This document shows positions 1 to 64,000 of a DNA stretch of 64,000 nt, in pieces. Made by a program: the position numbers and the translations under genes. The first letter of the stretch is position 1. Each line of letters begins with the position of its first letter. Below the pieces are notes generated by a model. The model worked only from the letters and a program-made list of their open reading frames with translations, was not told the DNA's origin and did not search any database. The DNA is taken from positions 24,976 to 88,975 of the forward strand of contig CAVQME010000011.1 of assembly GCA_963713545.1 (NCBI GenBank). Reading direction: 5' to 3'. The DNA comes from an uncultured Actinomycetes bacterium. Its GTDB lineage: Bacteria > Actinomycetota > Thermoleophilia > RBG-16-64-13.

Positions 1-1
1 T

Positions 2-2404
2 TCGAAGGATCTAGTCACGCACGGCGTGTGCGTGGGCATGACCGGGAGCGGAAAGACCGGCCTCTGTATCGGCCTTCTGGAAGAAGCCGCCATCGACGGT
101 GTTCCGGCGATCGTCATCGACCCCAAGGGAGACATGGCCGACCTGATGCTGACGTTTCCTCTGTTGCGTCCCGAGGATTTCCGCCCTTGGGTCAGCCAGG
201 AGGAGGCCGCCAAGAAGGCCCTCTCCGTCGATGACTTCGCCGCGCAGCAGGCGGACATGTGGAAGAAAGGACTCGCGGACTGGGGACAGGACCCTAGCCG
301 GATCCAGCGCCTGAAAGACGCCGCCGAATTCACCGTCTACACGCCCGGATCGAACGCGGGTCTGCCGGTGAGCATCCTCAAGTCATTTTCCGCCCCTTCC
401 CCAACGGTCCGCGCCGACGATGAGGCGCTGCGGGACCGTATCGACACGGCGGTCACCAGCATCCTCGGTCTGGTGGGAGTTGCGGCGGATCCTATCCAGA
501 GCCGGGAGCACATCCTGCTTTCCAGTCTGTTCAACAACGCTTGGTCGGCCGGCCAGGACCTCGACCTGGTCGGCCTCATCCAGCAGATCCAGAAACCGCC
601 TTTCGTGAAAGTGGGAGTCCTCGACCTGGATTCCTTCTATCCGGCCAAGGAGAGGTTCGAACTGGCCATGCTGCTCAACAATCTGCTCGCGGCCCCGACC
701 TTCCAGACCTGGCTCGAGGGCGAGGCGCTGGACATCGGGCAGATGCTGTTCACAAGCGCCGGCAAACCCCGGGTCTCGATCTTCTCCATCGCTCATCTCT
801 CCGATACGGAGCGTATGTTCTTCGTATCTTTGCTCCTGAACGAGATCCTCGGCTGGGTACGTGCCCAGCAGGGCACTGGAAGCCTGAGGGCCATCGTGTA
901 TATGGACGAGATCTTCGGCTTCTTTCCCCCGGTCGCCGAACCGCCTTCCAAGCGGCCGCTTCTGACCCTCCTCAAGCAGGCCCGAGCCTTCGGAGTGGGT
1001 ATCCTGCTGGCCACCCAGAACCCGGTCGACCTCGACTACAAGGGTCTGGCGAACACCGGGACGTGGTTCATCGGCCGGCTGCAGACGGAGCGCGACAAGG
1101 CCCGCCTGCTGGAGGGGTTGGAGGGCGTGGCCGCGGGTTCGGAGAGCAAGTTCGACCGCCAGGAGATGGAGGAGACGCTGGCCGGTCTCGGAAAACGCAT
1201 ATTCCTCATGTACAACGCTCACGAGGACGCCCCGGCGGTGTTCCAGACCCGTTGGGCCCTCTCCTACCTGCCCGGTCCGTTGACTAGAGCGCAGATCAAG
1301 ACCCTCATGGACCCGCGCCGTCCGGCGGCGGCCACGCCCCAGCCGACGGCACTGGCACCGGCCGCGCCGCCTGCAGCGGCCGTGGGAGCCGGTGCGGCGA
1401 CTGGAACCGCGGCCTCTGAGACACCCGCCGGGGCGGGCCCGACGGGGGCCGTCGAACCGCCGGCTCTGCCCGCCGATATACCCCAGTTCTACCTGCCCCT
1501 GCGCGGCGCCAGTCCCGCCAGCCCCGACCTGGTGTACCGAGCAGGAGTCCTGGCCGCGGCGACCGTCAACTTCGTGAGCACCGGCAGCGGGGCGAGCACC
1601 TCCACCAAGCTCCAGAGGATCGCCCCAGCCCCGGAAAGCGCGCTGGCGCTCGACTGGGAGGCGGCCGCCGCTCTCGATATGCCGCTCGACGACCTCGACC
1701 GGATACCCTACCCTGAAGCCGCGTTCGCCGAGCTGCCTCCGGCCATGGCCAAGGTGACCTCATACCGCTCCTGGGAATCGGACTTCAAGGCATGGGCCTA
1801 CCGCACTCAGGCCGTGGAGGTCTTCAAGAGCCTGAACTTCAAACTGACCTCGAATCCAGGCGAGACCGAAGGGGAGTTTCGCACCCGCCTGCAGCTGGTG
1901 GCCCGTGAGGCGCGAGACGAAATGAGCGACAAGCTGCGGCAGAAGTATGCCGCCAAAGCGGCGACCCTCAAGCAGCAGGAGCTACGGGCCCAACAGGCGG
2001 TCCAACGGGAGGCCGAGCAGGCCAAAGGCCGCAAGATGCAGACCGCTATCTCGTTCGGGTCGACCGTCCTGGGCGCTTTTCTCGGGCGCAAGGCTCTCAG
2101 TGCGAGCACTCTGGGCCGGGCCACGACGACCATGCGCGACGTGGGCCGCAGCCTCGACGAGAGCGGCGACGTCAAGCGGGCCGAGGAGACGCTGGCGACT
2201 GTCAAGCAAAAGCAGGCCGATATGGAAGCCGAGTTCCAAGCGGAGCTCGACGGGCTCGAGACTCAGATCGATCCGATGACCGAACAGTTGGAGAAGATCC
2301 TCATGCGCCCGCGCAAGAGCGACATCGCTGTGGATTCCCTCGGGCTCGTGTGGATGCCCTGCTGGCGTGACGCCACCGGTACGCTGACGGACGCCTGGGG
2401 ATAG
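2..2404 (+). CDS. HerA/FtsK-like P-loop ATPase of the DUF853/DUF87 type; 5' end lies outside the window
   Basis: The frame is open to the window edge. A Walker A motif GMTGSGKTG sits near the N-terminus, followed by an ATPase core of about 430 aa (motifs such as VYMDEIFGFF and ATQNPVDLDY). After the core comes an Ala/Pro-rich linker and a charged, coiled-coil-like C-terminal region. Confidence 0.6.
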   Translation, partial: SKDLVTHGVCVGMTGSGKTGLCIGLLEEAAIDGVPAIVIDPKGDMADLMLTFPLLRPEDFRPWVSQEEAAKKALSVDDFAAQQADMWKKGLADWGQDPSRIQRLKDAAEFTVYTPGSNAGLPVSILKSFSAPSPTVRADDEALRDRIDTAVTSILGLVGVAADPIQSREHILLSSLFNNAWSAGQDLDLVGLIQQIQKPPFVKVGVLDLDSFYPAKERFELAMLLNNLLAAPTFQTWLEGEALDIGQMLFTSAGKPRVSIFSIAHLSDTERMFFVSLLLNEILGWVRAQQGTGSLRAIVYMDEIFGFFPPVAEPPSKRPLLTLLKQARAFGVGILLATQNPVDLDYKGLANTGTWFIGRLQTERDKARLLEGLEGVAAGSESKFDRQEMEETLAGLGKRIFLMYNAHEDAPAVFQTRWALSYLPGPLTRAQIKTLMDPRRPAAATPQPTALAPAAPPAAAVGAGAATGTAASETPAGAGPTGAVEPPALPADIPQFYLPLRGASPASPDLVYRAGVLAAATVNFVSTGSGASTSTKLQRIAPAPESALALDWEAAAALDMPLDDLDRIPYPEAAFAELPPAMAKVTSYRSWESDFKAWAYRTQAVEVFKSLNFKLTSNPGETEGEFRTRLQLVAREARDEMSDKLRQKYAAKAATLKQQELRAQQAVQREAEQAKGRKMQTAISFGSTVLGAFLGRKALSASTLGRATTTMRDVGRSLDESGDVKRAEETLATVKQKQADMEAEFQAELDGLETQIDPMTEQLEKILMRPRKSDIAVDSLGLVWMPCWRDATGTLTDAWG

Positions 2405-2460
2405 TGCCGAGAGAGACTGGTGCAAAGAGGTCTGCCGGACCGCACAGAGGAGGAGTGAGT

Positions 2461-2910
2461 ATGCTCAAGGAGTTCAGGGCCTTCATCGAGCGAGGTAGTT
2501 TGCTTCAAATCGCCGTAGCCTTCATCCTGGGCGTTGCTTTCGCCGCCGTGGTGGGCTCTCTTGTGAACGACATCATCATGCCCGCCGTCGGCTATGCCCT
2601 GGGGGGAGTGGACTTCACCAGTCTGTTCGCGGTGATCAAGGAAGGCGACCCCGCGGGTCCGTACAACACCGTCGCTGCGGCCAAGGAGGCCGGTGCCGTC
2701 ACCATCAACTACGGCATGTTCATCAACGCGATCATCGTATTCATCATCGTGGCGCTGGTCCTCTTCTTCATCGTCAAGGCCTACATGAAGACCCAGAAGC
2801 CCGTCGATGAGACCAACAAGGACTGCCCGTTCTGCTTCACTTCGATCCCGATCGCGGCCGTCCGTTGCCCGAACTGCACCTCCGAACTCCCGGTGGACGT
2901 CAAGACCTGA
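2461..2910 (+). CDS. mscL: large-conductance mechanosensitive channel MscL with C-terminal CxxC...CxxC zinc-ribbon extension
   Basis: The ATG at 2461 follows a GGAGGAG ribosome-binding site. The N-terminus MLKEFRAFIERGSLLQIAVAFILGVAFAAVV is the canonical MscL TM1 region, and two TM helices are present. The C-terminal tail DCPFCFTSIPIAAVRCPNCTSELP carries four cysteines in a zinc-ribbon arrangement. Confidence 0.85.
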   Translation: MLKEFRAFIERGSLLQIAVAFILGVAFAAVVGSLVNDIIMPAVGYALGGVDFTSLFAVIKEGDPAGPYNTVAAAKEAGAVTINYGMFINAIIVFIIVALVLFFIVKAYMKTQKPVDETNKDCPFCFTSIPIAAVRCPNCTSELPVDVKT

Positions 2911-2962
2911 TCGGCGAGACATCTGGCCGGCGTAGACCGCCGGATCTGAGACACACCGCTTC

Positions 2963-2991
2963 CGGGGCGGGGCGCAAAGCGCCCCGCCCCG
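2963..2991 (+). terminator. intrinsic terminator-like hairpin after mscL
   Basis: A perfect 13-bp stem (cggggcggggcgc / gcgccccgccccg) with a 3-nt AAA loop lies 53 nt after the mscL stop. It is followed by a C/T-rich tract (ctcttccccc). Confidence 0.6.
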
Positions 2992-3080
2992 CTCTTCCCC
3001 CGGCCCGGTCGGCAAACCGGTGGCAGGAGCTCTGGCGAGAGGACCCGCCGCAGCGGGCTGCGGCTATACTCTCAACCACC

Positions 3081-5420
3081 ATGGCTCAGCACCATCCTCT
3101 CCAAGACCACACCTTCTTTGCCACCTGCCCGCGGAACACCGAGGGCCTGCTGCTCGACGAGTTACGCCTGATTGGGGCGACGGACGCAGTGGAGACCCGG
3201 GCGGGGGTCTCGTTCACCGGATCGTTGGCTCTGGCCTACCGCGCCTGCCTCTGGTCTCGGGTCGCCAGCCGCGTGCTCGTGCGGATGGTCGCCTTCCCCG
3301 CCTCCGCGGTGGACGACCTGTACGAAGGGACGGCGGCGCTCCCGTGGGAAGATCACCTCGATGTGCGGGGAACCCTGGCAGTGGAAGTCACCTCCAGCAT
3401 CAAGCAGGGACCATTGGCCCAACTCAACACCCACTTCGCGGAGCAGCGAGTCAAGGACGCGGTGGTCGACCGCTTCCGCAGCAAGACAGGGATACGGCCG
3501 GGCGTGGACCTGGCCCGGCCCGACGTCCGCATCAATCTGCACCTGACACCCGCTGAGACCATCGTCAGCCTCGACCTCTCGGGAGACGGGCTGCACAAAC
3601 GCGGCTATCGCATGGGGGTCGGCGAAGCCCCTCTCAAAGAGAACCTGGCCGCTGCGATACTGATGCGGGCCGGCTGGCCGCGGATCGCCCTTGAAGGCGG
3701 GGCGTTGCTGGACCCCCTGTGCGGCTCGGGCACGCTGCTGATCGAAGGCGCACTGATGGCCGGCGACGTCGCTCCCGGTCTGCGGCGCGACTACTACGGC
3801 TTTCTAGGGTGGAAGGGATTCGACCGTGCTGTCTGGGGCGATCTCCTTGCGGAGGCCGAACAGCGCCGGAGCGCCGGCCTGCAGAGGCTGCCGGCCCTCT
3901 TTGGCTTCGACAGTGACGCCAGAGCGATCGGCGCGGCCCGCGCGAATGCCCGAAGGGCCGGCCTCGCCGGCCGCATGGTCCTGGAGCGGCGCGAGCTCAG
4001 CTTCCTGTCCGCCCCCGAAAGGGGAGAGCCGTCGGCCAAGGCCCTCGTTTGGCCGGCGTTGCTTCCTGGTCTTGTGGTCGCCAACCCACCCTATGGTAAA
4101 CGTCTGGGTGATATGCCGGACCTGGTGGAGCTCTACGAGACGCTGGGAGAGAGGCTGAAGGCCTCGTTCAGCGGCTGGGAGGCGGCCGTCTTCACGGGCA
4201 ACCCGGAGCTGGGCGCCCATCTCGGCCTTCGCGCCCACCGGACCAACGTCCTTTATAACGGGCCGCTCCCATGCCGGCTCCTGCAGTTCCACATCGACCC
4301 GGCCGGATTCCAGGCTCCCGTCGTGCGGCGGCAGTCGGCGATCGCCGGCACGAGTCCCGACCACGCCGAGCACGAAGCGCCGGCCGACGCCGGGCCAAGC
4401 CCAGTGGGCACCGCGGCCACCGGCAGCGAGGGTGCCGTGATGTTCGGCAACCGCCTTCGCAAGAACCTCAAGCACCTGAAGCGCTGGGCGGCCCGAGAGG
4501 GCATCCACTGCTATCGCCTCTACGATGCCGACCTGCCCGAATACGCAGCCGCGGTCGATCTCTACGGTGACTGGGCTCATGTTCAGGAGTACGCCCCACC
4601 GAGCACCGTCGATCCTGTCCGCGCCCGTCGCAGGCTCCGGGAAATGGTGGCGGTCGTACCGCAGGTGCTCGACATAGCGCCGGAGCATGTGGTCCTCAAG
4701 AGCCGGCGGCCCCAGCGGGGAGCCGACCAGTATCAGAAGCTGTGCGACGGAGGTAGCCTCCTGGAAGTCGAGGAAGGCGGTCTGCGCTTCCTGGTGAACC
4801 TCACCGACTACCTCGACACCGGCTTGTTTCTCGACCACCGGCTCACCCGCATGCTGATCCGGGAGCTCGCCGCCGGGCGGCGCTTTCTCAATCTCTTCGC
4901 CTACACCGGTGCGGCCACCGTCTACGCGGCAGCGGGGGGAGCAGCCTCCACGACCACGGTCGACCTTTCGCTCACCTATCTAGACTGGGCTCGCCAGAAC
5001 CTGGACCTGAACGGTTTCACCGGGCCCGAGCACGGCTTCGTGCGGGCAGACTGCCTGGAATGGCTCACGCAGGCCGGACCGGGCCGCCGGCGCGGGGCGG
5101 CCGGCCCGTCCGGCGCCGGTCCCTTCGACCTCATATTCCTGGACGCCCCCACCTTCTCGAACTCCAAGAGCATGACCGGTACCCTCGACATCCAGCGCGA
5201 CCACCCGTGGCTCATCAAGGCGGCGGCCGGTCTGCTCTCGCCCGAAGGTCTCCTCTTGTTCTCCACCAACTTTCGCCGTTTCAAGCTGGATCATGAGGTC
5301 GATGAGACGTACAAGGTCATCGATATCACCAGGCAGACGATCCCACCGGACTTCGCACGCAACCCGCGCATCCACCACTGCTACCGCATCGAGCCGTCCG
5401 GAGGCCCCGGTGCGGGCTGA
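3081..5420 (+). CDS. rlmL: bifunctional 23S rRNA m2G2445/m7G2069 methyltransferase RlmKL (RlmL/RlmK)
   Basis: The N-terminus MAQHHPLQDHTFFATCPRNTEGLLLDELRLIGA...ACLWSRVASRVL matches the THUMP/RlmL N-terminus. An NPPYGKRLGD N-methyltransferase motif is present, and a second C-terminal SAM-methyltransferase domain follows. The ORF-track start at 2865 is an upstream extension of low plausibility. Confidence 0.8.
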   Translation: MAQHHPLQDHTFFATCPRNTEGLLLDELRLIGATDAVETRAGVSFTGSLALAYRACLWSRVASRVLVRMVAFPASAVDDLYEGTAALPWEDHLDVRGTLAVEVTSSIKQGPLAQLNTHFAEQRVKDAVVDRFRSKTGIRPGVDLARPDVRINLHLTPAETIVSLDLSGDGLHKRGYRMGVGEAPLKENLAAAILMRAGWPRIALEGGALLDPLCGSGTLLIEGALMAGDVAPGLRRDYYGFLGWKGFDRAVWGDLLAEAEQRRSAGLQRLPALFGFDSDARAIGAARANARRAGLAGRMVLERRELSFLSAPERGEPSAKALVWPALLPGLVVANPPYGKRLGDMPDLVELYETLGERLKASFSGWEAAVFTGNPELGAHLGLRAHRTNVLYNGPLPCRLLQFHIDPAGFQAPVVRRQSAIAGTSPDHAEHEAPADAGPSPVGTAATGSEGAVMFGNRLRKNLKHLKRWAAREGIHCYRLYDADLPEYAAAVDLYGDWAHVQEYAPPSTVDPVRARRRLREMVAVVPQVLDIAPEHVVLKSRRPQRGADQYQKLCDGGSLLEVEEGGLRFLVNLTDYLDTGLFLDHRLTRMLIRELAAGRRFLNLFAYTGAATVYAAAGGAASTTTVDLSLTYLDWARQNLDLNGFTGPEHGFVRADCLEWLTQAGPGRRRGAAGPSGAGPFDLIFLDAPTFSNSKSMTGTLDIQRDHPWLIKAAAGLLSPEGLLLFSTNFRRFKLDHEVDETYKVIDITRQTIPPDFARNPRIHHCYRIEPSGGPGAG

Positions 5421-7170
5421 TCCCGACCGGCTCCCCTCCAACGGCGAGCTGGCAGGCCTGTTCCAGACCATAGCCGACTATCTCGCCCTGGATGGACAGT
5501 CGACCTACCGCATCCTCGCCTACGAAAAGGCCGCTGGTCTCTTTCGCGAGCATCCCGTCTCGATAGCCGAGATGGCCGCACGTGGCGAACTGCGCGAGCT
5601 ACCAGGTGTCGGGGAAGCCATCGAGGCCAAGGTACTCGAGTACATAGCGACCGGAGATGTGACTTTCCTGCGTGGTCTTCGAGAGCGCTACCCGGAGGGC
5701 CTCCTGGAGGTCATGCGCCTGCCGGGCATGGGTCCGAAGAAGACCCGCATCGTCTGGGAACTCGCACGAGTGGGAGACCTGCGGGATCTGGAGCGCGCCT
5801 GCCGGGAAGAGCGGATCCGCGGGCTTCCCGGCATGGGAGAAAAGACCGAGGCCAAGCTCCTGCGTGCCCTCGAGATCTGGGCGGCCCGGGCCGCGGGCGG
5901 AGCTGCGCCGCGCCGTCTGCGCGCGCAGGTTGAACCGCAGGCCAGCCGTCTGGTGGAAGCGCTGCGCTCACTGCCCGCGGTCGTCGCCGCCGACTACGCG
6001 GGAAGCCTCCGCCGCCTACGTGCCACCGTGCGTGACATCGATCTCGTGGCGGCGTCGACCGACCCGGCTGTGGTCATGGACTCCTTCTCCAGGCTGCCGG
6101 AGGTGGAGCACATCGAGGAACGGGGCGACACCAAACTCACCGCCAAGACCCACACCGGTCTTGGGGTTGACCTTCGCATCGTCCCCCCGGAGTCTTACGG
6201 CGACCTCCTGCAGCATCTCACCGGCAGCGCGGAACACAACGTGGCTCTACGCGGCTATGCCCAGCGACGCGGCTACAAGATCAGCGAGTACAACGTGGAG
6301 CATCTGACGTCGGCGGAGCTCATCACCTGCGCGACCGAAACCGAGGTGTACGAACTGGTGGGACTGAGCTATATCCCACCTGAACTACGCGAGAACCAGG
6401 GAGAGATCGAAGCGGCCGAAAGAGGATCGCTCCCAGACCTGATCGAGCGCGCGGACCTGCGGGGCGACCTTCATGTGCACTCCGATTGGACCGACGGCCG
6501 TGCCAGTCTGGAGCAGATGGCGCTTTCGGCCAGGGAACGGGGCCTCGACTACCTCTGTTTCTGCGACCATTCCCAGTCGCTGGCCATGACCGGAGGCCTG
6601 GGACCGGAGCGTCTGCTCGCCCAAGTCGAGGCAATCCGTCTGCTGGACGCACGCCTGGACGGGATCGCCCTCTTGGCGGGTATCGAGGTCGACATCCTCG
6701 CCGACAGTCGTTTGGATCTGCCGGATGACGTCCTGGCCAAGCTTGATTTCGTGACCGCCAGCATCCACTCCGGGTTCGGTCAGCCTCAGGGGCAGATCAT
6801 GCAGCGCCTTCTCGGCGCCATGTGTAACCCGCACATCAGCTCCATCGCCCACCCCAGCGGCCGCCTCCTTGGCCGACGCGATCCTTACGAGGTCGACTTA
6901 GAGACGCTCGCACGAGTGGCAGCAGAGACCGGCACACTCCTCGAGATCAACGGCTCCCCGGACCGGCTCGACCTCACCGCCGCCGCCGCCCGGCGGGCGG
7001 CGGCTCTGGGCGCGACGATGGTCATATGCAGTGACGCTCACAACACCGGCGATTTCGAGAACCTCGACCGAGCGGTTGCGGAGGCACGACGCGGTTGGCT
7101 CGCCGCCGCGGATGTGGCCAACACCCGGTCCTGGGACGAGGTGCGGTCCTTCAAGACCCGGAACGTCTAA
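5410..7170 (+). CDS. polX: family X DNA polymerase with C-terminal PHP phosphoesterase domain (PolX)
   Basis: The GTG start overlaps the rlmKL stop. The N-terminal helix-hairpin-helix/Pol-beta-like region is followed by a PHP motif, LHVHSDWTDGRASLEQMALSARERGLDYLCFCDHS. Confidence 0.85.
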   Translation: MRADPDRLPSNGELAGLFQTIADYLALDGQSTYRILAYEKAAGLFREHPVSIAEMAARGELRELPGVGEAIEAKVLEYIATGDVTFLRGLRERYPEGLLEVMRLPGMGPKKTRIVWELARVGDLRDLERACREERIRGLPGMGEKTEAKLLRALEIWAARAAGGAAPRRLRAQVEPQASRLVEALRSLPAVVAADYAGSLRRLRATVRDIDLVAASTDPAVVMDSFSRLPEVEHIEERGDTKLTAKTHTGLGVDLRIVPPESYGDLLQHLTGSAEHNVALRGYAQRRGYKISEYNVEHLTSAELITCATETEVYELVGLSYIPPELRENQGEIEAAERGSLPDLIERADLRGDLHVHSDWTDGRASLEQMALSARERGLDYLCFCDHSQSLAMTGGLGPERLLAQVEAIRLLDARLDGIALLAGIEVDILADSRLDLPDDVLAKLDFVTASIHSGFGQPQGQIMQRLLGAMCNPHISSIAHPSGRLLGRRDPYEVDLETLARVAAETGTLLEINGSPDRLDLTAAAARRAAALGATMVICSDAHNTGDFENLDRAVAEARRGWLAAADVANTRSWDEVRSFKTRNV

Positions 7171-7418
7171 AGCCTCCCCGAGGCGGCCCACCGCCTGCAC
7201 TCCTCGTGGGACTCTTCGCCGGCGACGATCGCTTCCAGAAGCCTGGCCAATCCGCTATCGGGCAGAGTGACCACCCAGCAGCCGCAGAGGGCCTGCGCCA
7301 GCTGGTCGAGGCGCCTGCCACCGGGGCGCACACTCGCCGCCAGGCAATCGGCCGGCAGCGCGATCGATGCGCCGCAGCCGGGGCATATCCAGGTCGTGGG
7401 AGCACCCGTGGCCGTCAA
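7167..7418 (-). CDS. hypothetical small Cys-rich protein (CPGCG motif)
   Basis: This 83-codon ORF has a TTG start and a third-codon-position G/C bias consistent with coding sequence. Its end is convergent with, and overlaps, the polX stop. No recognisable family, and it could be spurious. Confidence 0.25.
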   Translation of the reverse strand: MTATGAPTTWICPGCGASIALPADCLAASVRPGGRRLDQLAQALCGCWVVTLPDSGLARLLEAIVAGEESHEECRRWAASGRL

Positions 7419-7531
7419 AGGTCAGAACCTCTCCGCGCATGGGGGAACAAGGAACCGCTACCACGAGTATCGGCGGGGAGCACCCGTCCCATGAGCGAGT
7501 CGGAGAGGCCGGCGTCGGCTAGCGCTAAGAA

Positions 7532-7688
7532 CTCGTTTCAGAATGAAGCTCCGCCGCCAGGGACGGGCTGGGCACGCGCCAGAGAAGGACGCAGGGAGCG
7601 CGAATAGCAGCGCTATGTGCGGGACCGAGGACGCACTATCGTGCCGCCGAGGGCGCACTAGGCGGCCGCGGCTTCATTCTGAAACGAG
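7532..7688. repeat. 18-bp perfect inverted repeat (ctcgtttcagaatgaagc / gcttcattctgaaacgag) flanking a 121-nt GC-rich core; MITE-like element or structured RNA
   Basis: The arms lie at 7532-7549 and 7671-7688 and are exact reverse complements. The stem can extend inward by about 6 more bp (gccgcc / ggcggc). The element sits in the intergenic region between convergent polX and the PQQ-propeller gene. Confidence 0.5.
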
Positions 7689-7711
7689 TGGTAAGCCCGT
7701 CCGACCCACTG

Positions 7712-9481
7712 CTACTTGTCGCCGAAGCAGTAGAAATAGCCGTCCCGGCTGCCCAGGTAGATCTTACCCTTCCATACAGCCGGCGTGGACTCGAGCGCGC
7801 TGCCGCTGGCCACCTTGTACTCCCAAACCACCGGCGGGTCGATCCGGGTGTCGCTCACATCCCAGGCGTGCAGTATCCCAGCCGTGTCGCCCACGATCAG
7901 GGTCTTGTCGACCACGATGCAACTGGCCCAGGTGTGTTCGGCGATGGTCTTTCTCCAGATGATCTCGCCGGTCTGCCGGTCGATGCCCAGGAGCGCGCCG
8001 CCATGCGTAGGAATGTAGAGCATCCCCTTGTAGATGCACGGTGTGGCCCACACCCCGTATTCGCCCCCCGACACTTTGGTGATCGCCTGCGACCACACGA
8101 GCGGGGTCTCGCCCTCTCCCGTCTTGCGGGGATCGATCTTGAAGACCTGGCCCACGGCCTTGGACCGTTCGGTGGCGCCCCGTGAGCTATCGGAGTGCTG
8201 GGCGACGTAGAGGAAACCCTCCTCGTCCGCCACGATGGTGGCGTCTGTGTCGTCGCCGGTCCAGTATCTGAAGACCACCGGGTACGCGTCCTTCCCCTTG
8301 GCCGGCGCTTCACCCTCACCCAACTCCTTCAGAGTGGCGCTCACGTCGAGGCCGGTGATGAGACCACCCGAGTTGGTGAAGTAGACCCGATCCCCCACCA
8401 GGCAGGGCGAGTTCTCCACCCCCACGTCCTTGCTGCCCAGCTTGTCTATCTCGCTCTGGGTCCAACTGGTGAAGTCGAGGACGATCTGGGGATCGACAGT
8501 CACCTTGCCCTGGGCGTCATATCCTCGGTTGAGCTTCAGGATGTAGAAATGGCCGTTCTCACCGCCTTCGAAGGCATAGTCGTTGCGGATGACCGTACTG
8601 GAGTCCCAGTCGTCGTTCCAGATCTGGTTCGGGAGCTCGTCGGCATCGAGATTGAAGAGCTCTGTCGGTTCGTCCCGGTCGATGGCAAGGATGCGCCACT
8701 TGTTGTCCCGGCAGCCCATGTAGATGAGGGGATAGCCGTCTGGATCCACGACCGCCGAACCCTTGAAGATGTCGCCCCCCTTGAAGTCTGGCAGGAGCTT
8801 CTCTCCGGTCGCGGCATCTAGGAAGTGCATCTTATAGTCGTAGGCGCCGAACACCACCCAGGTGGTGCCATCACGCTCGAAGATGCAGGGCTGGCCGGTC
8901 CAGCCGGTGCCGGTCCAGGTCTTGGTGACTCCCAGGTTGGTGGAGGTGCCGGACATGGGCCCGAACTTCCAGACGATCTGCGGGTTCTGCGGCACCGGTC
9001 CCTCACCATAATACGTGCGAGAGGCGTTGCCGCGGAACATCGTCAGACCGTCGAACTTGGTCTGGATGGGGCCGTAGAAGGTGCCGGGCACCCGCTTGTC
9101 GCCGGGCTCGTCGGGGTCCCCTTTGCCTGGCGCCACCGTGGTATTGGGACTGGCCTTCCCGGTGGATACCGAGATGTCCACGGTGCCGGACACGCCGGCC
9201 GTACTCGACGTGGACCCGCTGGTGGAGGTGCTCTCCGTCGTGGAGGTGGTCTCCGTGCTCTCCGTGCTCGAGGAGCTACCCGTCGTGTCGCTGTTCGACG
9301 TCACGGTTGTCGACGCGGTCCCCCCCGTGTCGTCGCCGCAGCCGCGTACCGCGAGTGCCACCAGAAGCACGACCACTGCCACGCACGCGCCGAGTGCAAG
9401 CAGGCGCAGTATGGAGCGGCGGCGCCGCTGGCGGCGCCGCCGCTCGTAGCTTCCTCGGTTGGTGGTCCTGCTCGCTTCCAC
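7712..9481 (-). CDS. membrane-anchored PQQ-like beta-propeller repeat protein (BamB/PQQ-repeat family) with Ser/Thr-rich linker
   Basis: The protein begins with an Arg-rich cytoplasmic tail and a TM helix, followed by a low-complexity S/T-rich segment of about 80 aa. Repeated W/G-containing beta-propeller blades of the PQQ type follow (for example ...GDRVYFTNSGG... and ...GMLYIPTHGGALLGIDRQTGEIIW...). Confidence 0.7.
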   Translation of the reverse strand: MEASRTTNRGSYERRRRQRRRRSILRLLALGACVAVVVLLVALAVRGCGDDTGGTASTTVTSNSDTTGSSSSTESTETTSTTESTSTSGSTSSTAGVSGTVDISVSTGKASPNTTVAPGKGDPDEPGDKRVPGTFYGPIQTKFDGLTMFRGNASRTYYGEGPVPQNPQIVWKFGPMSGTSTNLGVTKTWTGTGWTGQPCIFERDGTTWVVFGAYDYKMHFLDAATGEKLLPDFKGGDIFKGSAVVDPDGYPLIYMGCRDNKWRILAIDRDEPTELFNLDADELPNQIWNDDWDSSTVIRNDYAFEGGENGHFYILKLNRGYDAQGKVTVDPQIVLDFTSWTQSEIDKLGSKDVGVENSPCLVGDRVYFTNSGGLITGLDVSATLKELGEGEAPAKGKDAYPVVFRYWTGDDTDATIVADEEGFLYVAQHSDSSRGATERSKAVGQVFKIDPRKTGEGETPLVWSQAITKVSGGEYGVWATPCIYKGMLYIPTHGGALLGIDRQTGEIIWRKTIAEHTWASCIVVDKTLIVGDTAGILHAWDVSDTRIDPPVVWEYKVASGSALESTPAVWKGKIYLGSRDGYFYCFGDK

Positions 9482-9485
9482 GAGC

Positions 9486-10007
9486 CTACTCTACCACCAG
9501 TTCCAGGATCTCACGGCCGAACACCCCGGTGGTGTTGTCGGTGAACGCCGCCCTCCGCGGCTCCACCCGGTAGACGCCTATGGTCTGCGCCAACTCTGCC
9601 AGCCGAGGCTCCTTCAGCAGTTCCCGCACAAACGGAAAACGCCTCACGTACAGCGCCATCGCTCCCACCCTGGCAGCCCCGGTGACCAGCCGGGCCTCGC
9701 CCCATAGTTGCACACCCTGGATCTTCTCCCAGTCCTGGTAGTCCTCGCTGACGGTAATGGCGACGGGTGCCGCCTTCCCGATATGCTCTCCGTGCAGGCT
9801 CGTGGGCTTGCTGAGGAACACCAGACGGAATGCGTCGTCCATGGCATAGAAGACGCTGGCGGCATGAGCGGCGTTCCCCGTGGACGCGCCGGCCGGCCCC
9901 GGGATCCCGGGTCCGACGGTGGCTATGCTCATGGTGTGGTGGGCCCTCAGATAGCGCTCCACCCGCCCGCGTAGATCGTCCTTCGCGACGGCCCCGTCCT
10001 CCTGCAC
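9486..10007 (-). CDS. pyridoxamine 5'-phosphate oxidase-like FMN-binding split-barrel protein
   Basis: The size and the RVERYLRAHHTMSIATVG...FVRELL pattern are typical of the PNPOx-like / general stress protein 26 family. It lies 3 nt downstream of ubiX on the same strand. Confidence 0.55.
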   Translation of the reverse strand: MQEDGAVAKDDLRGRVERYLRAHHTMSIATVGPGIPGPAGASTGNAAHAASVFYAMDDAFRLVFLSKPTSLHGEHIGKAAPVAITVSEDYQDWEKIQGVQLWGEARLVTGAARVGAMALYVRRFPFVRELLKEPRLAELAQTIGVYRVEPRRAAFTDNTTGVFGREILELVVE

Positions 10008-10010
10008 CGA

Positions 10011-10679
10011 TCAACCTCGAGATGGAGCTTGCCCGCCTTGTCCTGGAAGCGTCGCTCCCGGCGGTCCATAGGACCTGCGGCCATCCGGCCAGCGCCTGAA
10101 CAGGTGGCGATCGAGCCCGAACTGATCGAGCATCTTGCCCACGGTCTGATCGACGATATCTTCGATGGTCGAAGGCTGATTGTAGAAGCTCGGCGCCGGA
10201 GGCAGGACCACCGCCCCGTTCTCGGTCACCTCGGCCATCAGGCGCAAGTGGCCCAGATGAAGCGGGGTCTCCCGCACCATCAGCACCAGCTTGCGGCGCT
10301 CTTTCAACACGACGTCGGCGGCCCGGACGAGCAGGGTGTCGTCGTAGCTATGGGCGATCGCCGACAGGCTCTTGATGGAACAAGGAGCCACGATCATGCC
10401 TGCCGTGATGAACGAGCCCGACGAGATCGGGGCGTCGATCTCCTCGTTGCCGTAGACTACGTCCGCCAGCGCCTCCACCTGTGCTGCTGTGTAGCTGGTC
10501 TCGGACTCGGCCACTCGTTTGGCGGCCTCGGTCATCACCAGATGGGTCTCCATGGTTGTATCCCGCAGCACTTCGAGCAGCCGGATCCCGTAGATCGTCC
10601 CCGAGGCCCCGGAGATGCCCACGACCAGGCGCCGCGTTTCGCCGCCATGCTCGCCGTTGTTCACGCTGCCACTCACCAT
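10011..10679 (-). CDS. ubiX: flavin prenyltransferase UbiX (prFMN synthase)
   Basis: Near-colinear match to UbiX/Pad1 motifs: VVGISGASGTIYGIRLLEVLRD, ETHLVMTEAA, SSGSF, CSIKSLSAIAHSY, RAADVVLKERRKLVLMVRETPLHLGHLRLM. The start codon overlaps the moaD stop (TGATG). Confidence 0.85.
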   Translation of the reverse strand: MVSGSVNNGEHGGETRRLVVGISGASGTIYGIRLLEVLRDTTMETHLVMTEAAKRVAESETSYTAAQVEALADVVYGNEEIDAPISSGSFITAGMIVAPCSIKSLSAIAHSYDDTLLVRAADVVLKERRKLVLMVRETPLHLGHLRLMAEVTENGAVVLPPAPSFYNQPSTIEDIVDQTVGKMLDQFGLDRHLFRRWPDGRRSYGPPGATLPGQGGQAPSRG

Positions 10680-10948
10680 CAGCCTCCCGCGATAGGGGGA
10701 AGGAGTCGGATCTCATCACCGTCGCTCAACGGTATCGTCAGCCCGCCGGCCTGGCGGGCGTTGCGCCCGTTGACGAAGACGCCCACCCATACTGTGCCGT
10801 CGTCGCGGAAGATGCGGCTCTTCAAGCGGGGTTGGCGGGCAACACAATCGGCCAGAGCTTCGGCCACGGTCGACCCCTCGCAGTCCATCCGCGTTGGGCC
10901 TTCCGGGCCGACGACGCCCACCGGCAGCTTGATGACCGCCTTAGCCAC
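10679..10948 (-). CDS. MoaD/ThiS-family ubiquitin-like sulfur carrier protein (C-terminal GG)
   Basis: The protein is 89 aa and ends ...DGDEIRLLPPIAGG, with the C-terminal glycine pair typical of MoaD. It lies between the AOR-associated ferredoxin gene and ubiX. Confidence 0.7.
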   Translation of the reverse strand: MAKAVIKLPVGVVGPEGPTRMDCEGSTVAEALADCVARQPRLKSRIFRDDGTVWVGVFVNGRNARQAGGLTIPLSDGDEIRLLPPIAGG

Positions 10949-10957
10949 GGTCGTTTC

Positions 10958-11434
10958 TCACGCCGGAGCCGGCGCCTTCTCGATTTTGCTCATCCGCACG
11001 TCGACAGCCAGCACGTGCGGGTTCTGACAGAACGCCACGCACTGTGGCGTCCCATCGCATAGGTCGCATTTGTATGCGACAGCTCGATCCGGGTGCTCAC
11101 GGATGACGTCATAAGGACAGGCGTCGTAGCACAGGCCGCAATTCGTGCACTTATCCTCGTTGACCTTGAGCACATAGCCGGAAGCCGGGTCGAGCCCGAC
11201 CGCGTGTACGTCGACGGGATGCTGTTCAATAGCGTCTTCGGGACACGCATCGGCGCATTTCGCGCAGGCGGTCTGCAGACACGTGTGTCCCTTGACGGCG
11301 GTGGTGGTGGGGTTCACCTCTACGAACAGCCGAGAGACCGAGGGCCGGTAGGCGCCTTCGTGCCAGGCCGAGCACGCCAGTTCGCACATGTGGCAGCCGG
11401 TGCATTTCTTGCTACTGATCATCACGTGTGGCAT
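10958..11434 (-). CDS. polyferredoxin-type 4Fe-4S cluster protein (AOR electron-transfer subunit, AorA-like)
   Basis: Four CxxCxxC(x)nCP motifs are present: CTGCHMCELAC, CAKCADACP, CTNCGLCYDACP, CDLCDGTPQCVAFC. The gene is immediately downstream of aor. Confidence 0.75.
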   Translation of the reverse strand: MPHVMISSKKCTGCHMCELACSAWHEGAYRPSVSRLFVEVNPTTTAVKGHTCLQTACAKCADACPEDAIEQHPVDVHAVGLDPASGYVLKVNEDKCTNCGLCYDACPYDVIREHPDRAVAYKCDLCDGTPQCVAFCQNPHVLAVDVRMSKIEKAPAPA

Positions 11435-11468
11435 CGATGTCCCTTTCTACCGCGTCTGCGCTCGCCGT

Positions 11469-13271
11469 CTACAGGCGGACGTCCACTCCCACCTCGGCCA
11501 ACTTGGCCTCGAGGGGCACGCCGTTCTCGTCCCAGCCACGTATCTCATAGTATTCCTGGAGAGCGTCGGCGAAAGCCTGCTCGCCGACGGCCTTACCGGC
11601 CGACGGCCCTTCCGCGAACGCGAACTCCGGCGCGTAGAGCTTCCGGGGAAGGGTGTCGGCCTCCACCCCCTCGCGCAGATTGAAAAGCCGGCCCAGGTTC
11701 CAGATCCGCTCGCCGGTGAGCATGATCTCGTCCTCGGTGAAATCCCGCTTCCACACGTGCTTGAACATCTGGCAGAGTTGATCGGGGTTGACCGCCCAGA
11801 AGTCGCACCAGATACCGCTGAACTTGATGGAGCTGAAGTTCTGCCCGATGAACCCGTTGTCGACGTTCCCCTTGATGATCTGCTCGGCCTTGCCCTCGAG
11901 GCTGTCCGGGGGACGGGTGCCCTCGACCACCTCGTCGGCGATGGGGTACGACCGCATGTGACAGCCGCCGCGATCGGAGGTGGCGTAGTTGACGCTCATG
12001 CCGAAGGCTCCCCGCGGGTCATAGCCTGGGAGCTCCAGATTCTTGACCTCCATGGCCATCTCGGGCACACCATATTTCGCGGCCAGCGCCCGCGCACCAA
12101 GAGCAAGGTCGGCACCGGTGCCTTCCCGTTTCGAGATGAGGGCGGGTGCCGCCAGGTAGCCCTCCGCCTCTCCAAAACGCAGACCGAAATCGGCTATGCC
12201 CTGCTCGGTCATATCCATGGCCAAGCCCACCACGGAGCCCGACGAGATCGTGTCGAGACCCCACTCGTCGCATTCGTGATTGAAGCGCATCAGCGCCTCG
12301 AGATCACCAACCCCGCAGTTCGGTCCGCAGAGGGCGATGGTCTCGTATTCCGGCCCCTCGCCCTTCACTCCTCCGGCTTCGTGCACCTGGCGGCAGCCGA
12401 GGGCGCACTGATAGCAGGCGCGATTGGCCACTTTGACCTTCAGCAGCGCTTCCGAGTTGATGGCCTCGACCCCTTCGAAGGTCCCCTGTGACCAGTTACG
12501 GGTGGGAAGCACTCCGGCGCCGTTCATCGGATCCACCAGGATAGGGGTCCCTTCCTCGTTGGCCCATAGGTTGAAGTCGGTGAGGACGTGCTCCGTGTGG
12601 ATGCGGGCGATATCGGCCAGGAACGCCCGGGCGTCGCCCACTTCCACCGAACCGGTACCGCGGATGGCGACGGCCTTGAGGTTCTTCGCGCCGAACAAAG
12701 CGCCGTGCCCACCCCTGCCGGCCTTGTGATACTGGTCGGTGCTCAGGCAGGCCCAGGGGATGAGGTTCTCTCCCGCCGGCCCGATGGAGAGCACCTTGGC
12801 ATCTTTGTCGAGATCGGCGCGTAGGGCCGCCTCGATGGCCGAAGTGTTGAGGCCCCAGTACTTACCCTCGGCGGGGATCAGTTCGACCTTGTCGTCCTTG
12901 ATCCACAGCACCACCGGCTCGGGTGCCTTGCCTGTGATGATGATCAGGTCGTAGCCGGCGAACTTCATCTCCGGGGCGAACGAGCCCCCTACGTAGCTGT
13001 CGTCCAGGATGCCGGTGATGGGGCTCTTCGCCCCCACCACCAGACGCGAGGCCGTGCTCACGTTGGTCCCCGCGAACGGTCCCGTAACCAAGAACACCGG
13101 GTTCTCCGGCGACCAGGGATCGACCTTGGGCGGTACGTATTCCCACATATAGCGGAGCAGCAGGCCTTTGCCCCCGATGTAGCGCTCGGCCCACTCCATG
13201 TTGAGGGGCTCGACCGCGCTCGTCCCGGTGCTGAGATCGACTCGCAGCACCCTTCCTCGATAAAAGTCCAA
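11469..13271 (-). CDS. aor: tungsten-containing aldehyde:ferredoxin oxidoreductase (AOR family)
   Basis: The 600-aa protein starts MDFYRGRVLRVDLSTG, with a GKGLLLRY motif, as in AOR N-domains. It has the conserved AOR pterin/4Fe-4S binding regions and the typical length. Confidence 0.9.
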   Translation of the reverse strand: MDFYRGRVLRVDLSTGTSAVEPLNMEWAERYIGGKGLLLRYMWEYVPPKVDPWSPENPVFLVTGPFAGTNVSTASRLVVGAKSPITGILDDSYVGGSFAPEMKFAGYDLIIITGKAPEPVVLWIKDDKVELIPAEGKYWGLNTSAIEAALRADLDKDAKVLSIGPAGENLIPWACLSTDQYHKAGRGGHGALFGAKNLKAVAIRGTGSVEVGDARAFLADIARIHTEHVLTDFNLWANEEGTPILVDPMNGAGVLPTRNWSQGTFEGVEAINSEALLKVKVANRACYQCALGCRQVHEAGGVKGEGPEYETIALCGPNCGVGDLEALMRFNHECDEWGLDTISSGSVVGLAMDMTEQGIADFGLRFGEAEGYLAAPALISKREGTGADLALGARALAAKYGVPEMAMEVKNLELPGYDPRGAFGMSVNYATSDRGGCHMRSYPIADEVVEGTRPPDSLEGKAEQIIKGNVDNGFIGQNFSSIKFSGIWCDFWAVNPDQLCQMFKHVWKRDFTEDEIMLTGERIWNLGRLFNLREGVEADTLPRKLYAPEFAFAEGPSAGKAVGEQAFADALQEYYEIRGWDENGVPLEAKLAEVGVDVRL

Positions 13272-13419
13272 AGCGACCCCCCCTTGATCGTGGGATAGGC
13301 TCAGCGCGGCTATCGTGTGGGGTCTGCCCCTGCACGCATCACCATTGTAGACAAGGGCCGCAGGCCCGACAACAGAAGGCGGAGACGGTGCAGGTCCCAG
13401 ACGCCCTGCGGAGCGCAGA

Positions 13420-15750
13420 TCAACTCCCGGCCGTGTCGAGGGTCCGCAGCGTCTGACCCACGCGGCCCGCGACGACGGACAGCCCGGTGTTGTTCAGGTG
13501 AACCCGGTCGGGACTGAAGAATCTGGTGTCGACCTCGCAGCCCGGCAGCCCGATGAGCCGGTCGGAGCCCACATCCACGAGCGCGTCGGCGAAACCCGGC
13601 CAGGTGGCCCGTATGCGCCTATTGAGCGTCTGCCTATACGCTTCCAGATTCGGAGGGTACACTCCGTCCGTGCGGGGGAGCATAGTCAGTACCACCACCG
13701 TGTAGCCGGCCGCTCGCCGCTCCAGACAGTACTGCCGCAGACGAGAATAGACCGTCTCAGGAGTGTGAGCCCAGTGCCGCATGTCGTTGGTGCCGCCCCA
13801 TATCACCACCACGTTCTGACCCAGGTCGGGACGAAAGAGAGGATCCACCTTGGCCGGAGCGTTGGCGAGCATCTCCTGCAGTCGCTGACCGCCGATGCCG
13901 AGATTCACCCACTTCACACCGGGATGGAACACCCGCATCAACTGGCTGGGGTAGGGATCGGTGGCTGTGGAGCCGGCGGTCAGCGAATCCCCGTCGAACA
14001 CGATAGTGCCGATAGGCTCGAAGACCGGCGCGTGCGGCACGGCGCCGGAGTTCGAGCCGGCGACGGACCCTGAGGGTCCGGTCAGAGCGTCCGAATCGTA
14101 CAGAGGGCCGCGGAGACGCAGGAGGTTGGCCAGCATCTGCGCGATCTCGCCCCGCGTCGCCGGGGCCGAGAGATCCCATTCGACCAAGTCTATCCCGGCA
14201 AGCAGGCCATTGTACTCGGCCGTGTGCACGTTGGACCCGTGATCCGGATCCGAGAACCAGCCGGTGTCGCCGCTCCAGCCGGCGGGAGGCGAGCCGAGAG
14301 CCCACGGCAGGTAGACTCCGGCGGCGCGGACCACCAGAGTGACGGCCTGCATGCGGCTGATGAGGGCCCAGGGCCTGAACACCCCCTCCCGATAGCCCCG
14401 GATGAGCCCGTAGTGATAGCCCGCCGACACATACTCTCGAGGATAGAGGGGAGACACGTTCTCCCCCAGGTCGTAGAACGGAGCCGCCATCATGCCTGAG
14501 TAGACCGGCATGCCCAGGGTCCCGTCAAGCATCTTGGCCATCTGCGCCCGCCGAACCGGCTCTCCAGGGCCGAAGGTGCCGTCGGCGAAGCCGCCGATGA
14601 CCTGTTTCGTCCACAGGCAGGCGATCGCTTCATAGTACTGATCGCCGCGCGCGATATCCGAGAACGGCGACTGAACGGGCAGGGAGGCGTTCCACCCGAA
14701 CGAAGAGGCGAGCAGGGTCAACTCGACTCCGGCCCCGCCTGCGGGATCGACGGCGCGAAAGACATCGCTGCGGCCACCACCCATCGGCACCAACTCGACG
14801 TACGGCACGTCGTCGCCGGGCCATCCGGAGCGCCAGCGATAGTCGAAGGCCTCGTTCTTGCTCACGTCCACGAGGTTCACGATCGCGCGGTCGGTCATCT
14901 TCGTGAGGTGGACCTCGCCACTGCTGTCATCCACCGTCGCGAACATGAAGCTTCGACCACCGGGGCCAGCCTGCGGGGCCCACGCGTTCGGGACGGGTAC
15001 GAGAGTTTCCTTGCCGGTGTCAAGAGCCAAAAGGTAGAAGCCTCGATTCGTCGGGAACGCCTCCAGGCTCCTGTCGAACACGATCGCCAGGCCGCCGGCC
15101 GCGCCGGCCTCCGCCTCAGACTCGGATGCCGCGCCCGTCTGGCCCGGGACCCAGGACCCGTTCTCTGCCCCCTTGATCGTCAGGACCGGCTCGCCGGCGG
15201 AATCGACGACCTGGATGGAGGCCACGCCGCCCGCCGACGTCTCATAGAGCACGTAGCGTCCGTCGGGCGACACGGCCGGCGACGACGCGCCCTCTATCAT
15301 CCAGTTGACCGGCTCGCCGCCGGCTCGGGCGGGCGGCCCCACGAAGACGACCGTGGTACGTTGCTCGCCCCCGACCATCACCCTCTCTTCCCAGGCCAAG
15401 GCAGCACCATCGGCGGACCAACTCGGGCGTCCCAGGGCTTTGCCTTCGGCGGGGACCACCATCGAGACTCCCGCTGATTCCTCGTAGCGCCAGATGTCGC
15501 CGAGATGAACGAAGTAGAGCAAAGGAGCCGGTACCGCGGCGTCGAGCGGCACCTCGACCGCCGCGGGCGCGGCTTCAGCGGATGCGGGCGGGACCAGAGC
15601 CGCCGGTGGCGCCACGGCAAAAAGCAGCAGCGCCGCCAAGAGAGCGAGAAACACAGCAAGACACTTCGGGATCGCGGGGCGCGACCAAGAAGGGCGCCCG
15701 CCCACCTTAGCAGCGCCTCTCTTTTCGACCCGCTCGCTTAGTCCCGCCAA
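13420..15750 (-). CDS. secreted multidomain protein: TolB/PD40-like beta-propeller + S-layer-homology (SLH) repeats + C-terminal SGNH/GDSL hydrolase
   Basis: The N-terminus has a hydrophobic signal/TM. PD40-like repeats follow (SPDGRYVLYETSAGG...), then SLH-like segments (FSDIARGDQYYEAIACLWTKQVIGGFADGTFGPGEPVRRAQMAKML ... GLIRGYREGVFRPWALISRMQAVTL). The C-terminal SGNH domain has block I (IVFDGDSLTAG) and block III (VVIWGGTNDM). Confidence 0.65.
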   Translation of the reverse strand: MAGLSERVEKRGAAKVGGRPSWSRPAIPKCLAVFLALLAALLLFAVAPPAALVPPASAEAAPAAVEVPLDAAVPAPLLYFVHLGDIWRYEESAGVSMVVPAEGKALGRPSWSADGAALAWEERVMVGGEQRTTVVFVGPPARAGGEPVNWMIEGASSPAVSPDGRYVLYETSAGGVASIQVVDSAGEPVLTIKGAENGSWVPGQTGAASESEAEAGAAGGLAIVFDRSLEAFPTNRGFYLLALDTGKETLVPVPNAWAPQAGPGGRSFMFATVDDSSGEVHLTKMTDRAIVNLVDVSKNEAFDYRWRSGWPGDDVPYVELVPMGGGRSDVFRAVDPAGGAGVELTLLASSFGWNASLPVQSPFSDIARGDQYYEAIACLWTKQVIGGFADGTFGPGEPVRRAQMAKMLDGTLGMPVYSGMMAAPFYDLGENVSPLYPREYVSAGYHYGLIRGYREGVFRPWALISRMQAVTLVVRAAGVYLPWALGSPPAGWSGDTGWFSDPDHGSNVHTAEYNGLLAGIDLVEWDLSAPATRGEIAQMLANLLRLRGPLYDSDALTGPSGSVAGSNSGAVPHAPVFEPIGTIVFDGDSLTAGSTATDPYPSQLMRVFHPGVKWVNLGIGGQRLQEMLANAPAKVDPLFRPDLGQNVVVIWGGTNDMRHWAHTPETVYSRLRQYCLERRAAGYTVVVLTMLPRTDGVYPPNLEAYRQTLNRRIRATWPGFADALVDVGSDRLIGLPGCEVDTRFFSPDRVHLNNTGLSVVAGRVGQTLRTLDTAGS

Positions 15751-15854
15751 GATGCCAGCTCCCGTGTCCCCATATGCTCGAAGTCACTTCGTCACCGCGC
15801 CGGACCTGACGATATCGTATGATGGCAAAAAAGACCTGAGAGGTTTCCGGAATC

Positions 15855-16547
15855 ATGGCTACACCGAAGCGGCCAGGGCCCAAAGGTTCGGCGGATCGTG
15901 GCGCGGCCCAGGCCCGAGAGATCATTGCCCGCTTGAGGGAAGAGTATCCCGAAGCCGGCATCGTGCTTGACTACGGCAGCGACTGGGAGTTGCTCGTGGC
16001 CGTTATCCTCTCGGCCCAGTGCACCGACAAAATGGTTAACCAGGTCACGGGCAAGCTGTTCCAGAAGTACCGCACGGTCGAGGATTACGCTTCCGCGGAC
16101 CCGGCTGAATTGGAGACCGACATCCGGCCCACCGGCTTCTTCCGCAATAAGACGAAGCACATCATCGGAGCCGCCCTGAAGATCCTGGCCGACTTCCGGG
16201 GAGAGGTACCGTCCAGCATGGCCGAGCTCCTCACTCTGCCCGGGGTTGCCCGCAAGACGGCCAATATAGTGCTCGGCAACGCCTACCCCGAGGCCTACTC
16301 CACCGACCCCGACGCGGGCATCGCAGTGGACACGCACGTGAACCGGCTCAGCCAAAGGCTCGGCCTGGCGAAGGCCGCCGACTCCGACAAGATCGAGAGA
16401 GAGCTGATGGAGATCGTCCCCCGGGCCGACTGGTTCCAGCTGACCTATCTTCTGATCGAGCACGGTCGCGCCGTCTGCATGGCCAAGCGCCCCCGCTGCG
16501 GGGAATGCCCGCTCCAGGATATCTGCCCCTCCGCCTTCAAGGTCTGA
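15855..16547 (+). CDS. nth: endonuclease III (DNA glycosylase/AP lyase Nth)
   Basis: HhH-GPD motifs are present (LLTLPGVARKTANIVL). The C-terminal 4Fe-4S loop CMAKRPRCGECPLQDIC is also present. Confidence 0.9.
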   Translation: MATPKRPGPKGSADRGAAQAREIIARLREEYPEAGIVLDYGSDWELLVAVILSAQCTDKMVNQVTGKLFQKYRTVEDYASADPAELETDIRPTGFFRNKTKHIIGAALKILADFRGEVPSSMAELLTLPGVARKTANIVLGNAYPEAYSTDPDAGIAVDTHVNRLSQRLGLAKAADSDKIERELMEIVPRADWFQLTYLLIEHGRAVCMAKRPRCGECPLQDICPSAFKV

Positions 16548-16577
16548 GGCCGCCGCTCGGTCGATGCCGCCGGCCGG

Positions 16578-16606
16578 TTGACGCTTCCGGCCCTCGCCTA
16601 TACCAT
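16578..16606 (+). promoter_or_regulatory. sigma70-like promoter candidate upstream of paaK (TTGACG -17- TACCAT)
   Basis: TTGACG lies at 16578-16583. TACCAT lies at 16601-16606 and fits the TAnnnT pattern. The element is about 80 nt upstream of the paaK ATG. Confidence 0.35.
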
Positions 16607-16688
16607 CGCACAGTCAATCTGCGGCCTCCGCGCCGGCCCTCGGGCCGGAAGGCAGGCGGACAAGCCGCGCTAAGCAAGGGGAGCACGC

Positions 16689-18047
16689 ATGATCAGAGAC
16701 CGTAAGCACGAGTGCATGAGCCGGGACGAGCTCAGGCAGTTGCAAGGAGAGCGCCTGGTCGCCCAGGTCAAACGGGTCTGCGAGCGGGTCCCCTTTTACA
16801 GGAACGTCTTCGACCACACCGGGATCACTCCCGACCGGGTCCGCGGAGTCGATGACCTTCCCCGTCTGCCCTTCACCAAGAAGCTCGATCTGCGCGACAA
16901 CTATCCCTTTGGTCTCTTCGCGGTGCCGAACAAGGAAGTGGTCCGCATCCATGCATCTTCCGGCACCACCGGGAAACCGACCACCTGTGGCTACTCCCGG
17001 GGCGACATCGACATGTGGGCCGAGGTCATGGCCCGCTCCCTGGTGGGGGCGAGCGCCACAGATGAGGATGTGGTACAGGTCGCCTACGGTTACGGCCTCT
17101 TCACCGGAGGCCTGGGGGCACACTACGGGGCTGAGCTGCTCGGCGCCTCCGTCATCCCCATCTCGGGCAGCAACACCCAACGCCAGCTCATGCTCATGCA
17201 GGACTACGGCACCACCATGATCTGCTGCACGCCCAGCTTCGTCCTCTATCTCTGGGACGTGGCCCAGCAACTCGGTCTGGACGTGGCCAAGTTCCCGCTG
17301 CGGGTAGGGGTGTTGGGTGCCGAGCCGTGGTCGGAGGCCATGCGGAGCGACATCGAGCAGAAGTGGAACATCAAGGCCTGCGACATCTATGGACTGTCCG
17401 AGATCATCGGGCCCGGCGTGTCGTGCGAGTGCATCGAGGCCCAATCCGGCCTCCACATCAGCGACGATCACTTCCTGCCCGAGGTCATCGACCCCGAGAC
17501 GGGCGAAGTGCTGCCGGAAGGAGAGCTGGGAGAGTTGGTCATCACCACTCTGACCAAAGAGGCGATGCCCCTCATCCGCTACCGCACCGGGGATATCACC
17601 CGGCTGTCTTCGGAGCCCTGCATCTGCGGCCGGACGAGTACGCGTATGGCCCGCGTTTCGGGGCGCTCGGACGACATGCTCATCATCCGAGGAGTGAACG
17701 TCTTCCCCAGCCAGGTGGAATCGGTCCTCCTGATGTCGCCCCAGGTGGAACCTCACTACCAATTGATAGTGAACCGCAAGGGCGCGATGGACACCATGGA
17801 CGTATCGGTGGAGATCTCCCCCACCCTCTACAGGGAGCTCTCGGAAGCCATCCTCTCCATGGACGACGTCACCATCTTCACCGAGCACGACGTCCTCGTC
17901 GACCTGAAGCAACACATCCAGAAGAACATCAAGGACATTATCGGCATCAACGTGAACGTGGCGTTCAAAGAGCCGGGATCCATCGCGCGCAGCGAAGGGA
18001 AGGCCCAGCGGGTCGTCGATCTACGCAAGGACCAGGGCGGCAAGTAG
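16689..18047 (+). CDS. paaK: phenylacetate-CoA ligase family protein (PaaK-type adenylate-forming enzyme)
   Basis: The N-terminus has LSRDELRQLQGERL...VPFYRNVF and an FTKK motif. SSGTTGKPT is the AMP-binding motif, and the size and layout are PaaK-like. Confidence 0.85.
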   Translation: MIRDRKHECMSRDELRQLQGERLVAQVKRVCERVPFYRNVFDHTGITPDRVRGVDDLPRLPFTKKLDLRDNYPFGLFAVPNKEVVRIHASSGTTGKPTTCGYSRGDIDMWAEVMARSLVGASATDEDVVQVAYGYGLFTGGLGAHYGAELLGASVIPISGSNTQRQLMLMQDYGTTMICCTPSFVLYLWDVAQQLGLDVAKFPLRVGVLGAEPWSEAMRSDIEQKWNIKACDIYGLSEIIGPGVSCECIEAQSGLHISDDHFLPEVIDPETGEVLPEGELGELVITTLTKEAMPLIRYRTGDITRLSSEPCICGRTSTRMARVSGRSDDMLIIRGVNVFPSQVESVLLMSPQVEPHYQLIVNRKGAMDTMDVSVEISPTLYRELSEAILSMDDVTIFTEHDVLVDLKQHIQKNIKDIIGINVNVAFKEPGSIARSEGKAQRVVDLRKDQGGK

Positions 18048-18048
18048 G

Positions 18049-18066
18049 GGGGCGAAGGCCCGCCCC
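18049..18066 (+). terminator. GC hairpin immediately after paaK stop (ggggcg-aaggcc-cgcccc)
   Basis: A 6-bp perfect stem starts 2 nt after the TAG stop. There is no U-tract, as is common in high-GC genomes. A weak candidate. Confidence 0.3.
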
Positions 18067-18151
18067 GGCCAGTGTCGCAATAAGCGCCTTCCGACGGGCG
18101 ACCGCCAGAGCAGGTCGGACCTGCGCCGGGACCGGGGGACCCCCAAAACGC

Positions 18152-18177
18152 TTATGCTATGCTTGGGCATAGCAAAA
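18152..18177. promoter_or_regulatory. AT-rich imperfect palindrome TTATGCTATGC-ttgg-GCATAGCAAAA upstream of the CorC/CNNM gene
   Basis: An 11-bp inverted repeat with 10 of 11 positions matching, 4-bp spacer. It lies about 50 nt upstream of the TTG/ATG start region of the transporter gene, within an otherwise GC-rich leader. Confidence 0.3.
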
Positions 18178-18244
18178 TGGACACGCCCGCCGATCCCCCG
18201 AGTACCCGTCTCATCACGGCACCCTCTTGCCGGGTGACTGGACC

Positions 18245-19573
18245 ATGAGCACGACCGCCATCGAGATAATCGGTGTAGTCCTTCTAATCTTGGTCAACGC
18301 CTTCTTCGTGATATCCGAGTTCGCCATCGTCAAGGTGCGCGACACGAGGATCGCCGAGCTGGCCGCCATGGGAAGCCGGCGCGCACGAGTGGCCGATCAC
18401 ATCGTCAACCACCTCGACGCCTACCTGTCGGCGACGCAACTGGGTGTCACCGTCGCCAGCCTGGGATTAGGCTGGTTGGGCGCGTCGGCCTTCACGGATA
18501 TTTTCGATGTGACCATGAGTCGTACCGCCGCAGCCATCATCGCCTTCGTCTTCGTCACCTTCATCACCATCATTTTCGGCGAGTTGGTCCCCAAGTCTGT
18601 CGCCATACGCAAGGCTGAGCGCTCGACGCTCATCGTCGCCCTGCCTCTGCGCTGGTTCTACCTCATCACCCGCCCGCTGACCTGGCTCATGTACATCTCC
18701 GCTGCCGGCATACTGAGGCTCTTCCGCATCCAGCCTGCCTCGGAACGCGATCTGGCTCACTCCGAGGAAGAGTTGCGCATGATCATCGAGGCAAGCCAGG
18801 AAGTGGGCCACATCGACGAGGTGGAGCAGACCCTCATGCGCCGGGCACTCACCTTCGGCGACCGCACTGTGGGCGACATCATGGTCCCCCGCACCGAGAT
18901 GGCCGCCCTGCCCAGCTCCACTCTGGTCAGCGACACCATCGACGAGATCGCGGAGACCAATCACACCCGATACCCGGTTTACGAGGAAGACGTGGATAAC
19001 ATCGTCGGCTACATCCACGTCAAGGACCTCTACCGCACGCCGCGCGAGGCTACCTTGCGCCGCCTGCTGCGCCCTATCGGCTTCATAGCCGAGACCTCCA
19101 GCATCGAACTGGCCCTGCAGCGCTTCCAGAGCACGCGCACGCCGCTCGCCATCGTGGTCGATGAGCACGGGGGCACGGCCGGTATCGTCACTATCCAGGA
19201 CGTGGTGGAAGAGTTGATCGGCGAAGTCCAGGACGAGTTCGACCTGGAGGCGCGCGAGGTGGAGGACCGCGGAGACGGGAGCTACTCCATCGACGGCGGA
19301 GCCCGGATCGACTATCTGGAGGGCCTCCTTGGACTGGATCTGCCCGAAGAAGGCTTTCCCACTTTGGGTGGCAGGGTGTTCGAACAGCTGCAGCGACGTC
19401 CTCAGGTGGGTGACGAGGCTCAGATAGGTCAATTCCACGCCCAGGTGCTCGAGGTCGATGGGATGCGGATCTCCCGGGTCCTTCTCACCCGCCCCGCTGA
19501 GCAAGAGGAAGAAGAAGGCGAGTTGGAGGAAGCGGAGGCCGGCGCCCCAGGCCGCGACGACTCCGAGGTCTGA
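18245..19573 (+). CDS. HlyC/CorC (CNNM) family transporter: DUF21 membrane domain + CBS pair + CorC_HlyC domain
   Basis: Four N-terminal TM helices with a VISEFAIV motif. The tandem CBS region is followed by the typical C-terminal transporter-associated domain. The tail is acidic (EQEEEEGELEEAEA). Confidence 0.85.
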   Translation: MSTTAIEIIGVVLLILVNAFFVISEFAIVKVRDTRIAELAAMGSRRARVADHIVNHLDAYLSATQLGVTVASLGLGWLGASAFTDIFDVTMSRTAAAIIAFVFVTFITIIFGELVPKSVAIRKAERSTLIVALPLRWFYLITRPLTWLMYISAAGILRLFRIQPASERDLAHSEEELRMIIEASQEVGHIDEVEQTLMRRALTFGDRTVGDIMVPRTEMAALPSSTLVSDTIDEIAETNHTRYPVYEEDVDNIVGYIHVKDLYRTPREATLRRLLRPIGFIAETSSIELALQRFQSTRTPLAIVVDEHGGTAGIVTIQDVVEELIGEVQDEFDLEAREVEDRGDGSYSIDGGARIDYLEGLLGLDLPEEGFPTLGGRVFEQLQRRPQVGDEAQIGQFHAQVLEVDGMRISRVLLTRPAEQEEEEGELEEAEAGAPGRDDSEV

Positions 19574-19607
19574 CGCCGCCGCGAGCGCCGCAGGGTATCA
19601 TTCCCCT

Positions 19608-22600
19608 ATGAGACCGATAGAAGTGCCGTTCGATTCCGATGCCCTGCGGGCCAATATCGCCGGTACCGCCCAAGAAGTGGTCATTCCCGACCGCTACCTG
19701 CCCCTCGTGCGGGCAGTGGACGGGCTCTATGGCGTGCGTACGCCATTGATGGAGACTCTGGCCGAGTACTTCCACAGTTTCCGCAATATCGACCTTCTGA
19801 TCGACGGCTTCCAGACCATCCTCTTGCGCAACTGGACCTACTTCGAGCGCTCGGAGGATAGGGCTCAGTGCTTCGATCTCCTCTCCGAGTTGGTGCTGGA
19901 CCTGCTCGATACCCCGCTTTCCGAGGGACAGACATCCTTGCTGCTTCGCCAGCTGCTTTCTTGGTGCACCGCGGCCCTGAGTGGACCGTACTCCGCTGAG
20001 TATGACGAGAGCCTGCAGGCGGTGGGCGAGTGCCTGTCCCGGGCACTTCCCCGGCAGCCGCTCGCGTTCTTGGAGCGGGACGCCCTGCTGCGCGGCCTCG
20101 TAGAGCGGGCGGCGCAGAGGTCTGCCCTCGAGACCGTATTCTCCCGGCTCTACCGAGACTTGCTTCTTCTCGGATACCGCCGGCTGAGCGAGCGCCTGCC
20201 GATCCCCCGGTGGGCCACCTCGAGCGAGGCCGAACTGGCCGACGCGGGAGCGGTCGTTGCTCACTTCTCGCTGCTGGCTCCGGAGCGTATGGCCGGACTC
20301 ATAGCAGGCACCGAAGGCGCCCCGCTATCCGAACTGCTCTCCCCGGAACTGCCTCTGTTCTCGGCCATCCTCGACCAGTCTATCGACCAGGTCTTCCGAG
20401 TGGACGACCTGGAGGATCGCTTCGCTGTCTGCCTCTACTTCCTCAAGGATGACACCTTGGGCTATCGCCAGAACGAGGTGATGGTCGACCTCCTGGGAGT
20501 CGTCAGGCAACTGATGAAGCCCGAGCGACACATGGACGTGGACCGCATACTCAGCCGACTCACCCGCTTCTTCCGGGCGCGCGACAACCAGTTCCTGCTC
20601 ATGCGGTTCCAGTGCTATGAGGCCATCGGGGTGGCCATCGGGGAGGCGGGCAACGCCGTGGCCGCCGACCATCTCATCGAGGACGTGCTGTCCTGGCTGT
20701 TCCAGTACCCCGACATACGGGGGGCCACCGACGAGTGGGAGACGGTCGTCAACCCGTTCCACCTGCCCAAGATCCGTTGCTGGATGCATATCATCGAGTC
20801 CAACCCCTCTCTGTACGAGCGGTTGGCGGCCGCTCTCAACGTACAGCTGCGCCTCGGCGGCGTCTACATCGCCGACACCGACCTCTTCCAGCGTGATGTC
20901 ACCCGCTTCCTCAGCGCCGATATCAGGCCCATCTACTTCGTGGCCAAACAGCTCCTGCGAGCCTTCCCCGTCTACTTCAACGACGTGGGCGCCGAGGGCG
21001 AGTTGCGGTCCGTCTCTACCGAGATCGACGAGATCTGCGGGCGCCGGGACACGCTCATGCATTTCCTGCGCAAGCAGTCTCATGCCGAGTCGTCCAACCG
21101 GCTCGTGGCTTTCAGCAGGGCCGTGGTCTCGTATTGGATCACTCTCGACCCTTCCGGCCTGGAGCCCTACCTTTCGGCCAACACCATGGCCGCCGTGCGT
21201 CGGGAAGCGGAATGGGCCGAGGAGCCGCATGGTTTGCTTCTCGGACTGTGGGCGGCCCTGGAGGATGGCAGACGCCCCGACGGCAGCGGGGGCCCGAACG
21301 TGGAGTCTTTCATCGACAGAGTGGTTGCTTTCCCCCCGTCTGCGCTGGAGGAGTTGGTCGGCGGATTGCCTGGGCCGGAGGGAAGCGGATCCACGGCCCC
21401 TCGCCGGGTCATGCTCATGGTGCGCACCTATCAGCTCCTCGCTCAGAAGTACTCGCTTTCCGCGGACACTGTCGGTCCGGCGGTCGCCCACCATCTGCAC
21501 CTCGACGCCAAGCTCCGGCTCAAGTTCGCCAAGGCCCTTTCCGCTTGGCAGGCGACTCCGGCAGCCTCGAGCCGCGACGACCTGCTCGACGTCGCTTTGA
21601 ACGTGCTCGAGCATCTGAAGGCGATCGTCCTGGACCCTGTTCCGTCCGTCGCCGTGGAGAACATCTATCAGAAGCGCCACATCGCCGCCGGCATCCCTTC
21701 CATGTATGGGAATTACAGCGAGCCCAAGTTCGACGCCCTGGGTCTGTCCTTCCGGGTGGAGAAGCTGGTGGCCCGTCTCCTCGAAGACCTGGTGACCGAG
21801 GGCATCGAGGCCTATGTGACTCGCGACTCCTTGAGGCGCATGGCAGCGGCGATCAGGAACTTCGAGCGGGCGCTCGCGGCCGACGGGGTCGACTCCCGGA
21901 ACCTAGCCGCCAACTTGCGTCTGCTCGAATCCAGCTTCAGCAGCCTCAACTTCACCTTCCACCAGTATCGCAACGTCTTCCAGTTCATCGTGGGGTCTGT
22001 GACCGAGCTTTCCCGTACCTCGATCCTCAGTCACGACCAGGTGCTGCACACGGTGCTCGAGCACGATCCCAGACAGTGCGAGGCCAGGTGTCTCTCGCTG
22101 GACGCCACCGCTGAGATGGTCCTGAGAGAGGTGCTGGTCACAGCCCTAGGTATGCAGACCCTAGACCGCTACGTCTCCACCGCGCTGCGCCAGATCTCCA
22201 CCCTAGCCGGGGGCCTGAGCAACCGGGCGCTCACCCGGATGATGAACTACGACCCCGAGCGGTTGGTCTCCCCGATACACCAGGCCAAACCGGGGACCGA
22301 CGATCAGAGGACCCTGGGCTTCAAGGGCCTGGGCCTCAAACAAATGGCCTCCTATGGACACCGGGTCCCCGAGGGCTTCATCCTCACCACGGAGCTGTTC
22401 GGCGCCAGGCCGGCCATGTCGCATCGGCCGCTGTACGACGACACTCTGGAGCGCATCAGGAAAGCGTTGGGGCACCTCGAGGGTGAGACAGGCCTCCGTC
22501 TCGGCGATCCCCAACCGGCTGCTGACGCTCTCCATACGCTCGGGCGCCGCCATCTCCATGCCGGGGCTGATGGCCACCTTCGTCGACGTGGGTCTGAACG

Positions 22601-23796
22601 ACAAACTCGCGGAGGCGCTCTCCCGCAAGCCCGGCTTCGAATGGGCCGCTTGGGACTCTTATCGCCGCTTCCTCCAATCCTGGGCCATGGCCTCCGGCAT
22701 CGACCGGGACTTCTTCGACGGGATAATGAACGAGTTCAAGGTCCGCTACGGCATCGAGCGCAAGTTAGACTTCCTGCCCGAGCACATGCGCGAGCTGGCG
22801 TTCACCTACAAGAGCCGGGCCCGGGAGCTGGGGGTCAGGTTCAAGGATGACCCCTTCGCGCAGGTCGTCGGCTGTATCAACAACGTGCTGGGATCCTGGG
22901 ATTCTCCCGAGGCCACGCTGTACCGTCAGTACCTTGGGATAGCGGCGGAGTGGGGCACCGCCGTGGTGGTGCAGAGGATGGTCTTCGGGAACCTGAGCCG
23001 TGAGTCCGGCTCCGGGGTCACGTTCACGCGCAACCCGTTGGAACCGTACAGCAACCAGGTCCGGCTCTTCGGCGACTTCACCGCCCGCAGCCAGGGCGAG
23101 GACCTGGTGGGCGGCCTCGTCTTCCCTCTGCCCATCTCCGAAGCCCAGCGTCTCGGCAGTCCCACCTACCGGGGCATAGAGCATTCTCTGGAGAAGGACT
23201 ATCCCGAGGTCTACCAGGCCCTCCTCGACGTCGCCAAGGACCTCGTGAACGTCAGGGAGTTCGACCCGCAGGAGATCGAGTTCACTTTCGAATCAGCATC
23301 GGGCCCGGGCCTCCATATCCTGCAGAAGCGGGCTATGGTGCAGCAACAGACGCGAGACATGCCCTATTTCAACACCTCTTCGCCCCGTTTCGGCCCTCCC
23401 ATAGCCGTTGGCATGGGCGTGGCGGGAGGCGCCTACTCGGGGAGAGCGGCCATCAGCAGCCGCCAGATCGAGCAACTGCTCGCCAAGGCACCCGACGACA
23501 ACATCCTGCTCCTCAGACCGGATACCGTGCCCGAGGACATCGCCATGATCACCCAGGTCTCCGGCCTGCTGACCGCCCGGGGGGGCGCAACCTCCCACGC
23601 GGCGGTGACCGCCAAGCGCCTCGGTAAGACCGCCGTGGTCGATTGCCGCGAGTTGGAAGTGATCGAACAGCAGGGGGTCGCGCACCTCGCCGGGAGGAAG
23701 ATAGACGCGGGCGATTGGCTCTCCATAGACGGCCGAACCGGCAACATCTTCTGGGGGCGTATCCCGGTCCTTGCCCGGCCGATCATCTCTCTCTGA
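19608..23796 (+). CDS. giant dikinase-like protein: ~900-aa unknown alpha-helical N-terminal region + PPDK_N-type ATP-grasp nucleotide-binding domain + PEP-utilizer phosphohistidine domain. No C-terminal PEP/pyruvate TIM-barrel domain. Interrupted by a +1/-2 frameshift near 22509-22515.
   Basis: Frame A (19608-22850) ends in PPDK-N-like sequence GFKGLGLKQMASYGHRVPEGFILTTELF...LRLGDPQP. Frame B (22354-23796) continues exactly where PPDK does: NRLLTLSIRSGAAISMPGLMATFVDVGLND ... GGATSHAAVTAKRLGKTAV ... IDGRTGNIF. The frame switch sits in a CCCC run at 22509-22512. Confidence 0.55.
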
Positions 23797-23922
23797 CCCG
23801 AACGCTGGAATAAGAGCGCTCAAGCAAGTACCCTTGAAGGTAGAGACACGCGTCCGCCGCCGAACTACCACACCACCGGCGCTCGGGCGGAGATCGCAAT
23901 TCAAAGACAGGAGGCCTCGCTA

Positions 23923-25158
23923 ATGGGCGCGCCGCGCAAGCTCGGGATCAACGGGCTGGGACGGATCGGCAAACTGACCCTGTGGTACCACCTGGGGCAC
24001 GATGACTTCGACTCCTTCGTAATCAACCAGGGTCGGCAGGTGGGGACCTCGCTCGAGTCCGTGATCGAATACCTCAGCAAAGACAGCACCTATGGGCCGC
24101 TGCACCGCTATCTCTATGGTCACAAGGGCAAACGCGAGATGGAGGTGGTCGACGAGGCAGCGGGGATCATCCGAGCCCACGGCAAGGACATAGTCATTCT
24201 GAGGCAGGCCCGCAATCCCAAGGACATACCCTGGCGCGAGAACGGGGTGAGCCTGGTGGTGGAGTGCACCGGCACCTTCCGCGACCCACACGCCGACGCC
24301 GACGACCCTAAGGGGTCGCTCCGAGGCCACGTGGCCGCCGGAGCGCGGACGGTGGTCCAGAGTTCCCCGTTCAAGAGCAAGACAAAGGGAGTACCGCTGC
24401 CGGAGGATACGGCCATCCTGATAAGCGGCATCAACCACTCCGAGTATGACCCGGGCAAGCACAAGCTGGTCTCGGCCGCCTCCTGCACCACCACAGCCCT
24501 TGCCCACATGATGCAGCCGCTCTTTGCGCGCGACCTCACCCGGGACATGATCACCGCGGGGATGAGTACCGTCCACGCGGTCACCAACAGTCAGCCGGTG
24601 CTCGACGCGGTCCCGGGCGCGGGCGCCACCGACCTCCGCAAGACCCGGTCGGCCATGAACAACATCGTCTTGACCTCCACCAATGCTGCCAAGGCGCTGG
24701 AGCAGGTCATGCCGGAGATGGCCCGTATCGGCTTCATGGCCGATTCGGTGCGCATCCCTACCGCCAGCGTAAGCCTCATCATCCTGAACGTCACCTTCCA
24801 GAGTGAGAGCCTGCCCGACGGAACGGTGACGGTTGACCGCGAGGCCATCAACGCCATCTATCGTGAGGCTTCCGAAGGCGAGGCCCGGGGTCTGCTCAAG
24901 TACAGCGAGGAACAGAACGTCTCCGCCGACATGTTGGGTGAAGACGCGGCGGTCGTGATCGAAGCGGTGGAGACCCACACTCGCACCGGCTTCGTCGATC
25001 TTCAGATCCCCGATTGCCAGCCGGGGGGCGAGGGCGTCTACCGCACCCATCGCATTCCCCTCACGCACGTCAAGGTGTTCGGCTGGTACGACAACGAGAT
25101 GGGCAGCTACACGTACCGTTTGGGCGAGCTGACCAGCCACATCGCGAGGAGCATGTAG
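23923..25158 (+). CDS. glyceraldehyde-3-phosphate dehydrogenase family protein (divergent, 411 aa with insertions)
   Basis: Conserved GAPDH motifs are present in diverged form: INGLGRIGK (NAD-binding), SAASCTTT (catalytic Cys), TSTNAAKA, VRIPTASVS, WYDNEMGSYTYR. The protein is about 75 aa longer than canonical GapA. Confidence 0.75.
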   Translation: MGAPRKLGINGLGRIGKLTLWYHLGHDDFDSFVINQGRQVGTSLESVIEYLSKDSTYGPLHRYLYGHKGKREMEVVDEAAGIIRAHGKDIVILRQARNPKDIPWRENGVSLVVECTGTFRDPHADADDPKGSLRGHVAAGARTVVQSSPFKSKTKGVPLPEDTAILISGINHSEYDPGKHKLVSAASCTTTALAHMMQPLFARDLTRDMITAGMSTVHAVTNSQPVLDAVPGAGATDLRKTRSAMNNIVLTSTNAAKALEQVMPEMARIGFMADSVRIPTASVSLIILNVTFQSESLPDGTVTVDREAINAIYREASEGEARGLLKYSEEQNVSADMLGEDAAVVIEAVETHTRTGFVDLQIPDCQPGGEGVYRTHRIPLTHVKVFGWYDNEMGSYTYRLGELTSHIARSM

Positions 25159-25198
25159 GACTTCATGGCGGGGCCGCGGCGGTTCTGCCGTTCGTGGA

Positions 25199-25741
25199 CT
25201 ACGCGTCCACCGTGAGGATCTCGGCACTGATCTGAGGCCGGGCCCCAGGCCCGGCCTCAGTCTCCGAGCCTCCTGCCGGTGCGATCTCGAGCCGGGCTAC
25301 AGTCCGCGGCCGGCCGAACCGCCGCGGCCCCGCCGATCCCGGGTTGAGATACAGTACCCCCTCGCGCTCCTCGACGGCCGCCACGTGGCTGTGCCCGAAC
25401 ACGATCACGGCGAAGTCCGGATCGGCCTGGAGCCTGTCCTCCCGCGCTCCGGCGCCCTGCCGCTGGACCATGTGGCCGATCAGGATGCGCGCGCCGCCAA
25501 GGGTCAATTCAGCCAGCAGGGGCAGGTCGGCCGCCCAGGCCTCCAGATCGCAATTACCGCGGACCGCCGTCACCGGGGCGATCTGCCGCAAGGCGGTCAA
25601 CACCTGCGGGGCACCGATATCACCCGCGTGGATGATGTGGTCGACCCCCCGGAGCGATTCCATCACTCGGGGGTAGAGCTGCCCGTGGGTATCGGAAAGG
25701 ACCCCGATCACCACTGATCGCGTTTCCGGCGGATGCTCCAA
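25199..25741 (-). CDS. YfcE/MJ0936-type metallophosphoesterase
   Basis: Motifs: VLSDTHG, IIHAGDIG, GNCD, GHSH. Compact size of 180 aa. Confidence 0.7.
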   Translation of the reverse strand: MEHPPETRSVVIGVLSDTHGQLYPRVMESLRGVDHIIHAGDIGAPQVLTALRQIAPVTAVRGNCDLEAWAADLPLLAELTLGGARILIGHMVQRQGAGAREDRLQADPDFAVIVFGHSHVAAVEEREGVLYLNPGSAGPRRFGRPRTVARLEIAPAGGSETEAGPGARPQISAEILTVDA

Positions 25742-25858
25742 CTGGCGAATCCCTCCTTGGTCGTCTGCAGGCCACGCTCTGCGTCGATCATAGCTTCACT
25801 CCGCCGACAAGCGTCACCAGGAGACCAGGCAGCGGTCGGCCCACCGCACGTCGTCGTC

Positions 25859-26989
25859 TCAGAGGTCGTCACTCGACAGATCGTCGTCGTAGAGCTCGTC
25901 GCCTAGGTCGTTGCCGGCCGGAAGGTTACCGTGCTCCTGGGCGTAGCGCGCCAGCAACTCGCTCTCGCGCTGGGTGTAGAGGGGGTCGAGTTCCAAGCGG
26001 AAACAGGCAGCCGTGGAGCAGGCCGGCTCGGTCAAGGCCCGAGCCACACCTTGCCGCAGGTCGGCCACCCCCCCGATGCGCAGCACCTGCCCCTCGTGGT
26101 CCATCAGTTGGAATGTCCCGGCCTCGCTCGGGATGTCGGCCAGCCTCGCACGATCGATCGCCTCCCAGGCCGCCGGCGGGAGCACAGGGGCGACCAGACC
26201 GCTCTTGGCCCGGCGGCCGGCCAGCCATTGGGCCCCTTCTTCCCCCGGCGCGGTGAGGGCGCCGGCGGGGCACACCATGACGCACTGTCCGCAGAAGGTG
26301 CAGCCTGAGGCTCGTAACGTGTCCTGTTTCGGCTGCGCCAAGAAGTCCGAGGCGCTCGCCCTACGCTCGGGGCCCACCGCGATCGCGACCATCTTCAAAG
26401 CCCGGCCGGCATCCGGCGACGTCTCGCATACCACCACGCACCGGCCGCAACCGATGCACAGTCCCGGTTCGCGCTGGATGCGTCCTTCCTTCAGCCGGTC
26501 GCGGGGCACGGTCAGCGTTCCTCTGGCCAAGGTGCGGTCAGGGTCGACGAAGGCTACCAGCTTGCCCAGCTCACAACGACCGAGCTCGTCGCAGCACCGA
26601 GCCTCAGGCGGATAGCCGTAGGTGCATTGGTCACGGTAACAGCCGTCGCGGTCGGGGCAGGCAAGGCAGGCGTGTGGATGCCGGGTCAGAATGTCTACGA
26701 GCCGCTCCAGCCGGAGAGCATGAAGCTCGGGGTCGTCGGTGATCACGTCAGTCCCCGGTGCCGTGGGAGTGACACAGGCAAGGGCCACGCACCCATCCTG
26801 GAGCCGGACCGCGCACAGACCGCACTCGACGCCGCCCACTCCCGCCCGCGAGCAGCAGTCCATACCTGGGTAGTGGCAGAGACGAGGAACGTAGCGCCCG
26901 GCCCTATCGCAGGCTTCGAGGAGAGCGGTCCCGGTGGGGACGGTGACTGCCACCCCATCCACGCGCAGTTCCACGGTCGAGGCGCTCAC
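25859..26989 (-). CDS. NuoG-N-terminal-like iron-sulfur electron-transfer protein (2Fe-2S + His-ligated 4Fe-4S + two 4Fe-4S ferredoxin motifs)
   Basis: Cluster-binding motifs run in the same order as in NuoG / FdhA / Fe-hydrogenase N-termini: CHYPGMDCCSRAG...CGLCAV, HPHACLACPDRDGC, CIGCGRCVVVCE, CTFCGQCVMVCP. The tail is acidic. It is the last gene of the OFOR/activase operon. Confidence 0.7.
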   Translation of the reverse strand: MSASTVELRVDGVAVTVPTGTALLEACDRAGRYVPRLCHYPGMDCCSRAGVGGVECGLCAVRLQDGCVALACVTPTAPGTDVITDDPELHALRLERLVDILTRHPHACLACPDRDGCYRDQCTYGYPPEARCCDELGRCELGKLVAFVDPDRTLARGTLTVPRDRLKEGRIQREPGLCIGCGRCVVVCETSPDAGRALKMVAIAVGPERRASASDFLAQPKQDTLRASGCTFCGQCVMVCPAGALTAPGEEGAQWLAGRRAKSGLVAPVLPPAAWEAIDRARLADIPSEAGTFQLMDHEGQVLRIGGVADLRQGVARALTEPACSTAACFRLELDPLYTQRESELLARYAQEHGNLPAGNDLGDELYDDDLSSDDL

Positions 26990-27010
26990 CGGTGGTCGCG
27001 GCTCGGACTG

Positions 27011-27304
27011 CTACCAGCTGTGGCGCAGTGCGCCCGCCGTGCAGGCGTCGGTGCACGGAAGCCGATGCTGCGACCCGCCGCTGCCGTTCTGCCCCTTGCA
27101 CGTGGAACACAGCTCGCGAAGACGCTTCCGGGTCTTCTCGACCACGACGGCCACCATTTCGTCGTAGTCGTCCATCTCGATCACGTATACCCCCTGGGGA
27201 CACGCGCTCACGCAGGGGTGCTGCTCGCACCGGGCGCACAGATCGCCGTCGATGGTGATGTAGTAGAAACCTGAGCCATCTTCGTAGCCGTAGTTGGCGA
27301 TCAT
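27011..27304 (-). CDS. small ferredoxin-like Cys-rich protein (97 aa)
   Basis: The protein starts MIANYGYEDGSGFYYITIDGDLCARCEQHPCVSACPQG and ends ...CSTCK...CTDACTAG. Its start abuts the stop of the upstream activase gene. The longer ORF-track version (to 27751) is an Arg-rich antisense artefact. Confidence 0.6.
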   Translation of the reverse strand: MIANYGYEDGSGFYYITIDGDLCARCEQHPCVSACPQGVYVIEMDDYDEMVAVVVEKTRKRLRELCSTCKGQNGSGGSQHRLPCTDACTAGALRHSW

Positions 27305-28203
27305 ACTGTGGCCGCCTTCTCCTTCTCTGCCTTGCGATGCAGCGAGTGGGCGAAGAGCGCCGCGCCCAGAGCGCCGGCGATCTGCGGGTCTAGCACCGAG
27401 TCTGGCGGCAGCTTGACGGCCTCCACTCCGATCAGCCGCTCGATACGGCGGGTCACCCCGATGTTCTTGCCGATGCCTCCGGTGATGAAGAAATCCCGCT
27501 CCACCTCCATGCGCTCGATCAATCCGGCCACCCGCTGGGCCATGGCCGCGCAATAGGCGGCAAGGACGCGATCGACGCTCCAGCCGGCCCGCAGCAACGA
27601 CGTCGCCTCGGACTTGGCGAACACTGTGCAGACGTTGCTGACCGGCGGTGGCTCCTCCTCGATCTCGAAGGAGCGCCGGCCGATGTCCTCGATGGGCACC
27701 GACAGCACGTCGGCGATCACCTCCATGCCCCGGCCCGTCCCGGCGGCGCACTTGTCGTTCATGATGAAGTTCAGCACTTTGCCGCGTTCGTCGCAGCGGA
27801 TGACCTTACAATCCTGGCCGCCCATGTCGAGGATGGTGCGCACGCTGGGCCCGGCCATGAAGTTGGCACCCCGGGCGTGACAGGCGATCTCGGTGATGGT
27901 GCGGTCGGCGAAGGGCACGTTCACCCGGCCGTAACCCGTGCCTACCGCATAGCTCACGTCATCCAGGGTAAGGCCCAGCGGCTCGCTGGCTCCCTTGAAG
28001 GCACGCAGAGCGCTGTCGGGGCTCGAGGAGCCGGTGCGGGTAGAGTGGAAGGCCAGCAGCCTGCCGTCGGCCAGTAGCACGGCCTGAGAGCTGACCGATC
28101 CCACGTCGATGCCTACGACGACACTCGAGGCCGCCCTCCAGTCAAGCTCAGCGGCCTGCCAGCTCTTCTCACTCCATCTCCAGTAATCTCGCGTCTCTGT
28201 CAT
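27301..28203 (-). CDS. BadF/BadG/BcrA/BcrD (HgdC-type) ATPase, CoA-substrate-specific enzyme activase family, subunit 2
   Basis: VVGIDVGSVSSQAVL is the ASKHA phosphate-1 motif. MNDKCAAGTGRGMEV and NVCTVFAKSEATS carry the two cysteines that bridge the 4Fe-4S cluster in HgdC/BcrAD. The start at MTETRDYW is chosen because the longer ORF-track N-terminus overlaps the upstream gene. Confidence 0.75.
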   Translation of the reverse strand: MTETRDYWRWSEKSWQAAELDWRAASSVVVGIDVGSVSSQAVLLADGRLLAFHSTRTGSSSPDSALRAFKGASEPLGLTLDDVSYAVGTGYGRVNVPFADRTITEIACHARGANFMAGPSVRTILDMGGQDCKVIRCDERGKVLNFIMNDKCAAGTGRGMEVIADVLSVPIEDIGRRSFEIEEEPPPVSNVCTVFAKSEATSLLRAGWSVDRVLAAYCAAMAQRVAGLIERMEVERDFFITGGIGKNIGVTRRIERLIGVEAVKLPPDSVLDPQIAGALGAALFAHSLHRKAEKEKAATV

Positions 28204-28315
28204 CGGTTCCAGAGTCCTTTCCTCTGCCCGGGCGCTGAACAGTCCGCCGGGCCGGCACCCGGGGGATGATACCCGGCCAAGACGGGAGGGGGAAGGGGAG
28301 GGCGCGCGCCGGAGG

Positions 28316-29098
28316 CTACCCCGCCTCCGCCGCCTCCCAGGCGATGAGGGCCGCGCCATGCGCCCCCAGGTATTCGGCGTCGGCGAGGACGTAGATATCC
28401 ACCCCACCCAACGCGTCGGACAAGGACTTGACGAACCCGATGTTGAGAGCGGCACCGCCTCCCAGCACGACCGGATCCTCGACCCCGATGCGCCGCACCA
28501 TCGCTGACACCCGACCGGCCATGGCATCGTGAACGGCACGGGCGATGTCGGCCGGGGGCGTGTTGGCGTGGATGAGGCTGACTACCTCCGACTCGGCGAA
28601 CACTGTGCACTGGGCGTTCATGGGAATGGTCTCGGTGGAATCCAGGGACGCCTTGGCGAAATCATCGAGGGACATATCGAGGGCTCGGCTCATGGCCTCG
28701 ACGAACGCGCCCGCCCCGGCAGCGCACTTCTCGTTGATGGCGAAGTCGACTACCTTGCCACCGTCACCGAGACGGATCGCCCTCGCTTCGTCTGCACCGA
28801 CGTCGATGACGGTGCGGGCTCCAGGGTACAGATCGAAGGCACCCCGGCCGTCCGCAGCTACCTCGGTTGGCTGCCGGCTCGCGGAGGAAAGAGCCTTCCG
28901 CCCGGCGCCGGTGGCAGCGACAAGCCCGATGTCTTCCCGCTGCACGCCAGCGATGGCTGCAGCCTCAGTCAGGCCTCGCTCGGCCGACTCCTCCTGGTCA
29001 AAGCCGGAGGGCACGGTCGCCCGCGCCACCAGTTCACCGTCCTTCAAGAGCACGGCGTGCACGTTCTTTGCCCCCACGTCGATCCCCGCTACGAGCAT
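28316..29098 (-). CDS. BadF/BadG/BcrA/BcrD (HgdC-type) ATPase, activase family, subunit 1
   Basis: The N-terminus is MLVAGIDVGAKNVHAVL. INEKCAAGAGAFVE and NAQCTVFAESEVVS are the cluster Cys motifs. The C-terminal LGGGAALNIGFV region is also typical. It overlaps the korC copy-2 stop by about 10 nt. Confidence 0.75.
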   Translation of the reverse strand: MLVAGIDVGAKNVHAVLLKDGELVARATVPSGFDQEESAERGLTEAAAIAGVQREDIGLVAATGAGRKALSSASRQPTEVAADGRGAFDLYPGARTVIDVGADEARAIRLGDGGKVVDFAINEKCAAGAGAFVEAMSRALDMSLDDFAKASLDSTETIPMNAQCTVFAESEVVSLIHANTPPADIARAVHDAMAGRVSAMVRRIGVEDPVVLGGGAALNIGFVKSLSDALGGVDIYVLADAEYLGAHGAALIAWEAAEAG

Positions 29099-29820
29099 GT
29101 GCCACTCCTTAGCCATTCTTCCGGGTCGAGGGACAGCCCTCGATCCAGTGCTTTCTCGTTCGACTCTTCCGTGCCGGCCTGCACCGTGCTCATCACCGCT
29201 TTCCGCAGCGACCGCACAGAAACCACGCCTGTTATCGCCACCACCGCGCCCAGCGCCAGCACGTCGGCCGTTCGATCCCTCTGCCCGATCGCCTCAGTCG
29301 CCAGCCGGGCAAAAGGTACGCCGAAGCTGGTGCCCACGAAGACAGGTGGCTTGGTGACGTTCTCCGACTCGTAGACGAGGATGCTGTCAGGCCGTAGCAA
29401 TCCAGCATACCCGTCTGCCGAGTCTTGGGACAGGGCCACGAGAAGATCAGCCGACTGAAGCTCGGGGTAGTCGATGGGCTGATCGGAGATGATGATGTCG
29501 CTCCGGCCGTAGCCACCTCGAGTCCCCAGCCCATAGGTCTGAGTCTGGACGACGTAGCGGTGGTCCCGAGTGGCTGCCATCGCCAGCACAACGCCCATGA
29601 GGATGACCCCTTGGGCTCCCGTCCCTCCGAAACGCACCTCGAGGAAGTCGCGCGCCGCCAGAAGGCCGGCGCGCTCCGGAGCGGGCCCGCAGCCGGGGAC
29701 AGTCTGACCGCAGCTCCCGGCCGGTCCCCTCTGAGCGGCGGGGCCCGAGCTCCCCGGAGGTCCGACCCGGGCCGGCCGCAACGGGTCGCTCCCCTGTCCT
29801 TCTAGGCCTGGCCCGCTCAT
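29089..29820 (-). CDS. 2-oxoacid:ferredoxin oxidoreductase gamma subunit (copy 2)
   Basis: A VRFGGTGAQGV motif is present, with the gamma-subunit fold signature IISDQPIDYPELQSADLLVALSQDSADGY. The protein is about 80% identical to the copy at 31976-32620. Confidence 0.8.
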   Translation of the reverse strand: MSGPGLEGQGSDPLRPARVGPPGSSGPAAQRGPAGSCGQTVPGCGPAPERAGLLAARDFLEVRFGGTGAQGVILMGVVLAMAATRDHRYVVQTQTYGLGTRGGYGRSDIIISDQPIDYPELQSADLLVALSQDSADGYAGLLRPDSILVYESENVTKPPVFVGTSFGVPFARLATEAIGQRDRTADVLALGAVVAITGVVSVRSLRKAVMSTVQAGTEESNEKALDRGLSLDPEEWLRSGTCS

Positions 29821-30668
29821 CTGCCCGCCGGTCCGCCCGTTTGCTCCGCCGCCTCGGCTTCCGCACGGGCGATCACGGCCGCGTACGATCGCTGGAACTC
29901 GGGCCTGTCCGGATCGTGGTGGAGAACACCCGTTACTATCTTGCCCTCCAGCTCTTCAGAGGAAAGCCGGGCGGCTTCGTCCACCGAGATCGAGCAGGCT
30001 TTCTCATCGTCGAGCATGGCCAACACGCCCCCGCTGACATTTCGCATGCCGTACTCCATCGGGCAAGGCACGACGGCCTCGATGAAGGCGAAGCCCGGGT
30101 GTTGGATCCCTTGCTTGATGAAGGCCTCCATGGGCTTGATGTCCGCCGCCGTGCCGCGGGCCACGAAGGTCGCCCCCGCCGCCTCGGCCAGCCTGCAAAG
30201 GTCGAAGGGCTGCTCGACCTGCCCATAGGGGGCTGTGGTCGCCCTGTCACCCCAGGCCATGGTGGGGGAGAGCTGACCCCCGGTCATGCCGTACACCTGG
30301 TTGTTGAAGAGGATGCAGGTGAGGTCTATGTTCCGTCGGCAGGCGTGTATCAGATGATTGCCCCCTATTGCGGCCCCGTCGCCATCCCCGGTGAGCACAA
30401 CCACGGTGAACTCGGGCCGAGCCATCTTGATGCCGGTGGCGAACGCCAGCGCGCGGCCGTGGATGGTGTGCATGGTGCCCACATCCAGATAGCCCGCCGC
30501 CCGGCTGGAACAGCCTACTCCGCCGACAACGACCGTCTCCTCCCGCTTCAAGCCCAGGTCTACCATGACCCGCAGGAAGGCTCCCGTCACGATCCCGATA
30601 CCGCAACCGGCGCACCACATATGGGGCAGTCGCTCGGTGTGGAGGAACCGTTCGATCTCGAGGCTCAT
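29817..30668 (-). CDS. 2-oxoacid:ferredoxin oxidoreductase beta subunit (TPP-binding, copy 2)
   Basis: The N-terminus has WCAGCGIG. GDGDGAAIGGNH is the TPP/Mg motif, and LIHACRRNIDLTCILFNNQVYGMTGGQ follows. Confidence 0.85.
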   Translation of the reverse strand: MSLEIERFLHTERLPHMWCAGCGIGIVTGAFLRVMVDLGLKREETVVVGGVGCSSRAAGYLDVGTMHTIHGRALAFATGIKMARPEFTVVVLTGDGDGAAIGGNHLIHACRRNIDLTCILFNNQVYGMTGGQLSPTMAWGDRATTAPYGQVEQPFDLCRLAEAAGATFVARGTAADIKPMEAFIKQGIQHPGFAFIEAVVPCPMEYGMRNVSGGVLAMLDDEKACSISVDEAARLSSEELEGKIVTGVLHHDPDRPEFQRSYAAVIARAEAEAAEQTGGPAGR

Positions 30669-30671
30669 CGG

Positions 30672-31850
30672 TCACACACTTTCGTACTTGCCTATCAGCT
30701 GGGTGATCCGGTCGAGGATCTCGCGCGGCGTGATCAGGGTGCCGTCGATCTTGTTCATCCCTATCACCGTGGTCCAGTTCTCGGCCAGCTTGCGCACCTC
30801 GCGCGCGTACTGCCCCAGGTTCAGCTCCGGGACGAGCATGAATTCGACCCGCCGAGATACCGTTTGGATGATCTCCACCGGCATGGGGAACAGCGTGTAC
30901 AGGTGCAGGACCTCCACAGGCAACCCTTCCTGATCGGCCAGCTTCCAGGCGGCTCGGGCGCTACGGGCACACGAGCCGTAGGCTACGATGCATACCCGGC
31001 CCTTGCCCTCGTTCTTGACGTCGTACAGGCACAGCTCGTCCCGATGGTTGGTCACCTTGTCGTACAACTCACGCAGGAACCTTTCGCTCTTCGCCGCATC
31101 GTTCGTGGGAAAACCGGTCTCGTCATGGGTACATCCGGTCACGTGGGGATGGGTCAGAGAGCCCAGCACGTGGGGAGGATGCACTTCCCGGGCGAGATCG
31201 GGGTGCACGTAGCCGGGAGTGAAGTCGAAATCTCCGCTCGTCAGCCGGTAACGGCCCACCAGTTCCGGAGAGAAGCTCTCCCGCATGTGACCGACTGCCT
31301 CATCGGCCAACAGCGTTACCGGGGTGCGGAAGCGCTGGGCGAACCTCACCGCTGCCATGGTCAGCCGGTACATGTCGGCCACGTTGGAGGCCGCGAGCAC
31401 GATGGCGGGGTGATCCCCATGGGTGCCCCAGCGGGCCTGCATCACGTCGCCCTGAGAAGGAACGCTGACGCGCCCGGTGGAGGGGCCTTCGCGCATGACA
31501 TCCACGATCACCAGGGGCGCTTCCACCATGATCGCGTAGCCGATCGCCTCCTGCATGAGGGAGAAGCCGGGGCCCGAGGTAGCAGTCATCCCCAGCCGGC
31601 CCGAGAGGGAGGCCCCGATGCAGGCGCAGATCGAGGCGATCTCGTCCTCCATCTGTACGAAGACCCCTCCAACCCGGGGCAACTCGTAAGCCAGGGCCTC
31701 CATGATCTCCGAGCTAGGGGTGATGGGGTAGCCGGCGAAGAAACGCACGCCGGCGTCGAGAGCGCCCAAGGCACAGGCGCGGTTTCCCTGGACCAGAAGG
31801 CTACTCTGATCGATCGTTTCGCGCAGCAGGTGACTGTGCCAGAGCTCCAT
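30672..31850 (-). CDS. 2-oxoacid:ferredoxin oxidoreductase alpha subunit (copy 2)
   Basis: Motifs QGNRACALGALDAGVRFFAGYPITPSSEI and TATSGPGFSLMQEA are present. The start is set at ATG (MELWHS...) by alignment with copy 1. A GTG 21 nt upstream is an alternative; the ORF-track start at 31946 is probably too long. Confidence 0.8.
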   Translation of the reverse strand: MELWHSHLLRETIDQSSLLVQGNRACALGALDAGVRFFAGYPITPSSEIMEALAYELPRVGGVFVQMEDEIASICACIGASLSGRLGMTATSGPGFSLMQEAIGYAIMVEAPLVIVDVMREGPSTGRVSVPSQGDVMQARWGTHGDHPAIVLAASNVADMYRLTMAAVRFAQRFRTPVTLLADEAVGHMRESFSPELVGRYRLTSGDFDFTPGYVHPDLAREVHPPHVLGSLTHPHVTGCTHDETGFPTNDAAKSERFLRELYDKVTNHRDELCLYDVKNEGKGRVCIVAYGSCARSARAAWKLADQEGLPVEVLHLYTLFPMPVEIIQTVSRRVEFMLVPELNLGQYAREVRKLAENWTTVIGMNKIDGTLITPREILDRITQLIGKYESV

Positions 31851-31975
31851 CTCTTGAAAAGAGTCTAGCACCACATGCAGGCCCGCGCTCCGCCCGACAG
31901 CCCCGCTTTGCAGGCATCCAGCGCCGGCAGACAGTTGCCCTCGCAAACTCGCGGCCGCTCACTCCGCGGGGCATT

Positions 31976-32620
31976 CTATCGGGTCGGAGCCACCTGCCAG
32001 TCGGCCGGTTCGACGGCCAATCCCTTGGAGAGCGCCTGACTATTCACGTCGACGGTACCTTTGGGTACCGTTTCCACCACGGCCTTGCTCAAAGACTCCT
32101 CCGAAACCACGCCGGTGATCTTCGCGACCAGACCCAGCGCAAGCACGTTGGCCGGCTGCGGCCGTCCCGTCTCTTCCTTCGCCATGCGGGTGATAGGCAG
32201 GCCGATGCTCACGCCGGGGAAGGCGGGCGGGTTCGCGACCTTCTCGGAGTCGTAGATGAAGATGCCATTACGGCGCAAGAACCGCGTGTATCCGTCCGCC
32301 GAGTCCTGGGAAAGGGCTACGAGCAGATCGGCGAACTGGAGCTTCGGGTAGTCGATAGGGTTGTCCGAGATTATGACGTCGCTGCGACTGTAGCCGCCTC
32401 GAGCCTCCGGTCCGTACGACTCCGTCTGGACCACGCAGCGGTGGTCGTGATTGGCCGCCACGGCGAGGATGATCCCCATGAGCACCACCCCCTGTCCGCC
32501 GCTACCGCCGAACCGCACCTCGACAAACTCCCGGTCGGCCAGGAGTCCGACGCGTGCCGGGGCAGGGACCTCGGGGGAGTTGTCTACCAGACCTCGCGAC
32601 GAGCTCACGGGAGCGCTCAC
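31976..32620 (-). CDS. 2-oxoacid:ferredoxin oxidoreductase gamma subunit (copy 1)
   Basis: VEVRFGGSGGQGVVLMG and IISDNPIDYPKLQFADLLVALSQDSADGY are present. Confidence 0.85.
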   Translation of the reverse strand: MSAPVSSSRGLVDNSPEVPAPARVGLLADREFVEVRFGGSGGQGVVLMGIILAVAANHDHRCVVQTESYGPEARGGYSRSDVIISDNPIDYPKLQFADLLVALSQDSADGYTRFLRRNGIFIYDSEKVANPPAFPGVSIGLPITRMAKEETGRPQPANVLALGLVAKITGVVSEESLSKAVVETVPKGTVDVNSQALSKGLAVEPADWQVAPTR

Positions 32621-33465
32621 TGCTGCTCCTGTGCCGAAGCCAGCATCGCCGCCTCGGCCTGCGCCCGAGCTGAAGCGAAGTACGCCTGCTGGAACTCGGG
32701 TGTCGACGTGTCTTCGTAGAGCACACCCGTCACGATCTTGTCCTCGAGCTCCTCGGGGTTGAGCTTGGTGGCTTTGGCCGCAGAGACCGACCGAGCCCGC
32801 TCGTCCTCCAGCATGGCCACGACGTTCGACGTGGCATTCCGCCTACCGTATTCAGTCGGACAGGGCACCACCGCCTCGATGAAGGCGAAACCGTGGTGTT
32901 GGATCCCCCGCTTGATCAGTCTTTCTGTCTGGCGGATGTGTCCGGCGGTACCCCTGGCCACAAAGGTAGCTCCCGCCGCCTCGGCCAGCCGGCACAGATC
33001 GAAAGGCCGCTCCACCTGGCCGTGAGGAGCCGTGGTGGCGCGGTCTCCCAGGGCGGTAGTGGGTGAGAACTGACCGCCGGTCATGCCGTATATCTGGTTG
33101 TTGAAGAGGATGCAGGTGAGGTCGATGTTCCGCCGGCAGGCATGGATGAGGTGATTCCCGCCGATGGCGGCTCCGTCACCGTCGCCGGTGAGTACGATCA
33201 CAGAGAAGTTGGGCCGAGCCATCTTGATGCCGGTGGCGACGGCGAGCGCCCGCCCGTGTATGGAGTGCACGGTGCCAAGGTCGAGGTAGTTCGAAGCCCG
33301 GCTGGAGCAGCCGATGCCGCTCACCACCACGGTGCTCTCGCGCTTCAGACCGAGGTCGACCACCGCCCGCAGGAAGGCACCGGTGACCATTCCCACCCCG
33401 CAGCCCGGGCACCAGATGTGGGGAAGCCGTTCTGTGTGAAGGTATTCTTCGATCTCCAGTGCCAT
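32617..33465 (-). CDS. 2-oxoacid:ferredoxin oxidoreductase beta subunit (TPP-binding, copy 1)
   Basis: WCPGCGVG and GDGDGAAIGGNHLIHACRRNIDLTCILFNNQIYGMTGGQ are present. There is a 4-nt overlap with the gamma gene. Confidence 0.85.
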   Translation of the reverse strand: MALEIEEYLHTERLPHIWCPGCGVGMVTGAFLRAVVDLGLKRESTVVVSGIGCSSRASNYLDLGTVHSIHGRALAVATGIKMARPNFSVIVLTGDGDGAAIGGNHLIHACRRNIDLTCILFNNQIYGMTGGQFSPTTALGDRATTAPHGQVERPFDLCRLAEAAGATFVARGTAGHIRQTERLIKRGIQHHGFAFIEAVVPCPTEYGRRNATSNVVAMLEDERARSVSAAKATKLNPEELEDKIVTGVLYEDTSTPEFQQAYFASARAQAEAAMLASAQEQQ

Positions 33466-33468
33466 CAG

Positions 33469-34671
33469 CTACACGCTTTCATACTTCCCGATCAGTTCCC
33501 CGATGCGGTCGACGATCTCCCGGGGCGTGAAGAGATTGCCGTCGATCTTTCCCATGCCGATGACGGTGGTCCATTGCTCGGCCATCTTGCGCACCTCGTG
33601 CGCGTACTGCCCTAGGTTAAGCTCGGGGATGAGCATGAACTCCACCCTCCGGGCCACCGTCTGCACGATCTCGACGGGCAGGGGGAAGAGGGTGTAGAGG
33701 TGAAGGACCTCCACCTGCAGACCCTCCTCGTCCGCCAGCTTCAACGCCGCTCGGGCGCTGCGGGCACAGGAGCCGTAGGCTACGATGCATACCCGGCCCT
33801 TGCCCTCGTTCTTGACGTCGTACAGGCACAGCTCGTCCCGGTGGTGGGCCACCTTGTTGTAGAGTTCGCGCAAAAACGCGTCGCTGCGATCCGGGTCGTT
33901 GGTGGGGAAGCCGGTCTCGTCGTGGAAGAGCCCTGTGACGTGAGGATGGCTACCCGATCCTAGCACGTGCGGGCGATGCACCTCGCGGGCGAGATCGGGG
34001 TGCACGTACGTGGGTGTGAAATTGAAATCGCCGCTCGTCAAGCGGTACCTTCCTACCAGTTCAGGGGTGAAGCTCTCCCGCATCTGACCGATTATCTGGT
34101 CGGCCAGCAGAATGACCGGGGTGCGGAAGCGCTGGGCGAACCTCACCGCCGCCATGGTCAGCCGGTACATGTCGGCCACATTGGAGGCCGCGAGCACGAT
34201 GGCGGGGTGATCCCCATGGGTGCCCCAGCGGGCCTGCATCACGTCGCCCTGGGAAGGAGCGGTGGGCCGCCCCGTCGATGGCCCCACCCGCATGACGTTG
34301 ACGACGAGCAGCGGCGCTTCCACCATGATCGCGTAGCCCAGCGCCTCCTGCATGAGGGAGAAGCCAGGACCTGAGGTAGCCGTCATCGCCAGTTCTCCCG
34401 TGAGCGCCGCCCCTATGCAGGCGCAGATAGAGCCGATCTCATCCTCCATCTGGACGAACACCCCTCCGGCTAGAGGCAACTCCACGGCCATGGTCTCCAT
34501 GATCTCGGAGCTCGGGGTGATGGGGTAGCCGGCAAAGAAGTTGACTCCGGCATCGAGGGCACCCAGGGCGCAGGCGCGGTTCCCCTGGATCACAAGGCTG
34601 GTGCTCGGATCGATCCTCTCCCCTAGCAGGTGTGTGCGCCAGCGTTCCACTCGGTCCTCCGACGAAGTCAC
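33469..34671 (-). CDS. 2-oxoacid:ferredoxin oxidoreductase alpha subunit (copy 1)
   Basis: IQGNRACALGALDAGVNFFAGYPITPSSEIME is present. The protein is about 85% identical to copy 2. The start codon abuts the tetR stop. Confidence 0.85.
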   Translation of the reverse strand: MTSSEDRVERWRTHLLGERIDPSTSLVIQGNRACALGALDAGVNFFAGYPITPSSEIMETMAVELPLAGGVFVQMEDEIGSICACIGAALTGELAMTATSGPGFSLMQEALGYAIMVEAPLLVVNVMRVGPSTGRPTAPSQGDVMQARWGTHGDHPAIVLAASNVADMYRLTMAAVRFAQRFRTPVILLADQIIGQMRESFTPELVGRYRLTSGDFNFTPTYVHPDLAREVHRPHVLGSGSHPHVTGLFHDETGFPTNDPDRSDAFLRELYNKVAHHRDELCLYDVKNEGKGRVCIVAYGSCARSARAALKLADEEGLQVEVLHLYTLFPLPVEIVQTVARRVEFMLIPELNLGQYAHEVRKMAEQWTTVIGMGKIDGNLFTPREIVDRIGELIGKYESV

Positions 34672-35345
34672 TGTTGTACGCTCGCCCGCTCGATATCAGG
34701 CGAGCGGAGGTAGGCGATGATCACATCGGCAAGCTTGTGGATGAGGAGGTCACTGGGGACCGAGTCAGCAAAGGCTACCCCCGAACGGCACCGCTGCACG
34801 TTCTCCTCCTGGGCGGCCTGCCAGAGCCGGGAAGCCACCCGGGCCGCCGACTCGGGGTCCGAATGACCTATCTGGGCGGCATGGCCCATAAGGATATCCA
34901 CCTCGAGGGCCTCGACCTGCGCTTTGTAGGTGTAGCCCCGCTCCCGCAGGACGGGATCGGTGGCCCCGTAGACGACGAAGGCCTCGAGCAGCCTATCGTT
35001 GCCATTGGTCGCCTCCTGCTTGATATCGACCAGACTGCGCACAGTCTCTTCCAGAGAGAGCGCTTCCCAGTCGATCTTGGCAGCCTCGTCCCGGATCTGC
35101 GTCTCTTCGCGGCCATGGACCCGCTCCTGCACCGCATGGAGCAGTGCGGTCTTGTCTTGGAAGCGCGCATAGAAGGTCCCGATGGACGTGTTCGAGCGGC
35201 GCACTACCTCTGCCACGGTGAGCGCTTCGTAGCCCTTGTTACGGATCAGCGTCTCCGCAGTTTTGAGGATCCGCTCCAGAGAGTCGGAACTGCGTTGCTG
35301 CCGGGGCGACTTGACGGCGTGTGCTGACTCGATCACGAGGGGCAT
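34668..35345 (-). CDS. TetR/AcrR-family transcriptional regulator
   Basis: An N-terminal HTH is present (RSSDSLERILKTAETLIRNKGYEALTVAEVVRRSNTSIGTFYARF). The start is set at MPLVIE because the longer ORF-track start would lie inside the operator palindrome. Confidence 0.8.
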   Translation of the reverse strand: MPLVIESAHAVKSPRQQRSSDSLERILKTAETLIRNKGYEALTVAEVVRRSNTSIGTFYARFQDKTALLHAVQERVHGREETQIRDEAAKIDWEALSLEETVRSLVDIKQEATNGNDRLLEAFVVYGATDPVLRERGYTYKAQVEALEVDILMGHAAQIGHSDPESAARVASRLWQAAQEENVQRCRSGVAFADSVPSDLLIHKLADVIIAYLRSPDIERASVQQ

Positions 35346-35381
35346 TCTAACATCGCGCCCGATGTGGGACCACATCCTGCA

Positions 35382-35429
35382 GAGCACTTGACGATAGAAT
35401 CTAGATTCTATATTCTATCGATAGTGCTC
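35382..35429. promoter_or_regulatory. AT-rich composite palindromic operator in the tetR / ALS-like divergent intergenic region
   Basis: Outer inverted repeat GAGCACT...AGTGCTC. Nested arms CGATAGAAT / ATTCTATCG. A central 18-bp perfect palindrome ATAGAATCTAGATTCTAT (35394-35411). A tandem half-site ATTCTAT-ATTCTAT. The local AT content is very high for this genome. Confidence 0.55.
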
Positions 35430-35597
35430 GCCCGTCCGGGAGCCCTCCCCCCTGGCTCCCGACGGGTTAGAGCGCAATCTCGCCGCTCCAGTCCCGGCGG
35501 CTACCGACGATTGGCAGGCTCCCCTCTCTGGGTATACGCTCCCCATCCATAAGCGCACGGGCATCTGACAGGTAACGACCGATCCGGGGGTCACCGC

Positions 35598-37229
35598 ATG
35601 AAAGCCGCCGACCTGTTCGTCCGTTGTCTCGAGAACGAGAACGTCGAATACGTGTTCGGGGTCCCCGGGGAAGAGACCCTCCAGTTGGTCGACTCGCTCT
35701 CAGCGAGCAAGGTGCGCTTTGTCACCTGCCGCCACGAGCAGGGAGCGGCCTTCATGGCCGACGTCTACGGACGTCTGACAGGCCGGGCCGGCGTGTGCCT
35801 CTCCACCCTGGGACCAGGCGCAACCAATCTGGTGACAGGAGTGGCCGACGCCAACATGGACATGGCTCCACTCGTGGCCATCTCGGGCCAAGCCCCCACC
35901 ACCCGACTCCACAAGAAGAGCCACCAGGTGATAGACCTCGTGGATCTGTTCGAGCCCATCACCAAGTTCAGCGCCCAGGTCCGCACTCCGGAGATCATCC
36001 CGGAGATCGTGCGCAAGGCCTTCAAGCTCGCAGAGGCAGAGATCCCGGGCGCCTGTTTCATCGAGCTGCCGCAGAACGTGGCAGAGGAGGATCTGCCCGA
36101 GCTGCCTGCGCTGCGCAGGCAGAGCCCGCTGCCTCCCGTTCCGAATCCTGTCGCGCTGCAGCATTTGACGGAGCTGATAGACGCCTCTCAGCGCCCGCTC
36201 GTGATGGCAGGACACGGGGTGGTCCGCGCAGGGGCTGCCGACCGACTGGTGAACTTCGCTGAGACCCTCAACGTCCCGGTAGTGACCACCTTCATGGCCA
36301 AGGGAGTCATGCCGGCCTCGCACCGGTTGTTCCTGGGGACTGCGGGGCTGCAGTCCAAGGACTACAACTATTGTGGCTTCAAGCAGGCCGACCTGGTCAT
36401 ATGCGTAGGCTATGACATGGTCGAGTACCACCCCTACCTGTGGCGCCGCGAGTCTCACCAAGTCGCGCACATCCATTCCGCACCCGCCGAGGTGGACGAG
36501 CACTACATCGTCTCCGGAGGACTGGTGGGCGACATCGGGGCCGGCATCGCCGGATTGACGGAGCGCTGCTGCCGTCACCGCCATCGCCTCTCCGGCACCC
36601 CGCGCCGCCACCTCCTGGCGGAGATACGGGAGCGCGCCGACGACGAGGGCTTTCCGGTCAAGCCCCAGAAGATCGTCCACGACCTGCGCCAGGCCTTGGA
36701 GCCGGACGACATTGTCATCAGCGACGTGGGAGCCCACAAGATGTGGCTGGCCCGCCTCTACCAGACCGAGCGGCCAAACACCTGCATCATCTCCAACGGC
36801 TTCGCAGCGATGGGGATCGCCCTCCCCGGGGCGCTGGCGGCCGCCCTCGTGCACCCGGAGAAGGCCGTAGTGGCCGTCACCGGAGACGGGGGGTTCATGC
36901 TGAACTCCCAGGAGCTCGAGACGGCGGTGCGACTCGGCCTGAACTTCGTCGTGCTGATTTGGAACGACTCCTCGTACGGACTGATCGAGTGGAAGCAGGT
37001 ATGCCAGCTCGGCCGGACGAGCTGCGTGGATTTCGGCAATCCCGATTTCGTGCAGTATGCGAAGAGCTTTGGAGCACACGCCTGCCGCATCGAGAAGGCC
37101 GCGGACCTGCTGCCGGAACTACACGCGGCGATCGCGCGGAAGGGCATCACGGTGATCGATTGCCCGGTAGACTATCGAGAGAACCTGGTCCTGACCGAGC
37201 GCCTGGGGGCGCTCGTCTGCAGGGACTGA
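35598..37229 (+). CDS. thiamine-pyrophosphate enzyme of the acetolactate synthase family (catabolic AlsS-like, large subunit only)
   Basis: The N-terminal TPP-PYR domain (VFGVPGEETLQLVD...RHEQGAAFMADVYGRLTG) and the C-terminal TPP-binding domain (GDGGFMLNSQELETA) are both present. No small regulatory subunit gene is adjacent. Confidence 0.8.
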   Translation: MKAADLFVRCLENENVEYVFGVPGEETLQLVDSLSASKVRFVTCRHEQGAAFMADVYGRLTGRAGVCLSTLGPGATNLVTGVADANMDMAPLVAISGQAPTTRLHKKSHQVIDLVDLFEPITKFSAQVRTPEIIPEIVRKAFKLAEAEIPGACFIELPQNVAEEDLPELPALRRQSPLPPVPNPVALQHLTELIDASQRPLVMAGHGVVRAGAADRLVNFAETLNVPVVTTFMAKGVMPASHRLFLGTAGLQSKDYNYCGFKQADLVICVGYDMVEYHPYLWRRESHQVAHIHSAPAEVDEHYIVSGGLVGDIGAGIAGLTERCCRHRHRLSGTPRRHLLAEIRERADDEGFPVKPQKIVHDLRQALEPDDIVISDVGAHKMWLARLYQTERPNTCIISNGFAAMGIALPGALAAALVHPEKAVVAVTGDGGFMLNSQELETAVRLGLNFVVLIWNDSSYGLIEWKQVCQLGRTSCVDFGNPDFVQYAKSFGAHACRIEKAADLLPELHAAIARKGITVIDCPVDYRENLVLTERLGALVCRD

Positions 37230-37268
37230 CACGGCCCGGAGGCTGTGGGAAGAGGAAGGACTGCAGTC

Positions 37269-38621
37269 ATGACAGACACCGCCAGACTCGTCATCGGGGG
37301 CGCGGCCCATGATCTCCCTGTAGTCGTGGGGACCGAGGGTGAACGGGCTCTCGATATCTCTAGCTTGAGGGATATCAGCGGACACATCACGCTCGACGAG
37401 GGCTACATCAACACGGGCTCGTGCTCATCGGCCATCACCTTCGTCGACGGCGAGAGGGGCATACTGCGCTACCGCGGCATCCCCATCGAGCAACTGGCCG
37501 TCAAGAGCACGTTCGTGGAGACCTGCTGGCTGCTCATCTATGGCGAGCTACCCACTCGCGAGCAGCTCAAGTGCTGGAGCGGCCTCTTCACCAAGTACGA
37601 AATGATCCACGAGGGGCTCTACCACCACTTCGACGGTTTCCCCGCCACCGGGCACCCGATGGCCATACTTTCCGCCATGATCAATGCGATGAGCTGCTAT
37701 GAGCCGAGCCTGATGGAGATGGAGAGCCCGGCCACCTTCCAACTGGCGGCAGCCCGCCTCATCAGCAAGCTGCGTACCATCGCCGCCGCCAGCTACAAAG
37801 CCTCCATCGGCCAGCCCATCGTCTACCCCAAGCCGCACCTCGACTACTGCACGAACTTCCTGCACATGATGTTCTCCATCCCCTTCGGCGACTACGAGCC
37901 CGATCCCGACACCGTAGCCGCACTGCAACTGATCCTCATCCTGCACGCCGACCACGAACAGAACTGCTCGTCGAGCACCGTGCGCATGGTGGCGTCGTCG
38001 GGAGCCAACATGTTCGCCAGTTGCGCGGCCGGCGTATGTGCCCTGTGGGGGCCGCTCCACGGCGGAGCCAACGCCGCGGTCGTGGAAATGCTGCAGGACC
38101 TGCACAGGAACAACGTTGACCTGAATGACTATATCGCCCGGGTCAAGGACAAGAGCTCGCCCCTACGCCTCATGGGCTTCGGCCATCGGGTCTACAAAAA
38201 CTACGACCCTCGGGCCAGCATCATGAAGGCGATGGCCGACAAGCTGCTCGGCAAGCGCAAGGGCACGGACCCTCTGCTGGAGATCGCCAAGCGGCTCGAG
38301 GACGTGGCGCTGCACGACCCCTATTTCGTCGAGCGCCGCCTGTATCCCAACGTGGACTTCTATTCAGGTGTCATCCTCCACGCCATGGGCATCCCGGTGA
38401 ACATGTTCACGGTGATGTTCGCCATGGGACGCATGCCCGGGTGGATCGCCAACTGGAAAGAGGTTCGCGACGGCGACGGCGTCCTTTACCGCCCCCGCCA
38501 GGTGTACGTGGGAGAAGGCCAACGGGACTACGTTCCCATCGAGGAGCGCCTGGGAGGCGGCTGTCTGGCACCGGGAGGACCGGGGGACGGTACGGGCCCG
38601 TCGGTTTGCCCGGTGTGCTGA
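37269..38621 (+). CDS. gltA: citrate synthase (type II-like)
   Basis: Motifs: GILRYRGIPIEQL, LHADHEQNCSSSTVRMVASSGANMF (catalytic His), GFGHRVYKNYDPRA, VDFYSG. The C-terminal tail is short, Gly/Pro/Cys-rich and non-canonical. Confidence 0.9.
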   Translation: MTDTARLVIGGAAHDLPVVVGTEGERALDISSLRDISGHITLDEGYINTGSCSSAITFVDGERGILRYRGIPIEQLAVKSTFVETCWLLIYGELPTREQLKCWSGLFTKYEMIHEGLYHHFDGFPATGHPMAILSAMINAMSCYEPSLMEMESPATFQLAAARLISKLRTIAAASYKASIGQPIVYPKPHLDYCTNFLHMMFSIPFGDYEPDPDTVAALQLILILHADHEQNCSSSTVRMVASSGANMFASCAAGVCALWGPLHGGANAAVVEMLQDLHRNNVDLNDYIARVKDKSSPLRLMGFGHRVYKNYDPRASIMKAMADKLLGKRKGTDPLLEIAKRLEDVALHDPYFVERRLYPNVDFYSGVILHAMGIPVNMFTVMFAMGRMPGWIANWKEVRDGDGVLYRPRQVYVGEGQRDYVPIEERLGGGCLAPGGPGDGTGPSVCPVC

Positions 38622-38628
38622 CCCTTGT

Positions 38629-38988
38629 TTAGAAGTGCACCACCGCGGTGGACTCCTGGGCCAGGTAGTCCTTGAAGAACGGGAGGTGCCTGAGGAAGTA
38701 GGTATCGGGCTCGGTGCGGACGGTCACCTCGTACCACTGGCTGCTGGCCTTGTGGTAGGCAGCGGCGACGAGTTGCACCTCAGCTTCGTCCGCGATCCCC
38801 TCGACCACTTCTTCAGCGGCCGCCTCGCTACCCTTCGTGGCGACGAACGTCTTCGCAGCCTGCTCCGCCGCACCCTTGGCCACCTCTACCGCGGTACGGT
38901 GGGCCACATACATCTCGAAGCCGTCGACCACGAGCGCGGCCACGATCGCCAGCACGATCACAATGAACAGAATAGTCCTCATACGCAT
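38629..38988 (-). CDS. hypothetical membrane-anchored protein (119 aa)
   Basis: A single N-terminal TM helix (ILFIVIVLAIVAALVV) is followed by an Ala/Glu-rich soluble domain. Confidence 0.4.
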   Translation of the reverse strand: MRMRTILFIVIVLAIVAALVVDGFEMYVAHRTAVEVAKGAAEQAAKTFVATKGSEAAAEEVVEGIADEAEVQLVAAAYHKASSQWYEVTVRTEPDTYFLRHLPFFKDYLAQESTAVVHF

Positions 38989-39012
38989 TGGAACGAACCC
39001 CGCGGCAAAAGG

Positions 39013-41163
39013 TTACGCACGAGCCCTACGCCGGCTTAGGAGCACGACCGCGACGACGACCACGGCCAGCACGACTACCGCCAGCACCACCCAGGGAAGA
39101 ACGGTCATCAACGTGATCGAGCTGAGGGTCTGGCTCCCCTCGTCGAGAACGCTCGACCCCGCCATCAGACGCACGTCCAGTCGATGCGGGCTCTCGTCAA
39201 TGACGACTTCAACGGGTACCTCGTTCCCGCCCGGCTCCAGTTCCACGGTGAACGACCCCCCGTCGGGGAAGGTCACTCCTTCCCCGCTCAACAGCACCTC
39301 CGCCTCCAGTGGATAGCCGGCTCCGTTATCTACGGTCAGGATGATCGTCTCCTCGTGACCGACGATCCTGGTCGGGCCGACCCCCGCGAGCTTCACCTTG
39401 TCCAGCTCGGCCTCTGCCGTGGCCAGGGCCTGCTCGGCATAAGAGAGACCGATGCTCGCCACCTGCGGGCTGGTCTGGGGATGCCACCACCAGCGGCTCT
39501 CCGCCGCGTAGAGAAGCCGGTGCGCCTTCTCCACCGGACCTTCGACGGGGTCGGCTGCCGCGGCCAGGTCGGTCACAGCCGCGTGCGCCGCGCGGAGGCT
39601 GTCGAGCATCGCGCCTTCGATGTAGCCCTGGGCCCCCGTGACGTGCCGTGTCAACAGAATGGGCCGTGTCTCCGGAGTGTACTCGCGGAGAAGCGAAGCG
39701 AGCGTGTGCGTATCGATCCACCATGCGGTGGTCAGAGACTCGCCGATGGTGTCAAGGTAAGAGGCGGGGGGCAACACAAAATCTCCCCCGAGGCTGATCA
39801 CCAGCGCGTCCCTGGGAACGGCCACCAGCTCCGCCGCCAATCCGGCGAAGAACACTCCCGGGTCCCAGGGGGGCGCCATCAGAGATCGCAGCCGGCTGCT
39901 CGTGAAGACCAGGGTCACGCGATCGTTGTCGGCATCCCGCACTCGCGCAGCCACGCTCCCTTCGGCCAACGGTTCGGTAAGATCGTTGGCTAGTTGCTCG
40001 TCCACCACGACGTGATCGACAGAGGCCTGTCCGTAGTAGGCCAGGCTCTCGGTGGTCATATCCAGGTCGGGCGAGTAGGCGCCCACCGGCGACGATTCGA
40101 GACCCAGCGTCTGCTGCAACTCCTGCTTGCCCAGTTGTATCTGTTCGAAGCCGTCACGCCACCCCTCGGCAGCCAACGCGCCCAGGTCGGCGCCCGCGTA
40201 GGGACCGGCCGCCATCTCCACGGTCTCTGCGTCCGCCGTATCTGCGAACGCCGCCAAGACTTGGGCGGCGTTCGCGGCGCGCGCATCGTCCGCGCCTACC
40301 TGTTCCACGGTGCCCGAGCTGTCGAGACGGACATAGCCGTCAGCCATATCGCGCAGTTGAGTGAGCAGGATGGGCTCCACGGCCAGAGTGAACCGCCAGT
40401 CGACAAAACGACCGGCAAGACCGGCGACTGCGCGCAGATCGTTGGGGACCTCGGCTGGGGTCTCGTTTGGATCCGCGCCGGTGTCACCACCGGCGACGGC
40501 ATCCGGCGCGCCGCTCGTGGCGGCGCCGGTACCGGCGACCGCCTCCTCCAGCACCTGGTCGAAGAAGGCGCCTGTCGGATCCCTATGCACCCCCAGAGCC
40601 ACCGGCAGGACGAAAGCCAGGTCCAGCGGTCGCTCCCGCGAGGCCACCTTCCCGAACCACGCCGACCCGCTGGCCTCGACCCCTCCGCCCGAAAGCAACT
40701 CAGCAGTGACCAGGTAGCCCCCGGGAAGTGGCAAAGTGTCGCCCGGCAGGATCGTGCTCGCGGTCCAGGATGCGGCACCCAGGACAATATCCCATCCGGC
40801 CTGAAACGGAAGGGAGGGACCGACGTCCGCCGTTACGGTCGCGGCCTCCGGAAGTTGAGCATCGATCTGGCCCACTTGCGACGGTTCAGCCGGCCCGAGG
40901 ACTCGCAACACGACCTTGGTACCGGGAGCCAGATCCGCGCTCAGCCCTCCGACCTTGAGCGTGACGGCCTCGCCCACCAGGCCGAGGCCCGGACTCACCT
41001 CGACGGTGAGAGCGCTCGCGGCCGAGGCCGATGCGGGCGACAGAGCGACGATAATCAGGAGCATGGAGATGGCCGCCACAACGCCGCCGAGCGCCGCGAC
41101 GCGCGGCAGCGGCCGCCGACTAGGAGTGCTGCGAAACGTGAAGGACGATCCGGCGAGCCTCAT
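39013..41163 (-). CDS. large secreted/membrane-anchored hypothetical protein (716 aa; N-terminal signal, C-terminal TM anchor)
   Basis: The N-terminus has a signal-like ...AAISMLLIIVALSPASASAASA segment. The ectodomain is long and Ala/Gly/Leu-rich. The C-terminus is a hydrophobic helix plus RRRARA stop-transfer. The opposite-strand ORFs are Arg/Gly/His-rich artefacts. Confidence 0.55.
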   Translation of the reverse strand: MRLAGSSFTFRSTPSRRPLPRVAALGGVVAAISMLLIIVALSPASASAASALTVEVSPGLGLVGEAVTLKVGGLSADLAPGTKVVLRVLGPAEPSQVGQIDAQLPEAATVTADVGPSLPFQAGWDIVLGAASWTASTILPGDTLPLPGGYLVTAELLSGGGVEASGSAWFGKVASRERPLDLAFVLPVALGVHRDPTGAFFDQVLEEAVAGTGAATSGAPDAVAGGDTGADPNETPAEVPNDLRAVAGLAGRFVDWRFTLAVEPILLTQLRDMADGYVRLDSSGTVEQVGADDARAANAAQVLAAFADTADAETVEMAAGPYAGADLGALAAEGWRDGFEQIQLGKQELQQTLGLESSPVGAYSPDLDMTTESLAYYGQASVDHVVVDEQLANDLTEPLAEGSVAARVRDADNDRVTLVFTSSRLRSLMAPPWDPGVFFAGLAAELVAVPRDALVISLGGDFVLPPASYLDTIGESLTTAWWIDTHTLASLLREYTPETRPILLTRHVTGAQGYIEGAMLDSLRAAHAAVTDLAAAADPVEGPVEKAHRLLYAAESRWWWHPQTSPQVASIGLSYAEQALATAEAELDKVKLAGVGPTRIVGHEETIILTVDNGAGYPLEAEVLLSGEGVTFPDGGSFTVELEPGGNEVPVEVVIDESPHRLDVRLMAGSSVLDEGSQTLSSITLMTVLPWVVLAVVVLAVVVVAVVLLSRRRARA

Positions 41164-41251
41164 GGGGCCTCAGTGTAGCACGGAGGCTCGCAGGCCCCAG
41201 GACCGGCCCATGAGGCTCCGGAAAGGGGGGCGCCGGCCAGAAGAAGCCGTC

Positions 41252-41782
41252 CTAGACGGCCGGAGAGAAACGTAGAGGCATCCGCTTCACAAGCCGGATG
41301 ACGCTGCCCTCCTCCTCGCTGTCCGTTTGCTCCATGGAGTCGACGAGAGCCCGGATGATGGTGAGTCCAAGCCCCCCGCCGCTGAGGGGATCGCACAGGC
41401 TGGAGGGCGCTATGCGATGACGGCGCTCGGGGTCGCGCACTGTGATCTGCCAGGCCTCAGGCAGCAGGTAGAAATCCACACGCAGAGACGGCGCCGGTCC
41501 CACTCTGCCTTCGCCCGCCTCCCGCGTATCGGACCCTTCTGTTCCGTCCCCCGGGGCGGAGGAAGCGCATCCGTTGGTATCACTCAGAAAGCAGTTGCAG
41601 GCTTCAGTGACCACGACTTTTAGATCGGCTATCGACTCCTCGTCGAGCGCTTCGTGAGTCCCCAGAGCCCCCACCACCAAACGGCAGAGAGCTAAGTATT
41701 CAGCCTTGCAGGGGATCGTCAACGACAGAGGTCGCTGTCCACCCACCCGCTCTTCGGTCCAATGTTCAGTCCCGTGCGCCAC
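41252..41782 (-). CDS. HATPase_c-type anti-sigma regulatory factor-like Ser/Thr kinase (RsbW/SpoIIAB-like)
   Basis: A G-box GGGLGLTIIRALVDSMEQ is present, with an upstream N-box-like region. Size 176 aa. Confidence 0.55.
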   Translation of the reverse strand: MAHGTEHWTEERVGGQRPLSLTIPCKAEYLALCRLVVGALGTHEALDEESIADLKVVVTEACNCFLSDTNGCASSAPGDGTEGSDTREAGEGRVGPAPSLRVDFYLLPEAWQITVRDPERRHRIAPSSLCDPLSGGGLGLTIIRALVDSMEQTDSEEEGSVIRLVKRMPLRFSPAV

Positions 41783-41881
41783 GAGACAAGCATCCCCCAG
41801 GCCGGGGGCTCCTAAACCGACTCCGGGATCGAAGATACGTGGGATGCGTCCCGGCCGGCTCCGCGCGCGCCGGACCCCGGC

Positions 41882-42919
41882 CTAGTCCCAAGCGTAGACT
41901 ACCCCCAGGTCCTCCCCGCAGACCGCGCACAGCCCCCGCTCGACCCGTAGCTCGTCGATCTTGTGCGCGCCCCTCCGGATGACCGTGCGCCCGCAGGCGG
42001 GGCAGACGGTGTGGCGCGCCGGGTGACCCTGCACGTTGCCGATATACACGAATCGCAGTCCTGCTGCTTTGCCGAGCGTCGCGCCTCTCTCCAGTGTCTT
42101 GATGGGAGTGGGCGGGAGATGCGAAAGCTCGAAATCCGGGAGGAAGCGAGTCACGTGCCAGGGAGTCCCCACCCCAAGCTCTTCGCACACCCACGTGGCC
42201 ATGGCTCTGAGAGCGACGTCGTCGTCGTTCAAGCCCGGGACGATGTTGGACACGACTTCGACATGGCACCCGTGCCTGTGCTTGGCTCGTGCCGCCGCGG
42301 CGAGTGCCGGGTAGGGATCTTTGACCTTTGTCAGCCGAGCCCAACCCTCCGCCGTAGCCGCCTTGAGATCGAACTTCAAGGCGTCGATCACCGGGGCGAC
42401 GTAGTCGAGAGCCGCCTCGGTGATATAGGCCGCAGTAACGACCGCGGTATAGAGCCCGGCTTCTCTAAATGCCGCGCATACGTCGTGCACGTACTCGATC
42501 CAGACCACAGGGTCGTTGTAGGTGAAGGCCACCCCTGAGAGCTTGTGCTTGCGGGCCATGGCGACCGCTTCGTCGGCGGTGAGCGTGGGCAGCCGAGCGG
42601 TCTCGGTGCGGGCGCTCGCGTGCGAGATCTGCCAGTTCTGACACCCACCGCAGAGCACGTTGCAGCCGTAACTACCAAGGGACAGGGCTCGCGTACCCGG
42701 GTGGAAATGGAAGAACGGCTTCTTCTCGATCTCGTCGCTGATGATCGTCGCCGGCCGGTCGTAGGTGAGGCTGGCCATTTGACCGTCGCGCACTCCGCGG
42801 GCCTTGCACAACCCTTCGGCGTTCTCGGACACCAGGCAGTAGTGGGGGCAGAGCGTGCAGCGGGTCTTGTCGCCGACACTTTCCCAGAAGAGCGCATTGG
42901 TGGAGATGGAGCTCGCCAT
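41882..42919 (-). CDS. radical SAM enzyme of the AmmeMemoRadiSam / pyruvate-formate-lyase-activase-like class
   Basis: The radical SAM motif is CNVLCGGCQNW (Cx3Cx2C). An additional N-terminal Cys cluster CTLCPHYC and a C-terminal CPACG...CAVCG are present. The start is set at MASSIS, after a short N-terminal trim. Confidence 0.7.
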   Translation of the reverse strand: MASSISTNALFWESVGDKTRCTLCPHYCLVSENAEGLCKARGVRDGQMASLTYDRPATIISDEIEKKPFFHFHPGTRALSLGSYGCNVLCGGCQNWQISHASARTETARLPTLTADEAVAMARKHKLSGVAFTYNDPVVWIEYVHDVCAAFREAGLYTAVVTAAYITEAALDYVAPVIDALKFDLKAATAEGWARLTKVKDPYPALAAAARAKHRHGCHVEVVSNIVPGLNDDDVALRAMATWVCEELGVGTPWHVTRFLPDFELSHLPPTPIKTLERGATLGKAAGLRFVYIGNVQGHPARHTVCPACGRTVIRRGAHKIDELRVERGLCAVCGEDLGVVYAWD

Positions 42920-43111
42920 AGACCGGGAAGTATACCTTCGCCGTCTCCCGGGCCGCATTTATGCAATGCATACCTGAATAGTTAGACATTCCAGGCTGAA
43001 GCGTGGTATCTATTCATATTGGGTTTTGGCCACTCAAACTGGGGGAGCCGGGTCCGCGCGCGAAGACGAGCTTTCGTGTGCACCCGGTCAAAGAATCAGG
43101 AGGTAGAGAAG

Positions 43112-44011
43112 TTGAAAAGAAGTAGAGTTCTATTGATTGCGATGCTGGTGCTGAGCTTGGTCTTACTCGGCTCGATCCTGTCCGCCTGCGGGGATGAGGA
43201 GGAGACGACGACCACAGCCGCCGCGACAGAGACAACGGCGGCCGGGACTGAGACCACAGCCGCCGGTGACGACGCGGCCGCTATCGCGGACGCGGCCATC
43301 GCCGCGGTGACCAAGTCCGATGCCATCGAGACGCCCAAGACCATCACCGCGGGTAAGCTTCAGGCCGGGTCGGACACTGTCTTCGCCCCCATGGAATTCT
43401 CCGACGAGAAGGGGGGCTACATAGGGTTCGACGTGGACCTGTGCACTGCTCTGGCCAAGAAGATGGGGCTAGAGCTTGAGGTGATCCCAACGGCTTGGGA
43501 CGGCTTAACCTCTGGCCTGTTGGGTGACCGTTGGGACATAATCATGTCGGGAATGAGCATAACTGAGGAGCGGCTGAAGGAGATCAACTTCACCGACCCG
43601 TACCTGCCGACCAACCTTGCGATCACCACCAGAGTCGATGCCCCAATCGTCGACGGGCAGGGCCTGGTCGGCAAGATAGTCGGTGTACAGGTCAACACCA
43701 CGGGGCAGTTCGCGGTCGAGGAAATCGCCGGGGTCAAGGAGATCAAGAAGTACGACGACAGCCTGCTGGCAATCCAAGAACTACTGGCCGGGCGTGTGGA
43801 CGCCGTGGTCAATGATTCCCCCGTGAACTCGTACTACATCGCGGGCAAGCCGGAGTTTGCCAACACCGGCAAGATAGGAACGGATGACAACTACGGCTTC
43901 GGCATCAAAAAGGAGAACACCGACCTCCTTGCCGCGATGAACGCGGCGCTCGGGGAGCTCAAGGCCGACGGAGTCTACGACAAGATCCACGCCAAGTGGT
44001 TCGGCGAATGA
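43112..44011 (+). CDS. polar amino-acid ABC transporter substrate-binding lipoprotein
   Basis: A TTG start lies 8 nt after an AGGAGG ribosome-binding site. Lipobox LSAC, then a Thr/Ala-rich linker. A type-3 SBP fold is present (FAPMEFSDEKGGYIGFDVDLC...WDIIMSGMSITEERLKEINFTDPY). Confidence 0.8.
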   Translation: MKRSRVLLIAMLVLSLVLLGSILSACGDEEETTTTAAATETTAAGTETTAAGDDAAAIADAAIAAVTKSDAIETPKTITAGKLQAGSDTVFAPMEFSDEKGGYIGFDVDLCTALAKKMGLELEVIPTAWDGLTSGLLGDRWDIIMSGMSITEERLKEINFTDPYLPTNLAITTRVDAPIVDGQGLVGKIVGVQVNTTGQFAVEEIAGVKEIKKYDDSLLAIQELLAGRVDAVVNDSPVNSYYIAGKPEFANTGKIGTDDNYGFGIKKENTDLLAAMNAALGELKADGVYDKIHAKWFGE

Positions 44012-44103
44012 TACGGAGGGACGAAAGAGCCTGAGTCTGACGGGGGCCGGCCCCAAGCATCCGGCCCCCGTTTCGTTTTCTCGACGGATGAGAGGAGCGC
44101 CAG

Positions 44104-44877
44104 TTGGGTAATCTGATCGAATACTACTTCAATCCGGAAATCTTCAAAGAGTCCCTCTGGCTGCTCATCAAGACCCTGCCTATAGTGTTCGAGGTGCTCG
44201 TCATGGGCCTCGTTCTCTCCTACGCCTGGGGCTTGCTGCTCGCACTGATGCGTCTGTCGCGCGTTGGGGTTGTCAACAAGGTGGCGGGTGCCTACATCGA
44301 TTTCTTCCGCGGCTTGCCTCTGCTTCTGCTGTTCATCTTCATCTACTACGGCCTCGCGATTGCCGGAATCAAGCTCAGCGCCATCGCTTCCGGGGTGCTG
44401 GGGCTGACCCTCTGTTACGGCGCCTATTCGGCCGAGATCTTCCGAGCGGGCATCCAGGCCATCCCTAAAGGCCAGATGGAGGCGGCCCGCTCACTCGGTA
44501 TGACCGGCAGCCAGGCGATGCTCTATGTCATACTGCCCCAGGCGATCAAGCTTGTGATCCCGCCATTGACAAACGAGTTCATCGCCATGATCAAGGACAC
44601 CTCGCTAATGTCGGTGATCGCCGTTCCGGAACTGCTTTTCACGGCCAAGGAGAAGATGGGGGTGACCGCCAATCCTACGCCTCTGACGGTGGCTGCGATC
44701 ATCTACGTCGTCTTCACCATACCGCTGATCCGGGTGGCCGCGCGTCTCGAGACCCGAAGGAGAAAGCCGCGGCCACCGGACCGGCCGGCAACGGTAGGTG
44801 GCATCTCCCCCGAAGCGGAGGCGCAGCTTCATTCCGCTGATATCGCCGGGCAACTGCCCAAGGGAGGGTATGGGTGA
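44104..44877 (+). CDS. amino-acid ABC transporter permease (His/Gln/Arg/opine family)
   Basis: The EAA loop is [22 protein letters not shown]. Five TM helices. Confidence 0.85.
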
Positions 44878-44881
44878 GACT

Positions 44882-45613
44882 ATGACCGCCATGATCGAGC
44901 TTGTGGGCGTCCACAAGTCCTTCGGGCACCTGCAGGTACTGAAGGGGGTCGACCTCACCGTCACCAAGAAGGAGGTGGTGGTGGTCATCGGTCCGTCCGG
45001 GTCGGGCAAGTCCACCATGCTGCGCTGCATCAACGGATTGGAGCCGATCCAGAAGGGCAAGGTGATCATCGAAGGTGAGGACCTCCACGGCCCGCATACG
45101 GACCCCAACAAGATCCGGCAGCACATCGGCATGGTCTTCCAGAGCTTCAACCTCTTCCCTCACAAGAACGCACTGCAGAACGTGATGATGGCCCCGCTCA
45201 AAGTCCAGAAGAAGTCAAAAGCGGAGGCAGAGCAGATCGCTCACGACCTGCTCATCAAAGTGGGTCTGGCCGACAAAGCGGACGCGTTCCCCGACGAACT
45301 CTCTGGGGGCCAGCAGCAGCGGGTCGCCATCGCCCGGGCCTTGGCCATGCAGCCGGACATGATGCTCTTCGACGAGGTCACCTCCGCCCTTGACCCCGAA
45401 CTCGTTGCCGAGGTGCTGAATGTCATGCAGGCTCTGGCAGAAGCGGGCATGACCATGGTCGTGGTGACCCACGAGATGGGTTTCGCCCGCGAGGTTGGAT
45501 CGAGGCTGATCTTCATGGACGGTGGCGTGGTGGTGGAAGAGGGCGATCCTCGAGAGATGATCCCGAACCCCAAAGAGCCGCGCACCCAAAAGTTCCTGAG
45601 CATGGTGCTCTAG
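44882..45613 (+). CDS. amino-acid ABC transporter ATP-binding protein
   Basis: Walker [10 protein letters not shown]. The signature motif is [15 protein letters not shown]. Walker B is [12 protein letters not shown]. Confidence 0.9.
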
Positions 45614-45646
45614 AGCGCAGGCGGCAGCTCGCGGCAGTCAGCGATC

Positions 45647-46375
45647 CTATGGTTCCTCTGGCTCCTCGATGGCCGCCTCCTCCGGTCCCAGATGTGCGGT
45701 GGGCTCTCCCGAACTGGACTCGTTCGACCCCGGTTCCGCTGCCGAGCCGGCCGCCCGGTGCCGGCGCCATCGCCAGAATCCCCAGACGATCAAGGCCACT
45801 ATCACCACGCCCAGCACGATGTAGAAGATGTGGTTGTAGCGGCTGAACTGCTCCTGCAGCTTCCCCCAGGGATCCTCGCCGGCCGCTTTGCCGGCCAGAT
45901 AGCCCAGATAGGCGAGAGCGGCGTTCCAGGGAATCGAGCCCAAAGCCGAATAGAGTAGGAACTTGCCGAACGGCATCCGAGCTATCCCCGCCGGTAGAGA
46001 GATGAACGTACGTACTCCCGGCATCATGCGGGTGAAGAAGACCGTCACCTCTCCGTGACGATCGAACCACCGCTCGGCCTTGTCCAGATGATGGGGAGAA
46101 ACGAGGACGTAGCGGCCGTAGCGCAGGAAGAGCGTCCGTCCGCCGTAGCGTCCCACCGCGTAGGCGATGCTCGAACCGATAAGGTTCGCGACCGTAGCCA
46201 CCGTGATCACGAGCCACAACTCGGTGAAGCCTTGAGCGGCCAGGAATCCCCCATAGGGAACGACGATCTCGCTGGGTATGGGGATGCAGGCACTCTCGGC
46301 CACCATCGTCAGAAACACGATGAGCAGACCGTAGTCCTCCAACAGGGGGATGAGCCAGTCCTGGAAGAAACTCAT
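45647..46375 (-). CDS. DedA/VTT-domain family membrane protein
   Basis: Motifs: LLIVFLTMVAESACIPIPSE, F.RMMPGVRTFISLPAG.ARMPF. A Glu/Pro-rich tail. Confidence 0.8.
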   Translation of the reverse strand: MSFFQDWLIPLLEDYGLLIVFLTMVAESACIPIPSEIVVPYGGFLAAQGFTELWLVITVATVANLIGSSIAYAVGRYGGRTLFLRYGRYVLVSPHHLDKAERWFDRHGEVTVFFTRMMPGVRTFISLPAGIARMPFGKFLLYSALGSIPWNAALAYLGYLAGKAAGEDPWGKLQEQFSRYNHIFYIVLGVVIVALIVWGFWRWRRHRAAGSAAEPGSNESSSGEPTAHLGPEEAAIEEPEEP

Positions 46376-46434
46376 GGCCGGCTATTCTACAGGACGTCGC
46401 GTCAGGTCTCCGTGAGGCGGCGTCACGAGCCCCT

Positions 46435-46773
46435 CTACTGTGGAGCTTCCAGCCAGCGCAGGGCGTGTTCGAAGCACTCCCGCAGCCTGTCCTCGATATC
46501 CTCGTAGTCCAGGTCTTTAGGCACGGCCTCGTAGCCCTTCCGGCGGTGCCGCAGATCCTGTTCCACCTGTCCGGCCAAGTTCGTGGTCTCGTCGTCCAGG
46601 CGGCGCATGAACTCGTCCGCACCCAACTGCTCCCGGAGGGTCGAAAGATAGCCGCGGCAGGTGGTGAACGCTTCGGTCGGGTCAGCGATCCCCGCCGAGT
46701 GCAGGTCAAGAAAATAGGCGGCGAACGTCCTTTTGAACGAAAGCCGCGCTTCTTGCAGAGAAGCCTGGGCCAT
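46435..46773 (-). CDS. hypothetical protein (112 aa)
   Basis: The ORF has a balanced amino-acid composition. No recognised motif. Confidence 0.35.
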   Translation of the reverse strand: MAQASLQEARLSFKRTFAAYFLDLHSAGIADPTEAFTTCRGYLSTLREQLGADEFMRRLDDETTNLAGQVEQDLRHRRKGYEAVPKDLDYEDIEDRLRECFEHALRWLEAPQ

Positions 46774-46803
46774 AGAGACCTCAGGAGGTGAGAGATCACC
46801 TCG

Positions 46804-47283
46804 TTACGGAGTATACGCGACCTCACGCCACGAGGGATGAGGGGGCGGACCGATGTGACGCGAGCGGTGGCCGGTGGGGAAGTAGACAAACGAGCCCGAC
46901 TCGTCATCGAACGCGACCTCGAGCTGCCCTTCGATCAGCCGCAGGTCGAGCCAGGCGCTCCGGAAGACCAACTCGCGGAGCCAATACACCAGACACTCCC
47001 CATGAAGGGTCAGCACTTCTTCGCCTCGCTGGAGAAGGTATTCACCCAGGGGGCTGACAGGGAATTCGATGCTTCCTGCGGCCACAAGTTGAACCAGGTC
47101 GGCACGTTCGTCCTGCCGCAGCGTACCGGGATCGATCAACCCCAGCTCCACAGCTGCCATCTCCACCCGTTGGGAGAAGTCCACGCTGTTGAACCCATAG
47201 CGAAAACTGCGGAACTCGAGGACGTAGTCCTCGCCGGATGAATAGTTGGGATGGGTATGCCGGTTCTCAGGCGCCATTGACAT
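46804..47283 (-). CDS. hypothetical protein (159 aa)
   Basis: The ORF has a balanced amino-acid composition. No recognised motif. Confidence 0.35.
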   Translation of the reverse strand: MSMAPENRHTHPNYSSGEDYVLEFRSFRYGFNSVDFSQRVEMAAVELGLIDPGTLRQDERADLVQLVAAGSIEFPVSPLGEYLLQRGEEVLTLHGECLVYWLRELVFRSAWLDLRLIEGQLEVAFDDESGSFVYFPTGHRSRHIGPPPHPSWREVAYTP

Positions 47284-47399
47284 CCCTCGGAACGTTCGCT
47301 CGGTCGCTGCATTCTTATTGTAGCAAGGAGAGAGGCCGCTGTGGCCGACGACCTACGTCCTGGCTTGTGCGACCAACAGCGACCATTCATAATGAGGCC

Positions 47400-48110
47400 A
47401 TGAGAGCACTGAAACGCTTGATCGCGCTAACGTTCGTCTCTGTGTTGGTTGCCGCCCTGCTCGCCGGAGTGCCCGCGTGTGACGGGAGTGGGGAGGACGT
47501 CGACCCCGACGCGGTGCTCAAGCAGGCCTCGGCCAACATGAAGGAGATCGCGGGCTTCCACTTCGTCTACGAGGTGCACCAGCCGGCGTCCTCGGAGCCC
47601 AGCTCCGGCCTCTACATCGCCCGTATCACCGGTGACGTCAACTCCGAGGGCAGCATGCAGAGCACCGTCGACGCGACCTTCGGCGGCATACCCGTATCCA
47701 TAGGGCTGGTGGCTATCGGCGAAACCTACTACTTCCAGGACCCCCTGTCCAAGCAATGGCGGACTCTTGCGGCGGCGGACAGCCCGGTGGGTGAGCTCAA
47801 CCTCCAAGCGGGAACGATCCAGATCCTCGAGCGCATCACCGACACATCCTATGAAGGTACGGAGAGCAAAGGCGGGGCGGAGACCTACCACATCAAGGGC
47901 ATGGTCGCGGCCGCAGAGGTAGAAGCGATCGCGGGCGCAGTCGAGACCACAGATACCTTCCCCACGGATATCTGGGTGGGGACCGAGGACTACCTGGTCT
48001 ACGAGGTCGACATCAAAGGAGCCGCGACCCCCAACGAGGATCCCGAGATCTGGCGGAGCATCGTCCTCTCCGATCTGGACGTATTCGTAGACATCCAACC
48101 GCCGCAATAG
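47400..48110 (+). CDS. putative LppX/LprG-like lipoprotein
   Basis: A signal peptide is followed by Cys (LLAGVPAC). The protein is about 235 aa and rich in beta-strands. It is immediately followed by an MFS pump, as in the actinobacterial lprG-p55 pair. Confidence 0.5.
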   Translation: MRALKRLIALTFVSVLVAALLAGVPACDGSGEDVDPDAVLKQASANMKEIAGFHFVYEVHQPASSEPSSGLYIARITGDVNSEGSMQSTVDATFGGIPVSIGLVAIGETYYFQDPLSKQWRTLAAADSPVGELNLQAGTIQILERITDTSYEGTESKGGAETYHIKGMVAAAEVEAIAGAVETTDTFPTDIWVGTEDYLVYEVDIKGAATPNEDPEIWRSIVLSDLDVFVDIQPPQ

Positions 48111-48112
48111 TC

Positions 48113-49729
48113 TTGGAAACGCAGGCGGCCACAATCGAGGCCGTGCCCGCCAGAACCCCCCGCGGGGCGATCTATGCCATGGTCGCTCTCTGCGTGGCCG
48201 TGTTCGTCGCTGCGCTCGACCAGACCATGGTGCTCACGGTCATGCCGGCCATGATGCGCTCGTTCTACATCGATCTGGCCCACATCAATGACGCCGGCTG
48301 GATCATCACCGGCTACCTCCTCGGCTACACGATAGCGATGCCGTTGTTCGGCCGTATGGCCGACGTCTACGGGCGGCGCCCTATGTGCATCGTGGCGCTG
48401 GGGCTGTTCATGGCAGGGAGCGTGTTCTGCGTGTTCCTTTCGCAGTTGGACCTGTTCGTCGCCTCCCGCGTAGTGCAGGCGATGGGAGGCGGCGCCCTGG
48501 TGCCCATCGCCATGGCCGCGGCCGCGGACATGTTCCCGATCGAACGGCGGGCGCTCATCCTGGGCATCATCGGCGGGGCGGCTGAGGCCGGCGGCGTGCT
48601 CGGCCCCATCTACGGGGCTTCCCTCTCCTTGCTTTGGGACTGGCGCTTGATCTTCCTCGTGAACATCCCCTTATGCCTGATACTCATGGCGGTGTGCTGG
48701 CGACTACTGCGGCCGGGAGCCATTCCCAGCCTAAGGGAAGACGGCGAGACCCCTGAACCAGAAGCCGTCGCGGGAAGCGGTAAGGTCCGCTGGTGGCAGC
48801 GAGGCCAGGTCGACTATTTCGGGGCCGCCCTCATGGCCCTCGCTCTCGCGGGAATCACCATCGGCCTGGGCACGGGCACCCAGACAGTGGGGGCCAGCAC
48901 GACCACCGCGACCCCCGTGCGATGGCCCTGGCTGGTGGTGAGCGCAGCGGCCTTCACCGGCTTCATCCTCTTCGAACGTCGCCACCAGAGACCTCTCATC
49001 CGCCTCGACTTCTTCAAGCGGCCCCCCTTCGCCGCAGCGAATATCGCTCATCTCCTCGTGGGGGCGGCTCTGATCATCGGGATGGTGGAGATCCCGCTTT
49101 ATGCATACACCCTCTTCGGCATGACCCAAATCGAAGGTGGCCTGCTCCTCATCCGCTTGACTCTCATGATCCCAGTAGGCGCGGTGATCGGAGGGTGGCT
49201 GGCAGACTACGTCGGCTACCGGGCCACGGCCGTGCTGGGGTTCCTCATCACCTGCGGGGGCTATCTGCTGGTCAGCCGTTGGCCGCTCGAGCCCACCGGG
49301 CTCACCATGACCAGAGACCTGATGATCAGCGGTTTGGGCTTCGGCCTGGTGGTGGGCCCCATCGGCGCCACCGCCATCTCGGCCGTCGGCAAGCGGTGGA
49401 TGGCGACTGGGTCGGCGCTGGTGACCGTGTCGCGGATGGTGGGCATGGTGGTAGGTCTCTCGGCCCTCAGCTCCTGGGCGGTGCGCAGGTTCAACACGCT
49501 GGTCGCCGACATCACTACCCCCATCATCAGGCCGCCCGGTCTGACCGACGCTGAGTGGCAGGCCATGAAGGACGCCGCCACGGCCGCCACGAAAGCAGCC
49601 GGCCACGCGGTCTTCAGTCAGTTCTTCCTTATAGCGGCCATCATCATCGGATTAGCGGTGATTCCGGCGATGTTCTTCTACAACAAGAAGGCCCGGGGAG
49701 AGTCGCGGCTGCCTTTCCTGCCCCACTGA
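48113..49729 (+). CDS. MFS transporter, DHA2-like (14 TM) drug:H+ antiporter family
   Basis: MFS motif A is GRMADVYGRRPM, and motif C is present. The protein has about 14 hydrophobic segments. Confidence 0.85.
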   Translation: METQAATIEAVPARTPRGAIYAMVALCVAVFVAALDQTMVLTVMPAMMRSFYIDLAHINDAGWIITGYLLGYTIAMPLFGRMADVYGRRPMCIVALGLFMAGSVFCVFLSQLDLFVASRVVQAMGGGALVPIAMAAAADMFPIERRALILGIIGGAAEAGGVLGPIYGASLSLLWDWRLIFLVNIPLCLILMAVCWRLLRPGAIPSLREDGETPEPEAVAGSGKVRWWQRGQVDYFGAALMALALAGITIGLGTGTQTVGASTTTATPVRWPWLVVSAAAFTGFILFERRHQRPLIRLDFFKRPPFAAANIAHLLVGAALIIGMVEIPLYAYTLFGMTQIEGGLLLIRLTLMIPVGAVIGGWLADYVGYRATAVLGFLITCGGYLLVSRWPLEPTGLTMTRDLMISGLGFGLVVGPIGATAISAVGKRWMATGSALVTVSRMVGMVVGLSALSSWAVRRFNTLVADITTPIIRPPGLTDAEWQAMKDAATAATKAAGHAVFSQFFLIAAIIIGLAVIPAMFFYNKKARGESRLPFLPH

Positions 49730-49796
49730 CCACGGCGCCGTCCCCGTCCGCGCGCTTGGCTAGAATTGGCATACTAGTGATCAGAAGCGAGGTGAC

Positions 49797-50834
49797 GTGA
49801 ACGAAGACCAACTCGACCTAGCAGCGCCGTTCGACCCGGATCGCCCCCCCGGGCCGGTGCGGACACCCGTCTGCGAGCTGTCCCCCGGCACCCTCGTCAC
49901 CGGTATCTACATGCTCGCCTCCAGAGAGACGCGTAACACGAAGGCCGGGAAGCCCTTTTTCAAGCTGAGGCTCAGCGACCGTACCGGCACCATCGACTGC
50001 ACGGTGTGGGAGGTCGACTCTATGGAGCCTGGCCTCGCTCCCGGAGATCTGGTGCACGTCGCGGCTCGGGTCACCGAGTACCTGGGCAAGCCGCAGTTGG
50101 AAGCCACTACCGTGTCGTGCGCGCCGGCGGGAGCGGCCAGGCCTCGGGATTTCTTGCCCTCCACGTACCGAAACGTCGAAGAACTAAAGGGCTTTCTGCA
50201 GTTTCACGTCGACTCTGTGAGCGATCGCGACTACAGCGCGCTTCTCGCCCGTTTTTTCGGTGACGCCGACTTCCTCGAGACCTTCGCCGCGGCGCCGGCG
50301 GCCAAGCTCTACCATCACGCCTACCTGGGCGGACTGCTGGAACACACCGTGGCCGTAGCCGACATGTGCGAGTTCGTAGCCCAGCAGTACGGCCGGGTCG
50401 ACCGCGATCTACTGCTCACCGCGGCGCTATTGCACGACGTGGGCAAGACGCAAGAGCTTTCGTATGATTCGGTCATCGATTTCACCGACGCGGGACGCTT
50501 TCTCGGGCACGTCATCCAGGGAGTCACCCTGGTGTCCGAGAAGGCCAGAGAGGTGCCGGAGTTCCCAGAGGCCAAGCTGCAGCACCTGCTGCACTGCGTC
50601 GTAAGTCATCACGGAGAGCTTGAATGGGGATCCCCGAAGCGTCCCAAGACCATCGAAGCCCTCATCCTCCATCACGTCGATAATCTCGACGCCAAGGTCA
50701 AGGGCTTCCTCGAGATAGTCGAAGGGTCGCGCGACGCGCCCTGGACGGACCTGCGCAACCTGTTCAGGCGGCCGCTACACGTGCCGAGGGCGACCCACCA
50801 GGAAGAAGACTTCCTGCCCCCAAGCGAAGAGTAG
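49797..50834 (+). CDS. YhaM-like 3'-5' exoribonuclease (OB-fold + HD domain)
   Basis: An N-terminal OB-fold (GKPFFKLRLSDRTGTIDCTVWE) is followed by an HD motif (HHAYLGGLLEHTVAVA ... LLHDVGK ... HHGELEWGSP). Confidence 0.7.
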   Translation: MNEDQLDLAAPFDPDRPPGPVRTPVCELSPGTLVTGIYMLASRETRNTKAGKPFFKLRLSDRTGTIDCTVWEVDSMEPGLAPGDLVHVAARVTEYLGKPQLEATTVSCAPAGAARPRDFLPSTYRNVEELKGFLQFHVDSVSDRDYSALLARFFGDADFLETFAAAPAAKLYHHAYLGGLLEHTVAVADMCEFVAQQYGRVDRDLLLTAALLHDVGKTQELSYDSVIDFTDAGRFLGHVIQGVTLVSEKAREVPEFPEAKLQHLLHCVVSHHGELEWGSPKRPKTIEALILHHVDNLDAKVKGFLEIVEGSRDAPWTDLRNLFRRPLHVPRATHQEEDFLPPSEE

Positions 50835-50851
50835 CTCGAAAAACTGAACCG

Positions 50852-51979
50852 TTAGGCCTCTTCCTCGCGCAAGGTCGAATCGATCGTCTCACCGATCTCC
50901 CCGGCAACGTCGGTAGGGGCCGGCAGCTTGACGCCGGCGTCCCCTGGGTCGCGCCCCAGCAGCGCCGATTCTCCGGTCATCATGGCGTCAAAAGCTTTGG
51001 CCTTGAGGCGGCTGCGCGTCTCCTCGATGCGGCCCCGCATCGCTTCGTAATCCACACCCAGTTCGTCCCCAGAGACCGGGGGATGCTCATCGGCCGCGGC
51101 CGATTCGGAAGGCTCCGTGTCTCCTACTGCCGGCGCGGCCGGTTCCTCTACTTCCACCCCCGCTTCACCCTCAGCTGAAGGCTCGACCGCCAGGGCCTCG
51201 CCGATCACCGGCTCGAATTCGGGAGAAGCGGCCTCTGCCGCAGCCACACCAGCCCCGACGATGAAGGGCTGCTCGAGCTCGCGCCGGATGCGGCGGCGCG
51301 TCTCCTCGATGCGGGCTTTGAGATCGTCCGCCGGCGTTGGGATGGGGGCGGCTTCGACCTCCACGTCCTCCACCTCCGGTTCCGCGGCCTCGATCTCTTC
51401 GACCTCGGGCTCCACCGGCAACTCGACCACCGCAGTGGGCTCGACGGCGATATCCTCCAACTCTTCGGTGGCCTCTTCGGCAGCCGCTTCGGCAGCTGCC
51501 TCGATGTCCGGTACCACTTCCAGCTCCGCCGTGGGCGCCTCGGCCCACACTGGTATGCTCTCGAAATCAAGGGGTTCGACCTCGATGGACGAGTAGGCGT
51601 CCAACTCGGCCGCCGCGGAGGTGGCTGCCTCTGCCAAGGCTCCTTCTTCCGCCATAGTGGTCGTCGATGGTTCCCAACCGGCCCCCGGCAGTGGCTCGTC
51701 GAGCACTTCCGGAGCGATGAACACTTCTGCTTCGGTGGCAAGAACGGCCGCAACGGCCTCGTACTCGGAGGCATCGACCGTCCACGGCTGAGCCTCTACG
51801 GCTTCGTCATCAAAGCACGGCCGTATGCCGATGTCCTGCAGGGAGTCCGACTCCGGGGACGAAGGAAACAAGTCCTCCCAGACCTTCCGCGCCGGCTTCT
51901 GGAAGAACAGAAACCCCAGGGCGACTCCCAGGGCGACTCCCAGTAGGGTTCCCCCAAGGAATCTTGTCGTGCTGCGCAT
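50852..51979 (-). CDS. membrane-anchored highly acidic low-complexity protein with internal IEETR(R/S)R motif repeat
   Basis: The TM helix GGTLLGVALGVALGFLFF comes first. About 300 aa of Glu/Ala/Pro/Val-rich sequence follows. ARIEETRRRIRRELEQ and GRIEETRSRLKAKAFD are duplicated. Confidence 0.45.
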   Translation of the reverse strand: MRSTTRFLGGTLLGVALGVALGFLFFQKPARKVWEDLFPSSPESDSLQDIGIRPCFDDEAVEAQPWTVDASEYEAVAAVLATEAEVFIAPEVLDEPLPGAGWEPSTTTMAEEGALAEAATSAAAELDAYSSIEVEPLDFESIPVWAEAPTAELEVVPDIEAAAEAAAEEATEELEDIAVEPTAVVELPVEPEVEEIEAAEPEVEDVEVEAAPIPTPADDLKARIEETRRRIRRELEQPFIVGAGVAAAEAASPEFEPVIGEALAVEPSAEGEAGVEVEEPAAPAVGDTEPSESAAADEHPPVSGDELGVDYEAMRGRIEETRSRLKAKAFDAMMTGESALLGRDPGDAGVKLPAPTDVAGEIGETIDSTLREEEA

Positions 51980-52114
51980 CGCGCTTCCCCTCCTTGGTAC
52001 CTGTCGATCTCCTTCGCCACTACTCGACCAGGTCAATTCTATCCTAGACACAACCCGCCGCCGTCGCCTGCTGCACTAGCGTCCCGGCTTCGGACCCGGG
52101 GTATGGTCTAGTAT

Positions 52115-52130
52115 CGGCCCGCGAGGGCCG
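52115..52130 (-). terminator. hairpin cggccc-GCGA-gggccg downstream of rarA
   Basis: A perfect 6-bp stem with a GNRA tetraloop lies 16-31 nt after the rarA stop. Confidence 0.4.
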
Positions 52131-52145
52131 AACCTTGACCCAGAC

Positions 52146-53579
52146 TCAGCCTTCCCGGCCCTGGGGACCACCCCGGCGCAAGGCCCTCACCCGTTCCAGG
52201 AACTCTCGGATACGCGCCTCTTGGCCGTTGCCGGTAGGGTGATAGAACTCCACGTCCTGAAGGTCCTCGGGCAGATATCGCTGGGCGCCGTAACCCCCAC
52301 TATCGTGGGGATACTCATATCCTACTCCATGGCCGAGGCTTTTGGCCCCGGAATATCCGGTGCTGCGCAAGAACACTGGGGGATACTGGGCTCCGTGCTC
52401 TTCCACCTCTCGCAGAGCGGCCTCGAGACCCGCGTAGGAAGCATTCGACTTGGGGGCGCAGCTGAGATACGTGACAGCCTGGGCGAGGTTGATGCGGCAC
52501 TCGGGCAGGCCTACGAACTCCACCGCCCGCGACACCGCTACGGCGACTTCCAAGGCCCGGGGATCGGCATTGCCCACGTCCTCGGAGGCGAAGACGACCA
52601 AGCGGCGAGCGATGAACTTCGGGTCCTCACCGCCGGTGAGCATGACCGCGAGGTAGTAGAGAGCGGCGTCTGGGTCGGACCCGCGAAGGCTCTTTATGAA
52701 GGCGGAGATCACATCGTAGTGGGCGTCCGCACCCTTGTCGTAGAGCACCAGCTTGCGCTGTGCGGCGGTTTGGACTACAGCCTCGTCCACTCGCTCCTTG
52801 CCCAGAGAACCGGCGAGAACTAGGGAGCGCTCCAAGAGGGTGAAGGCCCGGCGGGCGTCGCCCAGAGCCGACTCAGCTATGAGATCGAGCACGGGACCGT
52901 CCACAATCACGGCGTTGCCCGGGCGGACACCCGCTACCGGACCGGGCGCAGAGGGGCCCCCGACCGGGCCGGCCGTGACGCGCTCCGCACCTGACGACCT
53001 CGGCGTCACTGCGCCCGCGGGACCGGCCAAGGCCCGATCCAAGAGCGTTCGGATATCGGCGCTCTCCAGCGGTCGGAACTCGAAGAGCTCGCAGCGGGAG
53101 ATGAGGGCGGGGATGACCTCGAAATACGGGTTCTCTGTGGAGGCTCCGATAAGACTGACGATACCGTCTTCCACGGCGTGCAGCAACGCGTCCTGCTGCG
53201 CTTTGGAGAAGCGGTGGATCTCGTCGATGAAGAGGAGGGTCCGCCGACCACTCTGGGCGCGGCGATGCCGGGCCCGCTCGATGACCTTGCGCACTTCGGC
53301 GACCCCGGAACTGACCGCCGACAGTTCTTCGTAGACCGAGCCGATCCTTGTGGCTACCAAGCGGGCGACGGTGGTCTTGCCGGTCCCGGGGGGACCGAAG
53401 AAGATCATAGAGCCCACAGTGCCTGTCTCGATGGCCACGCGCAGCGAAGCGCCCCGTGCAAGCAGGTGAGGCTGGCCGACGACGTCGTCGAGACGCTGCG
53501 GCCGCATGCGCGCCGCCAGCGGCGCGTTCGCCGAGAGATCGGCCTCCAGTCCGGCGCTGAAAAGGTCTCCTTCCTCCAT
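52146..53579 (-). CDS. rarA: replication-associated recombination protein A (RarA/MgsA AAA+ ATPase)
   Basis: Walker A GPPGTGKTT, Walker B LLFIDEIHRF, and C-terminal MgsA helical/tetramerisation domains are present. A Pro/Gly-rich insertion is also present. Confidence 0.85.
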   Translation of the reverse strand: MEEGDLFSAGLEADLSANAPLAARMRPQRLDDVVGQPHLLARGASLRVAIETGTVGSMIFFGPPGTGKTTVARLVATRIGSVYEELSAVSSGVAEVRKVIERARHRRAQSGRRTLLFIDEIHRFSKAQQDALLHAVEDGIVSLIGASTENPYFEVIPALISRCELFEFRPLESADIRTLLDRALAGPAGAVTPRSSGAERVTAGPVGGPSAPGPVAGVRPGNAVIVDGPVLDLIAESALGDARRAFTLLERSLVLAGSLGKERVDEAVVQTAAQRKLVLYDKGADAHYDVISAFIKSLRGSDPDAALYYLAVMLTGGEDPKFIARRLVVFASEDVGNADPRALEVAVAVSRAVEFVGLPECRINLAQAVTYLSCAPKSNASYAGLEAALREVEEHGAQYPPVFLRSTGYSGAKSLGHGVGYEYPHDSGGYGAQRYLPEDLQDVEFYHPTGNGQEARIREFLERVRALRRGGPQGREG

Positions 53580-53637
53580 GCCCTGGATTCTAGCAGTCCC
53601 CATTGGCTAGAATGGCCACGAACCTTGCGAGTGAGAG

Positions 53638-54150
53638 GTGAGCTTGCCTCGACAAGTGCTGGTCCTGAACTCGACCTACGAGCCGGTGAACGTATGCTCC
53701 ACCAGGCGAGCGGTAGTGTTGCTGCTCAAGGAGAAGGCCGAGGTCATCGAGGAGGGCAAGGGCTTGATCCGGTCCGAGAGAGCCGCGCTCCTCACGCCGC
53801 TGGTCATCCGGCTACGCTCCTACGCACGGGTGCCCCAGGCAGACAACCGCAGGCTCTCACGAAGAGCCATCCTCGCCCGCGACGGCTTCCGCTGCCAGTA
53901 CTGCGGCAGCACGCGCCACCTGACCATCGACCACGTCGTCCCTCGGAGCCGGGGCGGTCCGACCTCGTGGGACAACGTGGTGACTTCGTGCGCTCCCTGC
54001 AACGTCCGCAAGGGGGCCTGCCTGCCCTCGGAAGTCGGCATGTCACCCTCGCGGAGGCCACGCCCGCCGCTGCCCGGTGATTTCGTGCTGGCTGCGAACC
54101 GTGCCGTTCCCGACGCCTGGCTGCCGTACCTGGAGTGGGCGGTGGCGTAG
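53638..54150 (+). CDS. HNH endonuclease (McrA-like)
   Basis: Motifs: CQYCGSTRHLTIDHVVPRSRGG...WDNVVTSCAPCN. Confidence 0.8.
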   Translation: MSLPRQVLVLNSTYEPVNVCSTRRAVVLLLKEKAEVIEEGKGLIRSERAALLTPLVIRLRSYARVPQADNRRLSRRAILARDGFRCQYCGSTRHLTIDHVVPRSRGGPTSWDNVVTSCAPCNVRKGACLPSEVGMSPSRRPRPPLPGDFVLAANRAVPDAWLPYLEWAVA

Positions 54151-54186
54151 TCGGCATGCGTCCGTCCCCGGCCCCGCGGTCCCGGC

Positions 54187-55164
54187 TTACTCGGAGACCT
54201 GGAAGCTTCCCATCCTCAGGTACTTCGCACGCCGCAGGCGGAGTCTCTCAGCCGGCTGCAGGCGCTCCAACTCGCCCAGGGCCAACTGCACCTCGCGCAT
54301 CACGCGCTTGGCCGTCACTCGGTGATCGAGGTGGGCGCCGCCGGTTGGTTCGGGAATCACCTGGTCGATCAGGCCGAGCGCCAACAGGTCGCGGGCGGTG
54401 AGCCGCAGAGCTTCGGCGGCCCGCGCTGCTTCCGCCGCGTCGCGCCATACGAGCGCGGCGCAGCCTTCCGGAGATATGACGGAATAGACCGAGTTCTCCA
54501 GCATCATCACTCGGTCGGCGACGGCCAGGGCCAGGGCCCCGCCGGAGCCCCCCTCTCCGATCACCACGGTCACCGTCGGAACGGCCAGATTGGCGAACGC
54601 CTCGATGCTCCTGGCGATGGCTCCAGCCTGTCCGCCTTCCTCCGCGTCCTTGCCGGGATATGCTCCACCGGTGTCTACGAGAGTCACGACCGGCAGCCCG
54701 AACTTCTCGGCCAGCCGGGCCAGGCGCATCGCCTTGCGGTAGCCCTCGGGCCTGGCCATGCCAAAGCTGCGCTCCTGTCGCTCCTGCAGACTGTGGCCTT
54801 TTTGATGGCCGATGAGCACGATGCGTCGCGAGCCCAACGTGCCCAGGCCACCCACCACGGCCCTGTCGTCGCCCCGTAGCCGGTCGCCCCTGAGCTCAAG
54901 GAAGTCCGGGATGCTCTGGGCCACGTAGTCCAAGGTCTGCGGACGATCCTGGTGCCGCGCGATCTGCACCGTGTTCCAGGCGACCTTCGAACCGTCTCGG
55001 TCCCTGAGCGCCTCCAGGCGCTCCTGGATCTTCTTGATCTCCTCTGAGTAGGTGGCTCTCTGCATGGCAGGCAGGTTGCGCAGCTCCTGCAACCGCTTCA
55101 ACAGGCTCGGCGCCTCGTCGGTCGAGGGGTTCGTCGCGTCGGACGGCGCGTTGGGCTCAGCCAC
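54187..55164 (-). CDS. accA: acetyl-CoA carboxylase carboxyltransferase alpha subunit
   Basis: Motifs: IARHQDRPQTLDY, GGAYPGKDAEEGGQ. The proposed GTG start overlaps the accD stop. The ORF-track start at 55203 is an alternative. Confidence 0.85.
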   Translation of the reverse strand: MAEPNAPSDATNPSTDEAPSLLKRLQELRNLPAMQRATYSEEIKKIQERLEALRDRDGSKVAWNTVQIARHQDRPQTLDYVAQSIPDFLELRGDRLRGDDRAVVGGLGTLGSRRIVLIGHQKGHSLQERQERSFGMARPEGYRKAMRLARLAEKFGLPVVTLVDTGGAYPGKDAEEGGQAGAIARSIEAFANLAVPTVTVVIGEGGSGGALALAVADRVMMLENSVYSVISPEGCAALVWRDAAEAARAAEALRLTARDLLALGLIDQVIPEPTGGAHLDHRVTAKRVMREVQLALGELERLQPAERLRLRRAKYLRMGSFQVSE

Positions 55165-56005
55165 CGGATCCACCCTTCCCGAGCAGGGACAGCAACTGTG
55201 CAAGGGTTCCCTTCAGGTGCCGCCGGTCGACCACCAGGTCCACTTGGCCATGGGCCAACTGCGACTCCGACGAGCCGAATCCAGGCGGAAGCTTCTCACG
55301 CGTGGTCTGCTCGATGACTCGAGCCCCGGCGAAGCTCATGACGGCGCCGGGTTCGGCGATGATCACGTCGGCGACCGTCGAGAAGCTGGCGAACACCCCG
55401 CCGGTGGTGGGATGGGTGAGGATGGTGATGTAGGGCAGCCTTGCCTCGGCCAGCATCTGCACGGCGACCACCGTCTTCGCCATCTGCATCAAGGAGAACA
55501 GCCCCTCCTGCATGCGGGCCCCGCCGGAGGCGGCCACTACGACCATCGGCATATCCCGTTCCACCGCCGCCGTCGCCAGCCGGCAAAAGCGTTCCCCCAC
55601 CACCGAGCCCATCGATCCCCCCATGAAGTGGAAGTCCAGCACTCCCAGAGCCGAGGGGTGGCCGCCTATCTCGCAGAGAACAGCCAGGAAGGCTTCGGTC
55701 ATCTTGGTCGCCGCCTGAGCATCGGCTACGCGCTCCGGGTAGGCCTTAAGGTCGAAGAACTCCAGAGGGTCACCGGGCCGCAACTCCTCCGCCACGATCT
55801 GCACGGTGCCTTCGTCGGCGAGCTGAGCCACGCGGGCGGAGGCGCGAAGGGGATAGTGATGGCCGCAATGCGGGCACACGTTCATGGAACGGTCCAACTC
55901 GCCCTCGGCCAGGAGAGTCGAGCACCTCTTGCAGCGCTCTCCGTCCTCAGGTGGTGGGGCAGGAGGCTCCGTCCGGGTGACCTGTACGGTTACGTACTTA
56001 GCCAT
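55157..56005 (-). CDS. accD: acetyl-CoA carboxylase carboxyltransferase beta subunit (Zn-ribbon)
   Basis: An N-terminal CKRCS...CPHCGHH zinc finger is present, with a carboxyltransferase domain. Confidence 0.9.
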   Translation of the reverse strand: MAKYVTVQVTRTEPPAPPPEDGERCKRCSTLLAEGELDRSMNVCPHCGHHYPLRASARVAQLADEGTVQIVAEELRPGDPLEFFDLKAYPERVADAQAATKMTEAFLAVLCEIGGHPSALGVLDFHFMGGSMGSVVGERFCRLATAAVERDMPMVVVAASGGARMQEGLFSLMQMAKTVVAVQMLAEARLPYITILTHPTTGGVFASFSTVADVIIAEPGAVMSFAGARVIEQTTREKLPPGFGSSESQLAHGQVDLVVDRRHLKGTLAQLLSLLGKGGSGG

Positions 56006-57260
56006 GCCACCGACGGAACACTATGGCGGCGTTGTGCCCGCCAAAGCCGAAGCTGTTCGACATGGCCACCCCCACATCCGCGTCCCGGGCCACGTTGGGG
56101 ACGTAATCGAGATCACAGGAAGGATCAGGGTACTCCAGATTGATCGTGGGGGGAATCCTCCCAGCCTCCATCGACAGTACCGTGGCTGCGGCTTCCAACC
56201 CACCCGCGGCCCCCAGGCAGTGCCCGAAGACACTCTTGTTCGAGCTGACCATCACTCGATCAGCCTGCTCGCCCAGGGCCAGTCTGACGGCCCTGGTCTC
56301 CATGATGTCGCCGAGTGGGGTCGAGGTCCCATGTGCGTTCACGTAGTCGACCTCGGAAGGATCGACATCTCCGTCGCGCAGAGCCCGGATCATTGCCAGC
56401 GCGGCCGGCTCCCCGGTCTCGTCCGGCTCGGTGAGGTGGAAGGCGTCGCCGGTCATACCGTATCCCACCATCTCGGCATAGATGTGCGCCTCCCGCTTGA
56501 GAGCGTGCCCCAGCTCTTCGAGCACGAGGACCCCACCCCCTTCGCCCATGACGAACCCGTCGCGCTGAGAGTCGAACGGCCGACTGGCCTTCTCCGGCTC
56601 CTCGTTGCGGCTGGAGAGGGCGCGAAGAGCGGCGAAAGCCGACATGCCCACTTCGTTGACCGCCGCTTCGGCCCCGCCGGCCACCATGGCCGTGGCATCG
56701 CCGCGGCGGATGATGGAGAAGGCGTCCCCCAGCGCGTTGGTCCCAGCCGCGCAGGCCGTACAGGTCGCGTTGACCGGCCCCTTCAGCCCCAGAAGCATGG
56801 AGCTGTTGGCGGCCGCCATGTTGGGGATCATCATGGGAATGAAGAAGGGGTTGACCCGGGTGGGGCCCTTTTCCAGAAGGACGCCGGTCTGCTCCAGGAA
56901 GGTGTCCAGTCCGCCGACGCCCGAGCCGATGAGCGTTCCGACGGCGTACGGATCCTCGGCCACAGGGTAGCCTGAGTCCTCGAGAGCCATCGCCGCCGCG
57001 GCCGCCCCGTACTGGGCATACCGGTCCATGCGCCTGGCCATCTTCTTCTCCATGAATCGCAGGGGATCGAAGTCCCGCACCTCCCCGGCGATCTTCACTG
57101 GGAACTCCGTGGTGTCGAAGCGCTCGATAAGCCGTACGCCCGATCGTCCACCGATAAGGGCTTCGAAGAAAGGGGCCTTGCCGATGCCGATGGGAGAGAC
57201 CACGCCCACGCCGGTCACCACCACCCGCCTGTACTCGATCGTCCTCGTCGTGCTGGACAT
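55998..57260 (-). CDS. fabF: beta-ketoacyl-ACP synthase II
   Basis: RRVVVTGVGVVSPIG near the N-terminus. The Cys-His-His active-site arrangement is present (TACAAGT...HGTSTPLGD...GHCLGAAG). Confidence 0.9.
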   Translation of the reverse strand: MSSTTRTIEYRRVVVTGVGVVSPIGIGKAPFFEALIGGRSGVRLIERFDTTEFPVKIAGEVRDFDPLRFMEKKMARRMDRYAQYGAAAAAMALEDSGYPVAEDPYAVGTLIGSGVGGLDTFLEQTGVLLEKGPTRVNPFFIPMMIPNMAAANSSMLLGLKGPVNATCTACAAGTNALGDAFSIIRRGDATAMVAGGAEAAVNEVGMSAFAALRALSSRNEEPEKASRPFDSQRDGFVMGEGGGVLVLEELGHALKREAHIYAEMVGYGMTGDAFHLTEPDETGEPAALAMIRALRDGDVDPSEVDYVNAHGTSTPLGDIMETRAVRLALGEQADRVMVSSNKSVFGHCLGAAGGLEAAATVLSMEAGRIPPTINLEYPDPSCDLDYVPNVARDADVGVAMSNSFGFGGHNAAIVFRRWHG

Positions 57261-57282
57261 GTAAGCCACCTCCTCCGGCCCG

Positions 57283-58053
57283 CTAGATACCCAGTCCACC
57301 ATCGACCGGAAGCACGGCCCCGGTGATGAAGGAGGCCGAATCGCCCACCAGGAAGGCTACGGCCGAAGCCACCGCTTCCGGAGTACCGATCCGACCCAGC
57401 GGGATCTGATTGATGATAGCGTTCCGTGCCGTCTCCCCCAGAGCGGCGGTCATGTCGGTCTCGATATAACCTGGGGCGACCGCGTTGACACGCACGTTGC
57501 GCGAAGCGACTTCTCGGGCCAGAGACTTTGTGAGGCCGAGCAGGCCCGCCTTGGCCGCCGAGTAGTTGACCTGCCCGGCGTTGCCGCGCCTGCCCACCAC
57601 GCTGGATATGCTCACGATAGAGCCGCGCCGCCGCTTGATCATGCCGCGGAGCACGGCCTTGCTCATAAGAAAGGCTCCCTTGAGGTTCACGGCCAGCACG
57701 GCGTCCCAATCGGCTTCGCTCATGACGAGCGCCAGGCCGTCCCGTGTGATCCCCGCGTTGTTGACGAGGATGTCCACCGGGCCCAGGGCCGACTCCACAG
57801 CGGAGACGGCCGCGCGGGCTTCGTCTTCCTTGGAGATGTCGGCCTGCACGAAGGTAGTCGCCCGGCCGGTCGTTCGCTCGATCTCGCGGGCCGCGTCGGC
57901 GCCTACCTCGGCCAGGTCGACGATGGCCACTTTGGCGCCGTTCTCGGCCAGCCTCAGAGCGATGGCCAGCCCTATGCCGCGGGCCCCCCCGGTCACAAGG
58001 GCCACCTGATCCCGCAGGGATGCATCTCCCGGGGTGGTCGCTCTCTCTTCCAT
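57283..58053 (-). CDS. fabG: 3-oxoacyl-ACP reductase (SDR)
   Basis: ALVTGGARGIG, NNAG, and YSAAK are present. Confidence 0.85.
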   Translation of the reverse strand: MEERATTPGDASLRDQVALVTGGARGIGLAIALRLAENGAKVAIVDLAEVGADAAREIERTTGRATTFVQADISKEDEARAAVSAVESALGPVDILVNNAGITRDGLALVMSEADWDAVLAVNLKGAFLMSKAVLRGMIKRRRGSIVSISSVVGRRGNAGQVNYSAAKAGLLGLTKSLAREVASRNVRVNAVAPGYIETDMTAALGETARNAIINQIPLGRIGTPEAVASAVAFLVGDSASFITGAVLPVDGGLGI

Positions 58054-58101
58054 CTCAGCCTTCCGTTCCCTTGGTCGTATTAGATAGCCGTCTCGATAGC
58101 G

Positions 58102-59088
58102 CTAGGAGAGACCCTCAAGCACCTCGTGCAGGTTGTCCGCGTCTCCGGTGGGCGCCATCGGGAAATCGCGGGCTATTCTCTTCATCAGCCCGGTGAGGAC
58201 ACTGCCGGGCCCCACTTCCAGACCGAGATCGGGAGGGGCTTCACCCTCAAGGAGGGCCGTGATGCTCTGGCTGAACCTGACCGGCGACATGAGCTGCCGG
58301 GATAGCACCTCGGCCAGCTCCGCCGCTTCCGGGTAACGCACCTCGGTGGTGGAGAAGAACCGGCCCCCCGTCCCCTCGCCGACGGCGGCGGCCGGCCCAG
58401 AGATCGGCCCCAGGGCCGCGCCGGCGTTTCTTCCCGCCGTGAACGTCACGCCGTCCAGGGCCTTCGCGAGAGATTCTGCCGCGCCGGCCATGAACGGGGT
58501 GTGAAAGGCCCCCGAGACCGGCAGGGCGACCACAAGCTTCGCGCCGCGGGATTTGGCCAGCTCCCCCGCCTCTTTGACCGACTCTGCCGAGCCTGAGATG
58601 ACCACCTGGCCGGGCGAGTTGTAGTTGGCGGGCCAGACTTCCGGCAGCGACGCGCACAGCTCCTCCACCAGTTCCGTCTCGAGACCGACGACGGCGGCCA
58701 TCGCCCCGGGCCGTTCCTCGCTGCAGGCCTGCATGCCCAGTCCGCGCACCTCCACCACCCGCAGAGCGTCCGCGAAAATCATCTGACCCGTCGCGACCAG
58801 AGCCGAGTACTCGCCCAGCGAGTGTCCCGCGGCCACGGAGAAGGTGGCGCCTCGTTCCTCCAGCAGCCTCCACACCGCCACGCTGCAGGTAAGCAGGGTC
58901 AGCTGGGTGCGGTCGGTGCGCGTAAGCTCCTCCATGGAACCATGCCGGCACAGCTGCCCGATATCCCAGCCCAGCACCTCGCCCGCCTCCGCGAACGTCG
59001 CCCGGGCTACGGGGTACTCCCAAAGGTACTCGGCCATACCGGCGTATTGACTTCCCTGGCCGGGGAACAGGATCAGCTGACCCCCCAT
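58102..59088 (-). CDS. fabD: ACP S-malonyltransferase
   Basis: LFPGQGSQYAGM; the active-site motif is GHSLGEYSAL. Confidence 0.9.
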   Translation of the reverse strand: MGGQLILFPGQGSQYAGMAEYLWEYPVARATFAEAGEVLGWDIGQLCRHGSMEELTRTDRTQLTLLTCSVAVWRLLEERGATFSVAAGHSLGEYSALVATGQMIFADALRVVEVRGLGMQACSEERPGAMAAVVGLETELVEELCASLPEVWPANYNSPGQVVISGSAESVKEAGELAKSRGAKLVVALPVSGAFHTPFMAGAAESLAKALDGVTFTAGRNAGAALGPISGPAAAVGEGTGGRFFSTTEVRYPEAAELAEVLSRQLMSPVRFSQSITALLEGEAPPDLGLEVGPGSVLTGLMKRIARDFPMAPTGDADNLHEVLEGLS

Positions 59089-59089
59089 T

Positions 59090-60157
59090 TCATCTCCTCT
59101 CGGTCCATTCGAGCAGGCAGGCCCCCCAAGTCAGTCCGGCACCAAAACCCATGAGCAGAACCAGATCGCCATCGTGTAGCCGCCCCTCCTCCCGCGCTTC
59201 GTACAGGCACAGCGGAATGGAAGCACAGGAAGTGTTCCCATATCGCTGCAAGTTCGTGCAGACCTTGTCCTCGGAGATTCCCATTTTCTTGGCCGCCGCC
59301 TGGATGATACGCAGATTGGCCTGGTGGGGGACGAAGAGATCGAGCTCCTCCACCGTCATGCCGCAGCGCCCTAGAACGCGGCCGGCCGAGTCTGCCACCA
59401 CGCGCGTGGCGAACTTGTACACTTCCCTACCGTTCATCTTCATGAAGTGCTGATGCTCGTCAACGGTGGCGTGCGAGGCGGGCAGGCACGAGCCGCCGGC
59501 CGGGATCGAAAGCATGTCCGCCCCCGACCCGTCGTTCCCGAGGTCGAAGCCGAGGATGCCCCGGGCGGGCGCTGCACCCATCCGATCGGCCGTGGACGCG
59601 ACCCGGTCTCCCGCGGGCAGCGGCGAGACGACGGCGGCACCCGCCCCGTCTCCGAACAGCACCGCGGTAGCCCGGTCGTCCCAATCCAACAGCCGGGAGA
59701 TGACCTCAGCGCCCACCACCAGGACGTTCTCGCACAGACCCCCGGCTACCACTCCCGCCGCCATGGCCAGCGCGTAAACGAAACCGGTGCAGCCGGCAGA
59801 GACGTCGAAGGCCCCGGCTTTGACACATCCGGTCTTGGAGGCGACGCGCGCAGCCGTCGCGGGCATGAGCTGGTCGGGAGAGATGGTGGCAGTGATCACC
59901 AGGTCGACACGCTCCGGAGAGAGCCGGGCGTCGAGGAGTGCCCGCTGGGCGGCAAGTACGCCCAGGTCGGATGAACAGAGCCCGGGTTCGGCCACCCTCC
60001 GCGCCGCGATGCCGGTGCGCTGCCGGATCCACTCGTCCGAAGTGGCGAGCGTATCGGCGAGGTCGTCATTGGTGACCACGTTCGAAGGAAGGTGGACACC
60101 CAATCCCGATATGGTCACAGGTCTCCCGGTCAGGGAAGTCGCTCCACCGCCGAGCAT
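59090..60157 (-). CDS. fabH: beta-ketoacyl-ACP synthase III
   Basis: A Cys-His-Asn triad is present (AGCTGFVYAL ... HQAN ... GFGAGLTWGA). The N-terminus may be a few codons shorter than the ORF-track start. Confidence 0.9.
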   Translation of the reverse strand: MLGGGATSLTGRPVTISGLGVHLPSNVVTNDDLADTLATSDEWIRQRTGIAARRVAEPGLCSSDLGVLAAQRALLDARLSPERVDLVITATISPDQLMPATAARVASKTGCVKAGAFDVSAGCTGFVYALAMAAGVVAGGLCENVLVVGAEVISRLLDWDDRATAVLFGDGAGAAVVSPLPAGDRVASTADRMGAAPARGILGFDLGNDGSGADMLSIPAGGSCLPASHATVDEHQHFMKMNGREVYKFATRVVADSAGRVLGRCGMTVEELDLFVPHQANLRIIQAAAKKMGISEDKVCTNLQRYGNTSCASIPLCLYEAREEGRLHDGDLVLLMGFGAGLTWGACLLEWTERR

Positions 60158-60160
60158 GAG

Positions 60161-60589
60161 CTAGCGCTCTACGACCGCGAAGGTGAGGGTGCCGCTACAC
60201 GAGAGGTCGGCTCCCACGAAGGCCTTGGCCTCGCCCTTTCCTATTCGTCCCCGGCGCTCGGCCAGGTGGGTCTCCAGCCGCAAGGTATCACCCGGCACGA
60301 CCTGCCGGCGGAAGCGCACCTTGTCAACGCCCGCGAACAGGACGATCTTCCCTTGGGCGCCGGGCTCCGATAGAAGGGCGACGGCTCCGGTCTGAGCTAG
60401 AGCTTCGAGCTGCAGCACGCCGGGAAAGACCGGGTATCCGGGAAAATGGCCTCTGAAGACATCATCGGAAGCAAGGACGTCTTTCTCCGCTATCGCGTAC
60501 TCTCCAGGGACCAGTTCCACCACTCGGTCTAGGAGCAAGAAAGGCTCCCGATGCGGGAGTATCGCCTCGATCTGTGTCCTGTCCAGCAA
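60161..60589 (-). CDS. fabZ: 3-hydroxyacyl-ACP dehydratase FabZ
   Basis: Motifs: LPHREPFLLLDRV, FRGHFPGYPVFPGVLQLEALAQ. A TTG start 4 nt after a GGTGA ribosome-binding site is inferred, which is a weak point. The 213-codon N-terminal extension in the ORF track overlaps the divergent plus-strand gene and is rejected. Confidence 0.75.
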   Translation of the reverse strand: MLDRTQIEAILPHREPFLLLDRVVELVPGEYAIAEKDVLASDDVFRGHFPGYPVFPGVLQLEALAQTGAVALLSEPGAQGKIVLFAGVDKVRFRRQVVPGDTLRLETHLAERRGRIGKGEAKAFVGADLSCSGTLTFAVVER

Positions 60590-60706
60590 TGCATCACCGT
60601 CCGTCGATAACGCGCCGGAGCCCCGGCTGCGAGGTGCTAGTATTGTCCAGGATGAGTCTGGCCTTTTCAAGGAAGCCCCCCGCCCCCGGGAAGTAGCCGG
60701 CACCCC

Positions 60707-62746
60707 GTGCAGTTGCAGCTTTCGCTCACGGTCGCCGATAGACTCCATGAGACCTTGCTGGTCCGTGGAGAGCCGCTTGACGCTATGGAAGCGGTCCGGC
60801 TGCTGGTCGCCTGTCCCAATGCCCCAGTCGCGCTCTGTGACGAGATCCTGGGCGCCCTCGTAGCCCACGACCAGCGCTTCTGCTGGAAAGACGACGCTCT
60901 CGGTGCGGCGCAAAACGACGCCCGCCAGGTTTCGCTGCGTCACTGGGAAGTTCCGGATCCCGATCTGGCCGATGTCCCCTTCGTCGCCCTCGACCTCGAG
61001 ACCACCGGGTCCCGGCCAGGACTCAGCAAGATCACCGAGATCGGAGCGGTGCGGATAGAGGGGTTCCGGGAGGTGAGGCACTTCGGCACGCTCGTCAACC
61101 CCCTCCGGCCCATCCCGCCCATAATCACGCAGATCACGGGGATCACCCAAGAGATGGTAGCGGGAGCGCCGCGCATCGAAGAGGTCATCCCGGAGCTCCT
61201 GGAGTTCCTCGAGGGCGCCGTCGTGGTCGCGCACAACGCGCCCTTCGACGTCGGCTTCCTCAACTACGAGCTCCGCCGCCTCAAGGGCAGGAGGCTCGGG
61301 GACGGAGCCATCGACACACTGCCCCTCGCTCGAGCGCTCGCCCCCGGTCTGCCGAACTACCGCCTACACACGGTGGCCGAGGCCCTCGGTGCGCCGGTCG
61401 TGGCCTGCCATCGGGCGCTGGCCGATGCGCAGGCCGCGGGACATGTCTTCGTCACCCTTGTCGGCCGCCTGCAGGAGAGGGGCATCACCCATCTGGGCGA
61501 AGCCAGAACGTTCATAAGCCCGGCGTCCCATACCGCGGTGGAAAAGCTGAGGTTGACCCGGGACGTTCCCCGCAGTCCTGGTACCTACCGCTTCGTCGAC
61601 AAGAATGGCACCATCCTCTACGTGGGCAAGGCGGATCGTCTGCGCGAGAGGGTGCGCTCCTACTTCGTGGCCCACGGCGATCATTCCCGCAAGGTGCGAC
61701 AGGCCATACGCCTGGTCGACCATATCGACTGGGACGAGGCCGGCACCCCGCTCGAGGCCGTCGTGCGAGAACAGGAGCTCATCCTCGCGCACCGGCCCCC
61801 GTGCAACCTCCACGGAGGCCGGCCCGAGAACTACGCCTATCTGAAAGTCGGGGGTTCCGGTCCCGGACTCAACCTGTACATCAGCGGCCGGCCACCCGCG
61901 TGGCTCACCGATGCGGAGAGCCCTGGGGGCAAACTTCCCGGCGGCGGGGGTAGGCCTCCGTGCCGTCCCTTCGTCATCGGTCCGTTCCGGGGCCGCACGC
62001 GGCTCAACGCGGCGGTGGATCTGCTCCAGAGATGCTACCCGGTGCGCCGCTGCCCCAGGCGCCCCGATGGACGTCCCTGCGTACGGGGGGAGGGGAACCA
62101 CTGCCTAGCTCCGTGTGCGGGTGACCCAGACACGCGCAGACGGCACGATGCTCTCGTCATGGACATCGTCGGTTGGCTGACAGGGCAGGCTGGGGCGACT
62201 CTGCCCGATCCACTCGAGCGCGCCCACGAGGTCATTCAGTCTCTCTCCCGGCAGAAACGGTATGAGCAGGCACAAAGCCTCCAGGAAGCATGCGACCATC
62301 TGATGAGCGTGTGCCGCTCGTACCGGTCCCTGGTCGAAGCTCGCGGCTTGTGCTTTGCCGCCCTGTGGCCGGAGTCGGCGAATGGCGACGGCCCCGGGGT
62401 GCGGATGAACCTGGTGCACGACGGCCGGCTGCGCGAGGTCGTATCGCTTCGATCGGGCACTATCGAACAAGGGATCGGGGCGGCGCTCGCCCGCCTTTCG
62501 GCCCAAACGGCGAAAGCCCCGGGGGGGAGCGCCGCCCCGCTCTTCGTGGCGGTACCGCAGAGAGAGCTCGACACGCTACTGGCGGTCCGGCGCTGGTTCC
62601 ACGAGGGTACTACAGGTGTGAAGATACCTTTGCCCGCAGCGCTGGGCCACGGGGACACCGGACCGCTGGTCACCCGCCTCGTGACCGAGGCATCCAAGAT
62701 CCTTTCATCAGAGCCGGCGGCCCGGGAGGTCCAGCCGGTCGTCTAA
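60707..62746 (+). CDS. DnaQ-like DEDD 3'-5' exonuclease fused to UvrC-type GIY-YIG nuclease domain (Rv2191-like)
   Basis: Exo I is FVALDLETTG, Exo II is VVAHNAPFDVGFL, Exo III is H...ALADAQA, and the GIY-YIG motif is GTYRFVDKNGTILYVGKADRLRERVRSYF. The true start may instead be the internal MEAVRLL (about 60785). Confidence 0.8.
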   Translation: MQLQLSLTVADRLHETLLVRGEPLDAMEAVRLLVACPNAPVALCDEILGALVAHDQRFCWKDDALGAAQNDARQVSLRHWEVPDPDLADVPFVALDLETTGSRPGLSKITEIGAVRIEGFREVRHFGTLVNPLRPIPPIITQITGITQEMVAGAPRIEEVIPELLEFLEGAVVVAHNAPFDVGFLNYELRRLKGRRLGDGAIDTLPLARALAPGLPNYRLHTVAEALGAPVVACHRALADAQAAGHVFVTLVGRLQERGITHLGEARTFISPASHTAVEKLRLTRDVPRSPGTYRFVDKNGTILYVGKADRLRERVRSYFVAHGDHSRKVRQAIRLVDHIDWDEAGTPLEAVVREQELILAHRPPCNLHGGRPENYAYLKVGGSGPGLNLYISGRPPAWLTDAESPGGKLPGGGGRPPCRPFVIGPFRGRTRLNAAVDLLQRCYPVRRCPRRPDGRPCVRGEGNHCLAPCAGDPDTRRRHDALVMDIVGWLTGQAGATLPDPLERAHEVIQSLSRQKRYEQAQSLQEACDHLMSVCRSYRSLVEARGLCFAALWPESANGDGPGVRMNLVHDGRLREVVSLRSGTIEQGIGAALARLSAQTAKAPGGSAAPLFVAVPQRELDTLLAVRRWFHEGTTGVKIPLPAALGHGDTGPLVTRLVTEASKILSSEPAAREVQPVV

Positions 62747-62778
62747 GCGCGTTTGGTCCCAGACTCCGATCCCGGGCT

Positions 62779-62964
62779 TCAGACCGCCGCGATCTCGATC
62801 TTGGGAAGCTGGATGTTCTTGGCCTTCATCACCGCCGCAAGAAGACTGCGATCGATCTTCCCCTTGTATATGGGGATGCCTTCTTTGACGCACAGCTGGA
62901 TCACGTCGCGAGTCCCTGTGCCCAGCTCCGCCGCCAGTTCTTCGGGGGTGAAGTGATTGGCCAT
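62779..62964 (-). CDS. small putative HTH DNA-binding protein (61 aa)
   Basis: The ATG lies 7 nt after an AAGGAG ribosome-binding site. The PEELAAELGTGTRDVIQLCVKEGIPIYKGKID region looks like an HTH. A T/A-rich promoter region lies upstream. Confidence 0.4.
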   Translation of the reverse strand: MANHFTPEELAAELGTGTRDVIQLCVKEGIPIYKGKIDRSLLAAVMKAKNIQLPKIEIAAV

Positions 62965-63194
62965 GAGATCTCCTTTCCGGATTACCGACTACCCAGAACC
63001 AACGGAAACAAAAAAACCCAGCAACAAAAGCTGCCAGGCCTCTTAAGGGACATGGACCACAGGCGCGGGCACCTTGATGCGGCTACCCCCGGGCCTCTGT
63101 CTCACTACCTTCCTCATCGCGTCTATTGTATCCCCGCCCGCCCCTAGGAGCAAACGCGATCCTTCGCCCAGACGAGCCGAGTATCACTTCTGCC

Positions 63195-64000
63195 TCAAGG
63201 TTCCTGCAGATCCTCGCGCAGCAGGAGAAACTCCACTTCTTCCCCCGCCCGCACTCCTTTCGGGCCTCCAGGGACGAAGGCCAGGCCGTTGGCTCCCACC
63301 ATCGAGCGCAGGATGCCCGATCCCTGAGCACCGGTGGAGCTGACGTGCCAGACACTCCCCTCGCGCCAGGCCCGTACCCGTACCACATACGTGCGTCCGT
63401 CTGTGTTGGCGACATCCTCGGCGATGATGGCGCGATAAGAGGGCCGGGTGGTCTTGCGATAGCCCAGGAGACGTAGGAGAGCCGGCCGCACGAACAGCTC
63501 GAACGACACCATGGCCGAAACCGGGTTGCCGGGAAGGCCGAAGACCAACGTGCTACCCCGTACGCCAAACGCCAAGGGCTTGCCCGGTTTCATGGCCACG
63601 CCCCATAAGCGGCGCTCCACCCCGAGCTCATCCTGGACTTCCTTGACAAAGTCGAACTGCCCTACCGACACCCCCCCGGATGTGAGGAGCACGTCGTACT
63701 CCAGACCTTGCTCGACGAGCCTACGGGTTGCTTCGTAATCATCGGGGACGATGCCCAGCGCTTCCGCGTGGATCCCGAGTTGCTGACATTGGGCCCGCAA
63801 CGAGTAACTGTTGGAGTTGCGTATCTTCCCGGGGCTGAGAGGCTGGTCGACCTCGACCAATTCGCTCCCCGTGGAGATGACCGCCACTCGCGGCTTCCGA
63901 TGCACCTGGACGAACGGCGCACCCAGGCTGGCCAGTACCCCTATCTCCGCGGGGCCGAGGACACTCCCGGCAGCCAGCACCCTGTCGCCTCGAGCTACGT
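63195..64000 (-). CDS. moeA: molybdopterin molybdenumtransferase MoeA (gephyrin-like); N-terminal part outside the window
   Basis: The C-terminal MoeA domains are present: GKIRNSNSYSL, LLTSGGVSVGQFDFVKEV, LPGNPVSAMVSFELF. The gene is open to the window end. Confidence 0.8.
   Translation of the reverse strand, partial: VARGDRVLAAGSVLGPAEIGVLASLGAPFVQVHRKPRVAVISTGSELVEVDQPLSPGKIRNSNSYSLRAQCQQLGIHAEALGIVPDDYEATRRLVEQGLEYDVLLTSGGVSVGQFDFVKEVQDELGVERRLWGVAMKPGKPLAFGVRGSTLVFGLPGNPVSAMVSFELFVRPALLRLLGYRKTTRPSYRAIIAEDVANTDGRTYVVRVRAWREGSVWHVSSTGAQGSGILRSMVGANGLAFVPGGPKGVRAGEEVEFLLLREDLQEP

What the first reader, a model, noticed from the sequence alone, without database searches (positions are those of the whole stretch)
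9486..13271. Tungsten-type AOR operon carrying MoaD, UbiX (prFMN synthase) and a PNPOx-like flavoprotein, with paaK and moeA nearby
Five genes run in one direction with 0-34 nt spacing (AOR, 4x[4Fe-4S] polyferredoxin, MoaD-GG, UbiX, PNPOx-like). The PQQ-propeller gene lies only 4 nt further downstream. MoaD next to AOR is consistent with dedicated pterin-cofactor maturation. UbiX, however, makes prenylated FMN for UbiD-family (de)carboxylases, and no UbiD homologue is in the window. A phenylacetate-CoA ligase homologue lies 3.4 kb away. That suggests an aryl-aldehyde / arylacetate route (AOR oxidising arylacetaldehyde, PaaK activating the acid). An unseen prFMN-dependent aromatic (de)carboxylase could be linked to it.
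Basis: partly seen in the sequence, partly recalled or inferred. Interest (0 to 1): 0.55.

Follow-up and report, generated by a model that had tools for sequence, protein, structure and literature searches.

The report
AOR operon joined to UbiX–YhbP pair
An ordinary tungsten-type aldehyde oxidoreductase operon has, in one group of uncultured soil actinobacteria, been joined to a separate two-gene unit (UbiX plus a small YhbP-like protein), and that small protein travels across phyla with the genes that make or use the prenylated-flavin cofactor, so it may be an undescribed helper in making that cofactor.

Summary
Five minus-strand genes lie -1 to 34 nt apart: AOR/WorL, WorS-like polyferredoxin, MoaD-GG, UbiX and a PNPOx-fold protein. 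A beta-propeller gene follows 4 nt on. No UbiD occurs in the 64 kb. PaaK lies 3.4 kb away on the other strand. moeA is 50 kb away, not nearby.

Comparison of 79 AOR loci shows two separable modules. AOR-Fd-MoaD occurs without UbiX in 19 sister loci. UbiX-PNPOx occurs without AOR in one relative's contig. The five-gene fusion is confined to one monophyletic clade of 23 loci (each from a different species-level genome) of uncultured Actinomycetota. So an AOR-UbiX functional link is not supported beyond probable co-transcription.

The new result concerns the PNPOx-like gene. It is a YhbP/UPF0306-type protein. Its relatives are fused to CTP-dependent riboflavin kinase or to Nudix. They also sit beside type-2 IPP isomerase, UbiX, or UbiD carboxylase clusters (phenylphosphate- and phthaloyl-CoA-type). 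I read UbiX-YhbP as a prFMN-supply pair serving an unseen UbiD enzyme, probably one acting on aromatic acids. The protein's biochemical role is inferred, not shown.

The parts
13344..13372 (-). Only sigma-70-like promoter match in 7400-16000, about 73 nt upstream of the AOR start
   Evidence: 9 of 12 matches. This is a consensus match only; one such match is what shuffled sequence gives (mean 1.3).
11469..13271 (-). Catalytic subunit of a tungsten-type aldehyde:ferredoxin oxidoreductase (WorL/AorB-like)
   Evidence: Pfam AFOR_N and AFOR_C. Best solved relatives are 9mqx_D at 466 bits, 1aor at 408 and 8c0z_A at 372. The alignment keeps the CxxCxxxC and distal Cys cluster ligands, the EGPEYE Glu, GGCH, and the pterin motifs GRGGxGA, DxxGxD and ELPxYDPRG.
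10958..11434 (-). Polyferredoxin small subunit with four [4Fe-4S] clusters (WorS/AorA-like)
   Evidence: Fer4 families. PDB matches: WOR5 Fe-S subunit 6x1o_B at 72 bits, AorA 8c0z_C at 68, WorS 9mqx_E at 66. It follows the AOR in all 42 actinobacterial loci.
10679..10948 (-). MoaD/ThiS-fold sulfur-carrier-like protein ending in GG (AorD-like)
   Evidence: ThiS Pfam at 43 bits; moaD_arch at 48.9 (cut-off 49.5); SAMP1 at 52.7. Conserved after Fd in all 42 actinobacterial loci, with or without UbiX.
10011..10679 (-). UbiX/PAD1-type flavin prenyltransferase (prFMN synthase); its start overlaps the moaD stop (TGATG), with a GGAGG just upstream
   Evidence: NF004685 at 264 bits (cut-off 188) and TIGR00421 at 240 (cut-off 109). 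PAD1 6qlg at 191 bits, aligned end to end. Sequence read.
9486..10007 (-). YhbP/UPF0306-like split-barrel (PNPOx-fold) protein; proposed accessory of prFMN synthesis
   Evidence: 33% identity to E. coli YhbP. AlphaFold2 model pLDDT 88; Foldseek matches to PNPOx-like FMN- and haem-binding proteins at TM 0.6-0.68. Adjacent to UbiX in 22 loci. Relatives are fused to riboflavin kinase or Nudix and sit beside UbiX or UbiD.
7712..9481 (-). Membrane-anchored extracellular beta-propeller (PQQ_2/BamB-like); probably co-transcribed but a variable passenger
   Evidence: Pfam matches. N-terminal Arg-rich segment plus a hydrophobic helix. Present in only 11 of 23 UbiX-bearing loci.
16689..18047 (+). PaaK-family aryl-acid CoA ligase, divergently transcribed; syntenic context rather than part of the operon
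   Evidence: TIGR02155 at 594 bits, below the cut-off of 646. Present in 22 of 23 UbiX-bearing loci, absent in L008.

Best explanation
The locus is a composite operon built from two independent modules.

Module 1 is WorL-WorS-MoaD. It is a tungsten-type, broad-spectrum aldehyde:ferredoxin oxidoreductase with its own four-cluster polyferredoxin and a MoaD-like sulfur carrier for pterin-cofactor maturation. It has no NAD-linked subunit (AorC or BfuABC), so electrons probably leave through the polyferredoxin to soluble ferredoxin.

Module 2 is UbiX plus a YhbP-like split-barrel protein. UbiX prenylates reduced FMN with dimethylallyl phosphate to give prFMN for a UbiD-family (de)carboxylase encoded elsewhere. 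The YhbP-like protein is an accessory of that cofactor pathway. Most likely it is a flavin-handling protein that supplies reduced FMN to UbiX. Alternatively it could carry or mature prFMN.

In one clade of uncultured Actinomycetota, module 2 was placed directly behind moaD, and the two are now most likely transcribed together from a promoter upstream of the AOR.

Shown: gene identities, spacing, separability of the modules, single origin of the junction, and the recurrent fusion or neighbourhood of YhbP-like proteins with riboflavin kinase, Nudix, IDI-2, UbiX and UbiD.

Inferred: co-transcription, tungsten as the metal, the electron acceptor, the biochemical role of the YhbP-like protein, and the identity of the UbiD client.
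For: Separability of the modules:
- Of 79 AOR loci from species-representative genomes, 23 carry AOR-Fd-MoaD-UbiX (22 of them also with YhbP-like), and 19 sister loci carry AOR-Fd-MoaD only.
- In those sister loci a nitroreductase-family gene follows moaD, and in L018 and L024 a radical-SAM gene comes next.
- All UbiX-bearing AORs form one clade in a neighbour-joining tree.
- A 59%-identical YhbP-like gene sits in a UbiX-YhbP pair with no AOR, Fd or MoaD, 510 nt from divergent iorAB.
- The block keeps its order while its flanks vary: propeller in 11 of 23 loci, SLH-GDSL in 5 of 23, and L008 lacks all the usual flanking genes.

Operon signals:
- Gaps of -1 to 34 nt, a TGATG overlap with a GGAGG upstream, and the only promoter-like site upstream of the AOR.

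Link between YhbP-like proteins and prFMN:
- Fusions: YhbP+CTP-riboflavin kinase (P0123, 58% identity), kinase+YhbP in another lineage (P0168, P0182), and Nudix+YhbP (P0121, P0276).
- Operons of Nudix | YhbP | riboflavin kinase | type-2 IPP isomerase (TIGR02151 at 312 bits, cut-off 281) lie next to a phenylphosphate carboxylase beta subunit (TIGR02724 at 651 bits, cut-off 469) and phenylphosphate-synthase-like genes.
- L084 has a Nudix-UbiX operon 7 kb from a kinase-YhbP fusion. L088 has kinase-UbiX-UbiD.
Four of the seven had UbiX or UbiD; the binomial p is below 2e-4 even at an assumed 5% background.
- Nudix enzymes make dimethylallyl phosphate for prFMN (PMC12359138).
- PNPOx-family genes are listed, without interpretation, next to UbiD genes in the naphthalene-carboxylase clusters (PMC6849830) and next to padA-C/cdcA-C in a fungal cluster (PMC9200314).
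Against: - No UbiD, riboflavin kinase, Nudix or IDI-2 lies in the window or within 10 kb in any locus of the window's own clade. The client enzyme is therefore unseen.
- Two of the seven sampled family members had unrelated neighbours: thiamine genes and haem-biosynthesis genes.
- The best structural matches include haem-binding proteins (HugZ, At3g03890), so the ligand could be haem rather than flavin.
- The five-gene block is kept across 23 species-level genomes with YhbP identity down to 57%, and AOR homologues lie next to kinase or YhbP genes in two unrelated loci (L087, L099). Some functional tie to AOR is therefore not excluded.
- The E. coli UbiX-UbiD system works without any known YhbP requirement (my own knowledge).
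Confidence: 0.7

Rival explanations
1. AOR, PaaK and UbiX form one aryl-aldehyde/arylacetate pathway. AOR oxidises an arylacetaldehyde, PaaK activates the acid, and a prFMN-dependent decarboxylase encoded elsewhere feeds or drains the route. Under this model UbiX sits in the AOR operon for functional reasons.
For: - Tight spacing and overlap of moaD and ubiX.
- The block is kept in 23 species-level genomes, and PaaK is syntenic in 22 of them.
- The AOR is of the broad-spectrum type that includes phenylacetaldehyde oxidisers (PMC12318220).
- In unrelated lineages, PaaK-like ligases sit directly beside kinase-YhbP genes (L084, L085, L087, L096), and AOR homologues sit beside them too (L087, L099).
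- iorAB lies beside the module in relatives.
Against: - The AOR-UbiX junction arose once.
- 19 sister loci, and every more distant AOR locus, lack UbiX.
- A relative has UbiX-YhbP without AOR.
- L008 keeps the block but has no PaaK.
- PaaK is on the opposite strand, beyond two unrelated genes.
- The whole region is syntenic in this clade, so conservation of neighbours does not by itself indicate function.
- No paper links UbiX with AOR.
Confidence: 0.15
2. The PNPOx-like protein is the electron-output flavoprotein of the WorL-WorS enzyme, a functional analogue of AorC. Under this model UbiX is the passenger.
For: - The operon lacks any NAD-linked subunit.
- In sister clades the gene after moaD is another FMN protein, of the nitroreductase family, so a flavoprotein occupies that position in both.
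- The closest characterised AORs that have a WorS subunit all pass electrons to a flavin module (PMC12318220).
Against: - The YhbP-like gene stays with UbiX when the AOR is absent.
- It is fused to riboflavin kinase or Nudix, never to Fe-S or AOR domains.
- In other phyla it sits beside UbiX or UbiD with no AOR.
- UbiX always lies between it and the AOR genes.
Confidence: 0.07
3. UbiX here is a housekeeping gene for quinone biosynthesis (for example the MqnL/MqnM late steps of the futalosine menaquinone route). It landed behind the AOR operon by neutral rearrangement, and the YhbP-like protein is an unrelated general stress or haem-binding protein.
For: - The junction arose once and is lineage-restricted.
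- Foldseek's top hits include haem-binding proteins.
- One sampled family member lies next to hemA/L/C/D.
- UbiD partners of the menaquinone type exist in Actinomycetota (my own knowledge; NCBIfam model TIGR03701 is listed).
Against: - The UbiX-YhbP pairing recurs in Chloroflexi in the reverse gene order (L113) and through fusions with enzymes that supply UbiX's substrates.
- This UbiX scores highest against PAD1 and Pad1-type proteins (191 and 176 bits). The Pseudomonas ubiquinone-type UbiX scores 127 bits.
- No mqn or ubiA genes are in the window.
Confidence: 0.08

Closest known systems
Acetomicrobium mobile WorABCSL (PDB 9MQX; PMC12318220) and the WOR 'clade 87' AORs
   Same: It is the best-matching solved catalytic subunit (466 bits, aligned over residues 3-596). 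It has a WorS-type four-cluster polyferredoxin partner, and the cluster and pterin motifs are conserved.
   Different: No BfuABC bifurcating module is encoded here. The gene set is WorL-WorS-MoaD only. The cited paper states that clade 87 has no known heterodimeric WorSL enzymes, so if this AOR truly belongs to that clade it would be of an unlisted subunit type. I did not test clade membership by phylogeny against their set.
Aromatoleum aromaticum AorABCDE (PDB 8C0Z)
   Same: It has AorB-like (372 bits), AorA-like (68 bits) and AorD-like (MoaD) genes in one operon. That enzyme oxidises phenylacetaldehyde.
   Different: The gene order is B-A-D rather than A-B-C-D-E. There is no FAD/NAD subunit AorC and no AorE. 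UbiX and YhbP-like are appended here.
UbiX/PAD1 flavin prenyltransferases
   Same: The protein is a full-length member, above the NCBIfam cut-offs, with roughly 50-55% identical positions in the printed alignments to fungal PAD1 and E. coli O157 Pad1.
   Different: It has no adjacent UbiD. It carries a low-complexity C-terminal tail of about 25 residues. Its start overlaps a moaD gene.
E. coli YhbP (UPF0306, COG3787; 'putative FMN binding protein')
   Same: 33% identity over 124 residues, with shared motifs (IxGVQ, RRFP, FTDNxxGFG). The fold is the same. No function is known.
   Different: It scores far below the YhbP equivalog cut-off (50.8 against 176 bits). It has a variable low-complexity loop insert. 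E. coli yhbP is not next to ubiX; it lies about 0.8 kb from ubiT-ubiU-ubiV.
UbiD-family carboxylase clusters of anaerobic aromatic degraders (phenylphosphate synthase/carboxylase; naphthalene carboxylase of N47/NaphS2; phthaloyl-CoA decarboxylase)
   Same: Relatives of the YhbP-like gene (30-60% identity) lie inside or beside such clusters. A PNPOx-family gene is listed in the N47/NaphS2 clusters (PMC6849830).
   Different: The window has none of the carboxylase, synthase or HAD genes; only the UbiX-YhbP pair is present.

Membership tests
AOR/WOR family (tungstopterin aldehyde:ferredoxin oxidoreductases) | AFOR_N plus AFOR_C domain architecture at full length | tested here: met
   Pfam scores of 249.8 and 349.2 bits, far above the gathering scores.
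AOR/WOR family | Four Cys ligands of the [4Fe-4S] cluster, the catalytic Glu (EGPEYE) and His (GGCH), and the pterin-binding motifs | tested here: met
   All are aligned and identical with 1AOR and 9MQX. Residue roles are from my knowledge of the 1AOR structure.
AOR/WOR family | Tungsten (not molybdenum) in the cofactor, and aldehyde-oxidising activity | not testable with these tools
   Needs metal analysis and an enzyme assay.
N-type AOR (AorABC of A. aromaticum) | An FAD-containing, NAD(P)-reducing third subunit encoded with AorAB | tested here: not met
   No such gene lies in the operon or its flanks.
Bifurcating WorABCSL | BfuABC-type subunits encoded with WorSL | tested here: not met
   None in the window.
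UbiX flavin prenyltransferase | Score above the curated family cut-offs over the full length | tested here: met
   NF004685 at 264.2 bits against a cut-off of 188; TIGR00421 at 240.5 against 108.9. End-to-end alignment to PAD1 and Pad1.
UbiX flavin prenyltransferase | Works with a UbiD-family enzyme in the same genome | not testable with these tools
   No UbiD in the 64 kb window or in 10 kb flanks of 23 related loci. The rest of the genome could not be read.
YhbP/UPF0306 family | Score above the NCBIfam equivalog cut-off (NF002900) | tested here: not met
   50.8 bits against a cut-off of 176. It is a distant relative: 33% identity to E. coli YhbP.
PNPOx-like split-barrel superfamily | Split beta-barrel fold | tested here: met
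   AlphaFold2 pLDDT 88.2 and pTM 0.82. There are 114 PDB matches at E<=1e-3, all of the PNPOx-like fold among those listed. The Pfam PNPOx_N score of the window protein itself is below the gathering score (24.9 against 28.1), although most homologues pass.
PNPOx-like split-barrel superfamily | Binds FMN (rather than haem, FAD or F420) | not testable with these tools
   Structural neighbours include FMN-, FAD- and haem-binding proteins and Rv2991.
MoaD/ThiS sulfur carriers | Beta-grasp ThiS domain with a C-terminal Gly-Gly | tested here: met
   ThiS at 43.2 bits against a cut-off of 22.5. The sequence ends ...PPIAGG. moaD_arch scores 48.9, just under its cut-off of 49.5.
PaaK phenylacetate-CoA ligase (equivalog) | Score above the TIGR02155 cut-off | tested here: not met
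   594.4 bits against a cut-off of 646.3. It is a PaaK-family ligase whose substrate is not established.

The most novel reading that the evidence does not exclude
The YhbP/UPF0306-like split-barrel proteins are a missing, widely distributed component of prenylated-FMN biogenesis. One possibility is that they are the reductase or carrier that delivers reduced FMN to UbiX (and to IDI-2). Another is that they are an oxygen-independent factor that matures or hands over prFMN to UbiD enzymes in anaerobes. If so, the uncharacterised E. coli yhbP, which lies next to the anaerobic ubiquinone genes ubiT/U/V, would have the same role.
Probability: 0.4. Interest if true: 0.75.

Novelty: new variant of a known kind. 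Interest (0 to 1): 0.55.

Why it matters
UbiD-family enzymes carry out difficult (de)carboxylations, including anaerobic activation of phenol, phthalate, benzene and naphthalene, and they are used in biocatalysis. Two points about their cofactor remain unclear to my knowledge: how cells supply reduced FMN and dimethylallyl phosphate to UbiX, and how prFMN is oxidatively matured without oxygen.

A small protein keeps turning up fused or adjacent to riboflavin kinase, Nudix, IDI-2, UbiX and UbiD, in Actinomycetota, Chloroflexota, Burkholderiales and other lineages not named in the records. That makes it a concrete, cheaply testable candidate for the missing step. It also suggests a function for the orphan family YhbP/UPF0306.

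For the AOR itself the result is sobering: the operon is an ordinary WorL-WorS-MoaD unit, and its link to UbiX is a lineage-specific junction.

Tried and rejected
- I looked for UbiD in the window and in about 1.4 Mb of related loci, using Pfam and tblastn with E. coli UbiD. None was found.
- I searched the literature for UbiX+AOR, YhbP, UbiX+CTP-riboflavin kinase and prFMN+riboflavin kinase. Nothing relevant came up.
- A sequence search of the PDB with the PNPOx-like protein alone gave no hit. A profile search found only distant PNPOx-like proteins, the best being Rv2991.
- An exact-sequence look-up of the window's UbiX gave only a 1.2 kb contig.
- I considered the beta-propeller as part of the system and rejected it: it is present in only 11 of 23 loci and is predicted to be extracellular.
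- I considered moeA as part of the system and rejected it: it is 50 kb away.
- I considered the PNPOx-like protein as the AOR's electron acceptor, because sister clades have a nitroreductase flavoprotein in that position. I ranked this low because the protein follows UbiX, not the AOR.
- The promoter and terminator consensus scans are uninformative in this high-GC actinobacterium; counts equal those from shuffled sequence.

Full report
**1. The observation**

On the minus strand six ORFs follow one another:
- AOR, 11469-13271
- a 158-aa polyferredoxin, 10958-11434
- an 89-aa MoaD/ThiS-like protein ending in GG, 10679-10948
- UbiX, 10011-10679
- a 173-aa PNPOx-like protein, 9486-10007
- a 589-aa beta-propeller, 7712-9481

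The gaps are 34, 9, -1, 3 and 4 nt. The moaD stop and the ubiX start share a base (TGATG), with a GGAGG just upstream. The 148-nt gap upstream of the AOR holds the only sigma-70-like match in the region. That match carries little weight, because shuffled sequence gives as many.

Three caveats apply:
- The PNPOx_N match is below Pfam's gathering score (24.9 against 28.1 bits).
- PaaK is just under its equivalog cut-off (594 against 646 bits).
- moeA (63195-63998) is 50 kb away.

No UbiD-family gene is present among about 60 scanned ORFs of the window or by tblastn with E. coli UbiD. The genome is high-GC (about 65%). It carries an LprG-like/MFS pair and SLH-domain proteins. Its nearest relatives are uncultured Actinomycetota, Thermoleophilia and 'Gaiellales' MAGs.

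**2. The AOR module**

The catalytic subunit is closest to three solved enzymes: WorL of the Acetomicrobium mobile WorABCSL complex (9MQX, 466 bits), Pyrococcus furiosus AOR (408 bits) and Aromatoleum aromaticum AorB (372 bits). It is much further from FOR, WOR5 and BamB. The Fe-S cysteines, the EGPEYE glutamate, the GGCH histidine and the pterin motifs are all conserved.

The small subunit resembles WorS, AorA and the WOR5 Fe-S subunit. According to PMC12318220, these characterised relatives belong to WOR clade 87. Its members oxidise a broad range of aldehydes and come as monomers, NAD-linked trimers or bifurcating pentamers.

The operon here encodes neither AorC nor BfuABC, so it looks like a plain WorL-WorS enzyme with a dedicated MoaD. 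This is an ordinary new member of a known family. Phylogeny cannot say whether its substrate is aromatic.

**3. Is UbiX tied to the AOR?**

A scan of one genome per species with the AOR returned 79 loci. I tabulated the window's genes in them by tblastn.
- 23 loci carry AOR-Fd-MoaD-UbiX, and 22 of these also carry the PNPOx-like gene (in L030 the contig ends first).
- 19 further actinobacterial loci (AOR 66-80% identical) carry AOR-Fd-MoaD with no UbiX or PNPOx-like gene within 10 kb. In four of those examined (L017, L018, L024, L026) a nitroreductase-family flavoprotein follows moaD, with a radical-SAM gene after it in L018 and L024. In L016 a short-chain dehydrogenase follows instead.
- The remaining, more distant AOR loci (42% identity or less) have no UbiX.

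In a neighbour-joining tree all UbiX-bearing AORs form one clade, so the junction arose once.

Conversely, a 59%-identical homologue of the PNPOx-like gene sits in a UbiX-PNPOx pair with no AOR, Fd or MoaD. It has a 510-nt upstream gap and divergent iorAB.

The two modules are therefore separable. Within the clade the block stays intact while its flanks vary: the propeller is present in 11 of 23 loci, SLH-GDSL in 5 of 23, and L008 has lost all the usual flanking genes including PaaK. That is consistent with the block behaving as one transcription unit. It does not show a shared pathway.

**4. What the PNPOx-like gene is**

It is a distant member of the YhbP/UPF0306 family. It shares 33% identity and the motifs IxGVQ, RRFP and FTDNxxGFG with E. 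coli YhbP. An AlphaFold2 model (pLDDT 88) is a split beta-barrel. No function is published for YhbP.

An exhaustive search found 780 clusters at 50% identity at E<=1e-3. Several of the longer hits are fusions:
- YhbP-like + CTP-dependent riboflavin kinase (P0123, 58% identical to the window protein)
- riboflavin kinase + YhbP-like in another lineage (P0168, P0182)
- Nudix + YhbP-like (P0121, P0276)

Their genomic contexts are consistent with one another.
- In actinobacterial relatives the genes Nudix | YhbP | riboflavin kinase | type-2 IPP isomerase form one operon in varying fusion states. The operon lies next to phenylphosphate-synthase-like genes and a phenylphosphate carboxylase beta subunit, a UbiD-family protein scoring 651 bits against a cut-off of 469.
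- In other lineages a Nudix-UbiX operon lies 7 kb from a kinase-YhbP fusion, beside PaaK-like ligases and a 4-hydroxybenzoyl-CoA-reductase-like molybdenum enzyme (L084). Elsewhere a kinase-UbiX-UbiD row occurs (L088).

These partners match what UbiX needs. Riboflavin kinase makes FMN. IDI-2 makes dimethylallyl diphosphate. Nudix enzymes make the monophosphate that UbiX uses (PMC12359138).

**5. A sample not chosen by context**

The fusion cases were selected, so I took seven mid-distance family members (30-40% identical to the window protein).
- L107 (Chloroflexota): a riboflavin kinase directly upstream.
- L108 (Burkholderiales): divergent from phenylphosphate-synthase-like genes and a UbiD.
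- L109: followed by GntR, UbiD, HAD and phenylphosphate-synthase-like genes.
- L111: in a row with two UbiD genes and two family-III CoA transferases, the layout of phthaloyl-CoA decarboxylase clusters.
- L113 (Chloroflexi): directly followed by a UbiX that is 58% identical to the window's.
- L110 and L112: unrelated neighbours, thiamine genes and haem-biosynthesis genes respectively.

Four of seven with UbiX or UbiD within 6 kb is far above any plausible background (p below 2e-4 even at an assumed 5%).

Published gene tables show the same pattern without comment. A PNPOx-family gene sits beside a UbiD gene in the naphthalene-carboxylase clusters of N47 and NaphS2 (PMC6849830). PNPOx-like, riboflavin-synthesis and flavin-reductase genes sit beside padA-C and cdcA-C in a Penicillium cluster (PMC9200314). 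I did not test whether those genes belong to the same subfamily.

**6. Mechanism proposed**

UbiX and the YhbP-like protein form a prFMN-supply pair for a UbiD-family enzyme encoded elsewhere. The company its relatives keep suggests that this enzyme acts on aromatic acids or phenols.

The fold belongs to the FMN-binding split-barrel superfamily, which includes flavin reductases. Both UbiX and IDI-2 need reduced FMN. On that basis the role I consider most likely is delivery of reduced FMN. Carriage or oxygen-independent maturation of prFMN are alternatives. All of this is inference from fusion and neighbourhood evidence. A haem ligand is not excluded.

The AOR module probably oxidises aldehydes to acids and passes electrons through the polyferredoxin to ferredoxin. 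Placing ubiX-yhbP behind moaD would co-regulate cofactor supply with aldehyde metabolism in this clade.

PaaK-like ligases and AOR homologues do recur near these modules in L084, L085, L087, L096 and L099. However, most AOR loci do not support it.

**7. Verdict**

The AOR operon is a new member of a known kind. The recurrent association of YhbP-like proteins with UbiX, UbiD and flavin-supply genes is, as far as the searchable literature shows, undescribed. It is the part worth following up.

The main gap is that the UbiD client in this genome could not be located with the tools at hand.

Noticed in passing
window 29089-34695 (-): Two tandem three-gene sets of 2-oxoacid:ferredoxin oxidoreductase (gamma, beta and alpha subunits). 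They are paralogous copies, with alpha 82%, beta 76% and gamma 61% identical between sets.
   Followed up: partly
window 27301-29116 (-) and 25859-26989 (-): Two overlapping ORFs that both hit BcrAD/BadFG-type ATPase (35% identical to each other), next to a 2Fe-2S/4Fe-4S protein. This could be an activator pair for a dehydratase or reductase, but no such partner gene was recognised.
   Followed up: no
window 19458-23796 (+): A 1130-aa ORF with no Pfam hit overlaps by about 600 nt, in another frame, an ORF carrying PPDK_N and PEP-utilizers domains. This may be a frameshift in the assembly or a very large PEP-utilising enzyme. It has the same domain types as the phenylphosphate-synthase-like genes seen next to YhbP-like genes in L104-L106, L108 and L109.
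   Followed up: no
window 2-2404, 39013-41169, 50852-52075: Large ORFs with coding-like GC3 (800, 718 and 407 aa) have no Pfam match at all.
   Followed up: no
L016-L018, L024, L026 (about 12600-14500): In the sister clade without UbiX, a nitroreductase-family flavoprotein follows moaD in L017, L018, L024 and L026. A radical-SAM gene comes next in L018 and L024, plus an ATP-grasp protein in L024. In L016 a short-chain dehydrogenase and an ERG4/ERG24-like gene follow instead. The radical-SAM gene recalls the cmo gene next to the P. furiosus aor (my own knowledge).
   Followed up: partly
L083 (E. coli K-12, 3299472-3303367): E. coli yhbP lies two genes (about 0.8 kb) from ubiT and the ubiU-ubiV genes of oxygen-independent ubiquinone synthesis. 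This is suggestive in view of the YhbP-like/UbiX link, but it is only one genome.
   Followed up: partly
L099 7206-10257 and L087 6919-9870: A HAD+CTP-riboflavin-kinase fusion gene ends 2 nt before an AOR homologue (34% identical to the window's) in L099. In L087 a kinase+HAD fusion and a YhbP-like gene lie next to a convergent AOR homologue, after acetone-carboxylase-like (hydantoinase A/B) genes and a PaaK-like ligase.
   Followed up: partly
L105 11086-12519 and L106 6050-7450: A single protein fuses CTP-dependent riboflavin kinase to type-2 IPP isomerase (TIGR02151 at 312 bits). The two halves would supply the two precursors of prFMN.
   Followed up: yes
window 13420-15750 (-): An SLH-domain protein with a C-terminal GDSL lipase domain lies directly upstream of the AOR operon. 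It is present in only 5 of 23 related loci, so it is a variable insertion between endonuclease III and the AOR.
   Followed up: partly
window 42000-48000: GC content dips to about 0.61, against 0.65 elsewhere. The stretch carries a radical-SAM gene, an amino-acid ABC transporter, a VTT-domain protein and the start of the LprG-like/MFS pair.
   Followed up: no

Follow-up and report, generated by a model that had tools for sequence, protein, structure and literature searches.

The 2-hydroxyacyl-CoA dehydratase activators HgdC, HadI, and FldI, which belong to systems with HgdAB/HadBC dehydratases, are homodimers of one gene product. DCCP-R is also a homodimer, and its partner, DCCP, is a relative of HGD-D. 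In the Azoarcus/bzd-type class I (ATP-dependent) benzoyl-CoA reductase (BzdNOPQ; structural relative MbdONQP, PDB code 9gai), the gene for the ferredoxin BzdM follows that for BzdQ. In the DCCP/DCCP-R system, an Fe-S acceptor of low potential receives electrons energized by an ASKHA metallo-ATPase (PMC9351452, PMC7317905). The donor that regenerates ferredoxin for benzoyl-CoA reductase is the 2-oxoglutarate:ferredoxin oxidoreductase KorAB, whose genes are found within aromatic-degradation clusters, as in Thauera aromatica, in R. palustris BisB5 and BisA53, and in Chloroflexi, where korAB occurs with bzdV (PMC9973337, PMC5736913).

Here, we analyzed a 64-kb stretch of DNA from an uncultured Actinomycetes bacterium (the window), in which a minus-strand cluster at 25859-35387 encodes a TetR regulator, two alpha-beta-gamma sets of a 2-oxoacid:ferredoxin oxidoreductase (OFOR), two ATPases, a ferredoxin, and an Fe-S protein. 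The cluster and its neighbors comprise the following features:

25199..25741, minus strand: metallophosphoesterase downstream of the cluster (PF12850)
25859..26989, minus strand: NuoG/HydA N-terminal-like Fe-S protein (Pfam Fer2_4, 2x[4Fe-4S], and DUF7508; PDB sequence search; fold search)
27011..27304, minus strand: 2[4Fe-4S] ferredoxin, 97 aa, positional equivalent of BzdM (weak Fer4 matches; 8 conserved Cys)
27301..28203, minus strand: ATPase 2, BzdQ/BcrA/MbdQ-like (PF01869, E 2.7e-54; TIGR03192 BzdQ, 412.9 bits, above the 380.2 cut-off)
28204..28315, minus strand: intergenic gap of 112 nt separating ATPase 1 from ATPase 2, a hotspot for insertions in relatives (sequence reading)
28316..29116, minus strand: ATPase 1, BzdP/BcrD/MbdP-like (PF01869, E 2.6e-44; TIGR00241, 203 bits, above the 125 cut-off)
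29089..29820, minus strand: OFOR gamma, copy 2 (PF01558)
29817..30668, minus strand: OFOR beta, copy 2 (PF02775)
30672..31946, minus strand: OFOR alpha, copy 2 (PF01855 and PF17147; passes the PRK08659 cut-off)
31976..32620, minus strand: OFOR gamma, copy 1 (PF01558, E 1.2e-33)
32617..33465, minus strand: OFOR beta (TPP, [4Fe-4S]), copy 1 (PF02775, E 6e-35)
33469..34671, minus strand: OFOR alpha, copy 1 (PF01855 and PF17147; PRK08659, 466 bits, above the 411 cut-off)
34668..35387, minus strand: TetR-family regulator that opens the operon (PF00440, E 2.1e-13)
35598-37229, plus strand: acetolactate-synthase-like TPP enzyme, divergent from the cluster (PRK08322, 775 bits, above 509)
37245-38621, plus strand: type I citrate synthase, divergent from the cluster (PRK05614, 588 bits, above 505)

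The Pfam and NCBIfam profile matches confirmed the gene content and minus-strand order given in the original prediction. Its uniform spacing of 0 to 21 nt does not hold: ATPase 1 and ATPase 2 are 112 nt apart, and gamma 1 and alpha 2 are separated by 29 to 122 nt depending on the start codon chosen for alpha 2, whose real start is probably near 31853 (the orthologue in L002 has 392 aa). Most neighboring genes overlap (the TetR stop with the alpha 1 start, for example) or lie within a few bases of each other, and a search for minus-strand terminator-like sites inside the cluster found none; thus, co-transcription is plausible. In several relatives, the ATPase pair is split: in L011, L014, L016, L170, and L171, the gap holds 5-kb insertions encoding an opposite-strand ABC transporter, NTP_transf_5, and a ParA-like protein, so the two ATPases are not always a single transcription unit; in L003, HicA and small open reading frames are inserted. 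The arrangement itself recurs in 21 related loci of the window's lineage (variant B) and is not due to chance. TetR is kept upstream of the OFOR in most of these loci (the L170/L171 subtype lacks it), and the acetolactate-synthase-like and citrate synthase genes (35598..38621) adjoin TetR-OFOR in many of them.

The three OFOR subunits carry all of the domains expected from the four-subunit KorDABC/OorDABC enzymes. Alpha copy 1 has orthologues of 78 to 99% identity in Actinomycetota metagenome-assembled genomes, and the best NCBIfam match of beta copy 1, below cut-off, is the beta subunit of 2-oxoglutarate:ferredoxin oxidoreductase. The motifs CPGCG, GCSS, GDGD, and VVPCP can be read directly in beta copy 1. 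The two copies share 83% identity in alpha and 76% in beta. Although the nearest homologue from outside, in Calderihabitans (50% identity), is accompanied by a delta ferredoxin gene, no delta (2x[4Fe-4S]) gene is present in any of the actinobacterial OFOR loci. An OFOR without delta depends on a ferredoxin from another gene, which this operon supplies. As in the KorAB systems, the OFOR is encoded with reductase ATPase subunits and a ferredoxin, and the expected flow is from 2-oxoacid through OFOR and ferredoxin to the ATPase module. In contrast to KorAB, this OFOR has three subunits and is tandemly duplicated, the catalytic subunits of the reductase are missing from the locus, and the 3' end of gamma copy 2 overlaps the start of ATPase 1, an overlap also seen in L002, L003, L170, and L171.

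The ATPases were predicted to belong to the HgdC/BcrAD family and to carry its bridging cysteines, and both points are borne out by the PF01869 matches and by motifs that are kept across relatives (NEKCAAGAG and CTVFAESE in ATPase 1; NDKCAAGTG and CTVFAKSEA in ATPase 2). Among the PDB sequence matches of ATPase 2, itself a BzdQ equivalog, are HadI (4eht; 7.9e-60, the best) and MbdQ (9gai_D; 1.9e-55). The family is common to this locus and the dehydratase activators, and the energizing of electrons by an ASKHA metallo-ATPase is also a likeness to DCCP-R. However, where HgdC, HadI, and FldI are products of one gene, the ATPases here are two paralogues (36% identity), as in the reductases. Both are under strong purifying selection and are therefore functional: dN/dS is 0.05 to 0.17 for ATPase 1 and 0.06 to 0.08 for ATPase 2, the lowest in the cluster and as low as or below that of GAPDH and citrate synthase. 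No gene of the locus is more conserved than that of ATPase 2, which keeps 83 to 94% identity between loci with saturated synonymous sites.

The ATPase1-ATPase2-ferredoxin-Fe-S cassette has a wide distribution. Other phyla contribute 49 loci (Hippea, Campylobacterales, Latescibacterota, Sulfuricaulis, and metagenomes) in which it lies directly 3' of bona fide bzdN-bzdO, with the Hippea N and O proteins scoring at or near the bzdN/bzdO cut-offs. In six loci of sister Actinomycetota (variant A), it occupies the same chromosomal site as in the window, marked by Metallophos-GAPDH-PPDK synteny (the metallophosphoesterase is also present in L002, L003, L085, and L167), and is followed by HK-RR-ECH-ApbA-CoA ligase and then a pair of HadBC-like HGD-D genes, as found in 2-hydroxyacyl-CoA dehydratase systems. 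The partner type thus differs between loci, Bzd-like in some and Had-like in others, indicating that the cassette has switched HGD-D partner at least once and that replacement is possible. The ferredoxin has 95 homologues, which always come after ATPase 2, as does BzdM after Q, and conserve the eight cysteines, an N-terminal MIANYGYxDGSG, and a C-terminal HSW. Next in order, in bzd-type loci as in variants A and B, is the Fe-S gene. Its product has 2Fe-2S, His/Cys 4Fe-4S, and 2x 4Fe-4S clusters and a C-terminal DUF7508 domain.

Variant B differs from both of these arrangements, since the delta-less OFOR overlaps ATPase 1 and there is no HGD-D gene nearby. The original prediction of no HGD-D/BcrBC/DCCP partner in the cluster holds for the whole window: Pfam scans found no such homologue among its called genes, tblastn with seven HGD-D proteins returned only E > 0.8, and an HMM built from these proteins returned only E > 2 against the six-frame translation. 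Accordingly, neither dehydratase nor DCCP genes were detected in the window. Compared with the bzd type, BzdN/BzdO genes are absent from the window and from the 10 kb flanking the cassette in the 21 variant B loci, OFOR genes take the place upstream of P, and dienoyl-CoA hydratase, dehydrogenase, and hydrolase genes are lacking. The 10 kb flanking each side of the cassette in these loci contain no HGD-D gene of any kind. A variant A HGD-D protein used as the query returned 19 protein clusters, none of them on known variant B contigs (including the 3.56-Mb ERZ25039495:contig_18476), in a search sensitive to roughly ≥58% identity.

We put the probability at roughly one half that the cluster is not a complete enzyme but an electron-supply and electron-activation line for a putative unlinked HGD-D-type acceptor. 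The cassette is linked to HGD-D genes in bzd-type and variant A loci, its bridging-cysteine motifs are intact here, and an OFOR is the established ferredoxin-reducing donor of benzoyl-CoA reductase (PMC9973337, PMC5736913). Variant B ATPases retain most positions that are ≥90% conserved in N/O-linked relatives (122 of 136 in ATPase 2; 59 of 68 in ATPase 1) and show only three class-specific switches, all conservative, which points to a docking partner of the same kind. In addition, related genomes have OFOR orthologues (81 to 86% identity) at a distance of 16 to 22 kb from the cassette, so the OFOR is an autonomous enzyme and not an obligate ATPase partner. Against this reading are the lack of an HGD-D gene near the variant B cassettes, in the window, or, at roughly ≥58% identity, on known variant B contigs; the earlier partner replacement, which shows that another could occur; and the tight, conserved gamma/ATPase 1 overlap, which resembles a junction between subunits more than one between donor and acceptor. 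The split arrangement would also be unusual, because, to our knowledge, all characterized class I reductases have four adjacent subunit genes.

It is fairly unlikely that the two halves are neighbors without functional coupling, the OFOR being the lineage's tricarboxylic acid (TCA) cycle 2-oxoglutarate:ferredoxin oxidoreductase and the cassette, juxtaposed by loss of the genes between them, serving an unlinked acceptor with electrons from any reduced ferredoxin. In L168 and L166, the OFOR sits behind the same flanking genes (radical SAM, HATPase_c_2, and DUF6049-like) with about 16 kb of unrelated genes between it and the cassette on one contig, and the separation is about 22 kb in L169 and L013; the adjoining citrate synthase and the insertion-prone intergenic region also fit. 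However, the gamma/ATPase 1 overlap is kept across variant B loci with saturated synonymous sites (dS of about 1 or more), the operon supplies the ferredoxin that the OFOR requires, and the order from OFOR through ferredoxin to ATPase is the known logic of benzoyl-CoA reductase systems (PMC9973337).

The original prediction proposed that this may be an ATP-coupled OFOR. In this reading, a BzdPQ-ferredoxin cassette that lost its HGD-D partner now feeds ATP-energized electrons to the delta-less OFOR and would drive reductive carboxylation (acyl-CoA + CO2 to 2-oxoacid) or reductive reactivation of the enzyme. The ATPase family, bridging cysteines, and missing local partner on which it drew all stand, but the linkage of OFOR to such ATPases, which it took to be undescribed, is already known from korAB clusters (PMC9973337, PMC5736913) and recurs in the bzd-type loci L132 and L137, with OFOR genes a few kilobases downstream, and elsewhere the cassette pairs with HGD-D. 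We regard this coupling as unlikely. In its favor, the OFOR is the operon's only large redox enzyme, joined to ATPase 1 by the overlap in every variant B locus; the HGD-D block of variant A is missing at the same site in variant B and was not found on variant B contigs at roughly ≥58% identity; the ATPases remain under strong selection; an OFOR cluster lacking a delta subunit would be exposed to a new docking partner; and the conserved citrate synthase neighbor is compatible with a TCA-related anabolic role. On the other hand, the ATPases lack the class-specific change that a move to a structurally unrelated partner should leave, the distant OFOR orthologues include one from a genome where the cassette is paired with an HGD-D of its own, and the 5-kb insertions part ATPase 2 from ATPase 1 and the OFOR. 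We know of no precedent for such coupling. It would also be energetically odd, with 2 ATP per carboxylation and an enormous overpotential.

Quite unlikely is an acceptor that is neither HGD-D nor OFOR, whether the NuoG-like Fe-S protein with its DUF7508 or other targets of a cassette acting as a general generator of electrons at very low potential. The cassette has changed partner before, and the Fe-S protein, which travels with it in different phyla, carries a C-terminal domain of unassigned function that folds with high confidence. However, this protein is the least constrained in the cluster (dN/dS of 0.2 to 0.3), shows no catalytic domain by Pfam, PDB sequence search, or fold search, and is dispensable, as its gene is missing from some loci of both variants (L096, L097, and L167). 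That the ATPase genes are functionless leftovers of HGD-D block loss, as the local absence of catalytic genes might suggest, is very improbable and effectively refuted by the selection data, with ATPase 2 retaining its identity, low dN/dS, and intact motifs across loci with saturated synonymous sites.

In the supply line that we favor, one or two delta-less OFORs would oxidize a 2-oxoacid, probably 2-oxoglutarate, and reduce the BzdM-type ferredoxin of the operon, with the NuoG-like Fe-S protein as a possible accessory wire. By analogy with KorAB, Fdx, and benzoyl-CoA reductase, electrons would then pass to the [4Fe-4S] cluster bridging the BzdP/BzdQ-type ATPase heterodimer, where ATP hydrolysis would bring them to very low potential for delivery to an HGD-D-family partner of the BcrBC/BzdNO, HadBC, or double-cubane type. 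This putative catalytic half, absent from the window, is most likely encoded elsewhere in the genome.

The original prediction for the minus strand at 25859-35387 listed a set of open reading frames (ORFs) that our ORF calls and Pfam matches bear out. The window is high-GC (about 65% GC), and its nearest relatives are uncultured Actinomycetota metagenome-assembled genomes labeled Actinomycetes, Thermoleophilia, Gaiellales, or Coriobacteriaceae. The cluster and its flanks are made up as follows:

First gene of the 25859-35387 cluster, minus strand: TetR regulator (listed ORF)
Within 25859-35387, minus strand: two 2-oxoacid:ferredoxin oxidoreductase (OFOR) alpha subunits (PF01855 and PF17147)
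Within 25859-35387, minus strand: two OFOR beta subunits (TPP-binding PF02775)
Within 25859-35387, minus strand: two OFOR gamma subunits (PF01558)
Within 25859-35387, minus strand: ATPase 1 and ATPase 2 (PF01869)
27011-27304, minus strand: ferredoxin of 97 aa (weak Pfam Fer4 matches)
Within 25859-35387, minus strand: Fe-S protein of 376 aa (Fer2_4, 2x[4Fe-4S], weak DUF7508 match)
One flank of the cluster: metallophosphoesterase, convergent GAPDH, frameshifted PPDK-like gene
Other flank of the cluster: acetolactate-synthase-like TPP enzyme and type I citrate synthase, divergent

The genes had been described as spaced by 0 to 21 nt. Most junctions do overlap or lie a few bases apart, but ATPase 1 and ATPase 2 are separated by 112 nt, and 29 to 122 nt precede the second alpha gene. 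A scan inside the cluster found no terminator-like sites on the minus strand and promoter-like sites only at chance level; a cluster split by terminators or promoters was rejected on these grounds. In the flank, the PPDK-like gene (19458-23796, plus strand; PPDK_N/PEP-utilizers) is divided into overlapping frames at 19458-22850 and 22354-23796, and in three related loci (L002, L003, and L085) it is a single ORF of 1376 to 1395 aa. The frameshift behind this split is due to an assembly error or marks a pseudogene.

All of the domains expected of the OFOR subunits were matched, and the [4Fe-4S] cysteine ligands and GDGD motif of the beta subunit were read directly from the translations. Both alpha subunits passed the cutoff of PRK08659, a generic 2-oxoacid model and the only NCBIfam model that alpha passes, and the best model for beta was of the 2-oxoglutarate type, with a score below its cutoff (293 versus 364). 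The neighboring citrate synthase hints at 2-oxoglutarate as the substrate. The two OFOR copies are 83% identical in alpha, 76% in beta, and 61% in gamma. Complete tandem duplication (29089-34671) was seen in no locus but the window and L002/L004, its closest relative; several others (L014, L016, L170, and L171) combine a single OFOR with an additional gamma gene, diverged in sequence, immediately ahead of ATPase 1. Unlike the four-subunit OFOR class, the window's enzyme is without a delta (2x[4Fe-4S] ferredoxin-like) subunit: a small Fer4 gene before OFOR alpha was found neither in the window nor in L002, L003, and L168 to L171. Such a delta ferredoxin gene does precede alpha in the closest non-actinobacterial homologue, from Calderihabitans (50% identity). 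Since the actinobacterial loci have no delta gene, a separate ferredoxin must take the electrons of their OFOR.

Placement of the two ASKHA-fold ATPases in the BcrAD/HgdC family was confirmed by PF01869 (Pfam; E = 2.6e-44 for ATPase 1 and 2.7e-54 for ATPase 2), and both exceeded the TIGR00241 cutoff of 125 (203 and 211 bits). ATPase 2 is a BzdQ equivalog (NCBIfam TIGR03192; 412.9 bits versus a trusted cutoff of 380.2). The two proteins are 36% identical and are encoded side by side, so that they are distinct neighboring paralogues, as in the heterodimeric ATPase of bzd-type reductases. By sequence, the nearest experimental structures are HadI (4eht) and the MbdQ/MbdP subunits of 3-methylbenzoyl-CoA reductase (9gai); in these PDB matches, ATPase 1 corresponds to MbdP and ATPase 2 to MbdQ. 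The pair of bridging cysteines claimed for each ATPase is present, within NDKCAAGTG and CTVFAKSEA in ATPase 2 and NEKCAAGAG and CTVFAESE in ATPase 1. From the HgdC and HadI structures, we take these cysteines to be bridging [4Fe-4S] ligands.

The ferredoxin gene lies 3' of ATPase 2 throughout its 95-member family and, by position, is the equivalent of bzdM. The 95 sequences share eight invariant cysteines, an invariant N-terminal MIANYGYxDGSG (in its longer form, MIANYGYxDGSGxYYITID), and a C-terminal HSW. The cysteine spacing is atypical (C-x2-C-x4-C-x3-CP ... C-x2-C-x14-C-x3-C), and Pfam Fer4 models matched it weakly. The Fe-S protein contains the N-terminal module of NuoG and HydA, with a 2Fe-2S Fer2_4 domain, a His/Cys3 4Fe-4S site, and a 2x4Fe-4S domain (Pfam); H104, C108, C111, and C117, along with other cysteine columns, are invariant in its alignment. 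PDB sequence and fold searches likewise matched it to the N-terminal Fe-S chain of NuoG, HydA, and NAD-dependent formate dehydrogenase, and its structural model, of medium quality (pLDDT 66.5), confirms the NuoG-like N-terminal part only. The C-terminal ~100 aa (25859-26170, the DUF7508 region) are predicted to form a small alpha/beta domain (pLDDT 83 to 96) with a GIY-YIG-like motif (GVFxL..G.VLRIGGV.DL), an invariant TQRESE, and an acidic tail. Its conservation extends from the clusters of the bzd type to those of Actinomycetota.

To place the cassette formed by ATPase 1, ATPase 2, the ferredoxin, and the Fe-S protein, we scanned one genome per species with the Fe-S protein alignment and metagenome contigs with ATPase 2. 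Mapping all components onto 165 loci yielded three gene contexts. The bzd type (49 loci; ATPase 2 60 to 67% identical to that of the window) has the order bzdN-bzdO-ATPase1-ATPase2-Fd-FeS and is found in Hippea, Campylobacterales, Latescibacterota, Sulfuricaulis, and many metagenome contigs. Its Hippea catalytic subunits belong to PF06050 (the HGD-D family), with bzdO scoring 645 bits against a cutoff of 449 and bzdN 445 against 454. Full bzdNOPQ-Fd-FeS clusters occur in Hippea (L021 and L025) and Campylobacterales (L020), and L019 is cut within bzdO; downstream in L025 are genes for a thiolase and a short-chain dehydrogenase, along with further ORFs and a distant CoA-ligase-like match. Hippea and Campylobacterales are not usually linked to benzoyl-CoA reduction.

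The other two contexts are actinobacterial. Variant A (L040, L084, L085, L101, L166, and L167; ATPase 2 72 to 78% identical to the window's) has the order ATPase1-ATPase2-Fd-(FeS)-histidine kinase-LytTR regulator-enoyl-CoA hydratase-ApbA-like-CoA ligase-HGD-D-HGD-D. A metallophosphoesterase lies downstream in L085 and L167, and L085 also has GAPDH and a PPDK-like gene, as in the flank of the window's cluster. The variant A HGD-D pair is closer to HadB/HadC than to BzdN/BzdO and scores far below any cutoff. Variant A is an apparently undescribed 12-gene cluster that joins a BzdPQ-like heterodimeric ATPase to an HGD-D pair that is Had-like, not Bzd-like, and it probably encodes a new radical enzyme for acyl-CoA or aryl-CoA substrates. 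Variant B, to which the window belongs (21 loci; ATPase 2 83 to 94% identical), has the order (citrate synthase-(TPP enzyme), divergent)-TetR-OFOR alpha-beta-gamma-ATPase1-ATPase2-Fd-FeS-metallophosphoesterase, with one OFOR, two, or one with an extra gamma. In a neighbor-joining tree of ATPase 2, variants A and B are sister clades within an actinobacterial branch, itself sister to the bzd-type sequences.

To our knowledge, HgdC/BcrAD ATPases act only with partners of the HGD-D type, namely, 2-hydroxyacyl-CoA dehydratases, benzoyl-CoA reductases, and double-cubane proteins. The predicted absence of such a partner held: Pfam analysis of essentially every plausible gene in the window found no PF06050 protein. 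With seven HGD-D proteins from related loci as queries, tblastn against the 64-kb window returned only matches of E > 0.8, and a hidden Markov model (HMM) built from the same seven returned only E > 2 against its six-frame translation. On these negatives, an HGD-D or double-cubane gene hidden in the window by misreading was rejected. No HGD-D gene lies within 10 kb of the cassette in the 21 variant B loci, and no homologue of the variant A HGD-D protein used as query was matched on known variant B contigs by a word-indexed search that reached ~58% identity or more. The window resembles a bzd-type class I reductase in its BzdQ-type subunit and two-paralogue ATPase but differs from it in having neither BzdN/BzdO nor downstream ring-pathway genes; the Pfam survey of the window found no dienoyl-CoA hydratase, dehydrogenase, or ring hydrolase genes, and an enoyl-CoA hydratase query gave chance-level matches only.

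Elsewhere in the window, the stretches 10011-13493 (minus strand) and 16674-18047 (plus strand) hold a group of genes for a UbiX-type flavoprotein, a tungsten-type aldehyde:ferredoxin oxidoreductase, a ThiS/MoaD-like protein, and a poly-ferredoxin, with a PaaK-like phenylacetate-CoA ligase gene nearby that is syntenic in many related loci. Taken together, these genes hint that the organism metabolizes aromatic compounds or aryl acids. A run of ordinary genes for fatty-acid synthesis at 54187-61234 (minus strand; accA/accD-like, fabF, fabG, fabD, fabH, and FabA-like) is unrelated to the OFOR-ATPase cluster.

ATP-dependent benzoyl-CoA reductase receives its electrons from a dedicated ferredoxin. 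KorAB, a 2-oxoglutarate:ferredoxin oxidoreductase, re-reduces this ferredoxin, and in some R. palustris strains korAB lies within the aromatic-degradation cluster (PMC9973337); in marine Chloroflexi, the genes annotated alongside bzdNOPQM include a "korAB and bzdV" regenerating system (PMC5736913). Among our bzd-type loci, L132 and L137 have OFOR genes a few kilobases downstream. The genetic linkage of an OFOR to activase ATPases is thus not unprecedented, contrary to the statement in the original prediction that none had been described. In the window and 21 related loci, the likeness to a KorAB-type donor is that an OFOR is encoded with ATPase subunits and a dedicated ferredoxin. Our literature search on OFORs with activase ATPases, BzdV, and archerase found this KorAB relation and no paper describing the actinobacterial arrangement. 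What is unusual here is the local absence of HGD-D genes together with a direct fusion of OFOR and ATPase 1, an arrangement kept under strong selection across a diverse uncultured lineage.

The best-supported reading, to which we give a probability of about one-half, is a supply line from the OFOR through the ferredoxin to the BzdPQ-type ATPase, for an HGD-D acceptor encoded elsewhere. A 2-oxoacid would give electrons to the delta-less OFOR, which would reduce the BzdM-type ferredoxin with or without the NuoG-like protein as a wire. The ferredoxin would then pass electrons to the ATPase, which would energize them for the HGD-D-family acceptor.

Rather unlikely is an adjacency of OFOR and cassette without functional coupling. 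An OFOR alpha orthologue (81% identical) is on the same 854,086-bp contig as the variant A locus L166, where ~16 kb of ABC-transporter and Kdp genes separate OFOR alpha-beta-gamma from the cassette; on the L013 contig, the OFOR (86% identity) and ATPase2-Fd-FeS are ~22 kb apart. Orthologues standing 16 to 22 kb from the cassette indicate that the OFOR is an autonomous enzyme of the lineage. It is a long-standing neighbor of the cassette, fused to it only in variant B. A link between the two is favored by the gamma/ATPase 1 overlap, conserved throughout variant B, and by the need of the delta-less OFOR for a separate ferredoxin. The OFOR on the L166 contig is preceded by radical SAM, HATPase_c_2, and DUF6049-like genes, as upstream of the window's OFOR. 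In the window, this block (38629-42958, minus strand) encodes radical SAM, HATPase_c_2 anti-sigma-like, 716-aa DUF6049-like, and 119-aa proteins, with citrate synthase, TPP enzyme, and TetR genes between it and the OFOR; in L168, L170, and L171, it directly precedes the OFOR. The short intergenic stretch that divides the two ATPase genes (28204-28315) has repeatedly taken up insertions in relatives. It holds a HicA toxin gene and small ORFs in L003 and 5-kb insertions with an opposite-strand ABC transporter in L011, L014, L016, L170, and L171; the 5-kb blocks also carry NTP_transf_5 and a ParA-like gene. In every case, ATPase 1 remains together with the OFOR, and ATPase 2 together with the ferredoxin.

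The ATP-coupled OFOR of the original prediction is unlikely. Here, a BzdPQ-ferredoxin cassette would have lost its HGD-D partner and been captured by an operon for a delta-less OFOR, which it would now energize. If true, it would be without precedent as a 2-oxoacid synthase coupled to ATP or as a system that reactivates an OFOR with ATP, and the BcrAD/HgdC ATPase family would gain its first client outside HGD-D. The ATPase cysteine motifs are kept at ≥90% in the variant B, variant A, and bzd-type groups. ATPase 2 of variant B keeps 122 of the 136 positions that are conserved at ≥90% in the N/O-linked bzd type, and ATPase 1 keeps 59 of 68. For variant B pairs, in which synonymous sites are near saturation, dN/dS was 0.06 to 0.08 for ATPase 2 and 0.05 to 0.17 for ATPase 1, compared with 0.03 to 0.11 for OFOR alpha, 0.07 to 0.22 for GAPDH, and 0.2 to 0.3 for the Fe-S protein. 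This pattern speaks against the ATPases having changed to a docking partner of unrelated structure. Their functional divergence toward a new partner was rejected as well, since a search for class-specific substitutions found only three, all conservative, that set variant B apart from variant A and the bzd type. That the cassette serves another new acceptor is a distinctly improbable reading. A decaying remnant is very improbable and is rejected by the dN/dS results; low dN/dS, intact motifs, and retained conserved positions argue against ATPase decay. The Fe-S protein is the least constrained in the cluster and its gene is missing from a few loci of variants A and B; we therefore treat it as accessory.

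Collectively, these data define a conserved four-gene cassette (P, Q, ferredoxin, and NuoG-like Fe-S protein) that moves between catalytic contexts. They also bring out two sister arrangements in Actinomycetota. One, so far undescribed, has HGD-D subunits of the Had-like kind; in the other, the cassette is fused to an OFOR operon and is under very strong selection, although no catalytic partner is encoded locally. If whole genomes prove to be without HGD-D, the second arrangement would reveal that ATP-driven transfer of low-potential electrons has a new client, with a bearing on CO2-fixing OFOR chemistry. If the partner is found elsewhere, the OFOR and ferredoxin would here form a dedicated line of donors to a split radical enzyme of uncultured, anaerobic Actinomycetota.
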